Source: an uncultured Ruminococcus sp. (GTDB lineage: Bacteria; Bacillota; Clostridia; Oscillospirales; CAG-272). From it: a stretch of 64,000 nucleotides of DNA. Of this stretch, positions 1 to 64,000 are shown one piece after another; the first letter of the stretch is position 1; each line of letters opens with the position of its first letter. The position numbers and the translations under genes are program-made. Location: positions 78,412-142,411 of the forward strand of contig CAZBQN010000001.1 in NCBI GenBank assembly GCA_964494135.1, in the 5' to 3' direction. A model generated the notes under the pieces. That model ran no database searches, was not told where the DNA came from, and saw nothing but the letters and a program-made list of their open reading frames with translations.

Positions 1-147
1 GTCGTGCTCGACATAGTCGACAATATGAAAAGCGGTGATATTTCGGCTTCGCCGAACAAGTCGCGTTCAAGAATCGGCAGTCCCTGCGATTTCTGCGATT
101 ACAAGCCGGTCTGCCGCGCTTCAAAGGAAAGCTCGTGGCGTCCTTAA
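1..147 (+). CDS. 3' end of a PD-(D/E)XK / AddB-like nuclease gene (partial, runs off the window start)
   Basis: Frame 1 is open from base 1 to TAA at 145-147. The tail ...SPCDFCDYKPVCR carries the Cys cluster typical of the C-terminal Fe-S nuclease domain of AddB-type subunits. Confidence 0.4.
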   Translation, partial: VVLDIVDNMKSGDISASPNKSRSRIGSPCDFCDYKPVCRASKESSWRP

Positions 148-357
148 CTACCGCCTGCCGGTCGCAGGCTGCCCGAAAATACCGCTACGGCGATATATCT
201 TCCCTGCCCTCCGTGCTCACAGTTAAATCATTGCAGATAATTCAAGTGACTTTACAGGCAGGAAAAAGAAATAAAGTTTTGTGCAGATTGTCCATTGGAC
301 TTTTTCCGGAAAATGTGGTACAATTAAGGCGAAAAGAAAAATGAAAGGTCGAAGGAT

Positions 358-852
358 ATGCACAAACCGGGAGATTTGGTGCTTTGGAGCACCGGAGTGA
401 TGAAGATTGCCGATATACGCGAGGAATCCTACTTCGGCACCGTACGCACCTACTACGTGCTTGTAAATCCAAAATCCAAAAGCGACTCCGAGACGCTTAT
501 TCCGGCGGATAACGGCGAGCTGGTTTCGAAGATGAGACCTTTGCTCACAAAGGAAGAGCTTATCCGTGTTATCAGCGAGGCAAAAAAGCTTCCGCCCGAG
601 AAATGGATCGCAGGAAGCCGTGCGCGCACCGAGGCTTATAACAAAATAATTCTCTCGGGCGACCGATGCAGACTTATCACTATGATACGCGCCATCGACG
701 AGGCGAGCACTGCACGCCGTGCCGAGGGAAAAAAGAGCTTTGTTTCTGACGACAACCTGAAGAGAAAGGCTGAAAAGCTCCTCTTTTCCGAGGTTTCCGA
801 GGTCTTGTGTATCCCCGAAGAACAAGCCGCCGATTTAATAAAATCGCTGTAA
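358..852 (+). CDS. CarD/CdnL family transcriptional regulator
   Basis: 164-aa ORF. The N-terminus (GDLVLWSTGVMKIADIRE...YYVL) looks like the CarD_CdnL_TRCF RNAP-interacting domain, followed by a helical C-terminal domain. Confidence 0.75.
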   Translation: MHKPGDLVLWSTGVMKIADIREESYFGTVRTYYVLVNPKSKSDSETLIPADNGELVSKMRPLLTKEELIRVISEAKKLPPEKWIAGSRARTEAYNKIILSGDRCRLITMIRAIDEASTARRAEGKKSFVSDDNLKRKAEKLLFSEVSEVLCIPEEQAADLIKSL

Positions 853-879
853 TAGCCGCGCCGTTCAAATGAATAAAAT

Positions 880-930
880 ATCTATCTGATATTTTTGCCG
901 ATAACGTGAAAATAACAGATAGATTTTTTT
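880..930 (+). terminator. Rho-independent terminator after the CarD-like gene
   Basis: 9-bp stem ATCTATCTG (880-888) / CAGATAGAT (916-924), followed by a T7 run at 924-930. Confidence 0.55.
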
Positions 931-991
931 GCGTAAGTACTTGATATTTCTCTGTTTTTTTCGGCTATCATAACATTGAATATTAGATTAG

Positions 992-1213
992 TCGAAAAGT
1001 GAGGCTCTGATAATTATCATTGAAGACGCCGGGACGCTTTATCCGATTGAAATCAAGAAGCATGCCGACCCGACAAAAAAGGATATTGAGGCCTTTGATT
1101 TGCTTTATAAAATAGGCGGAGTGAAGCGGGGCGAGGGAGGCGTTGTTTGCCTCTACGACAATCTTATGACACTAAAAGAAAATGACCGGATTATTCCAAT
1201 CAACTACATTTAA
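992..1213 (+). pseudogene. 3' remnant of a DUF4143-type AAA+ ATPase gene
   Basis: Open frame with no start codon. It encodes ...IIIEDAGTLYPIEIKKHADPTKKDIEAFDLLYKIGGVKRGEGGVVCLYDNLMTLKENDRIIPINYI*, which matches the C-terminal end of DUF4143 ATPases. The N-terminal roughly 300 aa are missing. Confidence 0.55.
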
Positions 1214-1273
1214 AATTTACTCGGGCATAAACTGACAAAAAGCAAATAGCTTTCCATAGGTTCAGCTCCGCAT

Positions 1274-1326
1274 AAAAAAACAGGCAGAGAGCCGTGCAAA
1301 AAACGGTCACTCTGCCTGTTGTTTTT
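1274..1326. terminator. Bidirectional terminator (groEL 3' end)
   Basis: 10-bp stem ACAGGCAGAG (1280-1289) / CTCTGCCTGT (1310-1319), flanked by an A7 run upstream and TGTTTTT downstream. Confidence 0.6.
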
Positions 1327-1393
1327 CCCTTTAGTGGGCACCCGTGCTGTATTTCAAGCGCGTTTTACACCCTCATACCCGGGAGACGAATTA

Positions 1394-3037
<1,644 letters not shown>

Positions 3038-3086
3038 TCATACAAATTGTTTGCCGATTGTTTAAAATACAGTTATGCAACCGTAT

Positions 3087-3374
3087 TTATTCCTCGACTA
3101 CCGCGAGAACGTCCGACTGGCTGACTATCTTATAGTCGACGCCGTCAAGCTTAATCTCGGTACCCGAATACTGAGAGGTGATAACCTTGTCACCCTCTTT
3201 GAGAGTCATGGTGACGGTCTCACCCTTTACAATGCCGCCGGGTCCTACCGCAACGACGACGGACACCTGAGGCTTTTCCTGCGCAGAGCCGGGAAGAAGT
3301 ATTCCCGCCTTGGTCGTTTCCTGCGCCTCGACCTTTTTCAAAACCACCTTATCAAATAAAGGCTTTAATTTCAT
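3087..3374 (-). CDS. groES: Co-chaperonin GroES
   Basis: The internal start gives MKLKPLFDKVVLKK... (95 aa), the typical GroES N-terminus. A GGAGGA RBS lies 6-7 nt upstream. The longer ORF (to 3434) has no support. Confidence 0.93.
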   Translation of the reverse strand: MKLKPLFDKVVLKKVEAQETTKAGILLPGSAQEKPQVSVVVAVGPGGIVKGETVTMTLKEGDKVITSQYSGTEIKLDGVDYKIVSQSDVLAVVEE

Positions 3375-3439
3375 AAAATTCTCCTCCATTTTCTTTTGCG
3401 GCACCGGGCTTTTCGCCCCGCCGTATATTGTCACGACAT

Positions 3440-3468
3440 ATTGTATACTATCGAATATTAAAAATCAA
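3440..3468 (-). promoter_or_regulatory. Putative sigma-A promoter of groESL
   Basis: On the minus strand: TTGATT (3468-3463), 17 nt, TACAAT (3445-3440). No CIRCE inverted repeat is visible in the leader. Confidence 0.45.
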
Positions 3469-3568
3469 TAGTTATTTTGTTAAGAAAAAACTTTTTTGGA
3501 TAAATTTAACTTAACAATTGCTTTTCCGGAACGGCTTTCGTATAAAATGCAAACCGCTCTCGCCCGGG

Positions 3569-4354
3569 TCAGGACATCTCCCGCCTGAGCTGCTCAATAA
3601 TCTTCTTTTCCTCTCTTGACACCTTGACCTGCGATATTCCCATAATGCGTGCGGTCTCTGTCTGAGAGTAATCTCTGAAATATCTGAGAATCACCAGCCT
3701 TCGGTGAAGGTCGTCCAGCTTATCGATCGCAAAGCGCAAAGCGATTTTCTCAAACACCCTGTGCTCATCCTCCGAGTCTGCCACCGTACTGCCGAGAGTC
3801 GGTGCGTCCTCATCAGACGACATCGCCTCGTCCAGCGACTTTACCGGTGCCTCGGAATACAGAGCCGACGCCGCGTCCTGAACGCTTATTCCCACAGCCT
3901 CGGCAAGGGAAGAGAGGTCGCAGGGCTCACCGTCAGCAATCCGCCTCTCCCTCTCGCGGTTCAGAAGCAGGCAGAGCCGTTTTTCCTCCCTCGACACCTT
4001 GATAGGTCCGTCATCACGGAGAAAACGGCGTATCTCGCCGAATATCAAAGGCACGGCGTAGGTGGAAAAGGCAAAGCCCCGGTCAAGGTCAAAGGTATTG
4101 ATAGCCTTGACCAGACCCATGATACCGCACTCCACAAGGTCGGCGGTATCCGCGTTGCGTCCCGAAAATCTGCCGACGATACTGTACACCAAGGGAGAGT
4201 TCAGGCGTATCAGCTCCTCCCCTGCCGCCCTATCTCCCGCGCGGTGCCTTCTTATCAGCTCCGGGTTTCTGTCGAAACCGCTTTTTGGCTGACCGTCCGG
4301 CTTTTCTTCATCTAAATTCTTATTTAATTCTTTTAATTCCATTAAGAGCACCAC
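3569..4354 (-). CDS. sigF: Sporulation sigma factor SigF (sigma-70 family)
   Basis: Sigma-70 regions 2-4 are recognisable. It is the third gene after spoIIAA and spoIIAB, which is the canonical spoIIA operon order. The exact start is uncertain (M1 or M5). Confidence 0.85.
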   Translation of the reverse strand: MVLLMELKELNKNLDEEKPDGQPKSGFDRNPELIRRHRAGDRAAGEELIRLNSPLVYSIVGRFSGRNADTADLVECGIMGLVKAINTFDLDRGFAFSTYAVPLIFGEIRRFLRDDGPIKVSREEKRLCLLLNRERERRIADGEPCDLSSLAEAVGISVQDAASALYSEAPVKSLDEAMSSDEDAPTLGSTVADSEDEHRVFEKIALRFAIDKLDDLHRRLVILRYFRDYSQTETARIMGISQVKVSREEKKIIEQLRREMS

Positions 4355-4360
4355 GGACGG

Positions 4361-4801
4361 TCAGGGCTTCAGATTTTTCCTCATCAAGACGGTAGTGCCT
4401 TTTCCTACCTTTGACTTTACCGACAGACTGTCTGTAAAGCTCTCCATAACGAGAAATCCCATACCGCACCTCTCCCCCGGCTCTCCCGTGGTAAACATAG
4501 GCAATCTCGCCTGTTCCACGTTCTCGATACCGCAGCCTTTGTCGGATATTTCCACCGAAACCTCGCGGTTGTCGTAAAGCCTTACGGATATGTAAATATA
4601 ACATGGGGTGCCCTCTCTGCCGCGATAGGCGTGTACGATGCAATTCGTCACCGCCTCGGAGACGGCGCATCTGATGTCTCCCAGCTCCTCTACCGTGGGA
4701 TTGAGCTCTGCCACGAAGGCGGAAATGCACGCGCGGGCTACGCTCTCGTTGATGCTGACGGCAGGCAAACGCATTTTCATTTCATTTATTATTTTTTTCA
4801 T
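4361..4801 (-). CDS. spoIIAB: Anti-sigma F factor (serine kinase) SpoIIAB
   Basis: 146-aa HATPase_c-type protein (EAVTNCIVHAY...GMGF) sitting between a STAS gene and a sigma factor gene. Confidence 0.9.
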   Translation of the reverse strand: MKKIINEMKMRLPAVSINESVARACISAFVAELNPTVEELGDIRCAVSEAVTNCIVHAYRGREGTPCYIYISVRLYDNREVSVEISDKGCGIENVEQARLPMFTTGEPGERCGMGFLVMESFTDSLSVKSKVGKGTTVLMRKNLKP

Positions 4802-4825
4802 TTTCTCATCGGCCTTTCATAAACA

Positions 4826-5158
4826 TTACTTTCCCTCGTCTGTTATGGACAGATTCTTAACCCGTTCAAGCCCGGACAGCCTTACCAGCTTATACAGCGT
4901 GGGCGTAAGACCTCTCAGATTTACCGCACAGCCGACCTCGCCTGCCGTTTCAACTCTGCCTAAAATCAGCGCAATTCCCGAGCTGTCCATAAATTTGACC
5001 CCCGAGAAATCCAACACGAGCAGCTTAGGTCTTTGTAAAAAAAGCTCGCCGTCTATCCTCTGTCTTAAGTGCCTTGCGGTGTGGTGGTCAATCTCGCAGG
5101 ACAGACACGCCACGAGAGTACCGTCTCTTTTCACAAAAGTAATGTTCTCCCTTTCCAT
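4826..5158 (-). CDS. spoIIAA: Anti-sigma F factor antagonist SpoIIAA (STAS domain)
   Basis: 110-aa STAS protein with the phosphorylatable-serine motif (FMDSSGI). It is the first gene of the spoIIA operon. Confidence 0.9.
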   Translation of the reverse strand: MERENITFVKRDGTLVACLSCEIDHHTARHLRQRIDGELFLQRPKLLVLDFSGVKFMDSSGIALILGRVETAGEVGCAVNLRGLTPTLYKLVRLSGLERVKNLSITDEGK

Positions 5159-5380
5159 TTTCTTTTCCTTCCCCGAGCGGTATCTGCCGCCTCATTTTAT
5201 TTACAAACGGAGTATACCACTCTGCCCGGCACGAATTTTGTCACAGCACGCCGTATATCTTTTTTATTAAAGTTTTTTGTTCGCCCTCCTTTCATTTACC
5301 GCGAATTTTGCCCCTTCGCTTATTTCCTCACCGCACTTACCGCCTCACCTTCCTTTCGGCTCCTTCGCCTTTTTCATCCC

Positions 5381-5722
5381 TCAGTCTAAAAGATGGAGCT
5401 TTCTTGCAATGTTCAGCTTTATCTCCAGCTTTCTCTTTTTATACAGCACCTCCGAGGCACACGGGATTTCGGAGTAGGCGTACCCGATTTTTTCGCCTAT
5501 CTCCCTTATGTATATTTCGGCTTCCCTATCCCCTGCCAGCTCACGGGCTGCGTCCAGCATTTTTCCGTTTATGTATGCATATTCCATATTCGTGCGCTTC
5601 CCGACGCTGCCCTCTCTTATGGCATCCCGTCGTCTTTCAAAGTCGCGGCAAAGGGCACGAACCAGATCGTCAAGCGAGGAAGTATAGCCTATCTGACGGT
5701 ATTCTAAGCTCCAAGTACCCAT
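5381..5722 (-). CDS. Small hypothetical protein with a sigma-region-4-like / phage late-regulator-like C-terminus
   Basis: 113-aa ORF overlapping the upstream gene by 19 nt. The C-terminal ...ASEVLYKKRKLEIKLNIARKLHLLD resembles HTH tails of RinA/ArpU/DUF1492-type regulators. This is recognition only and has not been searched. Confidence 0.45.
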   Translation of the reverse strand: MGTWSLEYRQIGYTSSLDDLVRALCRDFERRRDAIREGSVGKRTNMEYAYINGKMLDAARELAGDREAEIYIREIGEKIGYAYSEIPCASEVLYKKRKLEIKLNIARKLHLLD

Positions 5723-6063
5723 AACGTGTCCTCCAGCTCCCTCTCAAGCATATCGAGACTCGCTTTCAGTCCGCGCAATTTCTCCAAAGTATCCTGTGCC
5801 TCGGTTACTGCCTCTTCCAGCCTAACTACCCATTGCTCCGGCTCCCTGCCCGCCTGCTCGGTCATTATCTCGGACAGCAGGTTTCTCACGTTGAGCATCT
5901 GCTCCATAGTTTCGAGCTTGCCCTTAACCTCATAAATGTCACGCACTATTTCCGAGGGGCGGCGATACAGCACGTGACCCTCACCCTCGTATGTACTTCC
6001 TTTTGTATAGACCGTAAAAATCTCTCCTTTCTTTATATTACAAAAAATAAATTCGTCACGCAT
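5704..6063 (-). CDS. Hypothetical coiled-coil protein
   Basis: The ORF track starts at a TTG (6087). The ATG at 6063 (MRDEFIFCNIKKGE...) is more plausible. It is divergent from the S24 repressor gene. No family was recognised. Confidence 0.4.
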   Translation of the reverse strand: MRDEFIFCNIKKGEIFTVYTKGSTYEGEGHVLYRRPSEIVRDIYEVKGKLETMEQMLNVRNLLSEIMTEQAGREPEQWVVRLEEAVTEAQDTLEKLRGLKASLDMLERELEDTLWVLGA

Positions 6064-6104
6064 AAAGTTACAAATTCCGGAATACAATGTAGTATTTGTA
6101 ACTT
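6064..6104 (-). promoter_or_regulatory. 11-bp perfect inverted repeat immediately upstream of the 5704-6063 start codon
   Basis: AAGTTACAAAT (6065-6075) / ATTTGTACTT-type partner ATTTGTAACTT (6094-6104), with an 18-nt spacer. It lies in the predicted 5' UTR next to the ATG at 6063. Confidence 0.5.
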
Positions 6105-6116
6105 GTTACGTGACTA

Positions 6117-6146
6117 TTCTAGCATACAAAAAGTCACCTGTCAAGT
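6117..6146 (-). promoter_or_regulatory. Putative sigma-A promoter for the two small minus-strand genes
   Basis: On the minus strand: TTGACA (6146-6141), 17 nt, TAGAAT (6122-6117). The -10 is embedded in the 11-mer TATGCTAGAAT, which also forms the opposing promoter. Confidence 0.5.
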
Positions 6147-6175
6147 GATTTTTTCAAAAAAGTTCTGAAAAACTA

Positions 6176-6204
6176 TTGCAATATTCTAAGTGTTATGCTA
6201 GAAT
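6176..6204 (+). promoter_or_regulatory. Putative sigma-A promoter of the S24 repressor gene
   Basis: TTGCAA (6176-6181), 17 nt, TAGAAT (6199-6204). TATGCTAGAAT is the inverted copy of 6116-6126. Confidence 0.5.
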
Positions 6205-6374
6205 AAAGATGAAAAAAGTCGCTTAATCGGTGACTTGGAAAAAAAACGCTATTTCTTAACCGAATAAAACCGTACGCCCGTAAGTATCGGGATAGGTGAC
6301 GGGAAGATCACACACTGCCGGGCAAAAAAACCGGCTGAGTAACGTATCTGACGAATACGAACAAAGGAGAGATT

Positions 6375-7010
6375 ATGAAGCAAGGGAGACTTAGGGAGCT
6401 GCGCAAGGAAAGAGGGCTGACGCTTGACGCGCTGGCAGAGCTGGTCGGTACAAGCAAGCAGACGGTACAGAGATATGAGACGGGTATCATAAACAATATT
6501 CCGAAGGAGAAAATAGAAGCTCTCGCCGCCGCGCTCGGAGTAACTCCCACTCTCTTGATGGGCTGGAGTGACGAGGATAGCGAGCCTGCTCCCTTTTATT
6601 ACAAAAACATCGCCAGAGTTTCGGTCAAAAGACTGCCGGTGCTGGGAGCTATCGCCTGCGGAAAACCCATACTTGCCACCGAAAGTCACGAAAACTTCGT
6701 CACCGCCGACGGCACCCTTGACGCCGATTTCTGTCTGTACGCTCAAGGTGACTCTATGACCGGAGCCAGAATTTACGACGGCGATATAGTATTCATACGC
6801 TCCCAAAGCTCGGTGGACAACGGCGAGATTGCCGCCGTCATTATAAACGACGAGGCGACCCTGAAGCGGGTGTATTACTATCCCGAGGACGGTAAGCTGA
6901 TTCTTTCACCCGAAAATCCGCGCTATGCCCCCTTGGTCTATATCGGCGAGGAGCTGGAAAGTATAAAAATCATCGGCAAAGCCGTAGCTTTCCAAAGCAG
7001 GATTTATTGA
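6375..7010 (+). CDS. XRE-HTH + S24 peptidase repressor (LexA/CI/HdiR-like, self-cleaving)
   Basis: 211 aa with an N-terminal HTH_3 domain (LTLDALAELVGTSKQTVQRYETG). The C-terminal S24 domain has the Ser (GDSMTG) and Lys (ATLKRV) dyad. The putative cleavage site is IA-C/G-KP (Cys-Gly, as in UmuD). Confidence 0.85.
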   Translation: MKQGRLRELRKERGLTLDALAELVGTSKQTVQRYETGIINNIPKEKIEALAAALGVTPTLLMGWSDEDSEPAPFYYKNIARVSVKRLPVLGAIACGKPILATESHENFVTADGTLDADFCLYAQGDSMTGARIYDGDIVFIRSQSSVDNGEIAAVIINDEATLKRVYYYPEDGKLILSPENPRYAPLVYIGEELESIKIIGKAVAFQSRIY

Positions 7011-7103
7011 AGGATTAAACTGTAGATATTTTCTATTGTCATAAGATTTGTGTCATAACATACTATTAGAAACATATCTCATTGAAAAATATTTTTTAAA
7101 ACC

Positions 7104-7143
7104 AAAAGGGCGAGGAGTTATAAGGCTTTTATCCTCGCCCTTT
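7104..7143. terminator. Bidirectional terminator
   Basis: Stem GGGCGAGGA (7108-7116) / TCCTCGCCC (7132-7140), flanked by AAAA and TTT. Confidence 0.6.
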
Positions 7144-7501
7144 GCTATGCGTGAATTTATAGAGATTGCAAGGCGCACAACTCTTATCGGTTCGGTGCCC
7201 ACCCTTTCGATTTATTCTGACACGGCTAACTTTTCCGACATCTTTCCACGGGCGGCTGACCGGAAAAATCCCCACTCACCAAAGGGGGCAGATTTTGCCG
7301 ATATGACCGGAAAATTCTTCCGGTAAATACGTGAAATTTCTTCGTCCGACACATGAAAAATCTGCATGCAATAATAAAGAGTATAATATAAGGCAATAAT
7401 AAAAAACAACAACCACAAAAATAAGAACGCGCACGCGCGAGAAAAATACGGTTTTGATTTTTCTTAATTAAAAACACGCCCCTCGGCTACACCTCGGCAC
7501 A

Positions 7502-8149
7502 TCACAGGTCGGAGAAGAAGATGATCTTCAGCCTTTCGACACTCTCCGCGCAAACAGACAGAGAGTACCGTCTGCCCGACAGCTCCAGAATTTCGGTGTG
7601 CAAACCGTCTGCCTGCAGCTCTCTGCCCGGGACAAAGGCGACGTCATCGCCGCGGGCTTTATACGAAGCTTCCTTTTTCGTCCATTTTTGTATCAAAAAG
7701 TCGACACGCTCCCCGTCCGCCAGCCTTTCATACTCTCTATACTCCGCCTGAGTCAGGGCGCGCCGCGGGAAGCTGTCCGAGCGTGGCTTTCGTATCAGCT
7801 CGATGTCAACACCCACCTCGGAGCTTGAAACAGCCGCGGCACACGCCCCTTTTGTATGCGACAGGGAGAGGTTGAATCTGTCCGACACCCACCTGCCGCA
7901 GCTCATTCGGGAATAATCCGCCCTGTCAGCCGGTATGCCGAGGGCTATTTCAACTCCTCGCTCCAAAAGCCGCCAGGCGTAGCCGCTCTCCCTTGCCCTG
8001 TCGCGGTTTTTCAATGCGGAAAGGTATGAGATGCGCGAAGGGCAGATAACCTCGGGTAAATCATCCCCGTCTGGAATCTCGGATACAAAGACGAAAAGAA
8101 AGCTTTTTTCCCCGTTTTCAATATCCGTCTGAATTTCCTTGACCGTCAA
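7502..8149 (-). CDS. 4'-phosphopantetheinyl transferase (Sfp type)
   Basis: 215 aa with the PPTase motifs GVDIE and (Q)KWTKKEASYKA. No carrier-protein, NRPS or PKS gene is nearby. Confidence 0.8.
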   Translation of the reverse strand: MTVKEIQTDIENGEKSFLFVFVSEIPDGDDLPEVICPSRISYLSALKNRDRARESGYAWRLLERGVEIALGIPADRADYSRMSCGRWVSDRFNLSLSHTKGACAAAVSSSEVGVDIELIRKPRSDSFPRRALTQAEYREYERLADGERVDFLIQKWTKKEASYKARGDDVAFVPGRELQADGLHTEILELSGRRYSLSVCAESVERLKIIFFSDL

Positions 8150-8373
8150 GCCATCACCCCCTTTTTACAGCTTTATTTTATTGTAGCACATTAAGGGTGA
8201 AATTACAAGAGCGAACGCTGTCAAGGGCTTCTCATTTATTATATAATTTAAAGGAGATATTCTCCCACCATTGCCCGTTTGTATTTAATTTTAGGTTATT
8301 ATCCCCCCACTTTATTTGGTAAATCTTTGTATTATAGGTTTTTAATCCCCACTTTTCTTGTTTATATTCAAAT

Positions 8374-9150
8374 TTACTGCATATATTTTTTCAGCTTTTC
8401 GATTGCGCCCTTTTCCAGCCTTGACACCTGTGCCTGGCTGATGCCGATTTCATCGGCGATCTCCATCTGGGTCTTGCCCTTATAAAAACGCAGGCGGACG
8501 ATATTCATCTCCCGCTCATTCAGGTGGGTCATGGCGTCGCGCAGGGACATATTCTCTATCCAGACGGATTCGGAGTCTGATTCATCCGACAGCTTGTCTA
8601 TGACGAACATCTTATCCTCGCCGTCGCCGTACACGCTGTCAAACAGGGATATCGGCTCAACGATAGCCTCCATAGCCTCGCCTACGGCGCGCTCGGTAAC
8701 ACCGAGCCTTTTTGCGATTTCGCCGAGCGTTGCCTCTCTCTGCTCGCCTCCCGAGATTTCCTCCTTGATTTGCAGGGCGCGGTATGCCAAATCCCTGACC
8801 CCTCTCGATACTCTTACCGCATTGTTATCACGCTGATAACGGCGCAGCTCTCCGATAATCATCGGCACCGCATAGGTGGAAAACTTAACGTCCATATCTA
8901 GATTGAAGTTATCAATCGCCTTTATCAGTCCAATACACCCAACCTGAAACAGGTCGTCGCCCGAATCGTGCTTCGGATTAAACCGCCCTGCCACACTCAG
9001 AACAAGTCTGAGATTGCCCATTATCAGCTCCTCTCTCGCCTCACGGTCCCCTCCCTGTGCTCTTTTCAGAAGCTCGCGCTTCTTTTCCTCTGACATAGTC
9101 TTTAGTGTCGAAGTATCAATGCCGCAAATTTCAACCTTGTTAGTTCGCAT
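8374..9150 (-). CDS. sigG: Sporulation sigma factor SigG
   Basis: From the internal start, MRTNKVEICGIDTS...GNLRLVLSV...DDLFQVGCIGLIKAIDNF...KFSTYAVPMIIGELRRY...GISQAQVSRLEK is near-collinear with Bacillus SigG as I recall it. The longer ORF start at 9180 is unsupported. Confidence 0.88.
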   Translation of the reverse strand: MRTNKVEICGIDTSTLKTMSEEKKRELLKRAQGGDREAREELIMGNLRLVLSVAGRFNPKHDSGDDLFQVGCIGLIKAIDNFNLDMDVKFSTYAVPMIIGELRRYQRDNNAVRVSRGVRDLAYRALQIKEEISGGEQREATLGEIAKRLGVTERAVGEAMEAIVEPISLFDSVYGDGEDKMFVIDKLSDESDSESVWIENMSLRDAMTHLNEREMNIVRLRFYKGKTQMEIADEIGISQAQVSRLEKGAIEKLKKYMQ

Positions 9151-9390
9151 TTTCACTCCAATCAGAAATTTTCGTGACAAATTGCAGGAAAAATGCCCAA
9201 AAACACGACACGCCCCCTGCCCTGACCGACAAATCTATTATTGACCGGCAGAGGCGAAAATACTCTGACAGAGGCGAATTTTGTTTTTAAAATCTAGGTT
9301 GACTTTTTTATAGAATGCAGTATGCCGTATGCATAAGCTTCCGCTGATGAAAAGCAGAATGTTTTTTAAGTGTTTCGAAAGAAATTCTAT

Positions 9391-9888
9391 CTACTTATAT
9401 AAATTTATAATTTCTTTTTTCTTTTTCGTCGCGTATTCATAAGCAATTTTTGTGCCGCTGTTACATCTTGACGGAAACGCGCGTTTTTTAAACTGCCGCT
9501 TTATGGGCGGAATATAATCTTCATTGTAATAAAAGGCACAATACGTAGAATTGTCTATCATCTCACAGTTACGCTCTACGTAAGAATATTTACCTGCATT
9601 TTCTATTTTGGTAGGAAAATACGTATCTTCGTACGATTTAAGCAAATATTCTTGATAAGTTTTATTGATATATTGAAAAGCAGACCTGACATACACTCTT
9701 TTTATGGCAGGATATATTTTTTTCAGTTCTGTAACAACCTCCAACGACAATCTGTCAAATTCACTATTACTGCCAAACAGAAAGGTTGTAACGCCCATAT
9801 TTATAAGTGTGATGACCGTTTCTTTCAGCGAGGAAACAAGCACCTCGTTTTTTTCAATAGTTCTATGACCTATAAAGCAAGCGTTCAT
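9391..9888 (-). CDS. SLOG-fold protein, DUF1273/YpsA-like (tentative)
   Basis: 165 aa with N-terminal CFIGHR...(G)SNSEFD...YP.IK.VYV, a pattern reminiscent of DUF1273. The gene sits in a visibly AT-rich stretch. Confidence 0.45.
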   Translation of the reverse strand: MNACFIGHRTIEKNEVLVSSLKETVITLINMGVTTFLFGSNSEFDRLSLEVVTELKKIYPAIKRVYVRSAFQYINKTYQEYLLKSYEDTYFPTKIENAGKYSYVERNCEMIDNSTYCAFYYNEDYIPPIKRQFKKRAFPSRCNSGTKIAYEYATKKKKEIINLYK

Positions 9889-10038
9889 ATTCTTTACCCT
9901 TTTTCGTGGAATTCCACAAAAATTATATCTAAAACATTAAACAAAGTCAATATCGTGGAGTTCCACGAGATAATATTTTTAATTATTTCCATAATTATTT
10001 CATGAAATACCTATAAGGAATACCCCGAAGGTGCGTAT

Positions 10039-10272
10039 ATGAATATAAACGATGCAATAATTAAAAGGATTGAGGAAATCTGCAAGGAAAAGAATATAAA
10101 CGTATGCGAGGCAGCATTAAACGGCGGAAAATCGCCATCTGCAATTTATGACTTGATAAAGGGCAGAACGAAATGCTCCAAGGTGTCAACGATTAAAGCC
10201 TTTTGTCAAGGAGCAGGTATAACCTTATCCGAGTTTTTTGACAAAGAATACTTTAATGATTTTGAAGAATAG
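10039..10272 (+). CDS. Small XRE-family HTH protein
   Basis: 77 aa with an HTH_3-like core (SPSAIYDLIKGRTKCSKVSTIKAFCQGAGITLSEFF). AT-rich codon usage. Confidence 0.65.
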   Translation: MNINDAIIKRIEEICKEKNINVCEAALNGGKSPSAIYDLIKGRTKCSKVSTIKAFCQGAGITLSEFFDKEYFNDFEE

Positions 10273-10284
10273 GCATTAAATAAA

Positions 10285-10327
10285 GGGCTGAATCAAAAGC
10301 TTTTTCAGGAAGCAATTGACTCAGCCC
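10285..10327. terminator. Bidirectional terminator (end of the hydrogenase operon / XRE gene)
   Basis: 12-bp stem GGGCTGAATCAA / TTGACTCAGCCC (1 mismatch), flanked by A/T runs. Confidence 0.55.
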
Positions 10328-10379
10328 CGTTATTTTTATTCCTTAAATTATAAACCTCGTCGGATTCGGCTTTCAAGGC

Positions 10380-11807
10380 TTACTTCAGCACCGAAACCGC
10401 GTCGGAAATGGTCTTTTCGTATGCTTCTCTGCCGTACTTATCGACCTCGGCTTTGTTCTTCTCGCCGTGGGTCAGACAGCCGGCTCCTCCGATACAGCCG
10501 CCGATGCACGCCATGCCCTCGATGAAGTTGGCGTCAAGGACGTTCTTGCTCGCCTTGAGCAATGCCATTCTGCACGCCTCGATACCGTCGCAGACCGCGG
10601 GCTTTATCTCGAAGTCGATATTCTGCTCCTTCATAGCTTGAGCAGCCGCGTCGGTAAGACCGCCGGAGCGGGCGAAAATTCTGCCGAAGTAGGATGCGTT
10701 GTCAAGCACGTCCTCTTCAAGGGTGGTAATCTCAATATCCTTGCTGTCGTACAGAGCCTGAAGCTCCTCGAAGGTCAAAACGGCGTCAACGTAGGGCTTA
10801 ACCGTATCAAGCTGAACCTCTGCCTTTTTTGCGGTACACGGACCGATAAAGACTACCTTAGAGTCGGGGTCAATCTCCTTGACGTACTTCGCCAGAGTTG
10901 CCATGGGCGAGAGGTTGTGAGAAATCTTATCCTGCATATCCGGGAACGCGGTCCTGATATAACGGACGAAGGCGGGACAGCAGGAGCTGGTAAGGAAGCC
11001 CTTTTCCGCAAGCTCCTTTGCCTCGGCGAGCGCAACCATATCCGCGCCCAGAGCCGCCTCGATAACCGTATAGAAGCCCAGCTGTTTCAGACCGGTGATA
11101 ACCTGCCCCAGCTTCGCATAATTGAACTGGCTGGCAATAGAGGGAGCAACGACGGCGTAAACCTTGTAGTTCTCTCCGCCCCCGCTCTTTTTGAGCATAT
11201 CAATTACGCTTAGTATGAAGGATTTATCGGAAATTGCGCCGAAGGGGCACTGGTAAACGCAGGCACCGCACTGAATGCACTTGGAGTTGTCGATAGTTGC
11301 CGCCTTGTCCTCGTTCATAGAGATAGCCTTTACCTTGCAGGCGTTCTGGCAGGGACGCTTACGGCTGACGATGGCGGTATAGGGACAAACCTTGGCACAA
11401 GCTCCGCACTCAACGCACTTTGATTTATCTATATGAGCCACGTGGTTAGAGTCGAAGGAGAGAGCGCCTCTCTTGCACACGTCCTCGCAACGGTGGGCAA
11501 GACATCCGCGGCAGGCGTTGGTAACCTCATAGCCGCCGACGGGACATTCGTCACAGGCAATCTCGATAACCTCGATTATATTGGGATTATTCTCGTCTCC
11601 GCCCATGGCTATTTTTACTCGCTCGCCGAGAATAGCGCGCTCCTTGTATACACAGCAGCGCATGGTAGGCTGTTTGCCGGGGACTATCATCTTCGGCACG
11701 TCCATAATATTTTCAAGCAGGGTATCGTTCCAGGCAAGGCGTGCTACCTCCCTGAGGACCTTATACTTCAAATGCTGTACCTTAGTGTCAAACTTACGCA
11801 ATTTCAT
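10380..11807 (-). CDS. [FeFe] hydrogenase, group-B-like catalytic enzyme
   Basis: 475 aa with multiple 4Fe-4S ferredoxin motifs (CVECGACAKVCP, CIQCGACVYQCP). H-cluster motifs are present: TSSCCPAF, IGPCTAKK, MACIGGCIGG. Confidence 0.85.
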   Translation of the reverse strand: MKLRKFDTKVQHLKYKVLREVARLAWNDTLLENIMDVPKMIVPGKQPTMRCCVYKERAILGERVKIAMGGDENNPNIIEVIEIACDECPVGGYEVTNACRGCLAHRCEDVCKRGALSFDSNHVAHIDKSKCVECGACAKVCPYTAIVSRKRPCQNACKVKAISMNEDKAATIDNSKCIQCGACVYQCPFGAISDKSFILSVIDMLKKSGGGENYKVYAVVAPSIASQFNYAKLGQVITGLKQLGFYTVIEAALGADMVALAEAKELAEKGFLTSSCCPAFVRYIRTAFPDMQDKISHNLSPMATLAKYVKEIDPDSKVVFIGPCTAKKAEVQLDTVKPYVDAVLTFEELQALYDSKDIEITTLEEDVLDNASYFGRIFARSGGLTDAAAQAMKEQNIDFEIKPAVCDGIEACRMALLKASKNVLDANFIEGMACIGGCIGGAGCLTHGEKNKAEVDKYGREAYEKTISDAVSVLK

Positions 11808-11821
11808 ATCTTTACAGCTCC

Positions 11822-12994
11822 TTAAAAATAACTGACCTTAATTCTCTTGCCCATCTTCTTAAGACAAGCGGAAAGCTCCTCGACCAAATTCATTTTTATA
11901 CTGAAATTTATGGGCAGGTCGGGATTCTGGTGAGCAGGGTTAATTGCTCTGCCCACGTAAAAGTTTATATCCGTCGCTTCCTCAAACAGCAGTCGGCTGA
12001 TAAGAGAAGCACCGTCCTTCTTGAAATTCCAATGCTCGTAAAGCTGGTTATCTCCGAGATAATCCTTGGCGTACTCAAGCACTCGGTTTACCGTGATAAC
12101 CCCCTCCGTTACAAGGTCCACGCCTTCAATCTCGGCAATGGGAGGAATATCCGAGCGTTCGAAATTCAGCGAAGCGCGCAAAGGCTTCCCGAGATATTTC
12201 GCGGCAATGGACGAAGTAGTGCCGCCGCAGATAATATGCTTGCCCTCCTTTGAGAAGAACAGCGACATCATACGGTTGCAGTCGTCCCTGTTGGACGGAG
12301 GACCGAAAAGCAGGTTCATCGGCTCGCGCTTGCGAATTTTGACGACGCAGGCGGTGGTGTCGTCGCCCGGCTTCTCACCGTAGAGCTTGTTGCACTCATC
12401 CACCAGCATGGTCGACAGGTTTTTCGCGGTATAGCCGCCTGCCGCCAGAGCCTCCATAAAGCCGATAATATCCTCGCGTTTCCAACCGAAGTTGTACTTT
12501 CCTCCGAGGCCCGCATGGGGACAGCCGTCGCTCATGGCGATAAAGACATCGCCCTCCTTGAGCTTCAAGGAGGTCTTGTAAATCTTCTTGCCCCCTATGT
12601 TCATCTCGGTCTTCGGGTAATCGTAATTCGCGTCGTCTCTCAGTACGATTACGTGAGGGTTGTCGTACTGGATTATATTCGCCGTTTCGTTATTGAGCAG
12701 ATGTATAATCGTAAAGGTGGAATACGCCACGCCTCTGACCGAGCATACCGGCAGGGTGGCGGCAATGGTGGAAACGCACTCCTCGATAGGCAGTCCCGCC
12801 GCCATCATCGTAGATATAATCTTTGAGGTAAGCGTGGAGAGTATGCTCGCCTTAACGCCGCTTCCGAGGCCGTCCGCAAGTACGATAACAGTTGAGTTCT
12901 CGTTCTCCTCGACGATGTCCACGTGGTCGCCGCAAAGCTCCTCGCCTACGTGATTTATGCTCTTATATCCTATCTCGGCACACAGATCATTCAT
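11822..12994 (-). CDS. PP2C/SpoIIE-family serine phosphatase
   Basis: 390 aa with GDHVDIVE...VLADGLGSGVKAS...MSDG...DDTT, characteristic of SpoIIE-type PP2C. Its start overlaps the upstream hydS-like stop by 8 nt. Confidence 0.85.
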   Translation of the reverse strand: MNDLCAEIGYKSINHVGEELCGDHVDIVEENENSTVIVLADGLGSGVKASILSTLTSKIISTMMAAGLPIEECVSTIAATLPVCSVRGVAYSTFTIIHLLNNETANIIQYDNPHVIVLRDDANYDYPKTEMNIGGKKIYKTSLKLKEGDVFIAMSDGCPHAGLGGKYNFGWKREDIIGFMEALAAGGYTAKNLSTMLVDECNKLYGEKPGDDTTACVVKIRKREPMNLLFGPPSNRDDCNRMMSLFFSKEGKHIICGGTTSSIAAKYLGKPLRASLNFERSDIPPIAEIEGVDLVTEGVITVNRVLEYAKDYLGDNQLYEHWNFKKDGASLISRLLFEEATDINFYVGRAINPAHQNPDLPINFSIKMNLVEELSACLKKMGKRIKVSYF

Positions 12995-14663
12995 CGCTGA
13001 TAGACTCCTTCAGCTTGGTCAGAGCTATCTTGGTTTCAGCCGCGGTCTCGCCGAGCAGGGACGCAATCTCCTGAACGATACGCATCTGCTTCTCAACGAC
13101 CTTGTCTGCAACCTCTACGGTCTGTCTGCTGATATTCTCCTTCTTCTCCCGCTCGGTCTCCTCGTCGGTGACGTCGCGCAGAATACCGATAAGCATACGT
13201 GAATCATGGTCGTAAACTACCGTCTGCTCAACGTAGCGCTTGTATTCGGCAAGATATACCTTCTGATCTCTGACGCTTCTGCCCGTACGCTTTACCGTCA
13301 TAAATACCTCGGGGTCAAGAATACGGACGACCGGCTCGCCCAGCACGTCGGAGGCGGAACGGATGTTCATAATCTTTCTTGCGGAGTTGTTTATCTGCTG
13401 TACCTCAAGATTATCGTTGAGAACGATAAGCCCGTTGGGCGTATTCTCCACTATGGTGTCGGAGAAGCTCTCCGCCTTGTCCTTAAGGTGAGGCAGGCAC
13501 ATGGAAATCTCCGCCTTGCCCTGACAGACGGCTATCGCCTTCTCACGGCAGGAATTGTATCCGCAGGAGCCGCAGTTAAGCTCATCCGAGGGCTTGAATT
13601 TACCCATCTGGCGGAGCACGGCTGCAATCTCGCTGTCCGAGGGTGTCGCCAGCTTATGCTCTATGTAGCTGAACTGCTTTCTTACATCCTCCGGCTTCGG
13701 CTGCTCTACGTCGAAGTCCTCTTTGCCCGCATAACCCGACACGGTCATATACCCCTTTACGGGAGAGAGGCGGTTTTTCTCCATAATAGGACCGCCGATA
13801 CAGCTGCCCGTGCAGGCGGACATCTCGATAAAGCACTTATGAATTTTGCCCGACTCTATGTCCTTGAGAGCGGCGATGCAATTCTCAACGCCGTCAAGCG
13901 CAAGGTAGGTATATCCCGGGGCGTTCTGAGCCATGGTCTTCAATATGCCGCCGGTGGTCGGGAACAGGCGGGCGCGGCTCTTTTCCAGTGAGCCCATCTC
14001 GTCCCTCAGGGTAATCCCCTCTTTTTCCAGCCAACACGTCAGCTCGTCAAAGGTGAGGACGGCGTCGGTAATACCCTCGTAGTACTCAGCTTCATCCTTC
14101 TTTGCAACGCAGGGGCCGATGAATACCGTCTTGGCGTTCGGGATGCGCTCCTTGATATTTTTGCAGTGAGCCTGCATCGGCGACAAAACGTCAGCCAGAT
14201 ATTCCAGCTCTCTCGGAAAATACTTCTGTATAAGAAGATTTATTGAGTGACAGCAGGAGGAGATAACTATATCTCTGCCCACATCCTCCCTGAGCATGCG
14301 CTCGTACTCGGTCTTGACGATAGACGCGCCGATCGCCGTTTCCTCAACGTCGAAGAAGCCCAGCTTTTTTAGTCCCTCGCGCATAGACTCGATGCCGACG
14401 CCGTAGTTGGCAACGAAGGACGGGGCAAGGCTGACGACTACCGGGTCGCCGCTCTGCAAAAATACGCGTACCTTCTCGGTTTCGTCTACAATCTCCTTTG
14501 CGTTCTGAGGACATACGACGAAGCAGTTACCGCAGAGTATGCACTCATTACCTATGATGTGTGCCTGGTTACCCGAGAAGCGAATGGCTTTGACCGGGCA
14601 ATGGCGGATGCATTTGTAACAGTTCTTACAGTTTGATTTCTTTAAAGTAAGACAGTCTGGCAC
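12987..14663 (-). CDS. Sensory [FeFe] hydrogenase-like protein with a C-terminal PAS domain (HydS/HfsB type)
   Basis: 558 aa. It has an N-terminal 2x[4Fe-4S] domain and an H-cluster domain (SSCCHS, IGPCVAKK, MSACTGSCIGGP). An extra Cys4 motif (CGSCGYNSCREKA...C) and a PAS-like region follow. Confidence 0.8.
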   Translation of the reverse strand: MPDCLTLKKSNCKNCYKCIRHCPVKAIRFSGNQAHIIGNECILCGNCFVVCPQNAKEIVDETEKVRVFLQSGDPVVVSLAPSFVANYGVGIESMREGLKKLGFFDVEETAIGASIVKTEYERMLREDVGRDIVISSCCHSINLLIQKYFPRELEYLADVLSPMQAHCKNIKERIPNAKTVFIGPCVAKKDEAEYYEGITDAVLTFDELTCWLEKEGITLRDEMGSLEKSRARLFPTTGGILKTMAQNAPGYTYLALDGVENCIAALKDIESGKIHKCFIEMSACTGSCIGGPIMEKNRLSPVKGYMTVSGYAGKEDFDVEQPKPEDVRKQFSYIEHKLATPSDSEIAAVLRQMGKFKPSDELNCGSCGYNSCREKAIAVCQGKAEISMCLPHLKDKAESFSDTIVENTPNGLIVLNDNLEVQQINNSARKIMNIRSASDVLGEPVVRILDPEVFMTVKRTGRSVRDQKVYLAEYKRYVEQTVVYDHDSRMLIGILRDVTDEETEREKKENISRQTVEVADKVVEKQMRIVQEIASLLGETAAETKIALTKLKESISDE

Positions 14664-14667
14664 GGGC

Positions 14668-14931
14668 TCACTCCCTTTCTTTCAGAATAGGCTCAAGAAT
14701 ATTTTTGTTGAAAAATTCGTAAAAGTTGTCACGGGTAATACCCACGTGAACGTCATCGTTCACCTGTATCGTGACGCCGATGCGGTTGCACCTGCCGGTA
14801 CAGAAGCTGCCGGTAAGCACAACGTCGTCCTCCAGATGATGCTCTGCAATCGCCTTCTCCATCAGCTCCACCAGCTCCCCTGAACCCTTTATGTAACAGG
14901 AGCTGCCTATGCATATCTGAACTATGAGCAT
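14668..14931 (-). CDS. Thioredoxin-like [2Fe-2S] ferredoxin (NuoE/HndA C-terminal type)
   Basis: The internal start gives MLIVQICIGSSCYIKGS...GSFCTGRCN with four Cys. It is a paralog of the upstream gene. Confidence 0.7.
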   Translation of the reverse strand: MLIVQICIGSSCYIKGSGELVELMEKAIAEHHLEDDVVLTGSFCTGRCNRIGVTIQVNDDVHVGITRDNFYEFFNKNILEPILKERE

Positions 14932-14935
14932 TATA

Positions 14936-15175
14936 TTATACCTTAGCGAGAATTTCGCTGTTGAAGAAATCGGCAACGCTCTCCGGTGTCACCGAATGGA
15001 AGGCGTCGTCAACCGTGACGCAAACGCCCTTCTGGCACTGACCCATGCAGAAGGTACCGCCCAGCTCAACCTTGTCACTAAGCTTGTTCTCGGAAATGAG
15101 ATACTGGAGCTGTTCAACTACCTGACGGGAGCCCTTGATGTGGCAGGAGCTGCCTATACATACCGTAACTTTCAT
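14936..15175 (-). CDS. Thioredoxin-like [2Fe-2S] ferredoxin
   Basis: 79 aa: MKVTVCIGSSCHIKGS...GTFCMGQCQ, the same Cys pattern as its neighbour. Confidence 0.7.
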   Translation of the reverse strand: MKVTVCIGSSCHIKGSRQVVEQLQYLISENKLSDKVELGGTFCMGQCQKGVCVTVDDAFHSVTPESVADFFNSEILAKV

Positions 15176-15196
15176 TTTGATTTCCTCCGGTTTTAG

Positions 15197-15946
15197 TTAT
15201 TCATAGTCAACTACGCTGACCCAGCTCATAAGGAACTCGCGCTCCTTCTCATTGCCCTTTACCGACTGGGAAGCGGCAACGATGGGCATCCACTTCTGTA
15301 CGTACTGCTTTGCGGTATTGCTCTTCTTGCAGAATATATCAAGATAGGTCTTTGCGCCTTCGATGTCGCCATTAAGCCAGAACAGAAGGTAGGTACGCGC
15401 AACGTCTGCGGAGGCGTTACCCTGAGTTGCGTGCGCCCAGTCGATGATGTAGGGCGTGCCGTCCTCGGTGATGATGATATTTGAGGGGTTGAAGTCGCCG
15501 TGGCAAACCTTGGTATGCTTGGGCATGCCCTCAAGACGGGTGTGCAAGTCGTATCTGGTGGTTGCGTCAAACTGAGTCTGGCTGATCTTTCTGTTCATCT
15601 TGTCCTTGAGCTTGTTCAGCATGGGGCAGGTCTTTGCGTGAACGGACATCTGAATGTCAACAAGCTGTTCGATGTACTTATCCTTATTGTCGGGGTCCTC
15701 TGCCATAATCTGAGAGAGAGTCTTGCCCTTTATGTACTCGGAAACTATTGCCCACTTGCCGTCTACCATGGTTACTTCAAGAACCTTGGGAATATTAAGA
15801 CCCGTTTCCTCAATTCTCGCCTGGTTGAGTGCCTCGTTAAGCACGTCAGCCTTGGAATACTCGGAATTGAACACCTTAACGCATCTGTCGCCGTCGCGGT
15901 ATACGGTCTTGTTGTTTCTCACTGCTATAACTTTATCCAGTTTCAT
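15197..15946 (-). CDS. APH/ChoK-fold protein kinase-like phosphotransferase
   Basis: 249 aa with a catalytic loop HGDFNPSNIII and the Mg-binding motif IDW, as in aminoglycoside/Ser-Thr kinase-fold enzymes. Confidence 0.7.
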   Translation of the reverse strand: MKLDKVIAVRNNKTVYRDGDRCVKVFNSEYSKADVLNEALNQARIEETGLNIPKVLEVTMVDGKWAIVSEYIKGKTLSQIMAEDPDNKDKYIEQLVDIQMSVHAKTCPMLNKLKDKMNRKISQTQFDATTRYDLHTRLEGMPKHTKVCHGDFNPSNIIITEDGTPYIIDWAHATQGNASADVARTYLLFWLNGDIEGAKTYLDIFCKKSNTAKQYVQKWMPIVAASQSVKGNEKEREFLMSWVSVVDYE

Positions 15947-15970
15947 ATCCTTAACTCCTTTCGGTTATTC

Positions 15971-18670
15971 TTATGCTTTTCTGCCCTTACGGTAGGGAGT
16001 CTTTACGGCATCGGGCTGTACGCTGTCAAAGCCGGTCACGGGCATCTCTGCCTCGGTGAAGTGCTTATCGCCGTAGTAAGCGTTGAGATACATTTGCTTG
16101 ATTTCGCTCATGAGAGGATATCTGGGGTTAGCGCCGGTGCACTGGTCGTCGAACGCCTGCTCGGTCATCTCGTCAAGTCTGTCAAGGAAGACCTTTTCGT
16201 CAATGTTGTACTCCTTGATGGACTTCTTGATGCCTACTCGCGCCTTAAGGTCGTTGACCGCCTTGATAAGCCCCTCCAGCTTGTCGCTGTCACTCTCGCC
16301 CTTGATGCCGAGGTAATCGGCAACCTCCGCGTAGCGGGCAAGGGTGTGAGGATGGTCGTACTGAGAGAATGTGCCCATCTTTGCGGGAGCCTCAGCGGCG
16401 TTAAAGCGGAGAACCTCCTCGATCATCAGCGCGTTTGCAACGCCGTGAGGAAGGTGATGGAAGGCGCCCAGCTTGTGAGCCATGGAGTGGCATACGCCGA
16501 GGAACGCGTTTGCGAACGCCATACCTGCCATGGTAGCGGCGTTAGCCATCTTCTCACGGGCAACCACGTCCGTCTGACCGTTGTCGTAGGCTCTCGGCAG
16601 ATACTCGAAGATAGTCTTCAGAGCGCGGAGGGCAAGACCGTCGGTGTAGTCGGTAGCCATAACCGATGCGTAAGCTTCAAGCGCGTGAGTTACGGCGTCG
16701 ATACCGGATGCGGCTGTAAGTCCCTTGGGAGCCGACATGTGGAAGTCGGTATCGATGATTGCCATATTGGGAAGCAGCTCGTAGTCCGCAAGAGGATACT
16801 TGACACCGGTCTTCTCGTCGGTGATAACCGCGAAGGGAGTAACCTCGGAGCCGGTACCTGCGGAGGTGGGAATTGCGATGAAGTAAGCCTTCTCTCCCAT
16901 CTTGGGGAAGGTGTATATTCTCTTACGGATATCGACAAATCTCATTGCCATATCCATAAAGTCTGCTTCGGGATGCTCGTAGAGTACCCACATAATCTTT
17001 CCCGCGTCCATAGCAGAGCCGCCGCCCAGGGCGATAATCGTGTCGGGTTCGAAGCTTCTCATCTGCTTAGCGCCCTCGGTCGCGTTTGCAAGAGTGGGGT
17101 CGGGCTGAACGTTGTAGAACGTGGTGTGCTGGATACCCATCTCGTCAAGCTTGTCGGTAATGGGCTTCGTATAACCGTTCTGGTAAAGGAAGGTATCGGT
17201 TACGATAAACGCCTTCTTTGCGCCTCTTACGGACTTAAGCTCGTCAAGGGCAACGGGCAGACAGCCCTTCTTTATGTAAACCTTCTCGGGTGTTCTGAAC
17301 CAAAGCATATTTTCTCTCCTCTCTGCCACGGTCTTGATATTCAACAGGTGCTTTACACCTACGTTCTCGGATACGCTGTTTCCGCCCCAGGAGCCGCAGC
17401 CCAGAGTAAGAGAGGGAGCGAGCTTGAAGTTGTACAGGTCGCCGATACCGCCGTGCGCGGAGGGAGTATTTACGAGAATACGGCAGGTCTTCATACGGGC
17501 GGCAAACTTAGCCAGCTTCTCACCCTCGGTAACCTCGTTGAGATATACGGAGGAGGTGTGGCCGTAGCCGCCGTCTGCTACGAGGACGTCAGCCTTGTCA
17601 AGAGCGTCGTCAAAGCTCTTTGCCTTGTACATCGCAAGAACGGGCGAGAGCTTCTCGTGAGCGAACTCCTCGGACAGGTCTACGCTCTCAACCTCGCCGA
17701 TGAGTATCTTCGTGCCTGCGGGAACGGTAACGCCTGCCAGCTCGGCAATTCTTGCCGCTCTCTGACCTACTATCCTTGCGTTGAGCGCGCCGTTTATGAT
17801 AATGGTCTTGCGCACCTTCTCGGTCTCCTCGGGGGTGAGGAAGTAACAGCCCCGTGCGGCAAACTCGTCCTTAACCGCGTCGTAGATATTTTCCATAACG
17901 ATAACCGACTGCTCGGATGCGCAGATCATACCGTTGTCGAAGGTCTTGGAGTGAATGATGGAGCTGACCGCGAGAAGAATGTCAGCGGTGTCATCTATAA
18001 TTGCGGGAGTATTTCCTGCGCCGACGCCCAGAGCCGGCTTACCGCTGGAGTATGCCGCCTTAACCATGCCGGGACCGCCGGTGGCAAGGATGATGTCAGC
18101 CTCCTTCATTACGGTGTTGGTAAGCTCGAGAGAGGGTACGTCTATCCAGTCGATAATTCCCTCGGGCGCGCCTGCCGCAACCGCCGCTTCAAGCACCAGC
18201 TTTGCCGCCGCGATGGTAGAGCCCTTTGCTCTGGGGTGAGGGCTGATGATTATGGCGTTACGGGTCTTCAGAGCCAGAAGGCACTTGAAGATTGCGGTAG
18301 AGGTGGGGTTGGTGGTGGGGATTACCGCGGCGACTACGCCGATAGGCTCGGCGATCTTCTTGATGCCGTAAGCCTTATCCTCCTCAATAACACCGCAGGT
18401 CTTGGTGTTCTTATACGCGTTGTAGATGTACTCCGCGGCGTAGTGGTTCTTGATGACCTTGTCCTCTACGATGCCCATGCCGGTTTCTTCAACGGCGAGC
18501 TTTGCAAGAGAAATTCTGGCTTTGTCCGCGGCAGACGCGGCGGCAAGGAATATCCTGTCTACCTGCTCCTGGGTGTAGGTCGCGTACTTCTTCTGCGCGG
18601 CTCTGGTGCGAGCCAAAGCCTCCTCAAGCTTCTCAACAGAATCAACGATTTCATAATTCCGGGGTTTCAT
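15971..18670 (-). CDS. adhE: Bifunctional acetaldehyde-CoA / alcohol dehydrogenase
   Basis: 899 aa, made of an N-terminal ALDH domain plus a C-terminal Fe-ADH domain (GGGSAMDAGK, histidine-rich metal site). Typical AdhE length. Confidence 0.97.
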   Translation of the reverse strand: MKPRNYEIVDSVEKLEEALARTRAAQKKYATYTQEQVDRIFLAAASAADKARISLAKLAVEETGMGIVEDKVIKNHYAAEYIYNAYKNTKTCGVIEEDKAYGIKKIAEPIGVVAAVIPTTNPTSTAIFKCLLALKTRNAIIISPHPRAKGSTIAAAKLVLEAAVAAGAPEGIIDWIDVPSLELTNTVMKEADIILATGGPGMVKAAYSSGKPALGVGAGNTPAIIDDTADILLAVSSIIHSKTFDNGMICASEQSVIVMENIYDAVKDEFAARGCYFLTPEETEKVRKTIIINGALNARIVGQRAARIAELAGVTVPAGTKILIGEVESVDLSEEFAHEKLSPVLAMYKAKSFDDALDKADVLVADGGYGHTSSVYLNEVTEGEKLAKFAARMKTCRILVNTPSAHGGIGDLYNFKLAPSLTLGCGSWGGNSVSENVGVKHLLNIKTVAERRENMLWFRTPEKVYIKKGCLPVALDELKSVRGAKKAFIVTDTFLYQNGYTKPITDKLDEMGIQHTTFYNVQPDPTLANATEGAKQMRSFEPDTIIALGGGSAMDAGKIMWVLYEHPEADFMDMAMRFVDIRKRIYTFPKMGEKAYFIAIPTSAGTGSEVTPFAVITDEKTGVKYPLADYELLPNMAIIDTDFHMSAPKGLTAASGIDAVTHALEAYASVMATDYTDGLALRALKTIFEYLPRAYDNGQTDVVAREKMANAATMAGMAFANAFLGVCHSMAHKLGAFHHLPHGVANALMIEEVLRFNAAEAPAKMGTFSQYDHPHTLARYAEVADYLGIKGESDSDKLEGLIKAVNDLKARVGIKKSIKEYNIDEKVFLDRLDEMTEQAFDDQCTGANPRYPLMSEIKQMYLNAYYGDKHFTEAEMPVTGFDSVQPDAVKTPYRKGRKA

Positions 18671-18728
18671 TGTATGTCCTCCTGATATATATTTATCGAT
18701 TTAGAGTTTTAACCCTCATTTCTGAAGT

Positions 18729-18746
18729 TCGTTAATATTTTAACAT
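18729..18746. promoter_or_regulatory. Rex-type operator candidate
   Basis: TCGTTAATATTTTAACAT against the clostridial Rex consensus TTGTTAA-N4-TTAACAA matches 12 of 14 specified positions. It overlaps the predicted adhE -10 element. Confidence 0.45.
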
Positions 18747-18765
18747 ACTTGTTTTTTCTTGTGAA
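18737..18765 (-). promoter_or_regulatory. Putative adhE promoter
   Basis: On the minus strand: TTCACA (18765-18760), 17 nt, TGtTAAAAT (extended -10, 18742-18737). Confidence 0.4.
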
Positions 18766-18944
18766 TAACTAAAATGTTATATGGGTGTTATCCTTTTCGA
18801 TATACCGCGCGCAGGTCGCGCGCGCTTTAATAAAGCGATGCCGATAGCTCCCCTGTCAGTCGGGCATCTATACCGATTGTCGGGCGCGGCTCAGACAGAC
18901 GGTTACAAGTGCTTTGCATTGAATTTTACATCGGTCGGGCGCGG

Positions 18945-19865
18945 TTACAGGTGCTTGCGCTTTGCCTCGCAGAGGCAGGTGATAAACTGACGGTCAAGCT
19001 CTGACAGCCTATATCCGTCCTTGTATATCAGCACGTCGCGATAGACTCCCAGGTTGTCGGTACAGGCTCTTTGCACCAGGCCGTACCCCGACAAAATCCG
19101 CTCCGGCACGGGACATACCCACGTGAACGCCTCGGGGTTCTCGGCGAGCAGGTCAAGTGCGCTCGCTCTTTCAAATACCAATATGCGCCTGTCCGTACCG
19201 CCCCCAAGCTCGGTCTTCCCTGCCGAAGACACCGGGACGGGCGGCACCTGGTTATCTGCTTGTACGATCTCGGTAAAGGGCGACAGCTCCGACAGCATTA
19301 TCTGCTCCTTTTCGGCTAAGGGATGCTCTTTATTCATAACGATGACGTGTGAGAATTCGGCGACTACTTCGTAGGACAGCCCCTTTTCCTCAAGCATTGA
19401 TTTATAATATTTATCGTAATTTTCGGCATAGCGGATAATTCCCAGCTTGCAATCTCCGCCGAGAATGCTCTGTACCGTCGCGGGCGTGCCCGTCTCCTGA
19501 TACGAAAGCTCGGCAGCCCCGTCGCCTATCTGTCGGGAAAACCTCGCAAACGCCTCGGATACATAGGCGGCTCGCGGGACGGATACGGAAAACCTGCGCT
19601 TTACCCGGACCCCGTTTTTATACCGCTTCTCAACTCGGTCAATTTCGGCAAGAATATCCTTCGCATAGCCGATGAACTCCTCGCCCTCGGGAGTCAGCTC
19701 CATGCCCTTCGCGGAACGGCTGAAAATCGCGATCCCCAGGTCAGCCTCCAGCTCCTTTATGGAACGGCTGATGTTCGGCTGAGCTATCAGGAGCGACTCC
19801 GCCGCCTTATTGAGCGAGCCGAGCCTGGCGACCTCGACCGCATATTTCATATGCAGAATATTCAT
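18945..19865 (-). CDS. LysR-family transcriptional regulator
   Basis: 306 aa with an N-terminal HTH_1 domain (MKYAVEVARLGSLNKAAESLLIAQPNISRSIKELE) and a LysR substrate-binding domain. Confidence 0.85.
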   Translation of the reverse strand: MNILHMKYAVEVARLGSLNKAAESLLIAQPNISRSIKELEADLGIAIFSRSAKGMELTPEGEEFIGYAKDILAEIDRVEKRYKNGVRVKRRFSVSVPRAAYVSEAFARFSRQIGDGAAELSYQETGTPATVQSILGGDCKLGIIRYAENYDKYYKSMLEEKGLSYEVVAEFSHVIVMNKEHPLAEKEQIMLSELSPFTEIVQADNQVPPVPVSSAGKTELGGGTDRRILVFERASALDLLAENPEAFTWVCPVPERILSGYGLVQRACTDNLGVYRDVLIYKDGYRLSELDRQFITCLCEAKRKHL

Positions 19866-20097
19866 AATTCTCTCCCATATCTGCCTGTCAAGCTCTCCGG
19901 ATATGAGATCCGACGGCTCACTGACAGCTTTGCATTCACAAGACAGTATCCGGCTTTCCTTGCGGTTTTATATAATATTTTAACATATATATATATGAAA
20001 ATCAAGTAAATAAAAATAACATGATGACGAAAAAAACACTTTTTTTGATAAAAAAGCAATTCCGAAATTTTTTATCTGAATTTTTTCTTAAAAACTA

Positions 20098-20126
20098 TTG
20101 ACAAACCTCGGTTTTTATTGTATAAT
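20098..20126 (+). promoter_or_regulatory. Consensus sigma-A promoter of tRNA-Glu
   Basis: TTGACA (20098-20103), 17 nt, TATAAT (20121-20126). The tRNA begins 19 nt after the -10. Confidence 0.7.
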
Positions 20127-20144
20127 AGCGGAGCATCTGATGAT

Positions 20145-20219
20145 GGCTCGTTGGTCAAGCGGCTAAGACACGGCCCTCTCAAGGCTGAAACGGGAGTTCG
20201 ATTCTCCCACGAGTCACCA
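20145..20219 (+). tRNA. tRNA-Glu (anticodon CTC), CCA encoded
   Basis: Hand-folded cloverleaf. Acceptor: GGCTCGT/ACGAGTC. D arm: GTC-AAGCGGCTAA-GAC. Anticodon arm: CGGCC-CT[CTC]AA-GGCTG. T arm: GGGAG-TTCGATT-CTCCC. It ends with A-CCA. Confidence 0.9.
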
Positions 20220-21093
20220 AGCAAAAAAGGACACCCGTAGCGGTGTCCTTTTTTGCTTGACGCTTCGCGGTCGATCAAACTCCCCTCGCGCACTTAGCTC
20301 AGCAGTAAAAGCGCACTTTGTGTCTCATAGCTTCACGGTCGCTCCGACCTTATCTGCGCGAATGGAGTTCGCAGTCCTGCCTGCACGGTCTCGCACGGCG
20401 AGACCCCCACGCCTTAATCTCGCTATCGGCTAAATGCTTTCCGCATAGCAAAGCCTGCCGCCTCAGCCTCCGGCAGGCAGATTCTCCCACGTCAGTCCGA
20501 GGGACTGCCACTTTTCTCTCTTTTCCCTTCTTCTATCGTCACAGACACCCGTAGCGGTGTCCTTTTTTGCTTGACGCTTCGCGGTCGATCGAACTCCCCT
20601 CGCGCACTTAGCTCAGCAATAAAAGCGCACTTTGTGTCTCACAGCTTCACGACCTCTCCGGCTTTTCCTGCGCGAATGGAGTTCGGAGCCCTGCCTGCAC
20701 GGTCTCGCCGTGCGAGACCACACAGCGACGGCTTCGTGTCGGCTCTATGCTACCCACAGAGAAACGGTTTTCACTTTTGCCTCCGGCAGGCAGATTCTCC
20801 CACGTCAGTCCGAGGGACTGCCACTTTTCTATCTTTTCCCTTCTTCTATCGTCACAGACACCCGTAGCGGTGTCCTTTTTGCTTGACGCTTCGCGGTCGA
20901 TCGAACTCCCATCGCGCACTTAGCTCGGCAATAAAAGCGCGCTTTGTGTCTCATAGCTTCACGACCGCTCCGTCCTTTCCTGCGCGAATGGAGTTCGCAG
21001 TCCTGCCTGCGCGGTCTCGCCGTGCGAGACCCCTCAGTGATGGCTTCGTGTCGGCTCTATGCTACCCACAGAGAAACGGTTTTCACTTTTGCC
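20200..21093 (+). repeat. Tandem array, about 313/314-bp unit, 3 copies (the first starts inside the tRNA T-loop)
   Basis: The anchor ACACCCGTAGCGGTGTCC occurs at 20231, 20545 and 20858. GATTCTCCCACG (tRNA positions 20200-20211) recurs at 20480 and 20793. Homology ends near 21093. Confidence 0.9.
20214..20258 (+). repeat. Left direct repeat (tRNA-Glu tail + terminator hairpin)
   Basis: TCACCAAGCAAAAAAGGACAC-CCGTAGCG-GTGTCCTTTTTTGCTT. This matches 23281-23325 except in the loop and for single-nt A/T-run differences. Confidence 0.8.
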
Positions 21094-21167
21094 CTTGGTT
21101 AACAGTTCCTACTGCCAAGTCTGTAGCGGACTTTCTCCGCCAAGTTGTAACGTGTGCCGAGCACACC

Positions 21168-21212
21168 AAGACACGAGGCGATGCCCGATTGAGCATCGCC
21201 TCGTGTCTTTAA
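21168..21212 (+). terminator. Strong hairpin terminator closing the repeat array
   Basis: 17-bp perfect stem AAGACACGAGGCGATGC (21168-21184) / GCATCGCCTCGTGTCTT (21193-21209), followed by T then an A/T-rich stretch. Confidence 0.55.
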
Positions 21213-21369
21213 ATTAAACACTCGTTTTTGTACTCGTGTCGCAATATCCTTTTCCTAATAGCAAAAGCGGATATTACCATGGTTTAGACCTTGCAATTTG
21301 AAATCGCATTTTTGAGCATTTTTCCGCGCCTTTTCTGTTCAAGCGGTGTAAATTTTGAGGAGCGAAAAA

Positions 21370-21705
21370 TTATAAATGCTTGTCAATAAGCTTTATCATT
21401 TCAATCGCCAGTTTTTTCTTGTTTTCGCTGAGTTTGCTGATTTCATTTGTTATTTCACAGCTCAGGTAATTTGGGTTTGACGGTGAGCTTTCTGTTATCA
21501 AGGATGCGATATCGCATTTGAGTGCTCCTGAAATTGCGCCCAATAAATCAAGACTTATTTTAGTGATGCCTCGCTCAACCTGACTGATGTAACCAATTGA
21601 AACATTAAGCTTTTCAGCAAGAGCTTCTTGCGTAATTTCAAGCTTTTTACGTTCCGTTTTGATTCTTGCTCCGATTAACTTATAATCAATACTCATTTCT
21701 CTCAC
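21370..21705 (-). CDS. XRE-family HTH transcriptional regulator
   Basis: 111 aa with an HTH_3 core (ITQEALAEKLNVSIGYISQVERGITKISLDLL). It is divergent from the 408-aa gene and is AT-rich. Confidence 0.8.
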   Translation of the reverse strand: MREMSIDYKLIGARIKTERKKLEITQEALAEKLNVSIGYISQVERGITKISLDLLGAISGALKCDIASLITESSPSNPNYLSCEITNEISKLSENKKKLAIEMIKLIDKHL

Positions 21706-21777
21706 CTCATTAAATAAGAATATAACATTACAAGCTAAAAATGAAGATACTGATAAGTTAAATTAAAGCTATAACTA

Positions 21778-21806
21778 TTGACAAAACTGTAGTTTGATGT
21801 TATAAT
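21778..21806 (+). promoter_or_regulatory. Consensus sigma-A promoter of the 408-aa gene
   Basis: TTGACA, 17 nt, TATAAT. It shares the 13-mer AACTATTGACAAA (21773-21785) with the tRNA-Glu promoter (20093-20105). Confidence 0.6.
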
Positions 21807-21828
21807 ACGTAAAAAAGGAGCGAGTGAA

Positions 21829-23055
21829 ATGGAAAATCTAAATGAAAAAACAGAATTTACCATGGCGGTTGAAAATCAAAGAAATAGGAACGGAGAAAAA
21901 TCTGAAATTTACAAGAGCGCTATTGAAGCGTGGGAAAATGCTGATTTTGAAGTCGCATACGATCTTTTCGAGCAGGTGATTAAACAATACCCTGAAAATG
22001 ATTTGGCTGGAATATTGTTTGCTATTTGCGGTAATATTCAGGATTATTTGGATGATGAGATTTTAGCGGATTCTTTTTGTGAGAGTTATCCAAAACTGTA
22101 CAAGGACGAATATTGCTTATCTTCCTATATGTGTTCTTATTTGGAAGAAACGGTAAATGATTTGCTTGAAAACTTAACGAAGGCATATAAGGGGAATTTA
22201 CCTCATCGTAAAATCGTTGATTTCGTTAGATCAACAGAAGCTGCAGTGAGGATTTTTGAAACAATCAAAAACGTTGCGGAACAGCGAAATGAAACTGACA
22301 GCTCTGAATATAAGGACTGCTTAAAATATCTCTGTATCTTATATCAGATAATGCAGAATAAATGCAAGTGCTCTGAGTGCGGCGGATACTGTAAATCTAG
22401 CGAATGGAAGATTAATGAGAATTGCGAAAAGAAACTGCAAATTGTAAAAGAGAAACTCGAAAATCTAAATGAAGATTTTTCTGTTAAGAAATACAAGGAT
22501 GACAAAGCTAAAAGTGAACAAAAGGCGGAAGAAGAGTATCAAAACAACACCGAATATGAAAATAGGGAAAGTATCCCCGAACAGAAAATTAAGGGCGCTA
22601 AAAAAATACTAAAGAAATCGTTTTATGGTTTGCTTGTAGGTGCGATTATTGCCTTCATATCTTTTATTAAGCCTGAATATTTTTCTCGTTTTCAAATTTT
22701 TTCGGTTGTTCTGTTGGTTACAAGTAGTATTATCGTTTTAGTAAGTTTTGCTACGATAATAGGACAGATATCGCGAAAACAGGTTTACTGTGGCAGATGC
22801 AAGAAGAAATTCAGGAAAGATGAAATTAAAGATATAAATATTTTGGGCGTTAAGGATGCAACGGATTCTCTTGTGACTATTATGTACGTCGCGGAGCTGA
22901 AATGTTCAGATTGCGGTAATTCTGTGTTAATAAAAAGAAAATTCAGTTTTTCAAAAAGCCTAAAGTATAATTTTGTAAGCAAAGAAGAAGCGATTGCTGA
23001 TATGAACGAGGCGGCAATTCGAGATTTTGAATCTTTTATCGACAGAACGTATTAA
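21829..23055 (+). CDS. Hypothetical membrane protein: helical/TPR-like N-domain, Cys cluster, coiled coil, 2 TM helices, C-terminal zinc ribbon
   Basis: 408-aa ORF with an AAGGAG RBS. It has CKCSECGGYC, then a Lys/Glu-rich segment. Hydrophobic stretches are FYGLLVGAIIAFISFI and IFSVVLLVTSSIIVLVSFATIIG. The C-terminus carries CGRC...CSDCG. No family was recognised. Confidence 0.7.
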   Translation: MENLNEKTEFTMAVENQRNRNGEKSEIYKSAIEAWENADFEVAYDLFEQVIKQYPENDLAGILFAICGNIQDYLDDEILADSFCESYPKLYKDEYCLSSYMCSYLEETVNDLLENLTKAYKGNLPHRKIVDFVRSTEAAVRIFETIKNVAEQRNETDSSEYKDCLKYLCILYQIMQNKCKCSECGGYCKSSEWKINENCEKKLQIVKEKLENLNEDFSVKKYKDDKAKSEQKAEEEYQNNTEYENRESIPEQKIKGAKKILKKSFYGLLVGAIIAFISFIKPEYFSRFQIFSVVLLVTSSIIVLVSFATIIGQISRKQVYCGRCKKKFRKDEIKDINILGVKDATDSLVTIMYVAELKCSDCGNSVLIKRKFSFSKSLKYNFVSKEEAIADMNEAAIRDFESFIDRTY

Positions 23056-23280
23056 AAAGAAGATCAAGCTTAAATCTCGGGGTTCTTCTTTGTTCAAGCT
23101 GTGTAATTTTTATAACCGTCAAGTTTTTTTCATTGATTTATGCGTAGTGATTTTTTGAAAATAAACATGTTCAAAACGACTTGAATGTTTTATCGTTTTA
23201 TTATAGCAAAACGCGATGCTAAAAATGAAAAGTATTGAATTTAAAATAGTAGAAAAAATTCGGATACCAGAGCATTTGCA

Positions 23281-23325
23281 TCACCAAGCAAAAAGGGCAC
23301 TACAAAAGAAGTGTCCTTTTTGCTT
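23281..23325 (+). repeat. Right direct repeat (copy of the tRNA-Glu tail + terminator)
   Basis: TCACCAAGCAAAAAGGGCAC-TACAAAAGAA-GTGTCCTTTTTGCTT. It also works as a bidirectional terminator between the 408-aa gene and the nuclease gene. Confidence 0.8.
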
Positions 23326-23462
23326 TATTTAATTACTTTTTCAACGTTAAAAGGGCTGAGTCAGCGGCTCAGCCCTCAAATCTTACCTATAAATCTTTTA
23401 CACTTCTGTCATTACAATTGCATCTATTTCCTAATGCATCTATATCCTACTGCGTCTATACT

Positions 23463-24947
23463 TTACCGTATCCATACCGCAAAAACGTACGCTGTGTCCT
23501 TCGTAACAATCATATTTGGCATTATACTGTCCATTTTTGCAAACCAGGAGATAATTAAGTCCCAAATAGGCTTGAAGAAGTCGTAAAGTGTTTCCCAGAG
23601 ATTTTTCGCTTCCTTCGGGACGGTTCTCGTAAATCCGCAGACGGTACAGGTTTCCTCTTGCATGCCGTCTTCGGTTTCGCCGGTTTTTTTGAAGCTGTGA
23701 TCTATCATGTGAATCTGCTCGCCGTAGGATAGTATTTTACCGCATTCGTCACAACAAATGTCGCCGGTGTAGCCGTCGGAGGTACAGGTTGCAGTCTTTT
23801 CATCTATCAAGGACGTAGATGGATGGGAACATTCGGGCGGAGTCACGGGATTATCGTCACCGTTGTCCGGCGGAGTCACGGGATTATCATCGCCGTTGTC
23901 CGGTGGGGTCACCGGGTTATCGTCGCCATTGTCCGGTGGGGTCACCGGGTTATCGTCGCCATTGTCTGGCGGGGTCACCGGGTTATCGTCGTCGCCATTG
24001 TCCGGTGGGGTCACCGGGTTATCGTCGGGGTCGGTGCCCTCCCTTGACGCGCTCGTGGGAGTGACAAGATCCTCGGGGACCTCCTCGCCGAAGAGCAGCC
24101 ACGCGTATTCGGGATAATCTATAAACACGTTTCTGTTGCCCTGAATTGCACCGACAACCTCGTTGCGCCCCATTTCCCAGGTGTCAACCGGGTCGAGAGC
24201 ACACCATTCGAGCAGTGTATCTATATCCCTGAAAACCGTGGTAATACTGCTGCACTTTGAATATTCGGTTCCGTATCTCACGTATACGTAAAGACATATA
24301 CGGGCGACGTCGCCCTTGACGTTGTCGAGGGGCTCAAAATAACCGCCGCTTACCCAGCCGCCTACCATGGAGTTAACGAGCGAAGATCCTACGGCAGTCT
24401 TGCCGCCAGTCACGTTTCCGTATTTTAAGTTGCCTCTGGTGCTGTTGAGCTTTGCGTCGGATGGGCGGATATGGTGCAGGTCGCTGCCTGCTCCGCTGGT
24501 ACCGAAGCCGCCGAGGCTCTGGGGCCAGACGTGCTCTCTGTTCCAGCCGACAGAGCCGCTGATGTAGTCAGAGCGTGTCACCGAAACGGAGGCGTAAATC
24601 AGATTTATCCGTCCGTCGCCCCCCTCGCAGTCGGTTTTTACAGCCATATCACGGCAATCGTTGTAGCTGGTCTTTTTTTTATGTGTGGAAGTCATAAGCG
24701 TGTTCAGGCTTTTGTAAAGCTCCCGGGACGTTAATTCCGAAAGTGCCTCGTATGTATACGAGCCGGTATAGTACTCGTCTGCGCTCGTTCCGTCAAGAGT
24801 CGTGCATACGACGTGCCTGGTGCCGGAGTTGTAAACCGAGGAATATTTCAGCGGTGCGCTCTCGCCCACGGCACATACGGGCAGGCTTGACAGGATTATC
24901 GCAAGGGTAATAATCAGCAAAACCGCTAAGCTTTTGAGTTTTTTCAC
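23463..24947 (-). CDS. Secreted endonuclease I / Bsn-like nuclease with a Pro-rich repeat stalk and a Cys-rich C-terminal region
   Basis: Endonuclease_1 motifs are present: NREHVWPQSLGG and DLHHIRPSD..LNSTRGN. A GTG start at 24947 follows AAGGAG and gives the signal peptide VKKLKSLAVLLIITLAIIL. Six NPVTPPDNGDD repeats are present. Confidence 0.8.
   Translation of the reverse strand: MKKLKSLAVLLIITLAIILSSLPVCAVGESAPLKYSSVYNSGTRHVVCTTLDGTSADEYYTGSYTYEALSELTSRELYKSLNTLMTSTHKKKTSYNDCRDMAVKTDCEGGDGRINLIYASVSVTRSDYISGSVGWNREHVWPQSLGGFGTSGAGSDLHHIRPSDAKLNSTRGNLKYGNVTGGKTAVGSSLVNSMVGGWVSGGYFEPLDNVKGDVARICLYVYVRYGTEYSKCSSITTVFRDIDTLLEWCALDPVDTWEMGRNEVVGAIQGNRNVFIDYPEYAWLLFGEEVPEDLVTPTSASREGTDPDDNPVTPPDNGDDDNPVTPPDNGDDNPVTPPDNGDDNPVTPPDNGDDNPVTPPDNGDDNPVTPPECSHPSTSLIDEKTATCTSDGYTGDICCDECGKILSYGEQIHMIDHSFKKTGETEDGMQEETCTVCGFTRTVPKEAKNLWETLYDFFKPIWDLIISWFAKMDSIMPNMIVTKDTAYVFAVWIR
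23834..24033 (-). repeat. In-frame 33-bp tandem repeat (about 6 copies, one of 36 bp) inside the nuclease gene
   Basis: GGGTCACCGGGTTATCGTCGCCATTGTCCGGTG-type units. They encode (D)DNPVTPPDNGD. Confidence 0.9.
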
Positions 24948-25104
24948 GTTCTTCTCCTTGTTTGCGTTTGCGCGAATGAATTCTTTTATAAATCTTATAA
25001 GATTATAACTCCGATTCAAATGCTTGTCAATACAAGAACAGGTTTTTCCGGAAAATCACCGAAATTTTTAAGAAATAAATTCTCACCCCCCGCGAACAAT
25101 ATGC

Positions 25105-25133
25105 TTGATTTATTGTTTCCCGTGTAGTATAAT
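25105..25133 (+). promoter_or_regulatory. Putative sigma-A promoter of the AraC-family gene
   Basis: TTGATT (25105-25110), 17 nt, TATAAT (25128-25133). Confidence 0.5.
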
Positions 25134-25176
25134 TAAGGAAAACGCGAAAAGTACGAGAAAAGACGAGGTAAAACGA

Positions 25177-26016
25177 ATGCCGCTGACGAAGCTGAATCCC
25201 GTGATACGGTCGGTATCGCTCTATGAGAGGATCAACAGGACCGACGAATGTATAGGCTACGACTCAAGAGTTATTTATATCGTTTCGGGCGACCTTACCG
25301 CAACAGTCGGCGGCGAGAAGCTCGGGCATATCGGCGCAGGTCAGCTGCTGTATATTCCCGCAGGCACACCCTACAAGCTGAAGGGGCAGTATCTGCGCGC
25401 GGTGGTCATCACCTTTGACCCCACGGACGAAAACCCCGAGCCAAAAGAGAAAATTCCACCGGTGCCAGTGGCGGATTTCAAGCCCGAGGTATGCCACCGT
25501 GTCGGGAATTTACCTCCCTTTGACAATGTGCTCACACTTTCCGGAATGGAGGGAGAGCGCGACGGGCTACTCAGAATGTGCGATATATTCACCTCGGCAG
25601 AGGGGTACTACCGCCAACAGCTGTCGGCTATGGTAAAGCTGTTGCTATTGAAAATTGCCGAGGCAAATGACGAGCACGCCCTGCCTGCAAGAATGGTGGA
25701 AAGCCTTGACAGCTATATCAGAGAAAACGTAGGCGAGGAGATATCCAACACCGAGCTCGGCGCGATATTCGGCTACCACCCCTTCTATATCAGCAAGCTG
25801 CTGAAGGAGAAAAAGGGGCAGACCCTGCATCAATATATAATATCCTATCGCTTCAAGCTGGCAAAGAGCAAGCTGGAAACAAGCGGTGAGAGCATCAACG
25901 AAATAGCAGCTGAATGCGGTTTCTCCGACCCGTCCTATTTCACAAAAGCCTTTAAGGCGAGCTTCGGTATGACGCCGAAGGAATACCGGAATAAATATAA
26001 AGAAGAGTTTATTTAG
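25177..26016 (+). CDS. AraC-family transcriptional regulator (cupin + HTH)
   Basis: The internal start MPLTKLNP follows a GAGG RBS. The C-terminus carries an HTH_18 domain (INEIAAECGFSDPSYFTKAFKASFGMTPKEYR). Confidence 0.85.
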   Translation: MPLTKLNPVIRSVSLYERINRTDECIGYDSRVIYIVSGDLTATVGGEKLGHIGAGQLLYIPAGTPYKLKGQYLRAVVITFDPTDENPEPKEKIPPVPVADFKPEVCHRVGNLPPFDNVLTLSGMEGERDGLLRMCDIFTSAEGYYRQQLSAMVKLLLLKIAEANDEHALPARMVESLDSYIRENVGEEISNTELGAIFGYHPFYISKLLKEKKGQTLHQYIISYRFKLAKSKLETSGESINEIAAECGFSDPSYFTKAFKASFGMTPKEYRNKYKEEFI

Positions 26017-26105
26017 ACCCCGTGTCGAAGGATTGCGGGCGAGAGGACGTATCCCGGTGATTTTTGACTATAATTATTTATATTTTACCTGAGTGAGGTA
26101 TACCC

Positions 26106-27515
26106 GTGTCAAATAAAAGCAACGGTTTTCGCAAAAATCAAATAATAGAAATAAGCATAGACGATATAACCGACTTAGGCTTCGGCGTGGGCAGGAAGGA
26201 CGGAATCGTGGTATTCGTCGGCGACACCGTGCCGGGCGATACTGTCAGCGCGGTGATAATCAAGGTGAATTCCTCCTACCTTGTGGCAAGGGTGCGGGAG
26301 TATATCACAAGGTCCCCACAGCGCGTATCAAACCGATGCTCAAACGGCGGCTGCCATAGCTGCGCCTACCGCCTGATCTCATACGAAGACGAGTTAAAAT
26401 ATAAAGAAGAGACGGTGAGACGTCTCTTCTCCTCCTCGGAGCTGTCGGGAATACGCACAATGCCAATCACGCCGTCACCGAGAGAGTGCAGATACAGAAA
26501 CAAGGCGCAGTATCCGGTAGCCACGGTCGGCGGTGAATACAAGGTCGGCTTCTTCGTCCCGAAGTCCCACAGGCTGACACCCGTGTCGGATTGTCCCCTG
26601 ACACCCGAGGTTTTTTCACGCATTGCAAGCTCGGTCACCGACTACATGGCAAGGCACCGGGTCTCGGTCTATGACGAGGAGTCGGGCGAGGGTCTTGTCC
26701 GTCACATTTATCTGAGGTGCGGCGAGATCTCGGGCGAGATCCTTTTGACCCTGGTAATAAACGGCGACACTGTTCCCCACCCCGACGACCTTATCTCTGC
26801 GGTGCGCGGCGACTTTCCCGAGGTTGTGGGAATTCTGCTCAACAAGAATAAAGAGAACACCAACGTCGTGCTCGGCAGTGAGTACGTGACCCTGTTCGGA
26901 AGAGATTATATTTACGATACATTGTCGGGTGTGCGGCTGAAAATAACCGCTCCCTCCTTCTATCAGGTCAATCACGGCGCGGCAGAATTGCTGTACAAAA
27001 AGGCAAAAGAATTGGCACGCCCCACCCCCTCGGACACCTTGCTCGACCTGTACTGCGGTATAGGCTCAATAGGACTGTCAATGGCAGAGGACGTCGGCAG
27101 GCTCATAGGCATTGAGATAGTCGAAAGCGCTGTCGAATGCGCAAAGGAAAATGCCGCCGGCACGGGTATCACAAACGCCCGATTTTTCACAGGCGACGCC
27201 GCCGACGCCGAAAGACTGCTTGATAGAGCCGAGAGAGAGCTGGGCGAGAAGATCCGCCCCGACATAATTATCCTCGACCCACCCAGGGGCGGCTGTAACG
27301 AAAATCTCATAAGCTTCGTGTCAGGGCTCTCTCCGAAGCGGATAGTTTACATCTCATGCAACCCGAAAACCTTGGCACGGGACGTGAAGCTGTTCCGCGC
27401 CCTCGGATATAACACGGACGAGGTGTATCCGTTTGATATGTTCCCGGGGACGGGACACGTCGAAAGTGTCGTGTGTCTTACACGCACTTTCGACAATGAA
27501 TTGCCGTTGGCATGA
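26106..27515 (+). CDS. 23S rRNA (uracil-C5)-methyltransferase, RlmD/RumA family
   Basis: 469 aa with a GTG start. It has a TRAM-like N-terminus, a Cys4 cluster (C..CHSC) and a SAM MTase core (DLYCGIGSIGL, ILDPPRGG, YISCNPKT). Confidence 0.85.
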   Translation: MSNKSNGFRKNQIIEISIDDITDLGFGVGRKDGIVVFVGDTVPGDTVSAVIIKVNSSYLVARVREYITRSPQRVSNRCSNGGCHSCAYRLISYEDELKYKEETVRRLFSSSELSGIRTMPITPSPRECRYRNKAQYPVATVGGEYKVGFFVPKSHRLTPVSDCPLTPEVFSRIASSVTDYMARHRVSVYDEESGEGLVRHIYLRCGEISGEILLTLVINGDTVPHPDDLISAVRGDFPEVVGILLNKNKENTNVVLGSEYVTLFGRDYIYDTLSGVRLKITAPSFYQVNHGAAELLYKKAKELARPTPSDTLLDLYCGIGSIGLSMAEDVGRLIGIEIVESAVECAKENAAGTGITNARFFTGDAADAERLLDRAERELGEKIRPDIIILDPPRGGCNENLISFVSGLSPKRIVYISCNPKTLARDVKLFRALGYNTDEVYPFDMFPGTGHVESVVCLTRTFDNELPLA

Positions 27516-27567
27516 ATTGCACTAACGTGCATGAATTGACCTTCGGTCATGAATTGCCCTGCTGGGC
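27496..27567 (+). repeat. Four direct copies of ATGAATTG(C/A)C at 16-19 bp spacing
   Basis: Copies start at 27496 (inside the rlmD stop region), 27512, 27531 and 27549. Confidence 0.85.
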
Positions 27568-27588
27568 ATAAGGAGAAAAAGGCAATTC

Positions 27589-27697
27589 AATTCATGGAGC
27601 GCGACAGCGCGAGAATTCACGGAGCGCGACAGCGCGAGAATTCATGGAGCGCGACAGCGCGAGAATTCATGATGCGAGCTTGTGAGCATCAATTCAC
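27589..27697 (+). repeat. 25-bp tandem repeat AATTCAYGGAGCGCGACAGCGCGAG x3, plus two degenerate AATTCAY units
   Basis: Units start at 27589, 27614 and 27639 (1 SNP), with degenerate copies at 27664 and 27691. The AATTCATG core is the reverse complement of the CATGAATT core of the left-hand copies. Confidence 0.9.
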
Positions 27698-27737
27698 GAC
27701 GGCAACGCCGTCAAATCATTCCTCTTTGGAGTTTACT

Positions 27738-28097
27738 ATGAAAGAAAATTTCCTTGTAGATTTATCAAAGCAATTTGCAGTTGATATTGTTAATCTCTGT
27801 ACAGATGTTAAAGAAAACCGCAAAAGCAACGTGTTATTAAATCAAGTATTGCGCAGCGGTACAAGTATTGGCGCAAACATTCACGAAGCGAACTATGCGG
27901 CAAGCAAGGCGGATTTTATCAACAAGTTCCAAATTGCTCTCAAAGAGTGTTACGAAACGGATTATTGGCTTGGGCTTTTCAAAGATGCTTACTTGATAAC
28001 CGAAGAAGAATACAAGGATATGTTTGCAAAATGTAGCAAAATCCGCAAATTGCTCATCTCCTCCATCACCACCGCAAAGAGAGATACAAATGGATAA
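27738..28097 (+). CDS. Four-helix-bundle protein (23S rRNA intervening-sequence / Avd-like family)
   Basis: From the internal ATG: MKENFLVDLSKQFAVDIVNLC...LRSGTSIGANIHEANYAASKADFINKFQIALKECYETDYWL, the signature of the PF05635-type family. The upstream part of the ORF is just translated repeats. Confidence 0.8.
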   Translation: MKENFLVDLSKQFAVDIVNLCTDVKENRKSNVLLNQVLRSGTSIGANIHEANYAASKADFINKFQIALKECYETDYWLGLFKDAYLITEEEYKDMFAKCSKIRKLLISSITTAKRDTNG

Positions 28098-28721
28098 AGC
28101 TCAAATTCTTGAAAATATATCAAAACTTCTCCTTGAAAGTAAAACCGAAGATGCAAAAGCGATAATTCAAAACGAATATCCTCACAAGCATATAGAGATT
28201 GAAAGACGTTCATATACTCTCAAAGAAAAAATGGAACAATTTCTTCGTGATGGTTTTATTGATAGATATACAGGAAAAAGACTTATTAATCCGGGATTGT
28301 TAAAAGTTATAACTCACTATTTCCCCGATGAATTCCCGTATGATCCGCATTGGAAGATGACGAAAACTCACATGGCATGCTGGGATTTGATACCTACGGT
28401 AGATCATATTTTCCGATTGCTCAAGGCGGTGCTGATAATCCAAGTAACTGGGCTACCACATCAATGAAGAATAATTCTATCAAAAGTAATTACTCTATTG
28501 AAGAAATAAATTGGACACTTCATCCAAGCGGAAGTTTAATCGATTGGGATGGATTAACAAGGCTGTTTATTGAACTTGTATCTAAAAACGAAGAATTGCT
28601 TTCAGATTCATACATAAAACAATGGTATAATATATCAAAAGCTGCAGGCGCTCTGTTCAAAATGCAATCTTGCAAGAGCGACCATACTGCAAAATGCAAT
28701 TTGCCGCCCGTGTCATCCTGA
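28090..28721 (+). pseudogene. HNH endonuclease gene disrupted by a 1-nt frameshift
   Basis: Frame A reads ...WDLIPTVDHIF, then becomes nonsense and stops at 28467. Frame B continues PIAQGGADNPSNWATTSMKNNSIKSN (the HNH core). The switch occurs at ATTTTCCG near 28405-28412. Confidence 0.65.
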
Positions 28722-28825
28722 GTGAAGCGGAGCGGAACCGAACTTTTTCGTCTGAGATCCCAAACGTTGCTTCGCACCGTTTGATCCTCGCTACGCTCGG
28801 ATTTCGACTACGCTCAGGATGACAC
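28710..28825. repeat. 13-bp perfect inverted repeat bounding a roughly 116-bp element
   Basis: GTGTCATCCTGAG (28710-28722) / CTCAGGATGACAC (28813-28825). It overlaps the 3' end of the HNH pseudogene. Confidence 0.7.
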
Positions 28826-28881
28826 AGACGAAAAAGCACCGAGCAACGCGAAGGCGGGATCTCGGGCAAAAAAGGAGAACA

Positions 28882-28947
28882 ATGTATTACGTTTATATGC
28901 TCACAAACAAGACCGATACCGTAACGTACATCGGTGTTACAAACGAC
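28882..28947 (+). pseudogene. Truncated duplicate of the GIY-YIG gene 5' end
   Basis: MYYVYMLTNKTDTVTYIGVTND compared with the intact MYYVYILTNKTDAVMYIGVTNN, which starts 86 nt downstream. It has its own AAGGAG RBS. Confidence 0.6.
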
Positions 28948-28967
28948 CCCACGCAAAAGGAAAACAA

Positions 28968-29249
28968 ATGTACTACGTTTACATACTCACGAATAAAACC
29001 GATGCCGTAATGTATATCGGCGTGACAAACAATTTGCGACGACGTTTATATGAACATAAGAACGAACAAATCGAAGGTTTTACAAAAAAATACCATGTGC
29101 ATAAGCTCGTCTATTTTGAAGAATATTCCGAGATTAACGTTGCAATAGCACGGGAAAAACAGTTAAAGCGCTGGATACGTGCTAAAAAGAATTGGCTTGT
29201 GGAAACAAAAAATCCGAACTGGGATGATTGGGGAGAAAGGTTTATTTAG
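28968..29249 (+). CDS. GIY-YIG nuclease family protein (UPF0213-like)
   Basis: 93 aa: YYVYILTN...MYIGVTNNLRRRLYEHK...REKQLKRW, the classic small GIY-YIG domain. Confidence 0.85.
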   Translation: MYYVYILTNKTDAVMYIGVTNNLRRRLYEHKNEQIEGFTKKYHVHKLVYFEEYSEINVAIAREKQLKRWIRAKKNWLVETKNPNWDDWGERFI

Positions 29250-29356
29250 TCAAAAGTATACCTTTTGCCGTTACCCCCCCATTTTTGCCGATTTTTCCAC
29301 ATTTCGTACTCTTGACCCACGTTGAGTGCGTCATTTTCTTATCGAAGGAGGACACT

Positions 29357-29698
29357 GTGCATCATATGAAGCTCTGCCCCGAGCCTTTCGAAATGATAAA
29401 AAGCGGAAGAAAAACCTTTGAGCTTCGCCTGTGGGATGAAAAGCGTCAAAAAATCAAGCCCGGCGATATCATTGCGTTTACGAATACACAGAGCGGCGAG
29501 GAATTGAAGGCAAGGGTTTTGAATTTGCACCGCTTTGACAGCTTTGAAGAATTATACGGTAAATTACCGCTTTTGAAATGCGGATACACGGAAGACGATA
29601 TTAACACGGCAGAGGCTTCGGATATGGAAGAATACTACTCTGCCGACGAGCAGAAAAAGTACGGTGTCGTTGGTATTGAGATTTCCGTATTGAATTAA
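29357..29698 (+). CDS. ASCH domain protein
   Basis: A GTG lies 5 nt after GGAGG. The sequence ...MKLCPEPFEMIKSGRKTFELRLWDEKRQKIKPGDIIAF resembles ASCH/PUA-like folds. Confidence 0.65.
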   Translation: MHHMKLCPEPFEMIKSGRKTFELRLWDEKRQKIKPGDIIAFTNTQSGEELKARVLNLHRFDSFEELYGKLPLLKCGYTEDDINTAEASDMEEYYSADEQKKYGVVGIEISVLN

Positions 29699-29719
29699 TT
29701 TTCAGGAGAATTCAATAAT

Positions 29720-30469
29720 ATGTTTAAGGATTTTTATGATATAGACAGCGAGCCTGTCGTAAAGCCCGAGGTTTTTTACGGACCGAAGAAGCACTTAGTC
29801 GATAAATGTATCGTCATTTTTTCCAAGGTCATACACGACTATATGCTCTCGCATTTCAAATGTGAAAAAATAGCCGAAATAGGCGCGTGCAACGGGAATA
29901 TTCCGATTTGGTCCTTCGACGCCCGGGGTGAGAGGGTTGCGTTTTACCTGACTCCCATCGGCTCTGCCCTTGCAAGCGGTACGGTCGCGGAAGCAAATCA
30001 TCTGACGGGTGCGACGAAGTTTGTTATGTTCGGCTCCTGCGGAAGCTTAAATTCCGCCGTTACAGAGGGGAAATACATCATTCCCACAGAAGCTTACAGG
30101 GGTGAGGGTGCGTCCTACTACTATGCGCCGGCACAGGATTATATTGACGTCAAAAATGCGGATAAGCTCGCCCGAATCTTCACCGATATGAACATTCCTT
30201 TCGTAAAGGGGCGAATCTGGACAACCGACAGCATGCTCCGCGAAACCGTCAATCTGGTCAACAAAAGACGGGCGGAGGGGTGCATTGCCGTGGAAATGGA
30301 GGTCGCGGGAGTACAGGCGGTGTGCGATTTTTACGGCCTTGAGCTATACGACTTTCTTGCGTCGGGCGACGTGCTTTCCGAGGACGGCTACGAGGCAGAG
30401 GGGCTGGCAGATGCCAACCACAATCTCGATAAATTAAAAATAGCATTATCTCTTGTAGAAAGAATATAA
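29720..30469 (+). CDS. Nucleoside phosphorylase family protein (PNP_UDP_1)
   Basis: 249 aa with FGSCGSL...AVEMEVAGV motifs typical of uridine/purine nucleoside phosphorylase-like proteins. Confidence 0.7.
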   Translation: MFKDFYDIDSEPVVKPEVFYGPKKHLVDKCIVIFSKVIHDYMLSHFKCEKIAEIGACNGNIPIWSFDARGERVAFYLTPIGSALASGTVAEANHLTGATKFVMFGSCGSLNSAVTEGKYIIPTEAYRGEGASYYYAPAQDYIDVKNADKLARIFTDMNIPFVKGRIWTTDSMLRETVNLVNKRRAEGCIAVEMEVAGVQAVCDFYGLELYDFLASGDVLSEDGYEAEGLADANHNLDKLKIALSLVERI

Positions 30470-30493
30470 AAACCAATTATTCAGGAGTAAAAA

Positions 30494-31510
30494 ATGAAAA
30501 AGCATCCGGTACTTAAAATTATTGCGCTGGCGTTGGCGACCGTCGCGGTCTTTCTCGCCGTAATCAACATCATTCCCCCTCAGAAAAACGTGGAAGAAAA
30601 CCCCTTTATCGTCGGTGAGGGCGAGCTGCCCCTGATTGCCGCGCACAGAGGCGGCAGCATCAACAGTCCCGAGAACACCCTGCTGGCGTTCAAGGAGTCG
30701 GTGGCTAACTACGGTGTAAGCATCATTGAGAGCGACCTGTACCTGACAAAGGACGGGTATCTGGTATACAACCACGACGGCTACATTGACAGGACCTCAA
30801 ACGTAAACGGAGATATTTCGCTCGAAGAGGTTATGGAGCTGTGCGAGGACGAGGCAAACCGCCACTACATCAAGGATATGACCCTCGCCGAATTGAAAAA
30901 GTACAACTTCGGCTACTACTTTGAGGACGAAAACGGAAGCCGTCCCTACAAGGACTGTGAGAACTTCGCCGAGCTGGGTCTCGGTATCGCGACGGTGGAA
31001 ATGCTCTTTGAAGAATTCTGTATGAGTAATCCCGACCTGCTTTTCATAGTTGAGATAAAGGACTCCGGGGAGACGGGCTACACCGCCTGCGAAAAGCTCC
31101 ACGAAACGCTCACGCGGTACCCCGTGTATTACAACAGGCTGGTAGTCGGCACCTTCCACGACGAGATTGAAGAAAGGCTCAAGGAGTACTACCCCGACCT
31201 GCTTCGCGGCGCGCCCACCGGCACGGCGGCGACCTTCATTCTCACCCAGTATCTGGGCGTTAACCTGTTCGCGCCCAGCGACTTTGCCTGCCTGCAAATT
31301 CCCACCAGCTACAAGCTCGGCATCACTATCACCCTTGACAACAAGAACATTATCGACAGAGCCCACAGGCGCAATATCGCCGTTCAGTACTGGACGATTA
31401 ACGACGCCGAAACCATGCGAAAGCTCATTGAGCTGGGCTGTGACTGCATTATGACGGATAACCCGAAGCTGCTCAGCGAGGTGCTGGAGGAGTATAGAAA
31501 AGGAAAATAA
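30494..31510 (+). CDS. Glycerophosphodiester phosphodiesterase (membrane-anchored)
   Basis: N-terminal TM helix, then GDPD motifs AAHRGG..SPENT and ESDLYLTKDG. Confidence 0.85.
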   Translation: MKKHPVLKIIALALATVAVFLAVINIIPPQKNVEENPFIVGEGELPLIAAHRGGSINSPENTLLAFKESVANYGVSIIESDLYLTKDGYLVYNHDGYIDRTSNVNGDISLEEVMELCEDEANRHYIKDMTLAELKKYNFGYYFEDENGSRPYKDCENFAELGLGIATVEMLFEEFCMSNPDLLFIVEIKDSGETGYTACEKLHETLTRYPVYYNRLVVGTFHDEIEERLKEYYPDLLRGAPTGTAATFILTQYLGVNLFAPSDFACLQIPTSYKLGITITLDNKNIIDRAHRRNIAVQYWTINDAETMRKLIELGCDCIMTDNPKLLSEVLEEYRKGK

Positions 31511-31543
31511 TAAAAAAGAAAAACAACACAAAAAGGAGTTACT

Positions 31544-33952
31544 ATGAAGGAAGTACATCTTATATGCAACGCACACATTGACCCTATCTGGCAATGGGAC
31601 TGGCAGGAGGGAGTCAGCGCAACGCTGTCCACGTTCCAGTCCGCCGTCAATCTCTCCAAGGATTTTGACTACATATTCTGCCACAACGAGGTTTCAATTT
31701 ACAAGTACGTCGAGGAGTATGCGCCAAAGCTGTTTGAGGAAATAAAAGCACTGGTCAAGGCGGGAAAATGGCACATAATGGGAGGCTGGTATCTCCAACC
31801 CGACTGCAATATGCCTGCAGGCGAGAGCTTCGTCCGCCAGATACAGGAGGGACGGCTGTACTTCACCGAAAAATTCGGCACTTACCCCACTACGGCAATA
31901 AACTTCGACCCCTTCGGTCACACGGTGGGGCTGGTGCAGATTATTAAAAAATGCGGTCAAGACGGCTATTTGTTTATGCGTCCGTACCCCACCCAGCTGA
32001 AGCTGCCACACGAGGTATTTATATGGAGAGGCCTTGACGGCAGTGAGATCAAAGCGGCAAGAACCGGTCCCTACAGCACACAGCTGGGCATATCCGCAGA
32101 GACGATAAAACAGAGAGTCTCGGAAAAAACTGACGATATCTGTCTTGTAACCTGGGGTGTGGGCAACCACGGCGGCGGTCCGTCAAGAAAGGACCTCTCC
32201 GACATAAAAGAGCTGATGGAAACCTCGGAGGACAAGTACATCCACTCCACCCCGGAAGCATTTTTCAGCCGTTACACACCGACGGCGGTATTTGACAAAT
32301 CCCTGCACATTTCAATGCCCGGCTGTTACACCTCCATGGCACGTGTCAAGAAAAAGCACGCCATGCTGGAAAACGAGATTTCCGTAACCGAGAAAATGCT
32401 CTCCGCGGCATACGCCAGAGGGCTTCTCGACAGCTATCCCGAGGAGCAGATCCGTATCGCGGTGCAGGATCTGTTGAACGCGGAGTTCCACGACGTTCTC
32501 CCGGGAAGCTCGGTTCAGTGCGGTGAGGACAACGGTCTGAAGCTTCTCGACCACGGTCTGTTGGAAGCAGAAAGACTGAAAACACGGGCTTACTTTGCCC
32601 TTTCCTCTGCCTGCGAGCCTGCCGGCGAGGGCGAGTATCCCATCCTGATCTTCAATCCCCACCCCTACCCCGTCAGCGAGGACTTCGAATGTGAGTTTGT
32701 AATAGACCAGGGCTGGAGACGTGACATTATATCCAAGATAACCGTCCGCGACGAGGCGGGCAACGAAATTCCCTGCCAGCAGATAAAAGAAGAAGCAAAT
32801 ATGAATCTTGACTGGCGCAAGAGAATAATATTTAAGGCAGACCTGAAGCCCCTCGGCTTCCACCGCTACAGCGTATACTACACCTACGTACCCGTAACCG
32901 AAAAGGCGGAGCCCGACGTGTTGGTATTCGACAACGGTCACAAGTACGCCGAGATTGACAAAAAGACCGGACTTTTGAAAAAGTACGCCATTGACGGCGT
33001 GGATTATGTGAAGGACGGCTTCCGCCTGATGTCCTTCGCCGACAACCCCGACCCTTGGGGCATGAGCGACGAGCAGCTGCTCAGGCTCGGTACGGACGGC
33101 GAGCCCTTTGAGCTCTCCGAAAAGCCTGCCGGCGTCTTTGAGGGCATGAAGAGCATACAGGTGATTGAGGACGGCGATATTTACCTCGGTGTTGAGGCAT
33201 TCTTTGAAAAAGACCATACCCGTGCTAAAATTACCTACAAAATTTACAAGAACAACGACTACGTTGACGTTGACGTAACACTGTTCCTCGGCGACGTTAA
33301 CAGGGTAATCAAGCTGGAGCTTCCCATTTTCTCGGAGGGGAAGCTCATCGGTCAATGTGCCTTCGGTACAGACGAGCTGTTCCGGGACGCACGGGAGAAT
33401 GTGGCGCACAGATTCGTCGCCATGTCAGACGGGAAGCGCGCCCTTGCGCTGATGAACACCGGCGTTTACGGCAGCCACTACGAGAACGGCTCGCTGTATA
33501 TGTCCTTAGTACGCGGCGTTACCTACTGCGCCCACCCCATTGAGGACAGACAGCTTATTCCCACCGACCGCTTTACCAAAAAGATTGACCAGGGCGAGCT
33601 GAACTACTCCTTCCGTCTCGGCGTCGTGGATGCCGATAAGCTGGAGCGCGAGACACAAATATTCGTACAAAAGCCCTACGGACTTAACATTTTCCCCACC
33701 CCAAAGACCAAGGACGCTGCCGCCCCCTTTGCAGTCACACTTTCCGACGACACCGTATCCGTGCAGACGATAAAGAAGGCGTACGGCAGAGACGGCATTA
33801 TCTTCCGCCTTCTCAACAACACCGACCACGCGGCATCCACGACGCTCACCGTCGACGGCGCAAAGCTGGATCTCTCCTTCGGTAAATACGAGGTCAAGAC
33901 GGTAATTTACGAGGGCGGAAAGCTCAACGAGCTTGACGAAATGATTATCTGA
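31544..33952 (+). CDS. GH38 alpha-mannosidase
   Basis: 802 aa with the N-terminal NAHIDPIWQW signature and a size typical of bacterial GH38 enzymes. Confidence 0.88.
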   Translation: MKEVHLICNAHIDPIWQWDWQEGVSATLSTFQSAVNLSKDFDYIFCHNEVSIYKYVEEYAPKLFEEIKALVKAGKWHIMGGWYLQPDCNMPAGESFVRQIQEGRLYFTEKFGTYPTTAINFDPFGHTVGLVQIIKKCGQDGYLFMRPYPTQLKLPHEVFIWRGLDGSEIKAARTGPYSTQLGISAETIKQRVSEKTDDICLVTWGVGNHGGGPSRKDLSDIKELMETSEDKYIHSTPEAFFSRYTPTAVFDKSLHISMPGCYTSMARVKKKHAMLENEISVTEKMLSAAYARGLLDSYPEEQIRIAVQDLLNAEFHDVLPGSSVQCGEDNGLKLLDHGLLEAERLKTRAYFALSSACEPAGEGEYPILIFNPHPYPVSEDFECEFVIDQGWRRDIISKITVRDEAGNEIPCQQIKEEANMNLDWRKRIIFKADLKPLGFHRYSVYYTYVPVTEKAEPDVLVFDNGHKYAEIDKKTGLLKKYAIDGVDYVKDGFRLMSFADNPDPWGMSDEQLLRLGTDGEPFELSEKPAGVFEGMKSIQVIEDGDIYLGVEAFFEKDHTRAKITYKIYKNNDYVDVDVTLFLGDVNRVIKLELPIFSEGKLIGQCAFGTDELFRDARENVAHRFVAMSDGKRALALMNTGVYGSHYENGSLYMSLVRGVTYCAHPIEDRQLIPTDRFTKKIDQGELNYSFRLGVVDADKLERETQIFVQKPYGLNIFPTPKTKDAAAPFAVTLSDDTVSVQTIKKAYGRDGIIFRLLNNTDHAASTTLTVDGAKLDLSFGKYEVKTVIYEGGKLNELDEMII

Positions 33953-34108
33953 TAAACAGAAATAAAGCAAATAATTATTTACATTTTAGTCTTTTGGCTA
34001 CGCTGTTTTAAGACAAAACTTAACACGGGGGGCGGCTTGAAGTTGTTTTTACAAGTTCGCCTCCGTCACACAGAGCAGTCTGCAAGCTGCCGACGAAAGG
34101 AAAACATT

Positions 34109-34717
34109 ATGAGCAAGAATTACGAAAAAGAGCTACCCCCGGGGTACGAGCTTATATACCACATTGACGCAAAGAGCAAAGGCACGGCGATCAAAATGAA
34201 TATCGGTGCTTTTATTCTGATGATAGGAGTATTTCTTATCGGTTGTATTCCCTTCATATTTGCCGGGGAGCTTGATTTCACGCTGACAAGAACCGAGTGC
34301 ATCGTTTCCATGCTGATATTTATAGGGTCTATGATTTGTTACATCATCGCTCACGAGCTGGTACACGGTATTGCCTACAAGGCTCTGACAGGGCAAAGGC
34401 TGACCTTCGGTCTGACCCTCAGCTGTGCTTTTTGCGGTGTGCCCGACATATACACTTACAGAAGGTGCGCCCTGATTGCGCTTCTGTCCCCCTTTACCGT
34501 CTTTACGGTTTTGTTCACCGCGCTCACCGTAGGTATGTACTTCGTGCATCCCTTATACTACATCGAAGCCCTCTGGCTCCTTGCCATGCATATCGGCGGC
34601 TGTGTCGGGGATCTGTATATGAGTTATCTCTGCTTCACAAGATTTAAAGACAAAAGAATTCTCATGCGAGACACCGGCCCTGCGCAGTTCGTGTACTCGC
34701 CTAAAAAAGACGATTGA
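34109..34717 (+). CDS. DUF3267-type putative membrane zincin
   Basis: The internal start is MSKNYEKELPPGYE. It has multiple TM helices and a HELVHG motif. Confidence 0.55.
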   Translation: MSKNYEKELPPGYELIYHIDAKSKGTAIKMNIGAFILMIGVFLIGCIPFIFAGELDFTLTRTECIVSMLIFIGSMICYIIAHELVHGIAYKALTGQRLTFGLTLSCAFCGVPDIYTYRRCALIALLSPFTVFTVLFTALTVGMYFVHPLYYIEALWLLAMHIGGCVGDLYMSYLCFTRFKDKRILMRDTGPAQFVYSPKKDD

Positions 34718-34726
34718 GGAAATACT

Positions 34727-35425
34727 ATGTTCAACGGAAAGAAAAAAGCCCTGACCTTCAGCTACGACGACGGCGTAACTCAGGACATACGGCTCATTGA
34801 GCTGTTTAACAAGTACGGAATGAAGGCGACCTTCAATCTCAATTCCGAGCTTCTCGGACGTGAAGGCTCGCTGATAAGAGAAGGACAGCACGTATACCAC
34901 AACAAGGTGCGTCCCGAGGACGTAAGGTACATTTACGAGGGTCACGAGGTCGCCTCCCACACGTTGACTCATCCCTTTCTCCCCGCCATAGAGGACGAGG
35001 GGGAGATTATACGGCAGGTCGAGGAAGACAGGTTGAAGCTGTCCGAGCTTTGCGGCTGCGAGGTCGTGGGCTTTGCCTACCCCGGCGGAGGGGTCAACTA
35101 TAACAGCCGCGTGGCAAATATCATCAAAAAGGGTACGGGAATTAAATACTGCCGTACCACGGTTTCATCTCACAGCTTTGACCGTCAGGAAAATCTGTTC
35201 GAATTCAAGCCCAGCGTATACCATCACGCAGAGTGGGATAAGCTGTTTGAGCTGGGCGAGCGGTTTTTGTCCCTTGAGTGCGAAGAGCCGTCGCTGTTCT
35301 ACGTATGGGGTCACGCATACGAATTTGACATTCACGACACCTGGGGCAAATTCGAGGACTTTCTCAGGATGATGTCCGGAAAGTCGGATATATTCTACGG
35401 TACTAACAAGGAGGTTCTTCTCTGA
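34727..35425 (+). CDS. Polysaccharide deacetylase (CE4)
   Basis: ALTFSYDDG...ASHTLTH motifs of NodB-homology domains. Confidence 0.8.
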   Translation: MFNGKKKALTFSYDDGVTQDIRLIELFNKYGMKATFNLNSELLGREGSLIREGQHVYHNKVRPEDVRYIYEGHEVASHTLTHPFLPAIEDEGEIIRQVEEDRLKLSELCGCEVVGFAYPGGGVNYNSRVANIIKKGTGIKYCRTTVSSHSFDRQENLFEFKPSVYHHAEWDKLFELGERFLSLECEEPSLFYVWGHAYEFDIHDTWGKFEDFLRMMSGKSDIFYGTNKEVLL

Positions 35426-35446
35426 ATTCGGAGAAGACTGTACAAA

Positions 35447-36415
35447 ATGGAAGAAAACAAAGATACAATCAACGAAACGCAGGAGAAATCAGGAAAAAAC
35501 ACCTCATTCGGGCTTCGCGTGCTCAAAGACGGCGCGGCGGGCTTCGGCATGGGTGTGGCGTTTATCATTCCCGGCTTTTCGGGCGGCTCGGTCGCCGCAA
35601 TACTCGGCATTTACGAGCGTCTCATCGGTGCCATCGCCGATATTTTCAAGCACTTCAAGCGTTCGGTTTCAATGCTGCTGCCCGTATTCATAGGGCTGGT
35701 GCTTGGTGCTGTGTCACTGATGTACCCCTTGGACTTTGCCCTTGGAAAATTCCCGCTGCCTACCGTATCTCTGTTCGTCGGTCTTGCGCTGGGCGGTCTG
35801 CCTGCCATAACCGATAAGGTCAAAGGAAAGCTCGAATGGACGAATTTTCTCTCCCTGGGTATACCGCTGTTGCTCACGCTGTCCCTGGTTTTTGTGCCCG
35901 TGGGATCTGAGGTGGATTTGTTAAATCTCAACCTTGGCGGCTACGTCCTGCTGTTTTTGGTCGGCATCGTCGGCTCCTCGGCACTGGTTATCCCCGGTAT
36001 TTCCGGCAGTATGCTTCTGCTCATTCTCGGATACTACAATCCTCTTTTGTCGGTAATAACACAAAATCTGCTCAAAGGGCAGAACGTGGGCAGGGCTCTT
36101 TTGGTCCTCATGTCCGCAGGCGGCGGAATAATCGTTGGCTTTATCGGCATTTCGGTAGTGATGAAGCTTTTGCTGAAAAAATGCCAGAGGGGCACTTATT
36201 TTGCCATAATCGGATTTATCATCGGCTCGATCCCCTCGGTTTTCGTCTCAACCGCCAAGGATGCCGGCATGACCGCACAGACCCTGCCCTCCGACCCGTG
36301 GCATTGGATAGCCTGCGTGCTTTTGCTTATTGCAGGAGCCGCGCTGTCGTTTACGCTGGTAATGAAGGCGAAAGCCATCGCCTCAAAGAAAGACGTCCGC
36401 AAAAATCAATCATAA
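35447..36415 (+). CDS. DUF368 family membrane protein (undecaprenyl-phosphate translocase-type family)
   Basis: A duplicated PGxSGGS motif (IIPGFSGGSVAAILGIYERL and VIPGISGSMLLLILGYY) and about 8 TM helices. Confidence 0.7.
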   Translation: MEENKDTINETQEKSGKNTSFGLRVLKDGAAGFGMGVAFIIPGFSGGSVAAILGIYERLIGAIADIFKHFKRSVSMLLPVFIGLVLGAVSLMYPLDFALGKFPLPTVSLFVGLALGGLPAITDKVKGKLEWTNFLSLGIPLLLTLSLVFVPVGSEVDLLNLNLGGYVLLFLVGIVGSSALVIPGISGSMLLLILGYYNPLLSVITQNLLKGQNVGRALLVLMSAGGGIIVGFIGISVVMKLLLKKCQRGTYFAIIGFIIGSIPSVFVSTAKDAGMTAQTLPSDPWHWIACVLLLIAGAALSFTLVMKAKAIASKKDVRKNQS

Positions 36416-36501
36416 CAGAGAAAGCTCCCGAATATGCTGAATTACAAAGCATTCGGGGGCTTTTACAATTTCAAATCCGAGCCGCCGTGAGAGGAGCGAA
36501 T

Positions 36502-36987
36502 ATGTTTATATATACGGTAAGGGCATCAAGCATTAAATTTTTCGCCGTCATTGCCCTGTGTGTTGCGGCACTTCTTATTCTGGTATCCGTCGGCAGCGCC
36601 GATGCATACGCCTACGTCGGCAACACCGAAATAAACTACGGAGGAATTAAAACAAACGAGGACAGAATAGCATTTATCGAGGGCTTCGGACTTCGGGTCA
36701 AGGAAACTCCCACCACCGAGGAAAGCTACACCATGCCCGACAATTTTGACCGAATAATCAGCGGATATAACGAAATACAGAAGGCCCAAGGGCTGGACCT
36801 GACGAAGTACAAGAACAAAAGGGTTACGCATTACGCCTACGAGGTGACGAATTACGACTACGACGGCGTGGTTTACGTCAATCTGTGCGTGTATAAGAAC
36901 CGCATCGTCGCCTGCGATATTTCCAGCGGCGACCCAAACGGCTTTGTCCTCGGGCTGACGGAGATTGACAAAGGCAAGCTGAAATGA
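36502..36987 (+). CDS. DUF4830 domain protein (membrane-anchored)
   Basis: An ATG follows GAGGAG. It has an N-terminal TM helix, and ...YNEIQKAQGLDLTKYKNKRVTHYAYEVTNY resembles DUF4830. The upstream 107 codons of the tracked ORF overlap the previous gene out of frame. Confidence 0.6.
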   Translation: MFIYTVRASSIKFFAVIALCVAALLILVSVGSADAYAYVGNTEINYGGIKTNEDRIAFIEGFGLRVKETPTTEESYTMPDNFDRIISGYNEIQKAQGLDLTKYKNKRVTHYAYEVTNYDYDGVVYVNLCVYKNRIVACDISSGDPNGFVLGLTEIDKGKLK

Positions 36988-37100
36988 AATATTTACACCT
37001 ATAAAACAAATGCGACAGCCCACGCCCCTCGGCAAACGGCTGTCGCTGATTTTTCTCTCGGCTGAGCCTCGGCTCAGCCGTTTATTTTATTCTGCGGCTC

Positions 37101-37199
37101 TCAGTTATTGCAGCAGCAGCAAATGATCACGATAGCAACAAGGATAACGATCCAAGTGCAGTTGTCGTCGAAGATGTGGCAAAGGCAGTTGTTATTCAT
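37101..37199 (-). CDS. 32-aa Cys-rich hydrophobic micropeptide (below the ORF-track cutoff)
   Basis: ATG at 37199 with a GGAGG RBS 8 nt upstream. It encodes MNNNCLCHIFDDNCTWIVILVAIVIICCCCNN*. Confidence 0.4.
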   Translation of the reverse strand: MNNNCLCHIFDDNCTWIVILVAIVIICCCCNN

Positions 37200-37392
37200 A
37201 GTATGTTCCTCCGAAGCATTTATTACATAAGCAGTCGGGGAAAACAGCGTCCTCCGTGTCTGCTCAATACATACTATGCGAGCCGTCGGGAAAAGGTGCC
37301 ACAGGCAAAGAACGTAAAGTTGAAGAAACGCTTACCGCCACAAAATACAGAGGCAAACGGAAGGTTAAAACCGCGCACCATCCCATCCGCCG

Positions 37393-39504
37393 TCAATCGA
37401 AGGCAAAAGAAATTTTACCGTCCTTAAGCACCAGCCGTCCGCCGAACAGCCTTCCCTTCTTTGAAATAAAGCCGGTGAGCTTTGCCGTCGTGCCGGTGGC
37501 GAGCAGGCGGCGTGCCTCGCTTATGGGAATATCGCGCTTGCAGATATTTATTCCCATTTTAAAGTCACATCCCTCCTTGTAGCCCATACAGCCGTAGCTG
37601 TACTGACCGCGGACGACGTTCTTTCCGCACAGAGGGCATACGCCCACAATCTCGCCGTATTTGCCTGTATCAACCGGGGGCGGCGGAGCGTTGTTTTTGT
37701 TATTGAAAACCTCGGCAATCTCCCGCTCTGCCAGCTTCACGGACTCATCGACGGTCATCTCCTTGTGATAAACACGCTTGAGTGCCTTGCCGAGCTCGCT
37801 GGTCTTGTATTTATCCATAACGATACCGAGCCTGCTCAGCGACTCTATCAGATACTCGCCGCCGTCGAGAATGGTATAGACGTCCTTTTTCAGGTCGATA
37901 TATCCGCTCTTTTTCGCATTGTCGATAATGCCCGTGCGCGTTGCCTCGGTCCCCAGCTCCAAGCCCTCAAATATCGCCTTGTAGTCCTCAGCGTCGTCAA
38001 CCTCGCCGTTTTCCTCCAGCTCCTTTGCCCGTGCCTTGTCGTCCTTGAAGGGGTTTTTCAGGTAATTGTTCAGGGTTTCTATGGTGTAATGCTTCGGCGG
38101 TGTAGTCTTCTTCTCCACCGGAGAGAAACTTATGTTTACCGTCTCGCCGACCTCAAGCTCCGGCAAAAGCTTGTCCTTTGAGTTGTAGTCGTCATACCTG
38201 GTCCAGCCGGGCTCGAGAATAACCGTGCCCTTCAGCGAAAATTCCTCGTATTCTCCTACCTTTATTTTAATCTCGCTCTTTTCAGCCATACAGTCCTCGG
38301 CACAGAACACCGCCACGAAGCGGCGGAATACCGTGGAATAGACCATATTTTCCTTTTCGGTAAGCTTTGATTTGTCTGGGATTTTATAGGTGGGGGTCAG
38401 AGCGGAGTGGGACTCTATCTTTGAGTCGTCGAAGATATACTTTGAGTCCTTGAACCTGACGGGGTAGCCCAGCTTATCGACATTCGATATAATTGCGCGA
38501 ATTTTATCCTTTTCCGCAGTTGCAAGGTACTCGGAGTTCGTTCTCGGATAAGTCAGATACCCCTCCTCGTACAGCTTCTGTATAATGGAAAGACTCTCTG
38601 CCATGGACATTTTGTATTTTTTACCGAGCTGGTTCTGTAAGGTTGACAACGAGTACAGCTTACCGGGCATAATTCTGTCCTTTTTGCTGGTCTTTGCCGT
38701 GACCTTTGCCCCTGCCGCATTGTAGAGCCCTGCCAGCTCTGCTGCCTTGTCTTTTTCGTCCTTTGTAAACTTTTGTTTACTCGTTAACTCGACACGCTCC
38801 CCGTGTGTCGCCTCATTGCTGTAAAGTGAGTAATATATTTCCGGTGTGAAATTTCGGATTTCCAGGTCTCTGTCGTATATGGCTTTGACTATGGGAACGA
38901 TAACTCTGCCGACTCTCAGCAGCTTTCCCGTCTTGATAGTGGCGAACCGTGTCAGGTTTACTCCGTAAAGCCAGTCAATATATGTCCTTGCAAAGCCCTC
39001 GGAGGCAAGGCTGTCGTACTCCGACTCATCCTTCATCTCCGACAGCGCGCGCCTTACCGTCTCGGGGGTCTGGTCGGGGAGCCAAAGCCGCTTTTGCGCC
39101 TTATTTCCCTTCAGCGCGTTCTCCACGCAGAGGCGGACTATAATCTCACCCTCTCTGTCCGCGTCTCCCGCATTGACTACGGTGTCGACGTCACCCCTGT
39201 TGCACAGCTGTTCGATTATCCCAAACTGACGGCGCACGCCGGGGTCCACCGTCCCCTTGCCGTCCTGACGGCGAAGCTCGAACCTGAACTTCTCGGGGAA
39301 ACAGGGCAGATTGTCAAGGGTCCACTTCTTCGACTCGCCCGTGCCGGTATAGCTCTCAATATCGACAAGGGAGAACAGATGCCCGAACGCCCAGGTGACT
39401 ATATAATCGACGTTTATGAAATAGCCGTCTTTTTTATCCATCTTGCCGATACCTGCCACAATATTTCTGGCAAGGCTGGGCTTCTCTGCGATAATTACAA
39501 TCAT
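37393..39504 (-). CDS. topB: DNA topoisomerase III
   Basis: The internal start MIVIIAEKPSLARNI gives a Toprim domain. A type IA core with the active-site region (LTYPRTNSEY) follows, with C-terminal zinc ribbons (CPLCGKNV..., C..C). Confidence 0.9.
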   Translation of the reverse strand: MIVIIAEKPSLARNIVAGIGKMDKKDGYFINVDYIVTWAFGHLFSLVDIESYTGTGESKKWTLDNLPCFPEKFRFELRRQDGKGTVDPGVRRQFGIIEQLCNRGDVDTVVNAGDADREGEIIVRLCVENALKGNKAQKRLWLPDQTPETVRRALSEMKDESEYDSLASEGFARTYIDWLYGVNLTRFATIKTGKLLRVGRVIVPIVKAIYDRDLEIRNFTPEIYYSLYSNEATHGERVELTSKQKFTKDEKDKAAELAGLYNAAGAKVTAKTSKKDRIMPGKLYSLSTLQNQLGKKYKMSMAESLSIIQKLYEEGYLTYPRTNSEYLATAEKDKIRAIISNVDKLGYPVRFKDSKYIFDDSKIESHSALTPTYKIPDKSKLTEKENMVYSTVFRRFVAVFCAEDCMAEKSEIKIKVGEYEEFSLKGTVILEPGWTRYDDYNSKDKLLPELEVGETVNISFSPVEKKTTPPKHYTIETLNNYLKNPFKDDKARAKELEENGEVDDAEDYKAIFEGLELGTEATRTGIIDNAKKSGYIDLKKDVYTILDGGEYLIESLSRLGIVMDKYKTSELGKALKRVYHKEMTVDESVKLAEREIAEVFNNKNNAPPPPVDTGKYGEIVGVCPLCGKNVVRGQYSYGCMGYKEGCDFKMGINICKRDIPISEARRLLATGTTAKLTGFISKKGRLFGGRLVLKDGKISFAFD

Positions 39505-39666
39505 ATTTATGACAATTCCTATTCTCGTTTTCAAGCGTCTTTTCTATTCTAACATATCTTTGTGAATTTTTCCACCCCCTTTTCGTTTTTATTTTTCGCC
39601 CCTTCCGATATGCAAAAAAGCGCGGGTATGAAGATGTGTCTTCAAGTCTGAGCGTCAATCATCGTT

Positions 39667-39839
39667 GTGTCAGCGCAAATCGGATGCGATTGTGATCCGG
39701 TAGGGGCTGGCGCCTTGCGCAGTGATGTTCCGTAGGGGCTGTGCGTGTCGCTTCGAATTATCGCTGACACGGCATACAATCGACGGCTCTGCACGGGTCG
39801 TAGCAATCGAAGATTGCAAGGCGCACGACCCCTACCAGG
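39667..39839. other. GC-rich element with nested long-range inverted repeats (unknown function)
   Basis: CCGGTAGGGGCTGGCGCCTTGC (39697-39718) pairs with GCAAGGCGCACGACCCCTACCAGG (39816-39839). GTGTCAGCG (39667-39675) pairs with CGCTGACAC (39762-39770). Confidence 0.5.
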
Positions 39840-39900
39840 TGGTAACCGCTTCAAATTTTCGTTGACATAGCAATATTCGTGATTGACATCTTTAATTGTA

Positions 39901-39989
39901 AATTTCACCGCGGAGCGATTTCATCCGAACATCGTGAGGATTTCACCCGTCGAAGACGGATTTCACATTGGCGGGCGCCAATATTTCAC
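39901..39989 (+). repeat. Five direct (G)ATTTCAY motifs at 16-23 bp spacing
   Basis: Copies at 39902, 39918, 39940, 39960 and 39983, each followed by a different GC-rich 8-16-mer. The array ends in a 10-bp hairpin, GTGCTATGCA...TGCATAGCAC (39991-40019). Confidence 0.8.
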
Positions 39990-40146
39990 TGTGCTATGCA
40001 ATCGGAGAGTGCATAGCACCTTGCCACCGGCGTGCTTTTGCACAAAAGGACTTGTCAATTTTTTTGCAATTTTCTTATTTATTTTTTTGTTCTTTTATGT
40101 TATACTGTATATGTTAAATATATGAGGACGAGGAATGGACTGAAAA

Positions 40147-40737
40147 ATGGCAAAGCTGTATTTCAAATACGGTGCAATGGGTTCGTCAAAAACGGCGCAC
40201 GCACTGATAACAAAATTCAACTACGAAGAAAAAGGAATGAAGGTATGGCTGATAAAGCCCGCTACCGACGATCGGGACGGCACTGATATTCTCAGGTCGA
40301 GAATAGGACTGTCGGCAGTATGTACGCCTATCGGCAAGGACGGAGACATTTACGAAATATTCAAGGCGGAGCACGCTGATTGCAACGTAATCATAGCCGA
40401 CGAGAGCCAATTTTTTACCGCCAAACAGGTAGACGAGCTTCGGAGCATTGTCAACGAATACGACATACCGGTCATCTGCCACGGCCTGCGCACCGACTTC
40501 CGCACGCGGCTGTTCCCCGGCTCGGCAAGGCTGTTTGAGGTCGCGGACGCTTTAGCGGAGATAAAGACTATATGCGAATGCGGAAGAAAGGCAACCGTCT
40601 CCGCCCGTATTTCATCCGACGGAAGGATAGTCACCGAGGGAAGACAAATTCTCCTCGGCTCATCCGACAGGTATATAGCGATTTGCCATAAATGTTATTC
40701 GGAAAGAATTAAAAAGGAGCATGAAAATGGAAATTAA
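40147..40737 (+). CDS. tdk: Thymidine kinase
   Basis: 196 aa with a P-loop (GAMGSSKT) and a C-terminal Zn-binding CECG...CHKC. Confidence 0.95.
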
Positions 40738-41392
40738 GGATATTCTCGCAAGGGTTGACCACACCCTTTTGGACAGATGCGCCACCTTCGACGACATTAA
40801 GACCGTGCTGGACGACGCTGTCAAATACGGCGCGGCTTCCGCCTGCATCCCCCCCTGCTTTGTAAAAGAGGCAAAGGATTACGTAGGCGAAAAACTCCCG
40901 ATTTGCACGGTTATCGGCTTCCCTAACGGCTACTCTACCCCGGGGTGCAAGGCATACGAGGCTAAGGAAGCCATAGAGCTTGGTGCCGACGAGATCGACA
41001 TGGTTATAAACACCGGGCTCGTAAAGGCAGGCGACTACGAGGCTGTGCTCGCAGACATACGGGCGGTGAGAGAGGCGACCCGGGGAAAAATTCTCAAGGT
41101 TATAATCGAGACCTGCCTGCTCACCGACGAGGAAAAAATCAAGCTCTGCGCTGTCGTATCCAACTCGGGCGCGGATTTCATCAAGACCTCCACCGGCTTT
41201 TCCACGGCGGGAGCAACCTTCGCCGATATCAAGCTGATGAAGGCAAACGTGACGGGCGGTCTTAAAATCAAGGCGGCGGGAGGAATATCCTCTATCGCCG
41301 ACGCAGAAAAATTCATTGAGCTGGGCGCGGACAGACTGGGCACCAGCAGAATAATAAAGATATTGAAGAAAGAGGAAAGCCATGGCTACTGA
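40721..41392 (+). CDS. deoC: Deoxyribose-phosphate aldolase
   Basis: 223 aa with ...DHTLL...VIGFPNG...FIKTSTGF, the Schiff-base lysine context. Confidence 0.92.
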
Positions 41393-42134
41393 GAAGAAAT
41401 TATACCCCACCCCACACATTGACGCGCGCCCTGAGGATTTTGCAAAGACCGTACTTATGCCCGGCGACCCCCTGCGGGCAAAATACGTGGCGGAAAACTT
41501 CCTTGAAGACGCGAAGCTCGTAAACAACGTCAGAGGCGTACAGGGCTACACAGGCACGTACAAGGGGGTACATGTGTCGGTTATGGCAAGCGGAATGGGT
41601 ATTCCGTCTATCGGGATTTACTCCTACGAGCTGTACAATTTCTTCGGAGTGGAGAACATAATACGCATAGGCTCGGCAGGCGGTATGAAGACCGACGTGC
41701 ACGTGCGCGACATTATTCTGGGCATGGGCGCGTGCACTACCTCAAACTACGGAGTACAGTTCGGGCTTGAAGGCGATTTTGCCCCTATATGCAGCTACGA
41801 GCTGTTAGCGGCAGCAGTTGAGGAAGCAAAGAAGCTGGGTGTCGGCTACCACGTCGGCAATCTTCTCAGCTCGGATATATTCTATAACGACAATCCCGCC
41901 GCCTCCGAAAAGTGGCAGAATATGGGCGTTCTCGGCGTTGAGATGGAGGCTGCCGGACTGTATATGAACGCGGCAAGAGCAGGCAAGCGCGCGCTTGCAA
42001 TCTGCACGGTCTCCGACCATCTTCTGACAGGCGAGAGCCTGCCCGCCGCCGAGCGTCAGACCTCCTTCCGCGATATGATGACGGTTGCGCTGGAGGTTGC
42101 GAGAAGGTTTGGAGAATTGAAAATTGAAAATTGA
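41382..42134 (+). CDS. deoD: Purine nucleoside phosphorylase (DeoD type)
   Basis: 250 aa with TPHI...[10 protein letters not shown]...GMGIPS...VEMEAA motifs. The last roughly 6 codons are encoded by the heptamer repeat. Confidence 0.9.
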
Positions 42135-42178
42135 AAGTGGAAAATGGAAAGTGGAAAACTGGAAATGGAAAATGAGAT
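42116..42178 (+). repeat. Nine tandem heptamers NNGRAAA (ATTGAAA x3, then GTGGAAA / ATGGAAA variants)
   Basis: Read directly from the sequence. It spans the deoD stop (42132-42134) and both candidate deoB start codons (42144, 42165). Confidence 0.9.
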
Positions 42179-43340
42179 AAGAAGAGTTTTTCTCATCGTC
42201 CTCGATTCGTTCGGTATCGGCGCGGCGAAGGATGCCGCCGATTTCGGAGATGAAAAGGCGGACACTCTGGGGAGCATATACAAGACGGGAATACTGAATA
42301 TTCCCAATATGACGCGTCTGGGGCTCGGCAATATTCAGGGTGTCAGCTACCCCAAGAAAACCGACACGCCCTGCGGCTTCTATGGCAGAATAGCCGAAAA
42401 AAGCCGGGGCAAGGATACCACCGTCGGTCACTGGGAGCTGATGGGTATCGTATCCGAAAGGCCCTTGCCGACCTATCCCGACGGCTTCCCGGATGAGGTT
42501 ATCGGGGAATTTGAAAAACGGATAGGCAAAAAGGTGCTTTGCAACAAGCCCTACTCGGGCACGGACGTTATCCGCGACTTCGGCGACGAGCACGTAAAGA
42601 GCGGAAAGCCCATAGTCTACACCTCCGCTGACAGCGTGTTCCAGATAGCGACCCACACGGATATAGTTCCCCTCGATACGCTGTACGAATACTGCAGAAT
42701 TGCCCGTGAGATGCTTACGGGTGAGCACGGCGTAGGCAGAGTAATCGCGCGCCCCTTTACCACCGTAAACGGAGAATACAAGAGAACTGCCGACCGCCGC
42801 GACTTCTCCCTGAAGCCCCCTGCCCCCTCCTGCCTCATAAGGCTGAAAAATGCGGGGCTCGACGTTATAGGCGTGGGTAAAATCAACGATATTTTCGCAG
42901 GCGAGGGCATCACAAGGACCTACCCCACCCACTCAAACTGCGAGGGGATAGAAAAGACGAAGGAGCTCATAGGCGGGAATTTTCACGGCTTGGCTTTCAT
43001 CAATCTTGTTGACTTTGATATGCTCTACGGTCACAGGCAGGACGCTGTCGGCTATGCTACGGCTATGAACGAATTTGACTCCGCTCTCGGCGAATTTCTG
43101 CCGAGGCTCGGGGAGGACGACATGCTCATCATAACCGCCGACCACGGCTGTGACCCCTCGGACGACAGCACCGACCACACCAGAGAAAACATACCTGTGC
43201 TGATTTGGGGCAAGAGCCTCGGCTCGGGCTCCCTCGGTGTGCTCTCGGGCTTCGGTAACGTTGGCGAGCTGGTATGCAAGGCTCTCGGTGCTCCCGGCAC
43301 CGGCGGTGAGCTATACGGCAAGGTCTTCGGACAAAAGTAA
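42144..43340 (+). CDS. deoB: Phosphopentomutase
   Basis: RVFLIVLDSFGIG...DFGDE...DHGCDP motifs. The start is ambiguous: ATG 42144 or ATG 42165, and the latter fits homolog N-termini better. Confidence 0.9.
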   Translation: MESGKLEMENEIRRVFLIVLDSFGIGAAKDAADFGDEKADTLGSIYKTGILNIPNMTRLGLGNIQGVSYPKKTDTPCGFYGRIAEKSRGKDTTVGHWELMGIVSERPLPTYPDGFPDEVIGEFEKRIGKKVLCNKPYSGTDVIRDFGDEHVKSGKPIVYTSADSVFQIATHTDIVPLDTLYEYCRIAREMLTGEHGVGRVIARPFTTVNGEYKRTADRRDFSLKPPAPSCLIRLKNAGLDVIGVGKINDIFAGEGITRTYPTHSNCEGIEKTKELIGGNFHGLAFINLVDFDMLYGHRQDAVGYATAMNEFDSALGEFLPRLGEDDMLIITADHGCDPSDDSTDHTRENIPVLIWGKSLGSGSLGVLSGFGNVGELVCKALGAPGTGGELYGKVFGQK

Positions 43341-43375
43341 ACGTTTATTTACATTATCGGTTCGGGAGAGATTTA

Positions 43376-43822
43376 ATGAAATTAAAAACTAATGAATACG
43401 AACAGCTCGTAAAAGAAGCAAAGTCAGCACGGGTATCCGCTTACATTCCCTATTCCCACTTTGCGGTGGGTGCGGCGGTGCTGTGCGCGGACGGAAGAAT
43501 ATTCCGCGGGTTCAATATAGAAAACGCATCCTACCCGGCTACCATGTGCGCGGAGAGGACGGCTCTTTATTCCGCCATGACGGCAGGGGCGCGCAAATTC
43601 GTTGCCATAGCAGTCGTCGGCGGCAAGGAGGGCGAGGAGCCAACGGGCGAATGTACACCCTGCGGTGTATGTCTGCAGGTCATATCCGAGCTTTGCGGCG
43701 CCAACGCGGAGATTGTAACCGTAGACAATGACGGCGAAATAAAGGTGCGCACGCTTTCGGACTTTCTGCCCCGCAGATTTACCGACGCGGATCTATCGGG
43801 CAATACTCAGACAGCAAAATGA
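43376..43822 (+). CDS. cdd: Cytidine deaminase
   Basis: 148 aa with the zinc motifs CAER and PCGVCLQ. Confidence 0.9.
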   Translation: MKLKTNEYEQLVKEAKSARVSAYIPYSHFAVGAAVLCADGRIFRGFNIENASYPATMCAERTALYSAMTAGARKFVAIAVVGGKEGEEPTGECTPCGVCLQVISELCGANAEIVTVDNDGEIKVRTLSDFLPRRFTDADLSGNTQTAK

Positions 43823-43889
43823 CGGCGAAAGATGAAGAAAACAACCGGCGAGAGGCGGTTCGTCTCTCCTACGGCTACGAGGTGAAGCT

Positions 43890-45203
43890 ATGAATATGTA
43901 CGAAATTATTGACAAGAAAAAGCGGGGCGGGGTGCTGTCCCGCGAGGAGATCTTCTACTTCGCTGACGGCTACGGCAAGGGTGAGATTCCGGACTATCAG
44001 GTATCTGCCCTGACGATGGCGATATGCCTTCGTGGCATGAACTACGAAGAGACCCTGGCTCTGACCGAGGCGATATACAAGTCGGGCAAGACTCTCGACC
44101 TGTCAGTGCTCGGCAATCTGTCCTGCGATAAGCATTCCACGGGCGGTGTTGGCGACAAGACCACGCTGATCCTCGCTCCCATTGCCGCGGCGGCAGGCTG
44201 CCGAATAGCGAAAATGAGCGGCAGAGGCCTCGGTCACACCGGCGGTACTATTGACAAATTGGAGTCTGTCCCCGGCTTTTCGACCTCGGTTCCGTCCTCG
44301 GATTTCCTGAAGCACGCCTCGGAGGTTGGCGTCAGCGTTATAGGGCAGACCGAGGAGCTGGCTCCCCTTGACAAAAAGCTCTACGCCCTGCGCGACGTGA
44401 CGGCAACGGTGGATTCAATTCCCCTCATCGCATCCTCGGTTATGGGCAAAAAGCTGGCTTCGGGAGCGAAGAACATAGTACTTGACGTCAAGTGCGGCAC
44501 CGGCTCCTTTATGAAGGATGAAAAGAGCGCAAGAGAGCTGGCAGGGACCATGGTCGACCTTGGCGTCGGAATGGGAAGACACGTGACCGCGCTTATCACC
44601 GATATGGATTCCCCTCTCGGCTACGCCGTCGGAAACAACCTGGAGGTCAAGGAAGCTATCGGAATTCTCTCGGGCAGAGGCGACGATAGACTTCGCGAGC
44701 TGTGTCTGACGCTCGCCTCGGAGCTGGTGGCAATGTCACAGGGCAAAAGCCGAAAAGAAGCGAAGGAAATATGCCGCGGTGTTCTGGAAAGCGGCGCGGC
44801 ACTGAAGAAATTCCGTCAGTGGATAACCTCTGCCGGAGGCGACGGACGGTATATCGACAACCCGTCCCTGTTCCCTGTGTCTGGAAGAATAATTGAAGTC
44901 AAGGCGAAGACCTCCGGCTACATAGGAGCTGTCAACGCCGAGAAAATAGGTCTTTTGTCCGTGCGTCTCGGTGCCGGAAGAGCGAAAAAGAGCGATAATA
45001 TCGACCCTGCGGCGGGAATAGTTATGCAGAAGCGTTACGGCGACAGAGTTGAAAAGGATGAGGTCATCGCCCGTCTTTACACAGACAAAGGCGATCGGGA
45101 GGACAGCCTCACCGAGGAATATCTGTCCGCTCTGGTCTTCACCGACAGTGCCCCCTGTGTAAAGCCCGTTGTTCTTTGCAGAATAACCGACTCGCGGCAA
45201 TGA
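43890..45203 (+). CDS. pdp: Pyrimidine-nucleoside phosphorylase
   Basis: 437 aa with DKHSTGGVGDK and the overall thymidine/pyrimidine-nucleoside phosphorylase architecture. Confidence 0.9.
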   Translation: MNMYEIIDKKKRGGVLSREEIFYFADGYGKGEIPDYQVSALTMAICLRGMNYEETLALTEAIYKSGKTLDLSVLGNLSCDKHSTGGVGDKTTLILAPIAAAAGCRIAKMSGRGLGHTGGTIDKLESVPGFSTSVPSSDFLKHASEVGVSVIGQTEELAPLDKKLYALRDVTATVDSIPLIASSVMGKKLASGAKNIVLDVKCGTGSFMKDEKSARELAGTMVDLGVGMGRHVTALITDMDSPLGYAVGNNLEVKEAIGILSGRGDDRLRELCLTLASELVAMSQGKSRKEAKEICRGVLESGAALKKFRQWITSAGGDGRYIDNPSLFPVSGRIIEVKAKTSGYIGAVNAEKIGLLSVRLGAGRAKKSDNIDPAAGIVMQKRYGDRVEKDEVIARLYTDKGDREDSLTEEYLSALVFTDSAPCVKPVVLCRITDSRQ

Positions 45204-45320
45204 AAGTCCCTGCTTTTCAAAAGCATTTGACCTCTTCGCGCGCCTCTTGTGGGCAAGCTTTTCAATAAGGACGGCTTCCGCCTGCTGTCAAGATTATAAC
45301 TTTTTCAAAGTTTTTAAAAT

Positions 45321-45365
45321 GTCACGATTGTAGACTTTTTAAAGTCACGATTGTAAACTTTTTTT
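45321..45365 (+). repeat. Two direct copies of GTCACGATTGTARACTTTTT, just upstream of the atp promoter
   Basis: Copies at 45321-45340 and 45344-45365, with a 23-bp period. Confidence 0.85.
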
Positions 45366-45372
45366 AAAAGAG

Positions 45373-45401
45373 TTGATTTCCGCGCACGCCTGTGGTAATA
45401 T
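45373..45401 (+). promoter_or_regulatory. Putative sigma-A promoter of the atp operon
   Basis: TTGATT (45373-45378), 17 nt, extended -10 TGgTAATAT (45393-45401). The leader to the first atp gene is about 190 nt. Confidence 0.5.
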
Positions 45402-45599
45402 ACTTATTATACGTACACCTTACGGGCGCATGCGGCAAATCGGCTTTTCAAAACCTGCCTGCGTTCTGGGGCTTCGGCGGTTTTGCCCGTCAAATCGGGT
45501 GTTTTGTCCGTTTTTTACACAAAACGTATGACATTGACCGTTTTTCAAATCCGTAAGCCCTTATATCATATTAACGTTGCAGCCGAATACGGAGGACTG

Positions 45600-45932
45600 A
45601 TGTACAAGCGTCATATCACGTTGATCTACGCCCTGAACATAATGTTTCAGGCAATCTTTACTCTCGCACTTGGAATAGGAGCAGCTCTTTTCATATCATA
45701 TATCGCAACGAGCAACTGGGGAGCGCCGGACTGGATATATGCGCCCTTGGTGACCGTCGGCGTGCTGATTGGCTTAGTCTCAATGTTAAAATACCTTTTC
45801 GTCGCCATGCGCTCTCTGGAGAAGCTGGAACAGCAGCATAAGCAGGATGAAAAGCGGGCAAGAGAAGAAGCACGGCAAAAGAAAAAGCGGGACGGCGAAG
45901 GCGAAAACAATAACGGCTCTCGGGAGGTCTGA
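45600..45932 (+). CDS. AtpZ/AtpI-family small membrane protein
   Basis: An internal ATG follows GGAGGA. It has two TM helices plus a Lys/Glu-rich tail, and is the first gene of the atp operon. Confidence 0.5.
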   Translation: MYKRHITLIYALNIMFQAIFTLALGIGAALFISYIATSNWGAPDWIYAPLVTVGVLIGLVSMLKYLFVAMRSLEKLEQQHKQDEKRAREEARQKKKRDGEGENNNGSREV

Positions 45933-46417
45933 TGGAAGAAAAGAAAAAAGGCTCTGTATGGAGCGACATATTGCCTCTTGCCATAGGCGAGATTATCGTT
46001 TCACTCGCCGTAATAGGCGTATATCTGATAATTCAGGCGTGCATGCCGGACAGTGAAATATTCACCTACAAGGTAATCACCGGCGTGCTTCTCGGCAGCA
46101 CCGTAATTCTCGTCAACTACGCGGCGCTGTCCATATCCCTCAGCATAGCGGTAAAGGGATTTCTGGAGGCGCGGGGCAACGGAGAGATGACCGACGAGGA
46201 AGCGGCGGATTTCGCAAACAAGAACTCGGCAAAGATACACGGCACCGTAACCGTCTCCTACATTATAAGGACGCTGTCAACCGTGGCGGCTCTGGTGGTG
46301 GCACTGCTCGTACCGGTATTTGACGTAATACCCACGGTCATTCCCCTTCTTATGTTCAAACCCATAATTTATATCACGGAACTTATCAATTCAAAACGGA
46401 AAAAAGTAAAAAAATGA
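45932..46417 (+). CDS. atpI: ATP synthase protein I-like membrane protein
   Basis: 161 aa with four hydrophobic helices. ATGA start/stop overlap with the neighbouring genes, and a position immediately before atpB. Confidence 0.55.
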   Translation: MEEKKKGSVWSDILPLAIGEIIVSLAVIGVYLIIQACMPDSEIFTYKVITGVLLGSTVILVNYAALSISLSIAVKGFLEARGNGEMTDEEAADFANKNSAKIHGTVTVSYIIRTLSTVAALVVALLVPVFDVIPTVIPLLMFKPIIYITELINSKRKKVKK

Positions 46418-47433
46418 AAAAGAATCTGATTGCATGGCTTGCAGTCATCGTGTGCGTATGTCTTCTTCTGACGGTATTCGTATGTGCCTTGACTCTCGGG
46501 GAGCGCCCCGAAGTCACCCCGCCCGACCCGAATGAAGAAAAACCGCTCCTGACGCTGAACGGGCCTAAAATAATTCTCGCAATCCCGCATCTGAAGGAGC
46601 TCAGCGAAAGCATCCCCCTTCTGGAGCTGGGTAACGTTATAACCCAGACGACGGTGACCCTGATTGCGGTAACGGCAATTTTGTGTCTTCTCACCGTCAT
46701 CCTCACAAGGAGCCTGACGAAAAGGCCGGGAAAGCTCCAGGTCGTGACCGAAAAGCTGGTAGATATGCTCTACGGTCTGGTCAGGGATACCATGGGCGAG
46801 CACAACCTGAAATTCGCGCCTTATATCGGAACGCTGTTTTTGTCCTCGATAACCTGTACTCTTATCGGTATGACGCAGCTGTTCCGTTCAGCCACCGCCG
46901 ACCTGTCGGTGACTGCGGCGTGGGCTCTGGCTACCACCGCCATGGTGTGGTACAACAATATCAAGAACTTCGGCTTCGGCTCATGGCTGAAAGGCTTTAC
47001 CGAGCCGGTAGTTGTCATGACGCCGATGAACATAGTCAGCGAAATAGCCAATCCCGTATCAATGGCATTCCGTCACTTCGGCAACGTGGCGGGCGGCTCG
47101 GTGCTGACGGCACTGATTTACGGAGCCCTGGCGGGGCTGACCTCTCTGGTTTTCGGCTGGCTGCCCGAAGCGATAGCAACGGTATTCCCGCCCCTGTTCC
47201 AGATAGGTATACCCGCGGTGCTGTCGATATACTTCGACCTGTTCTCGGGCTTCGTGCAGGCGTTCGTATTCTCGCTTCTGACCATGGTATACGTAGGCGG
47301 AGCTTGTCCTCCCCCTGCGGAAATTCAGGCGGCAAAGGAAGCGAAGCTTTTGAAAAAGCAACAGCGCGCAGAAAAGCGTCACAAAAAGTCCGAAGAGGCG
47401 GCTGTGGCAGAGACCGTAAGCTCGGAGAAGTAA
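46414..47433 (+). CDS. atpB: F0 subunit a
   Basis: 339 aa with the conserved Arg region (MAFRHFGNVAGG). It has a long N-terminal extension and a Lys-rich C-terminal tail. Confidence 0.9.
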   Translation: MKKNLIAWLAVIVCVCLLLTVFVCALTLGERPEVTPPDPNEEKPLLTLNGPKIILAIPHLKELSESIPLLELGNVITQTTVTLIAVTAILCLLTVILTRSLTKRPGKLQVVTEKLVDMLYGLVRDTMGEHNLKFAPYIGTLFLSSITCTLIGMTQLFRSATADLSVTAAWALATTAMVWYNNIKNFGFGSWLKGFTEPVVVMTPMNIVSEIANPVSMAFRHFGNVAGGSVLTALIYGALAGLTSLVFGWLPEAIATVFPPLFQIGIPAVLSIYFDLFSGFVQAFVFSLLTMVYVGGACPPPAEIQAAKEAKLLKKQQRAEKRHKKSEEAAVAETVSSEK

Positions 47434-47561
47434 CGACCTGCCCCCGGAAGGAAAGCGCTTTCAGGCGCCCTTTCAGCCAGTGAAAATCAAGAATAATTCG
47501 ACGTTTCGGCGAGTGAAAATCACCGGATACGGAATGAAAAAACAAATTAAAAATAAAATAA

Positions 47562-47828
<267 letters not shown>

Positions 47829-47842
47829 CAGGCTTATAACTC

Positions 47843-47933
47843 GTTTGAAAATTTTATTTTCAAACTGTCGTTTGTGTCTTTCACACCGTTTGCGGCAGAA
47901 CGAATTTCCTTACGGAAACCGAAGACAAACGAC
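47843..47933 (+). other. Structured intergenic element between atpE and atpF
   Basis: Hairpin 1 is GTTTGAAAAT/ATTTTCAAAC (47843-47865). The outer stem is GTCGTTTGTGTCTT (47868-47880) / AAGACAAACGAC (47922-47933). It encloses TTTCC-TTAC-GGAAA. Confidence 0.55.
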
Positions 47934-47959
47934 CTCTCAAATGAAAGGAATGTTCATAT

Positions 47960-48484
47960 ATGGAATGGCTTGCATTTCAGGAGCAGTTTGAAGCCTTTGT
48001 GGGCGTAAATCTGTGGACTATGGTCTTCGCCTGGATAAACATAATTATCCTCTATTTCATTTTAAAGAAGCTGCTGTTTAAGCCAATCAGGAATATGATT
48101 GACTCCCGTCAGCGCGAGGTGGACGAGATGTACGAAAACGCCGGCGAGGCAAAGGATTCGGCACTCAAAATGAAAGAGGAATACGAGGAGAAGCTGGAGC
48201 ACGCCGAAGAGGAGAGCGAGCAGATTCTCCGCTCTGCCCAGCGCCGCGCACAGCTTAAAGAAGAGGATATTCTCAAAGAGGCAAACGCGAAGGCACAGCT
48301 GGTGCTTGAGCGCGCACAGAACGAAATAGAGCTGGAAAAGAAGCGCGCAATAAACGAGGTCAAGGACGAGGTATCGGAGCTTGCTGTCGGTATCGCGGGC
48401 GCGATAATCGAAAGAGACGTTTCCGAGGACGAGCACCGCGACCTTATTGACGAATTTATAAACAAATTAGGAGAGAGCGAATGA
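47960..48484 (+). CDS. atpF: F0 subunit b
   Basis: N-terminal TM helix followed by a long charged coiled coil. Operon position supports the call. Confidence 0.85.
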   Translation: MEWLAFQEQFEAFVGVNLWTMVFAWINIIILYFILKKLLFKPIRNMIDSRQREVDEMYENAGEAKDSALKMKEEYEEKLEHAEEESEQILRSAQRRAQLKEEDILKEANAKAQLVLERAQNEIELEKKRAINEVKDEVSELAVGIAGAIIERDVSEDEHRDLIDEFINKLGESE

Positions 48485-49020
48485 AGGGCAGAATGGATGA
48501 GGAATACGGAAAGGCGTTGTTCCTCTTAGCAGAAGAAGCCTCGCTCTCGGACAGGGTAAAAGAGGACGCAGAGATCGTCAAAGCCGTCCTTTACGAAAAT
48601 CCCGAATTTCCGAACCTTTTAGACACCCCGGCGATTCCGAAGTCGGAGCGGCTTTCGATGATAGACCGTGCCTTCGGCAGCCTGTGCGAGCTTACCGTCA
48701 ATACGGCAAAGCTCTTGGCGGAGCGGCACTCCTTCCGCCTTCTGCCAGAGATACTCGACGTCTTTCTGTCACAGTACGAGGCATCACGCGGAATTGAGCG
48801 CGCCGAGGTGGTAAGCGCACGTCCCCTCACCGAGGAACAGCTGTCGCGCCTTCGCGAAAAGCTGGAGCAGCAGACCGGCAAGACCGTAATAATCAACGCC
48901 GTGTGCGACACTCGTGTCCTCGGCGGCGTCAAGCTGCGCTATATGGGCAAGCAGCTGGACGGCTCTTTGCAGGCAAGGCTCGCAAGGCTGGAGCGTCAGC
49001 TCGCACAGACAATCGTATAA
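48481..49020 (+). CDS. atpH: F1 subunit delta (OSCP)
   Basis: 179 aa. Start overlaps the atpF stop, and a typical C-terminal VIGG-like VLGGVKL motif is present. Confidence 0.85.
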   Translation: MKGRMDEEYGKALFLLAEEASLSDRVKEDAEIVKAVLYENPEFPNLLDTPAIPKSERLSMIDRAFGSLCELTVNTAKLLAERHSFRLLPEILDVFLSQYEASRGIERAEVVSARPLTEEQLSRLREKLEQQTGKTVIINAVCDTRVLGGVKLRYMGKQLDGSLQARLARLERQLAQTIV

Positions 49021-49050
49021 TCTCAACGTTTAAACGAGGTTGGTTTTAAA

Positions 49051-50577
49051 ATGCAATCAAAAATTGATGACATCAGCAAAATAATTAAAGAGCAAATACG
49101 TAACTACTCGCGAAAGTGCGAGCAGGATGAGATAGGCTACGTAATATCCGTAGGCGACGGCATCTCCAAGGTTTACGGACTCGATAAGTGCAAGGCTAAC
49201 GAGCTTCTCGAATTTTCCAACGGCTCCTTCGGCATGGCACTGAACCTTGAGGAGAGCTTCGTCAGCGCGGTGCTTCTCGGCACGGACGTGGGCATCAGCG
49301 AGGGCAGCGTAGTAAAGCGCACGGGCAGAGTCGTGTCCGTACCCGTCGGCGAGGCGCTTATCGGCAGAGTAGTTAACGCACTCGGTCAGCCCGAGGACGG
49401 CAAGGGACCCATTGAGTCCGACAAATACTACCCTATCGAAAGACCTGCCTACGGTATAATTGAAAGAAAGTCGGTTTCCGTACCCCTGCAGACCGGTATC
49501 AAGGCGATAGACTCCATGATTCCCATAGGCAGAGGACAGAGAGAGCTTATCGTCGGCGACAGACAGACCGGTAAGACGGTTATCGCCACCGACACCATCA
49601 TAAACCAGAAGGGCAAGGACGTTATCTGTATCTACGTCGCAATAGGACAAAAGCAGTCAACGGTGGCAAACATAGTTGACACGCTTTACAAGAACGGAGC
49701 TATGGACTACACCATAGTCGTGGCGGCTACCGCCTCTGACCCCGCGCCCTTGCAGTACATTGCACCCTACTCGGGCTGTTCCATGGGCGAATACTTTATG
49801 GAGCAGGGCAAGGACGTGCTTATCGTCTACGACGACCTGTCAAAGCACGCAGTGGCTTACCGTGCGCTGTCCCTGCTTATCAGACGTCCCCCGGGCAGAG
49901 AGGCATTCCCCGGCGACGTATTCTATCTGCACTCAAGACTTCTTGAGCGCGCGGCGCGTCTGTCCCCGGAATGCGGAGGCGGCTCGCTGACAGCCCTGCC
50001 TATCATTGAAACCCAGGCAGGCGACGTGTCGGCGTATATTCCCACCAACGTCATTTCAATCACCGACGGTCAGATTTTCCTTGAAACCGAGCTGTTCCAC
50101 GCAGGCGTACGCCCGGCGGTCAACCCGGGTATATCGGTATCCCGTGTCGGCGGAAACGCGCAGATAAAGGCGATGAAGAAGATTTCCGGAACGCTGAAGC
50201 TGATCTACTCCCAGTACCGGGAGCTGCAGAGCTTTGCCCAGTTCGGCTCAGATCTTGACGCGGATACAAAGGCGCGTCTGGAACAGGGACAGAGAATAGT
50301 GGAGGTCCTGAAGCAGGACAGAAATTCCCCCGTGCCGGTAGAGCTTCAGGTAGCCATAATCTATGCGGTCGTAAACAATCTTCTTAAGGAAATAGAACCG
50401 GAGGACATTCGCGCCTTTGAGGGAGAGCTGTTCGAATATCTGACGGCTACTCAGGACGCGCTTCTTCGCGAAATACGCGACACGGGTGCCCTCTCGGAGG
50501 AAACGGCGGCAGGTCTTCGCGCCGCCACCGAGACGGTGAAGGCGAAGTTCTTAGGCACCCTCGCCGAGGAAGAATAA
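49051..50577 (+). CDS. atpA: F1 subunit alpha
   Basis: 508 aa with Walker A GDRQTGKT and canonical alpha-subunit sequence throughout. Confidence 0.97.
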
Positions 50578-50604
50578 CCGGTTGAAAGCAGCTTAAAGGT
50601 TTAT

Positions 50605-50646
50605 TTTCAACTTTCAACTTTCAACTTTCAATTTTCAATTTTCAAC
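50605..50646 (+). repeat. Six tandem heptamers TTTCAAY
   Basis: TTTCAAC x3, TTTCAAT x2, TTTCAAC. This is the reverse complement of the RTTGAAA units at 42116. A single GTTGAAA sits at 50581-50587. Confidence 0.9.
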
Positions 50647-50666
50647 TTATCAAAAGGAGTTCCTTA

Positions 50667-51509
50667 ATGTCTGGCGCTTCAATGAACGATATCAAGGCAC
50701 GGATAAAAACCGTGTCAAGCACGATGCAGATCACCCGTGCCATGGAGCTGGTGGCAACCTCCAAGCTCAGGCGCGCCAAGGAGAACGCAGAGCGCACCCG
50801 GCCCTTTTACGAAACGCTGGGAAGTGCGATAGACAGCGTTCTGTCATCGGGCGCGGCGGCAGAATCGCCATTTCTTGAAAAAAGGGAGGGCGGAAAAGCC
50901 CTGTATATAGTAATAGCCGGCGACAGAGGCTTGGCAGGAGGCTATAACGCCAATATATTCCGCCTTGCCGAGGAGCAGTCCCGGGACACGGACGCAATTT
51001 TCCTGCCCCTCGGAAAAAAAGCACTGGAATATTTCCGTCACAGAGGAAAGCAGCTGCTTACCGATAGCTACGACAGCGTGCAGGACGTCGGAGTCGGCGA
51101 GGCCATGGAGCTGGGGCGGTTGATTTGCGACCGCTTTCTCTCGGGCGAATGTGACAAGGTAGTTTTGATTTACACCGAATTCGTGTCAATGCTGACGCAG
51201 ACACCGGTGTGCCGACAGCTTTTGCCCTTGGAGCTCAAGCCGAAGTCAAAACGGCTCGATATACTGACCGACTGCGACAGAGAGGAGCTGCCGGGAAAAA
51301 TCGTACCCTACTTTGCAGGCGGAATCATTTATTCGGCTCTTACCGAGTCGATAGCCTCGGAGCAGGGCGCGCGCAGAACGGCAATGAACTCCGCAAACAA
51401 AAACGCCGAGGAAATGATAGATACTCTGCACCTCAGATACAACAGAGCCCGCCAGGCTCTCATCACCCGCGAGATCACCGAGATAGTATCCGGCTCGGAG
51501 GCGCTCTGA
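50667..51509 (+). CDS. atpG: F1 subunit gamma
   Basis: 280 aa with N-terminal ...IKTVSSTMQITRAMELVATSKLRRA and C-terminal ...RQALITREITEIVSG. Confidence 0.93.
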   Translation: MSGASMNDIKARIKTVSSTMQITRAMELVATSKLRRAKENAERTRPFYETLGSAIDSVLSSGAAAESPFLEKREGGKALYIVIAGDRGLAGGYNANIFRLAEEQSRDTDAIFLPLGKKALEYFRHRGKQLLTDSYDSVQDVGVGEAMELGRLICDRFLSGECDKVVLIYTEFVSMLTQTPVCRQLLPLELKPKSKRLDILTDCDREELPGKIVPYFAGGIIYSALTESIASEQGARRTAMNSANKNAEEMIDTLHLRYNRARQALITREITEIVSGSEAL

Positions 51510-51558
51510 TTGCCGAGGGACAAAATATATTTAATTTGCGCTTTTTGAATTACCCTGA

Positions 51559-53025
<1,467 letters not shown>

Positions 53026-53028
53026 GAT

Positions 53029-53430
53029 ATGAAAAGCTTTCGCTTGAAAATCGTGACCCCCGACGGCCTGGCATTTGACGGCGACGCAGAGAGCCTGCTC
53101 ATACGCACCGACGACGGAGATGCCGAGTTTCTCTGTGGGCACGCCGACTATATTGCTTCCGTAGGTACGGGCAGAGCGCGTATTATCACGGGAGGCGTGT
53201 CGAGATTTGCCTCCTGTTCGGGAGGATTTGTCAGCGTCATGTCCGGCGTGGTATCGCTGACGGCGGTAACCTTCGAATTTGCGGAGGACATCGACGTAAA
53301 ACGAGCCGAAAGGGCAAAAGCCGATGCCGAGGCGAGAATTCAGGACGCCAAGGACGCGCGGGAGCTGGGACTCGCCGAGGCTAAGCTGAAGCGCGCGCTC
53401 AGCCGACTGAATGCTGCCGACCTGCTTTGA
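53029..53430 (+). CDS. atpC: F1 subunit epsilon
   Basis: 133 aa, with a beta-sandwich domain plus C-terminal helices. It is the last gene of the operon. Confidence 0.9.
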   Translation: MKSFRLKIVTPDGLAFDGDAESLLIRTDDGDAEFLCGHADYIASVGTGRARIITGGVSRFASCSGGFVSVMSGVVSLTAVTFEFAEDIDVKRAERAKADAEARIQDAKDARELGLAEAKLKRALSRLNAADLL

Positions 53431-53506
53431 GCCGCACCGACTCAGACACAGGATTTCCCTACCAATAATTTTCTTATCGAAGAATGAAAATGAAAAGGAG
53501 TAACGT

Positions 53507-55093
53507 ATGAACCGCAGAATTGCTTTTTTGTTCGCCGCTCTGGTACTTATTCTATCGTTAATTTTCACGCTGGGCAGCTGTGGCGGCAAAACGGTCGTCA
53601 GCTTTCAGTCAAACGGCGGCTCCGAGGTAAGCTCGCAAACACTGTCAGACGGTTACGTCAAAGAGCCGGATGCTCCGATACGTGCAGGATACAGGTTTAT
53701 CTGTTGGGAGCTTCGAGGTGAGAAGTTCGACTTTGAAAACACGAAGGTGACCGAGAACGTAACCCTCGTCGCCAAATGGGAGGCTATCGAATACACAGTC
53801 ACCTTTGAAAACTGCGAAGGTGTCACACTCCCCGACAAAAAGACTTTTACAATTGACGACGGAAGCTATACTCTCCCCGAGAACCCCGAGCGGGACGGCT
53901 GTCAGTTCCTCGGCTGGTACGAGGACGCCGACTTCACCCGTCAGATAACCGCCATTGACACTTCGGTATGCAAGGACGTCACCGTGTATGCCAAGTGGTC
54001 CGGAGGTACGATCAGCTATCTCAACTGGCCCGACCCCGACCCGAATGCGCCCACCACTTACATTGTAGGCGACGAGATTATTTTGCCCGTGCCCGACCGT
54101 GAGCATTACAGGTTCATAGGCTGGCACTACGGAGCGATGAGCGGTGAAATCATCACGGAGCTGGACACCTCAAGGGGTGAAAACGTCAGACTGTACGCCG
54201 AGTGGAGTCCGATTGAATATACCATTACATACGAAAACTGCGAGGGGTTGACAATCTCTCTTCCCAAAACATATACGGTAATCACGGCGGATATTACGCT
54301 CACCGAGCTCTCGCGGTCACACTACAGATTCCTCGGCTGGTTTACCGACGAGGAGCTGACCGAGGCAGTAACCGAAATCGACTGCTCAGAAGGCGGAAAC
54401 ATCACGCTTTACGCTTCCTTTGAATACGCTCCCCACAGCTTCGACGAGGCGTGGAGCTATGACGGGAGCAACCACTGGCACGCATCAAATTGCGGTCACG
54501 AGGAGGAGACTTCGGACTTCGGCGCTCACACGCTGACGGGCGGTATTTGCACCGTGTGCGGATACGATGACGGCGTAAACGTTATCAAAGAGTTGATCAA
54601 GAATTCTTCGCTCTCATCCTCCTTTGTTACTACCTCCCTTGACACCGGACTTGCGAATGAGCCTATGTGCGGTGAGTACACGCTGACCTTTAACGCCGAC
54701 GGCACGGTAAGTATAGTCTACTCCTACGAGCAGTTCACAGGCTCGGAAGATTGGATTGACTCACAAGACCCGTATGAAACGGTTGAAGGCGTGGCATCAG
54801 TGGACAAGGACGGTAGTATAACCGGCGGCGTTACACTGCAAATACTCAACACGGGTAGCCTCAAATTCAACTTTACGGCAGAAAACGCCGTCGCATCTAC
54901 CGAGGCAAATAAGATAACGCTTACCGTAAAGGCTGAGGACACCGAGGCTGCTCTCGGCTTTGCCTGCCCCACCGACGTTACGGTTGAATTCACCGTAGGC
55001 ACGGAGGGTATCGACTCGCTGGTGCTGTCCTACTCGGCGGATATGGCGGGTACGGAAGTGCCGGTAGTTATCACCGCTGTTTACACCAAGTGA
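53507..55093 (+). CDS. Surface lipoprotein with InlB B-repeat (Listeria-Bacteroides repeat) domains
   Basis: A signal peptide with lipobox LGSCGG is present. There are at least four repeats of the GY.F.GW...F....V..N.TLYAKW type, plus a His/Cys-rich segment (HWHASNCGHEE...CTVCGYD). Confidence 0.75.
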   Translation: MNRRIAFLFAALVLILSLIFTLGSCGGKTVVSFQSNGGSEVSSQTLSDGYVKEPDAPIRAGYRFICWELRGEKFDFENTKVTENVTLVAKWEAIEYTVTFENCEGVTLPDKKTFTIDDGSYTLPENPERDGCQFLGWYEDADFTRQITAIDTSVCKDVTVYAKWSGGTISYLNWPDPDPNAPTTYIVGDEIILPVPDREHYRFIGWHYGAMSGEIITELDTSRGENVRLYAEWSPIEYTITYENCEGLTISLPKTYTVITADITLTELSRSHYRFLGWFTDEELTEAVTEIDCSEGGNITLYASFEYAPHSFDEAWSYDGSNHWHASNCGHEEETSDFGAHTLTGGICTVCGYDDGVNVIKELIKNSSLSSSFVTTSLDTGLANEPMCGEYTLTFNADGTVSIVYSYEQFTGSEDWIDSQDPYETVEGVASVDKDGSITGGVTLQILNTGSLKFNFTAENAVASTEANKITLTVKAEDTEAALGFACPTDVTVEFTVGTEGIDSLVLSYSADMAGTEVPVVITAVYTK

Positions 55094-55115
55094 TAAAGCT
55101 GTTTGAGGAACGAAA

Positions 55116-56243
55116 ATGAGTAAATACGATATTGCGGCTTACGTATGGCCGTCATATACCGGGGACGAGCTTCGCTCCCGGATGTTCTGGCCCGAGGGCA
55201 TCGGCGAATGGCAGACCGTCAAGCGTGCAGGGGCGAAATTTGAGGGTCACAATTGGCCGAGAAAACCCCTGTGGGGCTACGTCAACGAGGCTGATCCTGA
55301 GGTCATGGAAAAGCAGATAGACTGTGCCACGGAGCACGGCGTCAACGTGTTCATATACGACTGGTACTGGTTCGACCGCCGTCCCTTTCTGGAGTGCTGT
55401 CTGAATAACGGCTTCCTCGGCGCTGGGAACAAGGACAAAATGAAGTTCTATATAATGTGGGCAAACCACAACGCCAATCACCTGTGGAACAGAGAGCTGT
55501 CCGACACCGAGTGCTCGGAGACGGTCATCTGGCAGGGCGGTATTGACATGCAGGGCTTCCGGGAAATGTGCGACAGACTTATCGACAAGTATTTCGGACT
55601 GCCGAATTACTACACGATAGACGGCTGTCCCGTGTTTATGATATACGAGCTGTCGACCCTCGTTGAGGGGCTGGGCGGCGTCCCGGAAACCGCCGAGGCT
55701 CTTGCCTGGCTGAAGGGGCGTGTCAAGGAAAAAGGCTTCCCCGGTCTGCACCTGCAGATCACCGGCAGAAGCGGTGAGACTTTAAATCTGTCGGGGGTTG
55801 ACGGCGGTCGGGTTATCGACTCCAAAACGGTTATGGAGGCTCTCGGTATCGACAGCTTTTCACACTACCAATACGTGCATATCACCGACATTGACCGCGA
55901 CTATAACGAGGTAATGAAGGACATAAAACGCATCTGGGAGTCCGCGGAGGATACCTACGGTATTCCCTACTTTGCCCACGTTTCTCTCGGCTGGGACAAC
56001 AACCCCCGCTTCAAGAAATTCCGCCCCGGGATTTTAAGGAACAATACCCCCGAGAATATCGAAAAGGCGCTCCGCGACGCAAAGGACTACACCGACCGTA
56101 TGCTGAAGAAGCACCCCGAGCGTCCCGCACTGATTACGATAAACTCCTGGAACGAATGGACGGAGAGCTCCTATCTTGAGCCCGACGACCTGTACGGCTA
56201 CGGCTACCTTGAAGCTGTGAAGCGAGTTTTTATGGAAGACTGA
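55116..56243 (+). CDS. GH99-like / WbsX-family glycoside hydrolase-like protein
   Basis: 375 aa. N-terminal YDIAAYVWPSY...WPEGIGEWQTV...FIYDWYWF resembles the WbsX (PF14307) family. Confidence 0.65.
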   Translation: MSKYDIAAYVWPSYTGDELRSRMFWPEGIGEWQTVKRAGAKFEGHNWPRKPLWGYVNEADPEVMEKQIDCATEHGVNVFIYDWYWFDRRPFLECCLNNGFLGAGNKDKMKFYIMWANHNANHLWNRELSDTECSETVIWQGGIDMQGFREMCDRLIDKYFGLPNYYTIDGCPVFMIYELSTLVEGLGGVPETAEALAWLKGRVKEKGFPGLHLQITGRSGETLNLSGVDGGRVIDSKTVMEALGIDSFSHYQYVHITDIDRDYNEVMKDIKRIWESAEDTYGIPYFAHVSLGWDNNPRFKKFRPGILRNNTPENIEKALRDAKDYTDRMLKKHPERPALITINSWNEWTESSYLEPDDLYGYGYLEAVKRVFMED

Positions 56244-56270
56244 GACGGAAGAAATCCAGAAGAGGTTTTT

Positions 56271-57968
56271 ATGGAAAGCAAGCTATTCGGAATAAAGCCC
56301 TTCGGCGCAACCCCGTCTTCAAGACAGCTGAACCATTTGAAAATGGGAAAAAAGGCGTTCTTCCACTTTGGAGTAAACACCTTCAGCGATAAGGAATGGG
56401 GCGACGGCACCGAAACAGAAAAGCTGTTCAATCCGGAAGACATCGACGTTCGCGGATGGATAAGAGATATAAAGGAAGCAGGCTTTGAGCTGGCGATACT
56501 CACCGCAAAGCATCACGACGGCTTCTGCCTCTGGCCGTCAAAATTCACCGAGCATTCTATCAGGAACAGTCCCTATAAAGGCGGTAAGGGGGACATTGTC
56601 AAGGAATTTACCGACGCCTGCCGTGAGTTTAACGTCAGAGCCGGGCTCTATCTCTCTCCCTGGGACAGAAATTCGCCCTTTTGGGGCAGTGACGAATACA
56701 GCGACTACTACGCAAAGCAGCTGGAGGAAATTCTCACGGGATACGGCAGAATTGACGAGATCTGGTGGGACGGTGCAGGCAGTCAGGATACGCGATACGA
56801 CTGGGAAAAGTGGGCAGGGCTCATAAGGAAGCATCAGCCCGAGGCGGTAATATTCGGCTCAATGGGTGCTACCCCCTACGTAGAAATGAGATGGGTAGGA
56901 AACGAGGCGGGTCTGACGGGAACAACCCACTATGCATCCATAGATGAGAGCTCGCTTACGGTTGAGAACAACTATGAGCTGAACACCGGAAAGCTCGGCG
57001 GCGAGCGTTACATACCTGCCGAGGTTGACGTCTCCATAAAGCCGGGCTGGTTCTATCACAAGGATCAGGACGGCATGGGAAAATCCGCCCGCAGGCTTGA
57101 CGAAATATGGTTCAATTCGGTGGGCAACAACGCGATTATGCTCCTGAACTTCCCGCCGGACAGAGAGGGAAAGCTGGACCCCCGTGACGTGGAAAACGCT
57201 ACCGAATCGGACAGAAGAATGAAAAAAATGCTCTCCGTCAATATGCTGAGAGGCGCACAAATCGAAGCCGACAGCGTATACTGCCCCGAGTGCGGAATAG
57301 GCAACGCAACACTTACAGGCGACGGGCAATTCTACGCGTCCGCCCCCGATAAGAGCCGTGCGGTTATAGATATCACCCTACCTGAGGACGTGCCGCCCGT
57401 AAACGTGCTGACCCTGGGGGAGAAGGTGGAGCTTGGAGAGAGGATAACCTCATTCACGCTTGAAGCTCTCGACGGTGCCGAGCCGAAAAAACTCTGCACG
57501 GGTACCTCGGTCGGCTATTTCCGCGCGATGAGATTTGAAAAAGGCAAATACAAAAGGCTGCGCCTTACCGTAACCGGTGCGATGGCGCCTCTCACTCTGC
57601 GCACCCTCGCGATCGGCATATACGACGAGGACACCTCGGAGGAAGCAAAGCAGATGACCGAGGGCAATCTTGCGGCACTGTCTTCTGCCGAGACCGTCAT
57701 TTCCGAGGACGGGAAAACCGCCGTGATAAATTTCGGCGGCATCTATTCATTTGACACGGTCTGCTTCTTTGGAGGGCATTCGGGCGGCTCGTACAGAATT
57801 TCCGCCTTTGACGGCTCAAAATTCTACACGGTAGCCGAGGGAGCTGCAAAGGAGCACTACGTATGTGCGAAGACCTGCTCACCGATTACCTCATCCTATC
57901 AGGTGAAAATCGAATATGACAGGATGTTCTGGGTTGAGCCCGATTTCAAGGTGTTTCAGTCACAGTAA
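56271..57968 (+). CDS. GH29 alpha-L-fucosidase with a C-terminal discoidin-like region
   Basis: LTAKHHDGFCLWPSK, YLSPWD and IWWDGA motifs of GH29. Confidence 0.85.
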   Translation: MESKLFGIKPFGATPSSRQLNHLKMGKKAFFHFGVNTFSDKEWGDGTETEKLFNPEDIDVRGWIRDIKEAGFELAILTAKHHDGFCLWPSKFTEHSIRNSPYKGGKGDIVKEFTDACREFNVRAGLYLSPWDRNSPFWGSDEYSDYYAKQLEEILTGYGRIDEIWWDGAGSQDTRYDWEKWAGLIRKHQPEAVIFGSMGATPYVEMRWVGNEAGLTGTTHYASIDESSLTVENNYELNTGKLGGERYIPAEVDVSIKPGWFYHKDQDGMGKSARRLDEIWFNSVGNNAIMLLNFPPDREGKLDPRDVENATESDRRMKKMLSVNMLRGAQIEADSVYCPECGIGNATLTGDGQFYASAPDKSRAVIDITLPEDVPPVNVLTLGEKVELGERITSFTLEALDGAEPKKLCTGTSVGYFRAMRFEKGKYKRLRLTVTGAMAPLTLRTLAIGIYDEDTSEEAKQMTEGNLAALSSAETVISEDGKTAVINFGGIYSFDTVCFFGGHSGGSYRISAFDGSKFYTVAEGAAKEHYVCAKTCSPITSSYQVKIEYDRMFWVEPDFKVFQSQ

Positions 57969-58003
57969 TACTCAGATAACAATTTTTGCAAAAACAACGG
58001 AAA

Positions 58004-58040
58004 GGTCTTGTGCTCTTTGCTGTCACAGACCTTTTTTTTT
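58004..58040 (+). terminator. Terminator after the fucosidase gene
   Basis: Stem GGTCTTGTG / CACAGACC (one bulge), followed by a T9 run (58032-58040). Confidence 0.6.
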
Positions 58041-58132
58041 CGGATTTGACGTAACAGTCTTTTTCGTTTAAAACCGGTTGTTACAGACTTTTTCCGATTT
58101 GCGATTTACCGGCACAGACCTTTTGTCTTCGG
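58024..58132 (+). repeat. Four direct copies of YACAGWCTTTT(T)YCG at about 30-bp spacing
   Basis: Copies at 58024, 58052, 58082 and 58113. The first is the 3' arm of the terminator. Confidence 0.75.
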
Positions 58133-58145
58133 AAAAGAATTTGAC

Positions 58146-58175
58146 GGCAGGTGCGCACCTGCCCTGCCGCGGCAG
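58146..58175. repeat. Two abutting perfect palindromes (18 bp and 12 bp)
   Basis: GGCAGGTGCGCACCTGCC (58146-58163), then CTGCCGCGGCAG (58164-58175). Confidence 0.85.
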
Positions 58176-58361
58176 AAATTAAAAGACGAATAAAAAGCCT
58201 CTTGTTCAGAGTGTAATCTGTGGCAGGAGGCTTTTGCATACGAGAAAAACGGCGGTACAGGCGAAGGCGGGGCGGTATTGAGGCTTTTTCTTTCATTTTG
58301 ACTTGCAATAACGTCGCTTTTGTGATAGAATAGCATACGTAGTTTTTCTTTTGGAGAACGT

Positions 58362-59054
58362 ATGATAAAAAACGTGTTTTTTGACCTTGACGACACGCTC
58401 CTTGATTTCAAGCGGGCGGAGCGAGAGTCGCTTATCGGCGCACTTGGGGCAATGGGTATTCCCCACGGTGACGAAATTCTCGATTTATACAGCAAAATAA
58501 ATAAGGAATGCTGGCTGAAGCTGGAGCGAAAGGAATATACAAAAGAAGAGGTACTGACTAATCGCTTTGTATTTTTCTTTTCCGAGCTTGGTATACAGGC
58601 TGACCCGATGACAGCGCGTAAGGAATACGAGCGCAGGCTTGCGGAAAACGGGAGCAGGACGGTCGGAGCTTTGGAGATTTTAGAGGAGCTTGTAAAAAAA
58701 TACCGTCTGTTCGTCGTGTCTAACGGTGTGTCTGCCGTTCAACGCTCCAGAATAAACCGCGCAGGGCTGGATAAATATTTTGAAAAAATATTCATATCGG
58801 AGGATGTGGGCTGTGAGAAGCCGGCTAAGGAATTCTTCGACAGGGTTTTATGCGGACTGACGGGTGTTCTGCCGAAGGAATCCTTAATAGTAGGAGACAG
58901 CATGAGCGCAGATATACCGGCAGGTATGAGCGTAGGAATGTACACGTGCTTATTTAATCCTCGAAAGAAGCCGCTATGTGGCAATATAATCCCGGATTTT
59001 CAAATAGAAAGGCTGTCCGAGATAACGGAGAGAGTAATCAAATCAATAAAATAA
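58362..59054 (+). CDS. HAD-IA hydrolase, YjjG-like nucleotidase
   Basis: DLDDTLLDF (motif I), SNG (motif II) and GDS..ADI (motif IV). Confidence 0.8.
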   Translation: MIKNVFFDLDDTLLDFKRAERESLIGALGAMGIPHGDEILDLYSKINKECWLKLERKEYTKEEVLTNRFVFFFSELGIQADPMTARKEYERRLAENGSRTVGALEILEELVKKYRLFVVSNGVSAVQRSRINRAGLDKYFEKIFISEDVGCEKPAKEFFDRVLCGLTGVLPKESLIVGDSMSADIPAGMSVGMYTCLFNPRKKPLCGNIIPDFQIERLSEITERVIKSIK

Positions 59055-59157
59055 AAAGCGGACAAGCAGGCAGTAAAAATCAAAAAAGCAACATAGCAAA
59101 AGCAGTTAAAACATAGCGATTAAAAATGTAATTAAAGCTTGATAAAGGAAAAAGAAA

Positions 59158-60426
59158 ATGTATTACGGCTACAACATAAGCGACTATACGGCAGATCTGG
59201 CGCGTCGGGCGGAGGCTGACTGTGCCGAGGTGTTCAGGAAAATTGATGAGAATGCCCTAGGCTGGTCGGCAAAGGTGCTGAGTGCTTTCCAGAAGTGCAG
59301 GGTATCATCCGCGGATTTTCTGGAGGTGACCGGCTACGGCTACTACGACGGCGGCAGAGACAAGCTGGAGAAAATATACGCCGAAATCTTCGGGGCTGAG
59401 GACGCTTTGGTACGCCCGCAGCTGATGTCTGGAACTCACGCCCTGTGGGTAACCCTCGGCGCGCTTCTGAAGCCCGGCGACACACTGCTCTATATTACGG
59501 GCGAGCCCTACGACACCCTGAAGAGCGTTATCGGAACGGCGGGTGAGAGTCGGAATTCCTTGATAAAATATGGTGTTAAGTACGAGGAAATCGACCTTAT
59601 AGGAAACGACTTCGACCTTACCGCAATACGGGAGCGCGTGGCAAAGGGTGACGTAAAGGTGGCGGCAATACAGCGTAGCCGCGGCTACTCGCAGAGAAAG
59701 AGCCTGACGATAGACAAGATTTCCGAGGCTATCAAGACGGTGAAGGACGCCTGCCAAAAGACGGTGGTAATGGTAGACAACTGCTACGGCGAATTCACCG
59801 AGGACAGAGAGCCCTCCGAGGTCGGTGCGGACGTTTTCGTCGGCTCGATGATGAAGAACCTCGGCGCAGGATTTGCCGTCAGCGGCGGCTACTGCGTAGG
59901 AAAATCGGATATTATCGAGGATATTGCGGAGAGGCTGACCTCACCCTGTATCGGTAAATCTCTGGGTGCCAACTTCAATCAGCTCGCCTCCTTCTTCAAG
60001 GGCATATTCATGGCTCCTACCACCGTGGCGGCTACGCTGAAATCCATGTCCTTTGCCGCACGCCTCTTGGAGCTGGCAGGCTACTCGGACGTCAGCCCCG
60101 GATACGACGAGAAGCGCACCGACATCGTACAGACGATAGACTTTCATTCGGCGGACAAGCTGATTAAGTTCTGTAAGGGTATACAGATGGGCTCACCGGT
60201 CGAATCCTACGCTGTGCCCGAGCCGGGCGAGATGCCGGGCTATCCTCACGAAGAGATAATGGCGGCAGGTACCTTTGTCACAGGCGCGACGAACGAGCTG
60301 TCCTGCGACGGTCCGGTATGCGAGCCTTACACCGCATATATGCAGGGAGGGCTGTCCTACGACTACGGCAAGCTTGGCGTTATGCGCGCGCTGGACGAAA
60401 TGCTGGATCTATCTCCAAGCAAATGA
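59158..60426 (+). CDS. Methionine gamma-lyase family / aluminium-resistance (YnbB-like) PLP protein
   Basis: 422 aa with N-terminal ...KVLSAFQKCRVSSADFLEVTGYGYYDGGRDKLEKIYAEIFGAEDALVRPQ, typical of this family. Confidence 0.8.
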   Translation: MYYGYNISDYTADLARRAEADCAEVFRKIDENALGWSAKVLSAFQKCRVSSADFLEVTGYGYYDGGRDKLEKIYAEIFGAEDALVRPQLMSGTHALWVTLGALLKPGDTLLYITGEPYDTLKSVIGTAGESRNSLIKYGVKYEEIDLIGNDFDLTAIRERVAKGDVKVAAIQRSRGYSQRKSLTIDKISEAIKTVKDACQKTVVMVDNCYGEFTEDREPSEVGADVFVGSMMKNLGAGFAVSGGYCVGKSDIIEDIAERLTSPCIGKSLGANFNQLASFFKGIFMAPTTVAATLKSMSFAARLLELAGYSDVSPGYDEKRTDIVQTIDFHSADKLIKFCKGIQMGSPVESYAVPEPGEMPGYPHEEIMAAGTFVTGATNELSCDGPVCEPYTAYMQGGLSYDYGKLGVMRALDEMLDLSPSK

Positions 60427-60490
60427 CAATATTTATTTACATAAAGTGTTTAAACGCAAAACATTCACAACAGTTGACAGAGGATGAAAA

Positions 60491-61105
60491 ATGAAGACCT
60501 GTTATATTGTAGGAGCCGGAGATTTCTCGGGATGCCCCGAGCCGAATGAGGATGATTTCGTCATAGCCGCAGACGGCGGATACGAGGCGTTAATTCGACA
60601 CGTGGTACGGTGTGACCTGCTGATAGGCGACTTTGACTCGCTGTCGGAGCTTCCCCCCGCGGCACAGCTCGAAACCGTCAAATACCCTGTGGAAAAGGAC
60701 GATACCGACACCTTTCTCGCCTACAAGCTGGGTGTAGAACGGGGTTATACCCGCTTTCGTATATACGGAGGCACCGGAGGCAGAGGCGACCACACCTTTG
60801 CGAATATATGTCTTCTGCACCACGCCGCCCTCGCCGGTCACGAAGCTACTCTTCACTCAGACGGCTGGGTATACAGAGTTATAAAGGACGGCACTATTAC
60901 CCTCTTTGGCAATCCGGGAGAGCATCTGTCGGTGTTCGCAGTCGGGGGCGAAGCTCAAGGAGTCAGCATAGCCGGCGCAAAGTACGAGGCAAAGGATATC
61001 ACTCTTACCCCGGACTACCCCTTAGGCGTGTCAAATTCTTTCACCGATACAGAGTGTAAAATCTCCGTCAGGGACGGCGCGCTGCTCCTTATGTATCAGG
61101 TGTAA
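60491..61105 (+). CDS. thiN: Thiamine diphosphokinase
   Basis: 204 aa with the GDFDS and KDDTD motifs. Confidence 0.85.
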   Translation: MKTCYIVGAGDFSGCPEPNEDDFVIAADGGYEALIRHVVRCDLLIGDFDSLSELPPAAQLETVKYPVEKDDTDTFLAYKLGVERGYTRFRIYGGTGGRGDHTFANICLLHHAALAGHEATLHSDGWVYRVIKDGTITLFGNPGEHLSVFAVGGEAQGVSIAGAKYEAKDITLTPDYPLGVSNSFTDTECKISVRDGALLLMYQV

Positions 61106-61129
61106 ATATCAAATTACTCACGAAAGCAC

Positions 61130-61158
61130 TTGACAAAGAAAAAACATTGTGCTACAAT
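61130..61158 (+). promoter_or_regulatory. Sigma-A promoter driving the TPP riboswitch / thiT
   Basis: TTGACA (61130-61135), 17 nt, TGcTACAAT (61150-61158). Confidence 0.65.
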
Positions 61159-61164
61159 ATCCTC

Positions 61165-61262
61165 GCCAAGCAGAATAGATCAGGGGCGCCGAAAGGCTGA
61201 GACAGCATACGCTGGACCCTTTAACCTGATACGGATAATGCCGTCGTAGGGAGATTTGGATT
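61165..61262 (+). ncRNA. TPP (THI-box) riboswitch
   Basis: Conserved cores are present: GGGGCGCC...GCTGAGA...ACCCTTTAACCTGATACGGATAATGCCGTCGTAGGGA. It is located in the 5' leader of a thiamine transporter gene. Confidence 0.9.
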
Positions 61263-61332
61263 TTATGACCTTAAATCATACCGCACGGAGTCTGTCTCTG
61301 CGCGGTAATTTTATTTAAGGAGGTTCGTTTTT

Positions 61333-62148
61333 ATGAAACGGACAAACACAAAGAAGCTCATTGAAGCTGCACTGATGGTTGCTCTGGCAACCGTACTTAG
61401 CCTTATCAAGGTGGTTGACATGCCTTACGGCGGCTCGGTCACCCTGGCATCCATGCTCCCCATCATCATCCTCTCCTACCGTAACGGCTTAGGCTGGGGT
61501 ATGGGCGGCGCTGTCGTCTACGCTGTTATTCAGCAGCTGCTGGGACTGAAGAATCTGTCCTACTTCACCACCCCCGAATCTATCATTGCGGTAATCCTTT
61601 TGGACTACATTATCGCCTTTGCCGTTTTGGGTCTTGGCGGTATGTTCCGCAGGGTTGTAAAGCGTCAGTCCACAGCCGTTGTCCTCGGTGCTGTTTGCAC
61701 GAGCTTTATCCGCTACGTATGCCACGTTATCGCCGGCTGTACCGTATGGGCAGGTCTGTCAATTCCCGACTCCGCCGCTTTCTGGTATTCCGTAGGCTAC
61801 AATGCGACGTATATGATTCCCGAGACAATAATTCTCGCCGCAGTTGCATATTATCTGTGCGATACCGTTGACTTTACCAAAGAGGTTCCCGAGCGTATTA
61901 AAAGACGCGCGCACGCCCCCGAGACGTCCATGCTCTATCTCACATCCGGCATCACCCTGCTTGGCGGTCTTATCGCCGACGTGGTTCTCATCACACCCTT
62001 CCTCCAGAATCCGGAAACCGGCTCCTTCGACTTTGCAGGTCTTGCAGACGTTAAATGGCTGGCAGTAGGTATCGTTACCGCCCTCGCCCTTATAATAGGC
62101 ATCGGCGTTTTCGCATACGCCGCTCTCAGGGAAAACTCCAAAGAGTAA
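61333..62148 (+). CDS. thiT: ECF-transporter S component for thiamine (ThiT-like), with a C-terminal extension
   Basis: LIEAALMVALATVLSLIKV...PYGGSVTLASMLPII...R.G..WG pattern, six or more TM helices, and riboswitch context. Confidence 0.75.
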   Translation: MKRTNTKKLIEAALMVALATVLSLIKVVDMPYGGSVTLASMLPIIILSYRNGLGWGMGGAVVYAVIQQLLGLKNLSYFTTPESIIAVILLDYIIAFAVLGLGGMFRRVVKRQSTAVVLGAVCTSFIRYVCHVIAGCTVWAGLSIPDSAAFWYSVGYNATYMIPETIILAAVAYYLCDTVDFTKEVPERIKRRAHAPETSMLYLTSGITLLGGLIADVVLITPFLQNPETGSFDFAGLADVKWLAVGIVTALALIIGIGVFAYAALRENSKE

Positions 62149-62270
62149 ATTCAAAAAACAATCAATACGATACGGAGAGAAAAGCTCAAAAAGGCAAAAC
62201 ATTCCCAGGAAACCGACACGGGTCCGCACTTACCGCAGTTTCCATAGGAATTTTGATTGTACAAATTATT

Positions 62271-62304
62271 AAACTCGACTTTTGATGAGTCGAGTTTTCT
62301 TTTA
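62271..62304 (+). terminator. Terminator after thiT
   Basis: Stem AAACTCGACT / AGTCGAGTTT, then TTTCTTTT. Confidence 0.65.
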
Positions 62305-62419
62305 CTCACGTAAAAACAACTTGCGTTATACATGTTTTTTTGATATAATAAACTCAACGATAAATAAGAATTTGGCGAATTGTATGGAAAATGAAGATAC
62401 ACTGTAAGGAGATAACAAA

Positions 62420-62836
62420 ATGAAAGATTATGTAAGAAAGATAAATTATTACGAAACCGATAAAATGGGAATTACCCATCATTCAAACTACGTTCGTTTT
62501 ATGGAGGAAGCTCGAATAAACTATTTGGAAGAGATTGGTTGTGGTTACGATAAATGGGAGAAGGACGGCATCATTTCTCCTGTTATTGGCATCGAGTGCG
62601 AATATAAGCGCCCAACAACCTTTAACGATGAGATCCGCATCCATGTTGAGATTACAGAGTACAAAAGACTCAAGCTCACTGTGTCATATACGATGTATAG
62701 CACTAAAACCGATGAGGTCGTGTTTGTTGGTAAGAGCCATCATTGCTTTGTGAATGCCGAGGGCAGACCAATAGCACTTTCTCGTCAATATCACGAATAC
62801 GATAAGATAATGACAGATGAACTTAATAGAGAATAA
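62420..62836 (+). CDS. Acyl-CoA thioesterase (4HBT / YbgC-like hot-dog fold)
   Basis: 138 aa with YYETDKMGITHHSNYVRFMEEAR, typical of the family. Confidence 0.8.
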   Translation: MKDYVRKINYYETDKMGITHHSNYVRFMEEARINYLEEIGCGYDKWEKDGIISPVIGIECEYKRPTTFNDEIRIHVEITEYKRLKLTVSYTMYSTKTDEVVFVGKSHHCFVNAEGRPIALSRQYHEYDKIMTDELNRE

Positions 62837-62940
62837 AACAAATTCCAATTTACCGAACCGTTGTGTTATGTGGAAAAATATTTTAAAAGTGTAGCACACT
62901 AACTTTGCAGGCAAAGTCGTGTGTTTTACAAGGCAAGAGG

Positions 62941-62974
62941 AAAAGGCTGACGAAAATTTTTCGTCAGCCTTTTA
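62941..62974. terminator. Bidirectional terminator
   Basis: 26-nt perfect palindrome GGCTGACGAAAAATTTTTCGTCAGCC, flanked by AAAA and TTTT. Confidence 0.65.
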
Positions 62975-63033
62975 TGTCGTCTGAAATAATCCATATTGGA
63001 ACTGCGCTTTCTGCCGACCCTTTTTCTTTTTTT

Positions 63034-63075
63034 GCAAAAAAAGAGGTATCCGCTCTGGGGGGGAGCGAATACCTC
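63034..63075 (-). terminator. Terminator of the 52-aa peptide gene
   Basis: On the minus strand: stem GAGGTATTCGCTC / GAGCGGATACCTC (1 mismatch), followed by a T8-9 run. It starts 8 nt after the stop codon. Confidence 0.65.
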
Positions 63076-63082
63076 GCGCAGA

Positions 63083-63241
63083 TTAGTAAGCTGTGCCGCC
63101 GGTTGTGCTATCGATATCACCAATAGGTCCGTCACCGTAGGGAGGAACTTCGCCCTCACCCGGAGTAAAGGGAACACTGGTTGTGATAACATCATCGATA
63201 CATAGCTTAATCATCTCGCATACAGGAACTTCATATTTCAT
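63083..63241 (-). CDS. 52-aa stand-alone small peptide (below the ORF-track cutoff)
   Basis: ATG at 63241 with a GGAGG RBS 8 nt upstream. It encodes MKYEVPVCEMIKLCIDDVITTSVPFTPGEGEVPPYGDGPIGDIDSTTGGTAY*. It has its own promoter and terminator. Confidence 0.5.
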   Translation of the reverse strand: MKYEVPVCEMIKLCIDDVITTSVPFTPGEGEVPPYGDGPIGDIDSTTGGTAY

Positions 63242-63295
63242 AAAAAACCTCCGTATGTGTTATATGAAATAGAAAGTCTGTTTGATTGCATCTTC

Positions 63296-63324
63296 ATTAT
63301 AACACAGTATTTTTTAAATTGCAA
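63296..63324 (-). promoter_or_regulatory. Near-consensus sigma-A promoter of the 52-aa peptide gene
   Basis: On the minus strand: TTGCAA (63324-63319), 17 nt, TGtTATAAT with the -10 at 63301-63296. Confidence 0.55.
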
Positions 63325-63434
63325 TAGTTTTTTAAGTTTTTTCGAACTTGGCTTTTCGTATGTGCTTTTCAAAATCGGAAGTGATCGGGCACACTGCCGT
63401 CAATGTACCCGGATTTCACGAAAAAACAATACTG

Positions 63435-64000
63435 TCAGCTTCTGCCGTCCTGTCTTTGTCTGTGAGGGGAACGGGATTTGCGCTGACGGATTTTTCTTCT
63501 TGCCGAGGAGCGTTCAAGACCGCGCCTGAACTCCTCCAGCTCCTCTTCCCCTGCAGCCGCAACGGTGCGCTTTGCACGCCAGGTATCGTTGAAATTGCGG
63601 TGCAGCTTCAATACCATGAGCATATCTCCGTCGGTTTTACAGCGAAGGTGGAAGGTGTACTTCTGTCCCTTGGAATGTAAGGTGGGGTCAGGCAATTCAA
63701 GCGCCTTGCCGCACAGCGGACACACTGGCTTTGCGACAACGTCGTCCTCCAGCATCTCGCCTATGGTAACGTAGCCGTCATCCCCGGCATCAGCGTCGCC
63801 GATAACCGAGCTTTCAAGATACTCTCCGCCCGACTCGCTGTACGCCAGAATTCCCTCGGGAACGTTGAGCTTCTGCGCCACGAGCGCGGTAAAATACGCA
63901 TCGTTCAAAGCATCGTGAGCAGGCAGTGTCTGAGGTATTTCAAAGTATTCCATGGCGTACTCCAGCGAGCGTTGCTTGGAACCGCCGTCGGTCTGGGAAT
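63435..64000 (-). CDS. DEDDh 3'-5' exonuclease domain protein (5' end outside the window)
   Basis: The frame stays open upstream of the tracked Met to the window edge. An ExoIII motif (HDALNDAYFTA) is present, followed by a C-terminal Cys pair (CPLCGK) and a basic tail. Confidence 0.7.
   Translation of the reverse strand, partial: SQTDGGSKQRSLEYAMEYFEIPQTLPAHDALNDAYFTALVAQKLNVPEGILAYSESGGEYLESSVIGDADAGDDGYVTIGEMLEDDVVAKPVCPLCGKALELPDPTLHSKGQKYTFHLRCKTDGDMLMVLKLHRNFNDTWRAKRTVAAAGEEELEEFRRGLERSSARRKIRQRKSRSPHRQRQDGRS

Follow-up and report, generated by a model that had tools for sequence, protein, structure and literature searches.

A HydS-type hydrogenase cluster with adhE in an uncultured Ruminococcus sp. 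and its likeness to the pRUMAL01 cluster of Ruminococcus albus 7

Ruminococcus albus 7 contains an eight-gene cluster that encodes a ferredoxin-only hydrogenase, a bifunctional alcohol/aldehyde dehydrogenase and a sensory hydrogenase (Greening et al. 2019, PMC6776011). The cluster is co-transcribed, and its expression is 111-fold lower in co-culture, i.e., upon removal of H2 (Greening et al. 2019, PMC6776011); it has also been treated by Zheng et al. 2014. This copy of the cluster is located on the megaplasmid pRUMAL01, where the genes are arranged in the order LysR-Rex-adhE-phosphotransferase-Fd-Fd-HydS-SpoIIE-HydA2.

A second described system is the hfsABCD locus of Thermoanaerobacterium saccharolyticum and T. 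thermosaccharolyticum. It encodes a small Fe-S protein, a PAS-containing HydS (HfsB), a serine phosphatase (HfsC) and a ferredoxin-linked [FeFe] hydrogenase (HfsD), has a predicted Rex box upstream, and is linked genetically to adhE expression and ethanol yield. Deletion of hfsB in Thermoanaerobacterium increases hydrogenase activity. Deletion of hfsA/B increases the adhE transcript 2-3 fold (Eminoglu 2017).

In the following, we compare these systems with a locus in a 64-kb stretch of DNA from an uncultured Ruminococcus sp.; the whole of this stretch is referred to as the window. An earlier note on the same DNA had named both precedents, and the published descriptions support it in this respect. 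Seven genes, all on the minus strand, occupy positions 10380-18670 of the window, and a regulator gene lies upstream of them. In the direction of transcription, the genes are as follows.

18945-19865, minus strand: LysR-family transcriptional regulator, 306 aa (PF00126 HTH_1, 66 bits; LysR_substrate, 25.6 bits)
15971-18670, minus strand: adhE, bifunctional acetaldehyde-CoA/alcohol dehydrogenase, 899 aa (NF010378, 1390 bits; cut-off 951)
15197-15946, minus strand: APH/choline-kinase-fold phosphotransferase, 249 aa (PF01636, 62.8 bits; cut-off 23.2)
14936-15175, minus strand: thioredoxin-like [2Fe-2S] ferredoxin 1, 79 aa (PF01257; Cys ligands C6/C11/C43/C47)
14668-14931, minus strand: thioredoxin-like [2Fe-2S] ferredoxin 2, 87 aa (PF01257)
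12987-14663, minus strand: HydS/HfsB-type putative sensory [FeFe] hydrogenase, 558 aa (two Fer4 domains, Fe_hyd_lg_C, PF04060, PAS)
11822-12994, minus strand: SpoIIE/RsbU-type PP2C phosphatase, 390 aa (PF07228)
10380-11807, minus strand: group B ("colonic-type") monomeric [FeFe] hydrogenase, 475 aa (TIGR04105, 577 bits; cut-off 450)

The domain and family profile scores bear out the gene identities as they were first read. The start of ferredoxin 2 was refined to the ATG at 14931, and the same gene call was obtained on an independent contig.

The order and orientation of these genes are those of R. albus 7 pRUMAL01, and all eight shared genes are one-to-one best matches with 53-79% protein identity: 58% for LysR, which is at the equivalent position, 76% for AdhE, 79% for the kinase (the "phosphotransferase" of R. 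albus), 78% and 53% for ferredoxins 1 and 2, 71% for HydS, 79% for PP2C, and 75% for the hydrogenase, which is thus the ortholog of HydA2. The overlap of hydS and pp2c, 8 nt in the window, is present in R. albus as well, and recurs wherever a related locus has pp2c. One difference is that R. albus has rex between lysR and adhE, whereas the window has no rex at this position, nor did a tblastn search with R. albus Rex find a match elsewhere within the 64 kb; the window does, however, have a clear Rex-type box over the -10 element (see below). Judged by gene order and protein identity, the locus is an ortholog of the rex-adhE-kinase-fdx-fdx-hydS-pp2c-hydA2 cluster of R. albus 7 pRUMAL01, here in an uncultured gut or rumen member of the Clostridia whose nearest relatives carry the label Ruminococcus/Oscillospiraceae. 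The earlier note had regarded the joining of adhE and the sensor in one transcription unit as what this locus adds. In fact, this arrangement, adhE included, is already published for R. albus 7 pRUMAL01, so that the copy in the window is an ordinary one rather than a new kind of locus.

The core order of hfsABCD is also that of the window, where the position of HfsA upstream of HfsB is taken by the thioredoxin-like [2Fe-2S] ferredoxins, matched by position and published description. In Thermoanaerobacterium, however, adhE lies apart from the hfs operon and has Rex boxes of its own, and descriptions of that operon mention no kinase, whereas both genes are joined to the cluster in the window.

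The same gene order was found again in dozens of species-level genomes and is therefore not a chance juxtaposition. The part that does not vary between species is hydS-pp2c, to which ferredoxins, hydrogenase, kinase, adhE, rex and lysR are added as modules. The order that contains adhE occurs in 25 of 53 loci, and 18 of the clusters open with rex; lysR adjoins the cluster in 25, including loci that lack adhE, and in many relatives the cluster begins at fdx. On the HydS tree, repeated gains and losses of adhE, the kinase, rex and lysR add up to at least 15-17 changes.

The region between lysR and adhE contains four features that concern transcription.

18829-18868, minus strand: hairpin with a T-run, from its sequence and fold the likely terminator of lysR
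18776-18806, minus strand: AT-rich block GGTATATC...GATAA...TATAAC, conserved and immediately 5' of the -35 element
18737-18765, minus strand: sigma-70-type promoter, TTCACA, 17 nt, TAAAAT, with a TG extension
18729-18746, minus strand: Rex-type operator ATGTTAAAATATTAACGA, overlapping the -10 element

In a promoter scan, the site at 18737-18765 matched at 10 of 12 positions and had the TG in addition, and its -35 and -10 elements, like the Rex-type box, are conserved among orthologous promoters. The box differs at two positions from the palindromic Rex operator consensus of the TTGTTAANNNNTTAACAA type, which was drawn from published Rex boxes of T. saccharolyticum, and is the sole match to TGTTAANNNNTTAACA with at most one mismatch in the 64-kb window (0.1 expected). 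It agrees with the predicted Rex boxes of the form TTGTTAATAAATTAAC.. at both adhE and hfsABCD of T. saccharolyticum (PMC5886521). Among related loci, a Rex-type site with at most two mismatches lies upstream of the opening gene of the cluster in 15 of 70, against 0.39 in shuffled sequences (about 40-fold enrichment), and in 8 of the 12 in which this gene is adhE. The R. albus cluster promoter has no good match to the same consensus. From these matches, we infer that Rex would bind at 18729-18746.

The lysR gene is 274 nt upstream of the cluster on the same strand, i.e., co-directional rather than divergent, and appears to be transcribed separately from it; in R. albus, too, lysR is followed by a hairpin and a T-run. 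The closest NCBIfam likenesses of the protein are CidR and AlsR, both under the cut-off. The position of the AT-rich block is kept in eight aligned promoters and in R. albus, and the block is a candidate activator (LysR) site. The cluster had been described in the earlier note as having neither a STAS-type substrate nor a DNA-binding output. The first part holds: a profile search of the seven cluster proteins and ten neighbours gave no match to a STAS or HATPase_c domain. The second part does not, since LysR is a conserved neighbour; it was missed because the interval considered ended at 18765, short of lysR.

Taken as a whole, the locus is probably best explained as an R. albus-type operon with Rex/LysR control and a phospho-switch. 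According to this explanation, the locus would encode the "high-H2" branch of fermentation, in which AdhE would dispose of NADH by forming ethanol and the ferredoxin-only group B [FeFe] hydrogenase would dispose of reduced ferredoxin by forming H2. When H2 accumulates, the bifurcating hydrogenase would stall, the NADH/NAD+ ratio would rise, and the release of Rex would open the promoter, while the LysR protein encoded just upstream would probably act at the conserved block 5' of the -35 element. Note that NADH sensing by Rex can explain the co-regulation of adhE and the hydrogenase without HydS, which weakens the argument that the locus is a compact test case. HydS, in turn, would bind or turn over H2 at its complete H-cluster, possibly with electrons fed by the two small [2Fe-2S] ferredoxins, and its PAS domain and C-terminal helix would signal its state to the SpoIIE-type PP2C, whose translation is coupled to that of HydS. 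The APH-fold kinase, whose catalytic residues are intact, would supply the opposing phosphorylation. Candidates for the phospho-target are AdhE, the C-terminal domain of PP2C itself, HydS or HydB, and LysR, rather than a STAS protein encoded here.

A works-like analogue of such a switch is found in Ralstonia eutropha, where the [NiFe] protein HoxBC with HoxJ/HoxA combines a hydrogenase-derived H2 sensor with a phospho-relay acting on hydrogenase genes. The protein families are unrelated, and by published statement there is no significant homology between HoxBC-type and [FeFe] sensors. The relay of Ralstonia consists of a histidine kinase and a response regulator with a known output, HoxA, whereas the window encodes a PP2C phosphatase and an APH-fold kinase.

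HydS consists of two [4Fe-4S] domains, the H-domain (PF02906, 155.9 bits), a Cys4 motif (PF04060, 36.4 bits), a PAS domain (PF00989, residues 402-498, E 2.2e-6, 28.1 bits; cut-off 22.6) and a C-terminal helix. It had been asked earlier whether the protein might lack ligands of the H-cluster. When HydS is aligned with 35 diverse relatives (36 sequences), the H-cluster cysteines C138, C185, C284 and C288 are invariant, as are C364, C367, C372 and C389 of the Cys4 motif, and the C-terminal helix is strongly conserved. M353 and M497 (CpI numbering) are replaced, giving G183-P-C185 and S282-A-C284. In sensory-type enzymes, these two residues are replaced and the proton-relay C299 is altered, to Ala131 in the HydS of Thermotoga maritima (PMC10055695). 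This biochemically characterised group C enzyme, compared here through its published description, shares with the window protein the four-Cys H-domain, the PAS domain, the accessory cluster and the M353/M497 replacements. The two differ at the proton-relay position, where the window HydS has C137; R. albus HydS retains this Cys, as do 51 of the 53 loci. Since the corresponding column of the 36-sequence alignment varies (C, S, A, Y, T, Q), retention of C137 does not exclude membership of group C3 and instead marks a subclade, although it suggests that HydS of this clade may have more catalytic capacity than a protein that only senses. HydDB defines class C3 as "phosphatase-linked, putative sensory" [FeFe] hydrogenases, and HydS has the features of this group: the H-cluster Cys, the PAS domain, the Cys4 motif, the M353/M497 replacements and the linked PP2C gene. 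Sensing of H2 is the predicted role of HydS.

These features also bear on a different explanation, in which HydS, the two ferredoxins, PP2C and the group B hydrogenase form one multi-subunit "Hfs complex", PP2C and the kinase tune the enzyme post-translationally, and transcription is controlled wholly by Rex and LysR. The Thermoanaerobacterium papers treat HfsA-D as subunits, and HfsABC might be a functional hydrogenase without HfsD (PMC13277313). The rise in hydrogenase activity on hfsB deletion and the retained C299-equivalent Cys, which is not shared with the A131 of T. maritima HydS, point the same way, but the PAS domain, the sensory-type M353G and M497S substitutions and the C3 assignment of such enzymes point to a sensor. 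Similarly, although the fdx-hydS-pp2c-hydB core travels as a set, as would suit a complex, at least ten loci with several kb of sequence downstream (L012, L013, L021, L032, L035, L043, L045, L052, L061 and L070) have no group B hydrogenase directly after pp2c; in L013, L035 and L043, one is found about 1 kb further downstream. Weighing these points, we regard the complex as unlikely, and prefer the operon with Rex/LysR control and a phospho-switch.

The best fold match of PP2C is the phosphatase domain of Bacillus subtilis SpoIIE (5mqh, E 2.9e-13), and its metal-binding residues D23, D41, D156, D211 and D212 are invariant; the C-terminal domain (residues 221-390) is hyper-conserved and has no assignable fold. 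The PP2C subfamily, both by sequence and by predicted fold, is that of SpoIIE/RsbU partner-switching systems, but the neighbourhood in the window lacks the STAS substrate and the GHKL anti-sigma kinase of such systems. The hydrogenase covers positions 1-461 of the 462 in the TIGR04105 profile, with intact L1, L2 and L3 motifs (SSCCPA, GPCTAKK and GMACIGGC). R. albus HydA2 scores 577.4 bits on the same profile; it was called "group A1" in Greening 2019, but NCBIfam places both HydA2 and the window protein in B1.

The kinase requires separate consideration. Its residues K24, E38, H149-G-D151 and D169 are invariant among 42 orthologs, and N156 is present in at least 70% of them. A Hanks-type Ser/Thr protein kinase was rejected as an assignment, the PF00069 Pkinase score of 22.7 bits being under the cut-off of 31.7. 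The APH fold family mostly phosphorylates small molecules, and sequence matches in the PDB are weak, the best being a choline kinase (E 8.6e-4). The protein might accordingly be a small-molecule kinase whose function is linked to AdhE or the metabolism of aldehydes and alcohols, with the substrate of PP2C phosphorylated by a kinase encoded elsewhere. The distribution of the gene can be read in both directions: it is missing from 21 of the 53 HydS-PP2C loci, so that it may not be the partner of PP2C, and is present in 24 of the 25 loci with adhE, which is almost never found without it; yet eight loci have the kinase without adhE, always between the regulators and fdx-hydS. The protein also has RIO/Bud32-like and TCAD9-like, i.e., protein-kinase-like, similarities, and Zheng et al., as reported in a citing paper, took it for a Ser/Thr protein kinase. 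On balance, a small-molecule role is improbable, and somewhat more so than the complex discussed above. The kinase would more probably stand opposite PP2C in the proposed phospho-switch.

The layout of the cluster was confirmed at the level of coordinates and junctions. As stated in the earlier note, the seven genes are co-directional and have no internal terminators; the successive gaps from adhE to the hydrogenase are 24, 21, 4, 4, -8 and 14 nt, which are too short for a hairpin with a U-tract to fit in any of them, and a Shine-Dalgarno sequence is present 5' of every start codon. The gap between adhE and the kinase, where a terminator or promoter would have separated the two genes, folds with only -2.7 kcal/mol and has no hairpin, and the promoter scan found no promoter-like site in the 3' end of adhE. 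The only strong terminator for the whole gene set, previously placed at 10285-10327, follows the hydrogenase gene.

10275-10328, minus strand: intrinsic terminator of the operon, a long hairpin and then TTTATTTAAT

The 76-nt stretch that bears it has a minimum free energy of -31.5 kcal/mol. Within fdx1, the promoter scan also found a promoter-like site at 14964-14935 (10 of 12 matches), which could drive fdx2-hydS-pp2c-hydB separately. As far as the sequence indicates, the cluster is most likely one transcription unit that extends from the promoter at 18737-18765 to the terminator at 10275-10328. That adhE and the downstream genes are instead independent, abutting units whose "fusion" has no regulatory meaning is very improbable: the site within fdx1 and the repeated gain and loss of adhE, kinase, rex and lysR would fit such an arrangement, but the adhE-kinase junction and the sole terminator after the whole set do not, 25 of the 53 loci repeat the same order, and the orthologous genes of R. 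albus shift expression together, about 100-fold. Further along, a sigma-factor gene that is not a conserved neighbour in related loci lies 1.2 kb downstream of the cluster.

The cluster consists of seven consecutive genes on the minus strand, and the ORF listing, translation, Pfam and NCBIfam all agree with the identities that were claimed for them in the earlier note. The genes, in the order of transcription, and the terminator that follows them are:

15971-18670, minus strand: adhE (NF010378, 1390 bits, cut-off 951)
15197-15946, minus strand: APH-fold phosphotransferase, 249 aa, here called the kinase (PF01636, 62.8 bits)
14936-15175, minus strand: thioredoxin-like [2Fe-2S] ferredoxin 1, Fd1 (Pfam/NCBIfam)
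14668-14931, minus strand: thioredoxin-like [2Fe-2S] ferredoxin 2, Fd2, 87 aa (Pfam/NCBIfam)
12987-14663, minus strand: HydS-like protein, 558 aa (two [4Fe-4S] domains, Fe_hyd_lg_C, PF04060 Cys4 motif, PAS)
11822-12994, minus strand: SpoIIE-family PP2C phosphatase, 390 aa (Pfam/NCBIfam)
10380-11807, minus strand: monomeric [FeFe] hydrogenase, HydB, 475 aa (TIGR04105 'B1', 577 bits, cut-off 450)
10275-10328: operon terminator hairpin, then TTTATTTAAT (-31.5 kcal/mol for the 76-nt stretch holding the hairpin)

The start of the second ferredoxin is the ATG at 14931, with which an independent gene call agrees. The measured junctions, in gene order, are 24, 21, 4, 4, -8 and 14 nt, which confirms the tight layout described before, and each of the seven genes is preceded by a Shine-Dalgarno sequence. 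The terminator found here also corresponds to the single one that had been placed at 10285-10327. That adhE and the rest of the cluster are independent transcription units remains a rival reading. Under this reading a terminator might be expected between adhE and the kinase, as the earlier note had pointed out, and junction folding detects no hairpin in that gap. Terminator-like and promoter-like matches within the genes are not more frequent than in shuffled sequence; the promoter scan gives one promoter-like candidate site at 14964-14935.

Judged by gene content and protein similarity, the locus belongs to a known, published kind of cluster. In Ruminococcus albus 7, the cluster is located on plasmid pRUMAL01, whose HydS is matched by the window protein at 70.7% identity in a protein search, and one strand of the plasmid encodes, in this order, LysR, Rex, adhE, a phosphotransferase, two (2Fe-2S) ferredoxins, HydS, a SpoIIE phosphatase and a 478-aa hydrogenase. 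Pairwise BLASTP identities to the R. albus proteins are 76% for adhE, 79% for the kinase, 78% for Fd1, 53% for Fd2, 71% for HydS, 79% for PP2C, 75% for the hydrogenase (HydA2 in R. albus) and 58% for LysR. The union of adhE and the sensor in one unit, presented earlier as the novelty of this locus, is therefore not new, because the orthologous R. albus cluster has been published with the same genes: the sensor is described as co-transcribed with the hydrogenase and the alcohol dehydrogenase, and expression of the cluster falls 111-fold when an H2 consumer is present in co-culture (Greening et al. 2019, PMC6776011). The main difference is that the R. albus cluster includes rex, whereas the window cluster does not. 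The HydS model for R. albus is that of Zheng et al. 2014, as cited in PMC5707799. The other precedent, that lesions in the hfs locus alter ethanol formation, is borne out by the literature, as adhE is expressed more strongly and the ethanol yield is higher when hfsA or hfsB is deleted in Thermoanaerobacterium (Eminoglu et al. 2017, PMC5707799).

The label 'group B' given to the hydrogenase matches NCBIfam, since the window protein and R. albus HydA2 (10847-12283 of the R. albus locus, L081) both score 577 bits on TIGR04105 'B1', for which the cut-off is 450. Greening et al. (PMC6776011) assign HydA2 to group A1, and thus the labels from the literature and NCBIfam conflict for the R. albus and window proteins alike. 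In HydDB, C3 is described as 'phosphatase-linked (putative)' and B as 'colonic-type (putative)'.

The region upstream of adhE contains the following features:

18945-19865, minus strand (same strand as adhE): LysR-family regulator, 274 nt upstream of adhE
18829-18868: hairpin and T-run 3' of lysR
adhE promoter: TTCACA, 17 nt, TAAAAT, with TG (promoter scan)
18729-18746: Rex-type palindrome ATGTTAAAATATTAACGA, overlapping the -10 element of the adhE promoter

The earlier note had stated that the cluster has neither a STAS-type substrate nor a DNA-binding output. The first part holds, as no STAS or GHKL protein was found among the cluster proteins and their neighbours; the second does not, and the LysR gene was missed because the interval described ended at 18765. 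The Rex-type box is the sole match to TGTTAANNNNTTAACA in the 64 kb at up to one mismatch, where 0.1 is expected, and in T. saccharolyticum, Rex boxes of this form are predicted to precede adhE as well as hfsABCD (PMC5886521). A tblastn search with R. albus Rex found no rex gene in the whole 64-kb window. Among related loci, a Rex-type box (up to two mismatches, in the 250 nt before the first gene of the cluster) is present in 15 of 70, compared with 0.39 in shuffles; 8 of the 12 loci that begin with adhE have it, positioned alike with respect to the -10 element. Eight aligned promoters and that of R. albus share another conserved block, GGTATATC...GATAA...TATAA, immediately 5' of the -35 element; this block is plausibly a LysR site. 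In three loci (L023, L039 and L046), TCGATAA-N4-TTATCGA is found upstream of adhE just after the -10 element, where the TGTTAA-N4-TTAACA Rex-type box is otherwise placed; this palindrome could be bound by Rex, as a variant operator, or by another regulator.

An exhaustive representative search yields over 150 clusters, defined at 50% identity, that share the full-length HydS architecture; the window protein and 35 of these (33-61% identity) make up the HydS alignment, with which genomes were scanned. The scan gave 80 species-representative loci with HydS identities of 58-83%, nearly all from gut or rumen Clostridia MAGs. Four of them (L020, L039, L052 and L078) are labelled Methanocorpusculum, Anaeroplasmataceae, Atopobiaceae and Bacteroides, respectively, which is implausible for a cluster of Clostridia type, and are probably mis-binned MAG contigs. 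A tblastn comparison with the window proteins and R. albus Rex shows hydS and pp2c adjacent, with the same 8-nt overlap, in every locus that holds pp2c; pp2c is the constant neighbour of hydS, and the other genes vary. Counts of these other genes come from 53 loci, among them the window and R. albus, in which the sequence extends at least 4.3 kb upstream of hydS: adhE is present in 25 and the kinase in 32; 24 of the 25 adhE-bearing loci have the kinase, and eight loci have the kinase without adhE. The genes lysR and rex are adjacent in 25 and 18 of the 53 loci, respectively, and lysR is found also in clusters lacking adhE or both adhE and the kinase. These associations do not reflect one inherited event, because each trait requires at least 15-17 changes on the HydS tree. 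The minimal form, fdx-hydS-pp2c-hydB, is seen also in Monoglobus pectinilyticus, and hfsABCD corresponds to this form.

On sequence grounds, the window HydS is a credible H-cluster protein. The eight Cys of both N-terminal [4Fe-4S] sites, the H-cluster ligands C138, C185, C284 and C288, whose absence the earlier note had named as a possible refutation, and the extra Cys4 motif (C364, C367, C372 and C389) are all invariant in the alignment. G183 and S282 are the equivalents of M353 and M497 of CpI, and a G/S-type change at these positions has been described for sensory enzymes (PMC10055695). The proton-relay Cys (C137, 14253-14255; equivalent to CpI C299) is kept in the window protein, R. albus HydS and 51 of 53 relatives, whereas T. 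maritima HydS has Ala (A131) at this position; the 'sensors' of this clade may therefore retain more catalytic competence. One remaining alternative makes HydS a catalytic subunit within an Hfs complex. In HydS, conservation is highest in the C-terminal helix after PAS (residues ~524-558, window 12987-13092; relatives 33-61% identical), which served as a pattern in the locus search and may be a docking surface for the phosphatase.

The catalytic domain of PP2C belongs to the SpoIIE/RsbU type: its PDB sequence matches are SpoIIE (5mqh, 3t91, 5ucg) and RsbX, and Foldseek with the full-length AF2 model (pLDDT 70, C-terminal half poorly resolved) returns PP2C domains only, with the B. subtilis SpoIIE phosphatase domain at the top (E 2.9e-13). 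The metal-binding residues D23, D41, D156, D211 and D212 are invariant among orthologs. Residues 221-390 (window 11822-12334) make up another domain, whose conservation exceeds that of the catalytic domain; it has invariant GPP, GGTT, LVTEG, LFE.ATD, NPAHQ and C-terminal Y-F motifs, among them an invariant RAINPAHQNP, and also a strand-GGTTSS-helix loop. This domain matches no Pfam family; a profile search of PDB sequences gives only a weak SIS-like hint (3trj, E 0.27), and an AF2 model of the domain alone (pLDDT 56) has no Foldseek match under E 0.14.

The kinase is probably active, since across 42 orthologs K24, E38, the H149-G-D151 loop and D169 never vary and at least 70% of the sequences keep N156. 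It scores 22.7 bits on the Hanks-type Pkinase model, under the cut-off of 31.7, and matches solved structures only marginally. The fold family (APH/choline kinase/RIO-like) gives no indication whether the kinase acts on a protein or on something else, and a small-molecule kinase tied to AdhE remains an alternative.

In the best-supported model, one Rex-operated promoter, probably controlled by LysR as well, would drive both a HydS-PP2C(-kinase) phospho-switch and the 'high-H2' branch of fermentation, in which AdhE would dispose of NADH and the ferredoxin-only hydrogenase of reduced ferredoxin. Because the signal for Rex is NADH/NAD+, the H2-dependent co-regulation published for R. albus can be accounted for even if HydS senses no H2; HydS may serve in fine-tuning or post-translational control. 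The Rex-type operator would be a route to co-regulation without H2 dependence that has to be excluded before H2 sensing is invoked.

We consider it unlikely that the HydS-PP2C-kinase module acts post-translationally on its companion enzymes rather than on transcription, an idea that could take two non-exclusive forms. In the first, the kinase, whose gene co-occurs with adhE across many independent gains and losses, would phosphorylate AdhE, and H2 sensed by HydS would lead to dephosphorylation by PP2C, setting ethanol flux directly. In the second, the C-terminal domain of PP2C would be a built-in phospho-acceptor or docking module that pairs with the equally conserved C-terminal helix of HydS and replaces the missing STAS partner. 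If true, either form would amount to a novel kind of H2-to-phosphorylation switch. Among the papers searched for the period since 2019, none gives a solved signalling target for HydS.

The choice between H2 and ethanol in fermenters governs the H2 supply to rumen and gut methanogens, and sets ethanol yield in engineered thermophiles. The window opens no new route to the signalling question, because R. albus 7, which is cultured and transcriptomically studied, has the same cluster. The comparison does sharpen the question: the constant unit is HydS with a translationally coupled PP2C that has a conserved C-terminal domain, the kinase tracks adhE, and the DNA-binding proteins encoded recurrently beside the cluster are LysR and Rex. 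What interest remains concerns the phospho-target, the kinase-adhE co-occurrence and the phosphatase C-terminal domain, and is better pursued in R. albus 7.

Downstream of the operon come a SLOG-family gene (9391-9888) and, beyond it, two sigma-70-family paralogs (8374-9180 and 3569-4354, 36% identical). None of the three is conserved beside HydS clusters elsewhere, and for this reason the gene at 8374-9180 was rejected as a partner-switching output. An Rfam scan of 8000-23000 detects a single tRNA and nothing else; this tRNA-Glu(CTC) gene (20145-20219, plus strand), on the other side of the operon, is directly behind a perfect TTGACA-17-TATAAT promoter (20098-20126). Directly downstream of the tRNA, at 20236-21200, are three tandem GC-rich repeats of ~313 nt each, which have no Rfam match and whose ORFs have no Pfam match. 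Identity to the reference copy is 72% and 94% for copies of 218 nt; the hairpin GACACCCGTAGCGGTGTC and a T-run close the first and second repeats, and the third diverges in its last ~90 nt.

Follow-up and report, generated by a model that had tools for sequence, protein, structure and literature searches.

The 3.07 kb of DNA bracketed 3' of a tRNA-Glu gene in our window (the whole 64-kb stretch analysed) is best explained, with moderate confidence, as a tRNA-Glu-linked insertion hotspot holding a decayed, accreted, composite island that resembles a CIME and has no recombinase of its own. Including both bounding repeats it runs from 20214 to 23325 (about 3.1 kb), and its interior consists of three unrelated layers: a repeat array, an intron stump and an AT-rich two-gene module. 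The features of the locus are the following:

20098-20126, plus strand: sigma-70 promoter of tRNA-Glu, TTGACA-17-TATAAT (12/12 consensus match)
20145-20219, plus strand: tRNA-Glu, anticodon CTC, CCA encoded (ARAGORN; Rfam tRNA, 59.8 bits)
20214-20258, plus strand: left repeat copy (H_L), the last 6 nt of the tRNA and a bidirectional terminator hairpin
20230-21093: 2.8 tandem copies of a 313-bp non-coding unit (TRF period 312, 89% matches; alignment)
20259-20285, again at 20573-20599 and 20886-20911, plus strand: degenerate antisense copy of the tRNA-Glu T-arm/acceptor at the unit start (sequence; folds)
20471-20494, second at 20784-20807, plus strand: degenerate sense copy of the tRNA-Glu 3' part, CGGCAGGCAGATTCTCCCACG-TCA
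21084-21166, minus strand: class-C-like group II intron, 5' stump only (about 83 nt, starting GUGUG)
21168-21209, minus strand: 17-bp-stem hairpin (17/17 complementary), serving the XRE gene as terminator and the intron as target
21216-23280: AT-rich foreign segment, 30-35% GC, about 33% (composition profile)
21330-21356, partner at 23085-23111, plus strand: 27-nt imperfect direct repeat around the XRE/408 module (23/27 identical)
21370-21705, minus strand: XRE-family HTH regulator, 111 aa (Pfam HTH_3, 3.7e-14)
21778-21806, plus strand: the 408-aa gene's own sigma-70 promoter, extended -10 TG (12/12 consensus)
21829-23055, plus strand: orphan 408-aa protein
23281-23325, plus strand: right repeat copy (H_R), TCACCA and a bidirectional terminator hairpin with a 16-bp stem plus T-run
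23350-23383, minus strand: terminator hairpin of the Endonuclease-I gene, separate from H_R (read from sequence)
23463-25019, minus strand: Endonuclease-I family gene, the right-hand host flank and anchor for the empty-site comparison (Pfam Endonuclease_1, 4.4e-38)

The initial annotation had seen the segment as framed by a duplicated tRNA tail and hairpin, and such an imperfect 45-bp direct repeat is indeed present. The left copy reads TCACCAAGCAAAAAAGGACAC-CCGTAGCG-GTGTCCTTTTTTGCTT from 20214 and the right copy TCACCAAGCAAAAAGGGCAC-TACAAAAGAA-GTGTCCTTTTTGCTT from 23281, with flanks and stems in agreement and unlike loops (14 nt exact plus the matching stems, only 6 nt of it within the tRNA). 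When the tRNA tail and hairpin were searched for across the whole window, leaving out 19900-21400, the best match lay at 23281; its local score was 39, the mean 13.3 (sd 2.3) and the runner-up 22. The hairpin type has no further copies in the 64 kb, where a dispersed terminator family had been proposed as part of what would speak against an insertion. The two copies are not a simple fresh duplication, because the loops of the two hairpins are unrelated and only 6 nt lie in the tRNA. The stem and loop of the left copy resemble AGGCACCCGAAGCGGTGCCT, the terminator of an identical tRNA-Glu in contig L099, a likeness that suggests the left hairpin may be native rather than element-borne. Most likely, the left copy today terminates tRNA-Glu and the right copy the 408-aa gene, and nothing more; as putative attL and attR, they would be relics.

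The array directly behind the tRNA was first taken for three GC-rich copies of a 313-bp unit. The array is there, but it holds 2.8 copies, and its GC content (56% over 20230-21093) is host-like, the composition profile giving about 52-54% for the host. Its units (W1, 20259-20572; W2, 20573-20885; W3, 20886-21093) are each closed, when full, by a terminator copy (20544-20572 and 20857-20885). The array begins at 20230, within the tRNA terminator, which places copies of the hairpin GACACCCGTAGCGGTGTCC at 20230, 20544 and 20857. Within the units, the sense copy of the tRNA 3' part is 81% identical to 20191-20211, and the CGAACTCC of the antisense copy pairs with a downstream GGAGTTCG as read from the sequence and the folds. 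Across the window and 101 fetched loci, GATTCTCCCAC is confined to tRNA-Glu loci. We rejected the array as foreign cargo on its host-like GC content, its copies of the tRNA-Glu 3' end and the presence of homologous units behind tRNA-Glu elsewhere.

Those homologous units, for which the initial annotation had recommended a search, trail tRNA-Glu in other Oscillospirales contigs. A profile of the units matched behind tRNA-Glu in L097 (nhmmer, E 1.6e-4 and 2.3e-3), and the units of L098 each open with a clearer antisense copy, TGGTGACYCGTGTGGAGAATCG. Unit size ranges from 158 to 313 bp across loci. AT-rich accessory genes come after the arrays of L097 and L098 too, and in L098 the start of the AT-rich DNA coincides exactly with the T-loop position within an antisense copy of the tRNA end. 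No unit matched Rfam 15, including its tRNA-like, Y RNA and T-box families (E<=10 for the window, E<=5 for L096-L099), nor any plasmid or phage. Contigs L001, L002, L096 and L099 all terminate at these arrays.

The shortened third unit is fused, at an 8/10-nt microhomology, to the intron stump. By blastn the stump matches 26 plasmids at 76-90% identity, and in L087 and L088 the stretch matching it is the first ~90 nt of ltrA introns that carry Rfam D1D4-3, D1D4-1 and DV downstream. The 17-bp-stem terminator of the initial annotation is confirmed, its identity being that of a minus-strand XRE terminator with the stump behind it: on the minus strand the hairpin follows the XRE stop and precedes the intron GUGUG by 1 nt, and aligned plasmid introns have the same hairpin-then-GUGUG order. 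Intrinsic terminators are insertion sites of IIC introns (PMC4424553). The stump is like class C introns in matching their first ~85 nt and in starting 1 nt after a same-strand terminator hairpin, the preference described for them (PMC4424553), and unlike them in being a 5' stump only, lacking D1-D4, domain V/VI and the RT. Searches for a catalytic core found no Rfam group-II model at E<=10 in 20000-23400 and none at the gathering threshold anywhere in the window, and no RT ORF occurs between the repeats. The reference intron protein combines RVT_1 and GIIM and has no endonuclease domain. The stump is a fragment and not a functional intron.

The cargo described earlier as AT-rich does have a foreign composition, but this applies to 21216-23280 only and does not extend to the array. 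In PADLOC, the XRE protein is HTH_VI, CapH and control-protein-like. The 408-aa protein is predicted to have a helical TPR-like N-domain with a CxxC pair, two TM helices and a C-terminal beta zinc ribbon; its AF2 model (pLDDT 67) gives weak TPR fold matches, and its remote relatives give TPR and zinc-ribbon matches below threshold. It belongs to no Pfam, PADLOC or PHROG family, and its homologues number two among 5.8e9 proteins and 13, at E<=1e-3, among 1.84e9 representatives. L003 carries the gene and its promoter in other surroundings; what L003 and L004 have in common with our locus is the gene alone (in L004 also the upstream region), without the repeats or a tRNA. The 27-nt repeat around the module is of borderline significance by our own estimate.

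A 13-mer shared by the cargo and tRNA promoters had been proposed as a link between the two. The 13-mer is present, but it reflects the sigma-70 consensus, matched at 12/12 positions by both promoters, and it does not connect them, because each promoter type is kept in its own lineage: the identical tRNA-Glu of L098 has the same promoter type upstream (CTATTGACAAACCT...TTGTATAATA), and the cargo promoter is kept together with the 408-aa gene in L003 and L004.

The segment is indeed integrase-less, as first described, the XRE gene and the 408-aa ORF being the sole credible genes between the repeats. No recombinase or RT was found there or in the integrase-sized ORFs tested elsewhere in the window. 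Nor did we find an integrase with a matching attP (a scan of IMG/VR for the tRNA 3' 20-mer gave 0 matches) or an element with a matching attP among phages and plasmids. A search for an empty site gave an empty-like arrangement in a related species, but no empty site in the same species. Neither a circular junction nor an excised circle came to light. In that relative (L086), tRNA-Glu, a bidirectional terminator and a convergent Endonuclease-I gene follow one another with nothing between: 52-53 nt of identical tRNA-Glu 3' half, the terminator and about 175 nt lead to the stop of the Endonuclease-I homologue (P0004, 67% identity), which adjoins the tRNA. As the species is a different one (Endonuclease-I at 67%), the missing insert could also be a loss. 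In our locus, the terminator of the Endonuclease-I gene reads GGGCTGAGCCGCTGACTCAGCCC then TTTTAACG on the minus strand. In 80 relatives anchored on LysR, tRNA-Glu is absent altogether at this position.

The decayed-island explanation, which was also one of the readings first offered, would proceed as follows. One or more small elements would have entered tRNA-Glu by site-specific integration, at its 3' end or T-loop, with the help of a tyrosine integrase that was encoded elsewhere or has been lost, and would have left partial tRNA copies and the duplicated tail and terminator as att-like scars. Unequal crossing-over between the repeated terminators could then have amplified the 313-bp unit, a group IIC intron would have retrohomed behind the XRE terminator, and a short microhomology between unit (GGCAAAAGTG) and intron (GGCAAGGGTG) may have been the site of a deletion that removed the rest of the intron and shortened the third unit. 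The segment is most likely immobile today unless a matching integrase arrives, which is the condition of a CIME.

Partial tRNA copies are a known by-product of integration at tRNA genes (PMC9897764), and the CIME concept covers elements that retain att sites, have lost their integration genes and accrete in tandem (PMC5704250). Our segment is like a CIME in having direct repeats at its borders, with the 3' end of the target tRNA included in one of them, and in its small foreign cargo, its signs of tandem accretion and decay and its lack of integration or transfer genes (PMC5704250). It is unlike one in that no integrase-bearing relative is known, the outer repeat duplicates only 6 nt of the tRNA, and the tRNA-proximal interior consists of tandem tRNA-derived palindromic units, not ordinary island DNA. 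The units hold a 3'-part copy from the T-loop (GATTCTCCCACG...), as do partial tRNA genes that are attR remnants (PMC9897764), from which they differ in carrying antisense copies too, in having the sense T-arm split by a 48-109-nt stem-closed insert, and in being just 158-313 bp long, tandem and terminator-ended. The antisense copy was counted against an island, classical integration yielding direct tRNA fragments only. Williams is said to have described in 2002 a partial tRNA copy of the kind left by integration at the T-loop. Five loci agree in the sense and antisense arrangement, and pairing is maintained in several stems whose sequences differ; these two features may fit a selected structure better than random scars.

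The units could alternatively be functional structured RNAs, tRNA-Glu-derived sRNAs or tRNA-like RNAs released when the tRNA-Glu transcript is read through or processed. Each would have a terminator of its own and expose a C/U-rich (anti-Shine-Dalgarno-like) tract; the terminator module of the family would then be what we see as the 45-bp repeat, with the AT-rich genes adjacent by chance. We consider this possible though rather unlikely, and compatible with the island model. It draws on a unit architecture kept in three genomes despite low sequence identity: a 5' part with the hairpin CGAACUCC/GGAGUUCG and a second stem, a middle with an insert closed by an 8-11 bp stem (five different sequences) and a single-stranded AUUCUCCCACG, and a 3' part in which a small hairpin and a CU-rich tract precede an intrinsic terminator on the plus strand. 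RNAalifold shows retained pairs altered on both sides, the folds exceed shuffled sequences in stability (z -3.1 and -3.3, minus strand), and within the window and the 101 fetched loci the units are restricted to tRNA-Glu loci. However, the units have no internal promoter and a terminator stands upstream of every one of them, no Rfam family matches, the related species L086 has no units, and the strand is ambiguous, long units folding better on minus and short ones on plus, following GC skew. Moreover, there are only about three independent lineages, and inverted-duplication palindromes mimic covariation. Listeria LhrC1-5 and E. coli 3'ETS-leuZ exemplify tandem sRNA arrays and regulatory 3' external transcribed spacers of tRNAs. 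The units are like these in being short, non-coding, tandem and terminator-bearing, with a C/U-rich tract and a tRNA trailer position, and unlike them in lacking promoters of their own, lying beyond the terminator, being unrelated in sequence and being known here from DNA alone.

It is improbable that site-specific recombination played no part, and that template-switching and slippage at the T-arm and terminator hairpins produced quasi-palindrome-driven inverted and tandem duplications, the AT-rich module arriving later by illegitimate or homology-facilitated recombination. Such a process would suit L098, where a single long palindrome, with the terminator loop at its centre, takes in the tRNA 3' end, the terminator and the inverted tRNA 3' end and where the breakpoints all fall in the T-loop hairpin, as well as the start of our array within the terminator stem and the microhomology at the junction of W3 and the stump. 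It does not account for the AT-rich genes behind each array or for bounding hairpins that keep their stems yet have unrelated loops. The complex unit architecture, furthermore, recurs behind two tRNA-Glu isoacceptors in different organisms, and this recurrence needs inheritance with constraint or transfer, not repeated accidents.

An active satellite- or IME-like small element, which would now be mobilised in trans between attL and attR, is very unlikely: the bounding direct repeats, a cargo with a strong promoter and regulator of its own and the finding of the cargo gene in another context would fit, but genes for integrase, excisionase, replication, packaging and transfer are all missing, as is any oriT-like match; the cargo protein matched nothing from phages or plasmids; L003 and L004, the sole other copies, lack repeats and tRNA; and the dead intron stump and truncated repeat inside are signs of decay. 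Of the two explanations first offered, the active satellite finds nothing in its support, and a tRNA tail and terminator repeat without an integrase need not denote a satellite. A phage satellite (PICI-like) or IME was likewise rejected on the absence of integrase, replication, packaging-interference and mobilisation genes, the cargo giving only a generic HTH family in PHROG and PADLOC. An integron cassette array or CALIN was rejected as well: the units carry GGAGTTCGA and ATTCTCCCACG, not attC cores (R'' RYYYAAC, R' GTTRRRY), and no IntI was found.

A decayed island at a tRNA gene is ordinary biology, and the part of the locus worth following is the array. Tandem, terminator-ended, tRNA-Glu-derived units recur in several uncultured gut and rumen Clostridia, and these loci are systematically under-sampled, as the arrays break short-read assemblies. 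If the units are RNAs, they would represent a new tRNA-derived family; if they are recombination sites, they would account for recombinase-less cargo piling up at tRNA-Glu. There is a slim chance that they are undescribed, selectively maintained tRNA-Glu-derived structured elements (RNA or ss/duplex recombination sites) which specifically follow tRNA-Glu in the Oscillospirales and serve as a landing pad, the small AT-rich accessory genes captured there being reshuffled later by a recombinase encoded elsewhere. Were this so, they would in function form an integron-like platform for gene capture, with a tRNA gene as its base.

The locus begins at a tRNA-Glu(CTC) gene, on whose 3' end a bounding repeat is built, and comprises the following features:

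20098-20126, perfect match to a sigma-70 promoter, upstream of tRNA-Glu
20145-20219, + strand, tRNA-Glu(CTC)
20214-20258, left repeat copy: the final 6 bases of tRNA-Glu and a bidirectional terminator hairpin
21166 to about 21084, - strand, intron stump
21209 to 21168, - strand, hairpin with a 17-bp stem
21370-21705, - strand, XRE regulator
21829-23055, 408-aa ORF
23281-23325, right repeat copy: flanks and stems the same as in the left copy, loops unrelated
23463-25019, - strand, Endonuclease-I (EndoI) gene

The duplication of the tRNA tail and terminator proposed in the initial annotation is borne out: when the tail and hairpin were scanned against the window, the site at 23281 was the top match, its local score being 39, where hits outside the locus average 13.3 (sd 2.3) and the runner-up scores 22. 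Nor does the repeat belong to a generic, dispersed terminator family within these 64 kb, over which no other copies of the hairpin type are scattered. Were the repeats of the att type, an empty site would read ...CCCACGAGTCACCAAGCAAAAAGGGCACTACAAAAGAAGTGTCC, and the attP of the matching integrase would be expected to contain TCACCAAGCAAAAA or the T-loop core GGAGTTCGATTCTCCC. Immediately left of the right copy, TAGAAAAAATTCGGATACC (23243-23261) is like the 5' arm of the terminator behind a tRNA-Glu in another metagenomic locus, L097 (TAGAAAAACGGATACC), and shows 94% complementarity to a 16-nt stretch at 20073-20088, upstream of the tRNA promoter; it may be a half-terminator remnant or a coincidence of AT-rich sequence.

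The only credible genes between the repeat copies are the XRE regulator and the 408-aa ORF. The bracketed DNA carries no integrase or recombinase, as had been claimed, and no recombinase was found among the integrase-sized ORFs tested in the rest of the window. The AT richness ascribed to the two-gene cargo holds for 21216-23280 (30-35% GC) but not for the array preceding it, which was described as GC-rich and is host-like (56%); the 313-bp periodicity of that array stands, with 2.8 copies rather than three. An imperfect 27-nt direct repeat (21330-21356 and 23085-23111, 23/27 identical, of borderline significance by our estimate) brackets the XRE/408-aa module exactly and may mark a smaller insertion nested inside the AT-rich DNA. 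Three more AT-rich patches of the window (9001-10000, 28001-29000 and 62001-63000; 36-39% GC versus 50-55% elsewhere) may represent further small insertions of foreign DNA.

The XRE product is similar to HTH regulators linked to defence, CapH and control proteins among them. The 408-aa protein belongs to no family of Pfam, PADLOC or PHROG, tblastn against phages and plasmids gave no informative match, and its homologues number two among 5.8 billion proteins, or 13 at E<=1e-3 in a profile search of 1.84 billion representatives. In its AlphaFold model (pLDDT 67) the N-terminal domain is helical and gives weak TPR-like matches, a pair of transmembrane helices comes next, and the C-terminus is a small beta zinc ribbon; towards a function, these searches, along with AF2 and Foldseek, returned just weak TPR and zinc-ribbon signals. 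One homologue (L003, 71% identical) lies in another context: its 1.8-kb contig has neither a tRNA nor an XRE gene. The second, L004, retains the upstream region leading to the XRE gene.

The promoters of the tRNA and of the 408-aa gene do share the 13-mer AACTATTGACAAA, but the link between them that this had suggested falls away, each promoter being conserved within its own lineage: that of the tRNA in the metagenomic locus L098 (CCTATTGACAAACCT...TTGTATAATA), and that of the 408-aa gene in L003 and L004 (AAGTATTGACAAAA...). Each is a 12/12 match to the sigma-70 consensus. The shared 13-mer is convergence on that consensus, and promoter capture is rejected. In L098 the same tRNA-Glu and promoter sit in another neighbourhood, beside rluD/lspA.

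The array starts at 20230, inside the tRNA terminator. Read in tRNA orientation, each unit opens with an antisense copy, degenerate in sequence, of the T-arm and acceptor of tRNA-Glu (e.g. 20573-20599), in which CGAACTCC pairs with the downstream sense GGAGTTCG. There follow a second stem, an insert of about 108 nt with CTGCCTGC/GCAGGCAG as its closing stem, then GATTCTCCCACG-TCA in sense orientation, corresponding to the T-loop and the 3' strands of T-stem and acceptor, and finally a small hairpin, a CU-rich tract and a copy of the terminator. Within the first unit, about 65 nt (20405-20470) are strongly diverged from the other two, the rest of the unit being about 90% identical, so that the stem-closed insert contains a mosaic or variable segment.

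A metagenome scan with the 3' 28-mer of the tRNA yielded six loci (L096-L101), and the search for the unit beside other tRNA genes that had been proposed was successful in two of them. L098 has an identical tRNA-Glu(CTC) followed by a terminator and at least two tandem 158-nt units, each opening with the 3' end of the tRNA in antisense (TGGTGACYCGTGTGGAGAATCG) and closing with GGCAGATTCTCCCACG and a terminator whose stem (GGACACC/GGTGTCC) is that of the window. In L097, tRNA-Glu(TTC) precedes three units of window-like architecture, and in a search of 1.3 Mb of fetched DNA a nhmmer profile of the window units matches them with E-values of 1.6e-4 and 2.3e-3. The contigs L096 and L099 stop a few bases into an apparent unit start, which suggests that arrays fragment assemblies. 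No units occur in L100 and L101, where another RNA sequence (tRNA-like in L101), not a terminator, directly follows tRNA-Glu. The units, 158-300 nt long, tRNA-Glu-derived and terminator-ended, lie at L098:1040-1421 (- strand), L097:2735-3440 and, apparently, the ends of L096 and L099. AT-rich accessory genes again follow the arrays: in L097 the product is a DUF2806 protein, in L098 a membrane protein. The AT-rich DNA of L098 begins precisely where an antisense copy has its T-loop position. Beyond the L097 cargo, no second tRNA-tail copy was found in the 5.5 kb covered.

From unit to unit and genome to genome, the stem that closes the insert takes five different sequences, always paired; the second stem varies too, again with pairing preserved. 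The strand preference of the units is ambiguous: for long units the minus strand gives the better fold (-118 to -122 versus -96 kcal/mol; z -3.1 to -3.3 versus -1.45), for short units the plus strand is slightly favoured, and T-runs at internal terminators are found on the plus strand only.

No Rfam family matches the units in the window or in L096-L099, which eliminates T-box, Y RNA and tRNA-like identities, and they lack the cores of integron attC sites. They do not code for protein: translated array ORFs found nothing among 5.8e9 proteins, and the shared CGTGGGAGAAT is read in different frames by the first units of the window and of L097 (compared by eye). Across the window and the 101 comparison loci, GATTCTCCCAC is confined to tRNA-Glu loci. 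No phage or plasmid matches the units, IMG/VR 18-mer matches were due to chance (confined to the 18-mer itself, with 0 for a second pattern), and a JGI 23-mer scan gave 0. Elsewhere in the window, Rfam matches above the gathering threshold are a Gut-1 RNA (39913-39991, - strand, 56.6 bits) and a TPP riboswitch (61172-61269, + strand, 75.2 bits).

Plasmid matches to the array region are confined to the intron stump: blastn found 26 plasmids, from Staphylococcus, Enterococcus and Paenibacillus, and every hit falls within 21076-21174 (76-90% identity). In E. faecium NZ_CP040851 and Paenibacillus NZ_CP068596, what is matched is the initial ~90 nt of an ltrA group II intron, downstream of which lie Rfam D1D4-3 and D1D4-1 and, in the E. 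faecium locus, domain V as well; the protein encoded by the reference intron contains RVT_1 and GIIM but no endonuclease domain. In the plasmids as in the minus strand of the window, the GUGUG of the intron directly follows a terminator hairpin, and intrinsic terminators are known insertion sites of IIC introns (PMC4424553). The 17-bp-stem hairpin noted earlier is real, but, lying downstream of the XRE stop, is reread as that gene's own terminator with an intron stump behind it. Past the stump there is no match to any group II model, not even at E<=10, and the whole unit is not a miniature group II intron, having no D1D4/DV signal and homology that stops after about 85 nt. The stump meets the truncated third unit at GGCAAAAGTG, where introns read GGCAAGGGTG, which suggests a deletion at microhomology.

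The predicted empty arrangement of tRNA-Glu followed by a terminator is present in a related species. The Logan contig L086, which comes from a run of neighbouring accession, carries an EndoI homologue (P0004, 67% identical) and shows, in order, the last 52-53 nt of a tRNA-Glu that matches the window's exactly, a bidirectional terminator immediately behind it, a spacer of about 175 nt and then the convergent endonuclease gene, stop codon first, with no array, XRE gene or 408-aa gene in between. Its terminator stem, however, is unlike either window hairpin, rather than of the 23281 type. Since L086 represents another species, loss is possible rather than original absence. Three other EndoI homologues (P0005, P0031, P0050) lie in different contexts, none with a tRNA. 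The EndoI gene contains a tandem repeat (23836-23991, 33 bp x 4.7 copies) encoding a PPDNGDDNPVT repeat linker, and the C-terminal part of the protein varies across homologues.

The source is an uncultured, Oscillospirales/Acutalibacteraceae-like bacterium of the gut. The left flank yields no empty-site information, because LysR relatives lack tRNA-Glu beside LysR: in a scan of the genome contigs of 80 GTDB loci (L005-L084; closest LysR 61-66% identical), none had the tRNA-Glu, the array or the right-hand genes. The LysR-AdhE pair is kept in most of these Acutalibacteraceae/Oscillospirales MAG loci (AdhE 85-91% identical), and conservation does not extend to the opposite side of LysR. Exact look-ups of the LysR and 408-aa proteins gave matches from the same sample only, on contigs broken at the array.

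Most of these facts are covered most simply by an accreted island, now decayed, at a hotspot formed by tRNA-Glu, similar to the cis-mobilizable elements (CIMEs) that keep their att sites after losing integration genes (PMC5704250); we give this reading about an even chance. The partial tRNA copies in the units would be integration remnants, as described elsewhere (PMC9897764), unequal crossing-over between terminator repeats would have amplified the 313-bp unit, and a IIC intron would then have inserted behind the XRE terminator, with deletion following. What the decayed island leaves unexplained is the consistency of the antisense copies and the conserved, compensated stems, and for this reason three alternatives are retained. 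That the units are a structured RNA, which is compatible with the island, is a tentative possibility; an origin purely by template switching is more doubtful. An active, satellite-like element, the other option of the initial annotation, has no positive support and seems very improbable.

An integrase-less island at a tRNA gene, as the locus would be if decayed, is of a known kind. The family of tRNA-Glu-linked units appears to be undescribed, and merits a proper survey.

What the first reader, a model, noticed from the sequence alone, without database searches (positions are those of the whole stretch)
20200..21093. Three tandem ~313-bp units seeded inside the tRNA-Glu T-loop, with tRNA-like fragments and a swapped central cassette
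**Periodicity.** The period is exact: ACACCCGTAGCGGTGTCC occurs at 20231, 20545 and 20858. The 12-mer GATTCTCCCACG of the genuine tRNA T-arm/acceptor (20200-20211) recurs at 20480 and 20793. Each unit therefore begins with a pseudo-tRNA 3' end followed by the terminator-like hairpin.

**tRNA-like fragments.** Units also contain D-arm-like TTAGCTCAGC...AGCGC and T-arm-like GGAGTTCG..GTCC fragments. None of these folds into a cloverleaf by hand.

**Conserved hairpin.** The stem GGTCTCG-N5-CGAGACC is conserved at 20387, 20701 and 21013. Its loop is CACGG in copy 1 and the reverse complement, CCGTG, in copies 2 and 3. This is what inversion of the palindromic hairpin would give.

**Variable cassette.** The roughly 60 nt after the hairpin are unrelated between copy 1 (20406-20466) and copies 2 and 3.

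**Coding potential.** ORFs in the array are repeat translations (Arg/Ser/Pro-rich, no RBS).

**Candidate explanations.** One is serial site-specific insertions of a miniature non-coding element. Another is an array of structured RNAs transcribed from the tRNA promoter. A third is unequal-crossover amplification.
Basis: seen in the sequence. Interest (0 to 1): 0.65.

Follow-up and report, generated by a model that had tools for sequence, protein, structure and literature searches.

The report
Amplified recombination scar behind tRNA-Glu
Just downstream of a tRNA-Glu gene, a ~313-bp non-coding segment is present three times in tandem; it is most likely a leftover of DNA insertion at the tRNA gene that was later copied locally, not an array of RNA genes.

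Summary
tRNA-Glu(CTC) lies at 20145-20219 and is followed by a 2.8-copy, ~313-bp tandem array at 20230-21093. A 12-mer from the tRNA T-arm and acceptor stem recurs at both internal junctions.

- **Anatomy.** There are three copies of a terminator-plus-body segment and two copies of a 77-nt junction module. The module holds a pseudo T-arm, a decayed terminator and a CT-rich tract.
It is a diverged homolog (57% identity, p about 0.001).
- **Against an RNA array.** There is no Rfam or tRNA-like hit, no internal promoter-like site and no protein homolog. A strong terminator (-29.9 kcal/mol) separates the tRNA from the array.
- **Wider context.** A second copy of the tRNA 3' end plus terminator sits at 23281-23326. 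It brackets a 3.07-kb segment containing the array and low-GC cargo genes that the one syntenic relative lacks.
- **The relative.** It has a single diverged unit and the same junction module.
- **Homologs elsewhere.** None were found.

Best reading: a scar of site-specific or illegitimate recombination at the tRNA 3' end, locally amplified by unequal homologous exchange (CIME-like relic). Interest is low to moderate.

The parts
20098..20126 (+). Consensus sigma-70 promoter of the tRNA gene (TTGACA-17-TATAAT)
   Evidence: 12 of 12 matches. The same promoter is present in relative L043.
20145..20219 (+). tRNA-Glu(CTC) with encoded CCA; identical in relatives L043 and L045
   Evidence: (59.8 bits)
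20200..20211 (+). Core c: GATTCTCCCACG (T-loop, 3' strand of the T-stem, first three acceptor bases), the segment repeated at the unit junctions
20218..20259 (.). Strong bidirectional terminator of the tRNA (18-bp stem, A6/T6). Its right two-thirds (from 20230) is the start of repeat unit 1.
   Evidence: -29.9 kcal/mol, z = -9.5
20230..20466 (+). Unit 1 body: terminator hairpin Y, conserved body B (to 20405) and diverged cassette V1 (20406-20466)
20467..20543 (+). Junction module 1: J (GCCTCCGGCAGGCA), pseudo T-arm core c' (20480-20491), 52-nt trailer x with hairpin CAGTCCgagGGACTG (20493-20507) and a CT-rich tract
   Evidence: (D5)
20544..20779 (+). Unit 2 body (Y, B, V2)
20780..20856 (+). 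Junction module 2 (J, c' at 20793-20804, x); 76 of 77 identical to module 1
20857..21093 (+). Unit 3 body (Y, B, V2'). Homology stops at 21093, and no junction module follows.
20590..20685 (.). 17-nt inverted repeat CGAACTCCccTCGCGCA / TGCGCGAatGGAGTTCG with 62 nt between the arms (unit 2). The equivalents are 20276-20371 in unit 1 and 20902-20997 in unit 3. The arms contain the T-arm-like GGAGTTCG in both orientations.
   Evidence: (I12-I25)
20701..20719 (.). Perfect palindromic hairpin GGTCTCGC-N3-GCGAGACC, also at 20387-20405 and 21013-21031. The loop is inverted in copy 1 (ACG versus CGT).
21168..21209 (.). Perfect 17-bp hairpin between the array and the XRE gene
   Evidence: I9; -32.6 kcal/mol
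21370..21696 (-). XRE-family HTH regulator: low-GC cargo, absent in syntenic relative L043
21829..23055 (+). 408-aa orphan protein with its own consensus promoter (21778-21806). It is absent in L043, and a 71% homolog sits in an unrelated context (L054).
23281..23326 (+). Second copy of the tRNA 3' end plus terminator (TCACCAAGCAAAAAGGGCAC...GTGTCCTTTTTGCTT). Together with 20214-20259 it forms an imperfect direct repeat that brackets 3.07 kb.
   Evidence: score 43 versus null maximum 26; -23 kcal/mol

Best explanation
The array is non-coding relic DNA. It was created by recombination at the 3' end of tRNA-Glu(CTC) and then amplified locally.

**Step 1 (inferred).** At least one insertion event at the T-loop/acceptor region displaced a tRNA-3'-end-like fragment and its terminator downstream. 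This produced the junction module J-c'-x. A functional 3' end with a strong terminator was kept or restored next to the tRNA.

**Step 2 (inferred from the anatomy).** The terminator-plus-body segment then lay on both sides of the junction module. Unequal homologous (Campbell-type) exchange between those copies expanded the locus to 3 bodies and 2 junction modules.

**Step 3.** The copies have since drifted by 6-10%, with patchy gene conversion and one palindrome loop inversion.

**Wider setting.** The interval from the tRNA to the AraC-family regulator gene at 25105-26016 (hereafter AraC) is an insertion hotspot. A second tRNA-3'-end/terminator copy at 23281 bounds a 3.07-kb segment holding the array and low-GC cargo genes (XRE, orphan 408-aa protein).

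**Present function.** Probably none beyond stacked terminators that insulate the downstream genes from a consensus-strength tRNA promoter.
For: **Shown**
- The tRNA-derived 12-mer (17 of 21 when extended) sits exactly at both unit junctions and nowhere else in 64 kb.
- The sequence after it (x, 52 nt) is unrelated to the tRNA trailer, although the flanking unit sequence is 92-100% identical. This indicates a discrete replacement rather than drift.
- There are 3 terminator/body copies but only 2 junction modules, and no core follows unit 3.
- The two junction modules and the adjacent terminator are nearly identical (2 differences in 132 nt). The next 131 nt differ at 14 sites (Fisher p = 0.017).
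- A second, significant copy of the tRNA 3' end plus terminator lies at 23281-23326.
- GC content is 56.8% in the array, 41.6% in the islet and 49-52% in the flanks.

**The only syntenic relative, L043 (LysR 73% identical)**
- It has the identical tRNA and lacks XRE, the 408-aa gene and endonuclease I. Its tRNA-to-AraC interval is about 1.2 kb, against 4.9 kb in the window.
- It has one diverged unit homolog (interior z = 2.8, p = 0.006) that ends in GATTCTCC followed by an A-tract and a terminator.
- It has the J-c' module (21 of 25, p = 0.017) just upstream of a TermY-like hairpin that matches 28 of 32 positions.

**Negative results consistent with a relic**
- No integrase was found among the window ORFs scanned.
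- No promoter-like site lies inside the array, and there are multiple terminators.
- There is no Rfam or tRNA hit and no protein homolog of the array ORF.

**Established background**
- Integrative elements duplicate tRNA or tmRNA 3' ends.
- They decay to integrase-less elements flanked by att sites (CIMEs) and pile up in tandem (PMC5704250, PMC3146451, PMC9897764).
Against: - No autonomous element, integrase or attP with homology to the unit was found in phages, plasmids, IMG/VR, GTDB representative genomes or JGI metagenomes. The large-collection searches used exact 18-19-mers only.
- The 12-nt core is short, and its T-arm sequence is generic: the 20-mer occurs in phage tRNA-Asp, tRNA-Ala and tRNA-Glu genes.
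- The expected terminal att core after unit 3 is not detectable.
- The 7-nt T-loop portion differs between the tRNA and c' (TTCGATT versus GCAGATT). The junction is therefore not a clean att product.
- There is only one comparator genome, and its alignments are weak (p about 0.006-0.02).
- The better conservation of the junction block could reflect selection rather than recent conversion.
Confidence: 0.5

Rival explanations
1. Purely local tandem duplication by replication slippage or unequal crossing-over, with no mobile element. The first duplication happened to start in the tRNA T-loop, so copies 2 and 3 begin with a dead tRNA 3' fragment. Everything else is drift.
For: - The copies are head to tail with a near-constant period.
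- The left breakpoint of the homology lies inside a palindromic terminator arm at 20230. Such arms are typical sites of illegitimate recombination (my own knowledge).
- No integrase or donor element was found.
Against: - After the 12-mer, the copies carry a 52-nt segment unrelated to the 18-nt tRNA trailer, while the neighbouring sequence is 92-100% identical. Drift cannot produce that.
- The compact arrangement of CCA, A-tract and terminator is shared with L043 and with the 23281 copy. The trailer x is therefore not the ancestral trailer.
- The periodic region is 2.76 units, not an integer.
- The J-c' module is also present in L043, upstream of a TermY-like hairpin.
- The locus is an indel hotspot with low-GC cargo.
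Confidence: 0.22
2. An active miniature non-autonomous integrative element (about 313 bp, essentially an attP with flanks). An integrase encoded elsewhere in the genome excises and re-integrates it in trans. The internal junctions of the tandem copies would be intact attP-like sites.
For: - The junction block, from 66 nt upstream to 118 nt downstream of the core, is far better conserved between copies than the body (1.1% versus 10.7% divergence).
- The units contain T-arm half-site-like GGAGTTCG motifs in both orientations.
- The J-c' module is conserved in L043.
- The CIME concept is established (PMC5704250).
Against: - Integration of such a circle at the tRNA core would place x next to the tRNA and destroy the acceptor stem. 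That arrangement is not what is seen.
- No terminal core follows unit 3.
- No integrase was found in the window.
- No other copy was found in the window or in the public collections searched.
- The bodies are equidistant at 6-8% divergence, so there has been no recent multiplication.
Confidence: 0.12
3. A functional cis-regulatory or structured RNA/DNA array. Examples would be stacked terminators or insulators, or small RNAs, selected to shield the XRE/408-aa module from the tRNA promoter, or binding sites for the adjacent XRE regulator.
For: - Both strands fold somewhat better than shuffles (z = -2.0 and -2.9).
- The + strand has six terminator-like hairpins.
- The terminator hairpin is maintained between 20223-20254 and 23290-23320 through one compensatory change, C-G to U-A.
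- The tRNA promoter is a perfect consensus.
Against: - There is no Rfam match.
- No promoter-like site lies inside the array.
- Read-through past a -29.9 kcal/mol terminator is unlikely.
- Substitutions in the stems break pairs rather than compensate. Examples are G to A at 20277 in unit 1 and the extended hairpin, which is absent in unit 1.
- No homologs are available for a covariation test.
Confidence: 0.1

Closest known systems
CIMEs (cis-mobilizable elements) and tandem accretion of integrative elements at tRNA/tmRNA genes. Examples are the ICESt1/CIME tandems of Streptococcus thermophilus and the ssrA genomic-island arrays of Dehalococcoides.
   Same: - Direct repeats of the 3' part of the target RNA gene mark the unit borders.
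- The insertion point is in the T-loop region.
- The units lack integrase genes.
- Several units lie head to tail downstream of an intact RNA gene.
- The locus is variable between relatives (PMC5704250, PMC3146451).
   Different: - The units here are 313 bp with no genes at all, whereas described cases are kilobases long.
- The units are paralogs of each other, whereas 'no duplicate islands' were seen in Dehalococcoides.
- The core is only 12 nt (17 of 21 when extended), and a terminal core is missing.
- No cognate integrase or autonomous relative is known.
Partial tRNA genes (tRNA 3' fragments) left by integration of mobile elements
   Same: A T-arm/acceptor fragment downstream of an intact tRNA gene, plus a second copy of the extreme 3' end with its terminator 3 kb away (PMC9897764).
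   Different: The fragments here are much shorter than the typical 40-50-nt repeats. They are followed by a decayed terminator, and one type has been duplicated together with its flank.
Ordinary bacterial tandem duplications or minisatellite-like arrays maintained by RecA-mediated unequal exchange
   Same: Head-to-tail copies, a regular period, mosaic or gene-conversion-like patterns of shared substitutions, and assembly breaks at the edges.
   Different: - The array boundary coincides with a tRNA T-loop.
- Junction-specific foreign sequence is present.
- The copies are already 6-10% diverged.
Loop inversions in perfect palindromes (quasipalindrome template-switch mutations; small hairpin inversions known from chloroplast spacers). 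This comparison rests on my own knowledge and was not checked in the literature here.
   Same: The stem is identical, and the loop is the exact reverse complement (ACG versus CGT) between copy 1 and copies 2 and 3.
   Different: Nothing notable. It is a single mutational event, not evidence of a programmed switch.

Membership tests
Rfam RNA families, including tRNA and tRNA-like | Covariance-model match at or near the gathering score | tested here: not met
   Only the genuine tRNA scores (59.8 bits). At E <= 10, nothing inside 20230-21093 is above noise.
tRNA pseudogene | A cloverleaf detectable with relaxed thresholds, reproducibly in each unit | tested here: not met
   ARAGORN finds nothing at 90% or 80% of its default thresholds. 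At 70% it gives two inconsistent hits that are not at equivalent positions in the units.
CIME / decayed integrative element at a tRNA gene | Element bounded on both sides by direct repeats of the target gene's 3' part (attL/attR) | tested here: inconclusive
   - The 12-mer (17 of 21 when extended) is at both internal junctions.
- A 46-nt imperfect repeat of the tRNA end plus terminator is at 23281.
- No significant core follows unit 3.
CIME / decayed integrative element at a tRNA gene | No integrase or transfer genes inside the element | tested here: met
   The units are non-coding. The neighbours are LysR, XRE, an orphan protein, endonuclease I and AraC. No recombinase was found among the other window ORFs scanned.
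CIME / decayed integrative element at a tRNA gene | Sequence relationship to an autonomous element (ICE, IME or prophage) with an integrase of the same site specificity | tested here: not met
   No homolog was found in phages or plasmids, IMG/VR, GTDB genomes or JGI metagenomes. The large-collection searches used exact seeds only.
CIME / decayed integrative element at a tRNA gene | Excision as a circle when a cognate integrase is supplied | not testable with these tools
   Needs read-level data or an experiment.
Tandem duplication by unequal homologous exchange | Head-to-tail paralogous copies with n bodies and n-1 novel joints | tested here: met
   3 Y-B-V bodies and 2 J-c'-x joints.
Tandem duplication by unequal homologous exchange | Copy-number polymorphism among strains | not testable with these tools
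   The only other assemblies of this organism (Logan contigs L001-L004) break at or near the array edges. The species has one NCBI contig.
MITE / REP / BIME-type dispersed repeats | Many dispersed copies in the genome | tested here: not met
   There is no other copy in the 64-kb window. Outside the array only 12-15-nt matches occur, and the two best belong to the 23281 terminator copy. No copy was found in the other collections. The rest of the genome could not be searched.
Intrinsic terminators | GC-rich hairpin followed by a U-tract | tested here: met
   - Consensus scan hits at 20493, 20544, 20806 and 20857.
- Fold energies are -29.9 kcal/mol (20218-20259), -11 (internal copies) and -23 (23286-23325).
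Protein-coding gene | Homologs, or an ORF with translation signals | tested here: not met
   The 98-aa ORF at 20571-20867 has no hit among 5.8 billion proteins. The ORFs start with TTG inside the terminator and have no RBS.

The most novel reading that the evidence does not exclude
The 313-bp unit is a gene-less 'att-only' integrative mini-element. A trans-acting recombinase would excise and re-insert it at the tRNA-Glu T-loop, so the internal junctions are functional attP-like sites. This would explain why the 184-nt junction block is about ten times better conserved between copies than the body. It would also explain why the J-c' module survives in a relative whose coding sequences are only 73-75% identical at the nucleotide level.
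Probability: 0.12. Interest if true: 0.6.

Novelty: new member of a known kind. Interest (0 to 1): 0.27.

Why it matters
As a relic, the array mainly documents an insertion hotspot at tRNA-Glu(CTC) in a poorly sampled uncultured Clostridia lineage. It also shows how att scars with their terminators can be amplified into a tandem array. That is useful for annotation, because such arrays produce spurious ORFs and break short-read assemblies. It would matter more only if the units proved mobile. A 313-bp gene-less integrative element would be far below the size of described CIMEs.

Tried and rejected
**Searches for known families or coding potential**
- (1) Rfam at gathering thresholds and at E <= 10 found nothing in the array.
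- (2) Relaxed ARAGORN found no reproducible pseudo-tRNA.
- (3) A protein search with the 98-aa array ORF found no homolog, so neither a coding role nor homologous DNA could be traced this way.

**Searches for homologous DNA elsewhere**
- (4) blastn of a unit against phage and plasmid collections gave no match.
- (5) The exact 18-mer CTGCGCGAATGGAGTTCG gave 6 hits in IMG/VR and 26 in GTDB genomes. All were seed-only chance matches in unrelated taxa.
- (6) The exact 19-mer terminator gave 6 chance hits in JGI metagenomes. One lies in an unrelated high-GC repeat.
- (7) The junction 19-mer and the tRNA-end 28-mer gave no hits in IMG/VR.
- (8) The T-arm 20-mer gave at least 120 hits in IMG/VR. Nearly all lie inside complete phage tRNA-Asp, tRNA-Ala or tRNA-Glu genes, so they say nothing about att sites.

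**Searches for syntenic relatives and a local recombinase**
- (9) Synteny was sought through LysR homologs. Only L043 (with L044 and L045) keeps the tRNA next to LysR. Homologs at 65-67% identity have other neighbours.
- (10) A fourth pseudo-core after unit 3 (21100-21165) looked plausible by eye but was not significant (p = 0.68, 0.21 and 0.12).
- (11) The reverse complement of V1 against V2, tested as a cassette inversion, was not significant (p = 0.15).
- (12) No integrase was found among the neighbouring and other large window ORFs.

**Test of a chimeric origin for unit 2**
- (13) A chimeric origin of unit 2 from units 1 and 3 was considered. The shared-substitution pattern alternates with no single breakpoint.
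Full report
**1. What is there**

ARAGORN and Rfam agree on a single tRNA gene in the window, tRNA-Glu(CTC) at 20145-20219 on the + strand. A perfect TTGACA-17-TATAAT promoter at 20098-20126 drives it. Tandem Repeats Finder reports an array at 20230-21093 with period 312, 2.8 copies and 89% matches.

- The terminator-like hairpin GACACCCgtagcGGTGTC followed by a T-run starts at 20230, 20544 and 20857.
- GATTCTCCCACG occurs at 20200, 20480 and 20793 and nowhere else in 64 kb, even with one mismatch allowed. Chance expectation is 0.24, and 0 of 100 shuffles reach three matches.
- The palindrome GGTCTCG-N5-CGAGACC sits at 20387, 20701 and 21013, with the loop reverse-complemented in copy 1.

The spacing is 314 and 313 nt, so it is regular but not exact.

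The copies differ from one another by 6-8%. Independent Logan contigs from two sequencing runs stop at or near the edges of the array. The array is therefore not an assembly loop.

**2. Refined anatomy**

Aligning the copies shows that the array is not simply three equal units. It contains three copies of a "body" and two copies of a 77-nt "junction module".

The body consists of:
- the terminator hairpin Y;
- about 150 nt of conserved sequence B;
- a roughly 60-nt cassette V.

The junction module consists of:
- J (GCCTCCGGCAGGCA);
- the tRNA-like core c';
- a 52-nt trailer x, which holds the hairpin CAGTCCgagGGACTG and a CT-rich tract.

The layout is: tRNA(core c)-trailer-[Y B V1]-[J c' x]-[Y B V2]-[J c' x]-[Y B V2']-unrelated DNA.

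Further details:
- The tRNA similarity at the junctions extends to 17 of 21 positions (D5) and resumes as AGTC after a 2-nt insertion.
- Each body also carries the reverse complement of the T-arm 11-mer GGGAGTTCGAT. This is part of a 17-nt inverted repeat with 62 nt between its arms.
- I looked for a fourth core after unit 3. The resemblance seen by eye is not significant (p = 0.68, 0.21 and 0.12).

**3.

The "variable cassette" is not unrelated between copy 1 and copies 2 and 3. V1 is 57% identical to V2 and V3, well above shuffled controls (p = 0.0005-0.0035). It is a strongly diverged homolog.

The loop "inversion" is real: ACG versus CGT in an 8-bp perfect stem. It is a single-event mutation class expected at perfect palindromes (my own knowledge of quasipalindrome template switching).

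The D-arm-like and T-arm-like fragments do not add up to a pseudo-tRNA. ARAGORN finds nothing down to 80% of its thresholds, and at 70% it gives only inconsistent hits. The Rfam tRNA model finds nothing in the array at E <= 10.

**4. Not RNA genes, not protein genes**

The tRNA is followed at once by an 18-bp stem with a U6 tail (-29.9 kcal/mol, z = -9.5). Each junction adds two more terminator-like hairpins. The promoter scan finds no site on either strand inside the array.

A ~419-nt stretch spanning roughly one and a third units folds only modestly better than shuffles (z = -2.0 on the + strand, -2.9 on the - strand). That signal comes from palindromes that are invariant between copies. Where substitutions fall in predicted stems, they break pairs rather than compensate. 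Examples are the change at 20277 in unit 1 and the extended hairpin, which is absent in unit 1.

The longest array ORF has no homolog among 5.8 billion proteins. It starts with TTG inside the terminator.

**5. Context: an insertion hotspot**

The left neighbours are LysR and AdhE. To the right lie an XRE regulator, an orphan 408-aa protein with its own consensus promoter, endonuclease I, AraC and a TrmA-like methyltransferase. No integrase was found there or among 20 further window ORFs, which are housekeeping genes.

A short-word BLAST of the array region against the window revealed a second copy of the tRNA's extreme 3' end plus terminator at 23281-23326 (TCACCAAGCAAAAAGGGCAC...GTGTCCTTTTTGCTT).
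- It scores 43, against a null maximum of 26.
- It folds into a 16-bp terminator (-23 kcal/mol).
- By inspection, one stem position is changed on both sides.

Together with 20214-20259, this copy forms an imperfect 46-nt direct repeat that brackets 3.07 kb. That segment contains the array, XRE and the 408-aa gene.

GC content is 56.8% in the array, 41.6% in the islet (21094-25100) and 49-52% in the flanks.

**6. The only informative relative**

The organism belongs to a sparsely sampled Clostridia lineage. It is known from one 182-kb NCBI contig and a few Logan runs.

Among the LysR homologs, only L043 (73% identical protein) keeps the tRNA beside LysR in a contig that reads through the region. 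L044 and L045 are the other contigs that keep it, but both end inside the tRNA. More distant homologs have other neighbours.

L043 has the identical tRNA and promoter. Its tRNA-to-AraC interval is about 1.2 kb instead of 4.9 kb, and it lacks XRE, the 408-aa gene and endonuclease I. Within that interval:
- (i) The first ~90 nt after the tRNA align with the start of the window's unit.
- (ii) The interior of the first ~190 nt aligns weakly with the unit body (z = 2.8, p = 0.006).
- (iii) That block ends in GATTCTCC followed by an A-tract and a terminator.
- (iv) Further on, CGTCAGGCTGTATTCTCCTCCCGTC matches the window's J-c' module at 21 of 25 positions (p = 0.017). It lies just upstream of GGACACCCTCGCGGTGTCC plus a T-run, which matches the window's terminator Y at 28 of 32 positions.

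The unit, the junction module and stacked copies of "tRNA-3'-end plus terminator" are therefore older than the split of the two lineages. The triplication is specific to the window's lineage.

**7. How it most likely arose**

The trailer x after the core is unrelated to the tRNA's own trailer, although the adjoining sequence is 92-100% identical between copies. The compact arrangement of CCA, A-tract and terminator is shared by the window, L043 and the 23281 copy. The x trailer therefore came from elsewhere. This points to recombination with foreign DNA at the T-loop/acceptor region, as integrative elements do (PMC9897764, PMC3146451, PMC5704250).

Three bodies with two joints is what unequal homologous (Campbell-type) exchange produces once the body lies on both sides of a joint.

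The two junction modules and the adjoining terminator differ at 2 of 132 positions. The next 131 nt differ at 14, and the last 52 at none (Fisher p = 0.017). The three bodies are roughly equidistant (92.1, 92.1 and 93.8% identity), and their shared substitutions alternate without a single breakpoint.

Together this describes an old array with later conversion, or selection, around the joints. I therefore favour a composite explanation: an att-type scar that was amplified locally.

This is inference. No donor element, integrase or excision product was seen.

**8. Searches for relatives of the unit**

Nothing homologous was found in:
- phage and plasmid collections;
- IMG/VR;
- GTDB representative genomes;
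- JGI metagenomes.

All seed hits were chance matches. The large-collection scans need exact 18-19-mers, so diverged copies would have been missed.

The T-arm 20-mer is generic. At least 120 IMG/VR hits lie almost entirely inside complete phage tRNA-Asp, tRNA-Ala or tRNA-Glu genes. The core therefore need not derive from this particular tRNA.

**9. Verdict**

The structured-RNA reading is disfavoured. The mini-element and unequal-crossover readings each explain part of the anatomy.

The closest known phenomena are CIME-type relics and tandem accretion at tRNA or tmRNA genes. The array fails or leaves open several membership features: a terminal att core, a cognate integrase and an autonomous relative. 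It is best called a new example of a known kind of scar, unusual for its small, gene-less, paralogous units.

Interest is low to moderate. The one reading that would raise it is an active 313-bp "att-only" element, to which I give about 12%.

Noticed in passing
window 21778-23055: The 408-aa protein has a perfect TG-extended consensus promoter and no Pfam, PHROG, PADLOC or NCBIfam family. It has only two homologs in 5.8 billion proteins. The 71% homolog (L054) lies in a different gene context, so this looks like a mobile orphan cargo gene.
   Followed up: partly
window 21168-21209: A perfect 17-bp hairpin (-32.6 kcal/mol) lies between the array and the 3' end of the XRE gene. It is preceded by CACCAAG, which echoes the tRNA 3' end, but the resemblance is not significant.
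   Followed up: partly
L044 position 1 and L045 position 1 (equivalent to window 20199 and 20211): Two independent metagenome contigs from relatives end inside the tRNA T-arm, at the two edges of the 12-mer core. This could reflect repeats or strain polymorphism that start there, or simply multi-copy tRNA sequence. It is unresolved.
   Followed up: partly
L043 about 6810-7030 (- strand): In the relative, the DNA between the tRNA relics and AraC carries a strong promoter (7026-6998). After it comes a short hydrophobic ORF (MPMFVTWELLFLLAGFIIALLTYIDNHNKKN) that resembles small membrane toxins or holin-like peptides of Firmicutes.
   Followed up: no
window 39913-39991 (-) and 61172-61269 (+): Rfam hits above the gathering score: Gut-1 RNA (56.6 bits) and a TPP riboswitch (75.2 bits). 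Both are unrelated to the finding.
   Followed up: no
L038 1490-1760: An unrelated high-GC metagenome contig carries a tandem repeat in which the same 19-mer (GACACCCGTAGCGGTGTCC) occurs twice, 108 bp apart. It is a coincidental match.
   Followed up: partly
window 6375-7010: A LexA-like protein (HTH_3 plus Peptidase_S24) lies among housekeeping genes. No associated prophage genes were seen among the ORFs scanned.
   Followed up: no
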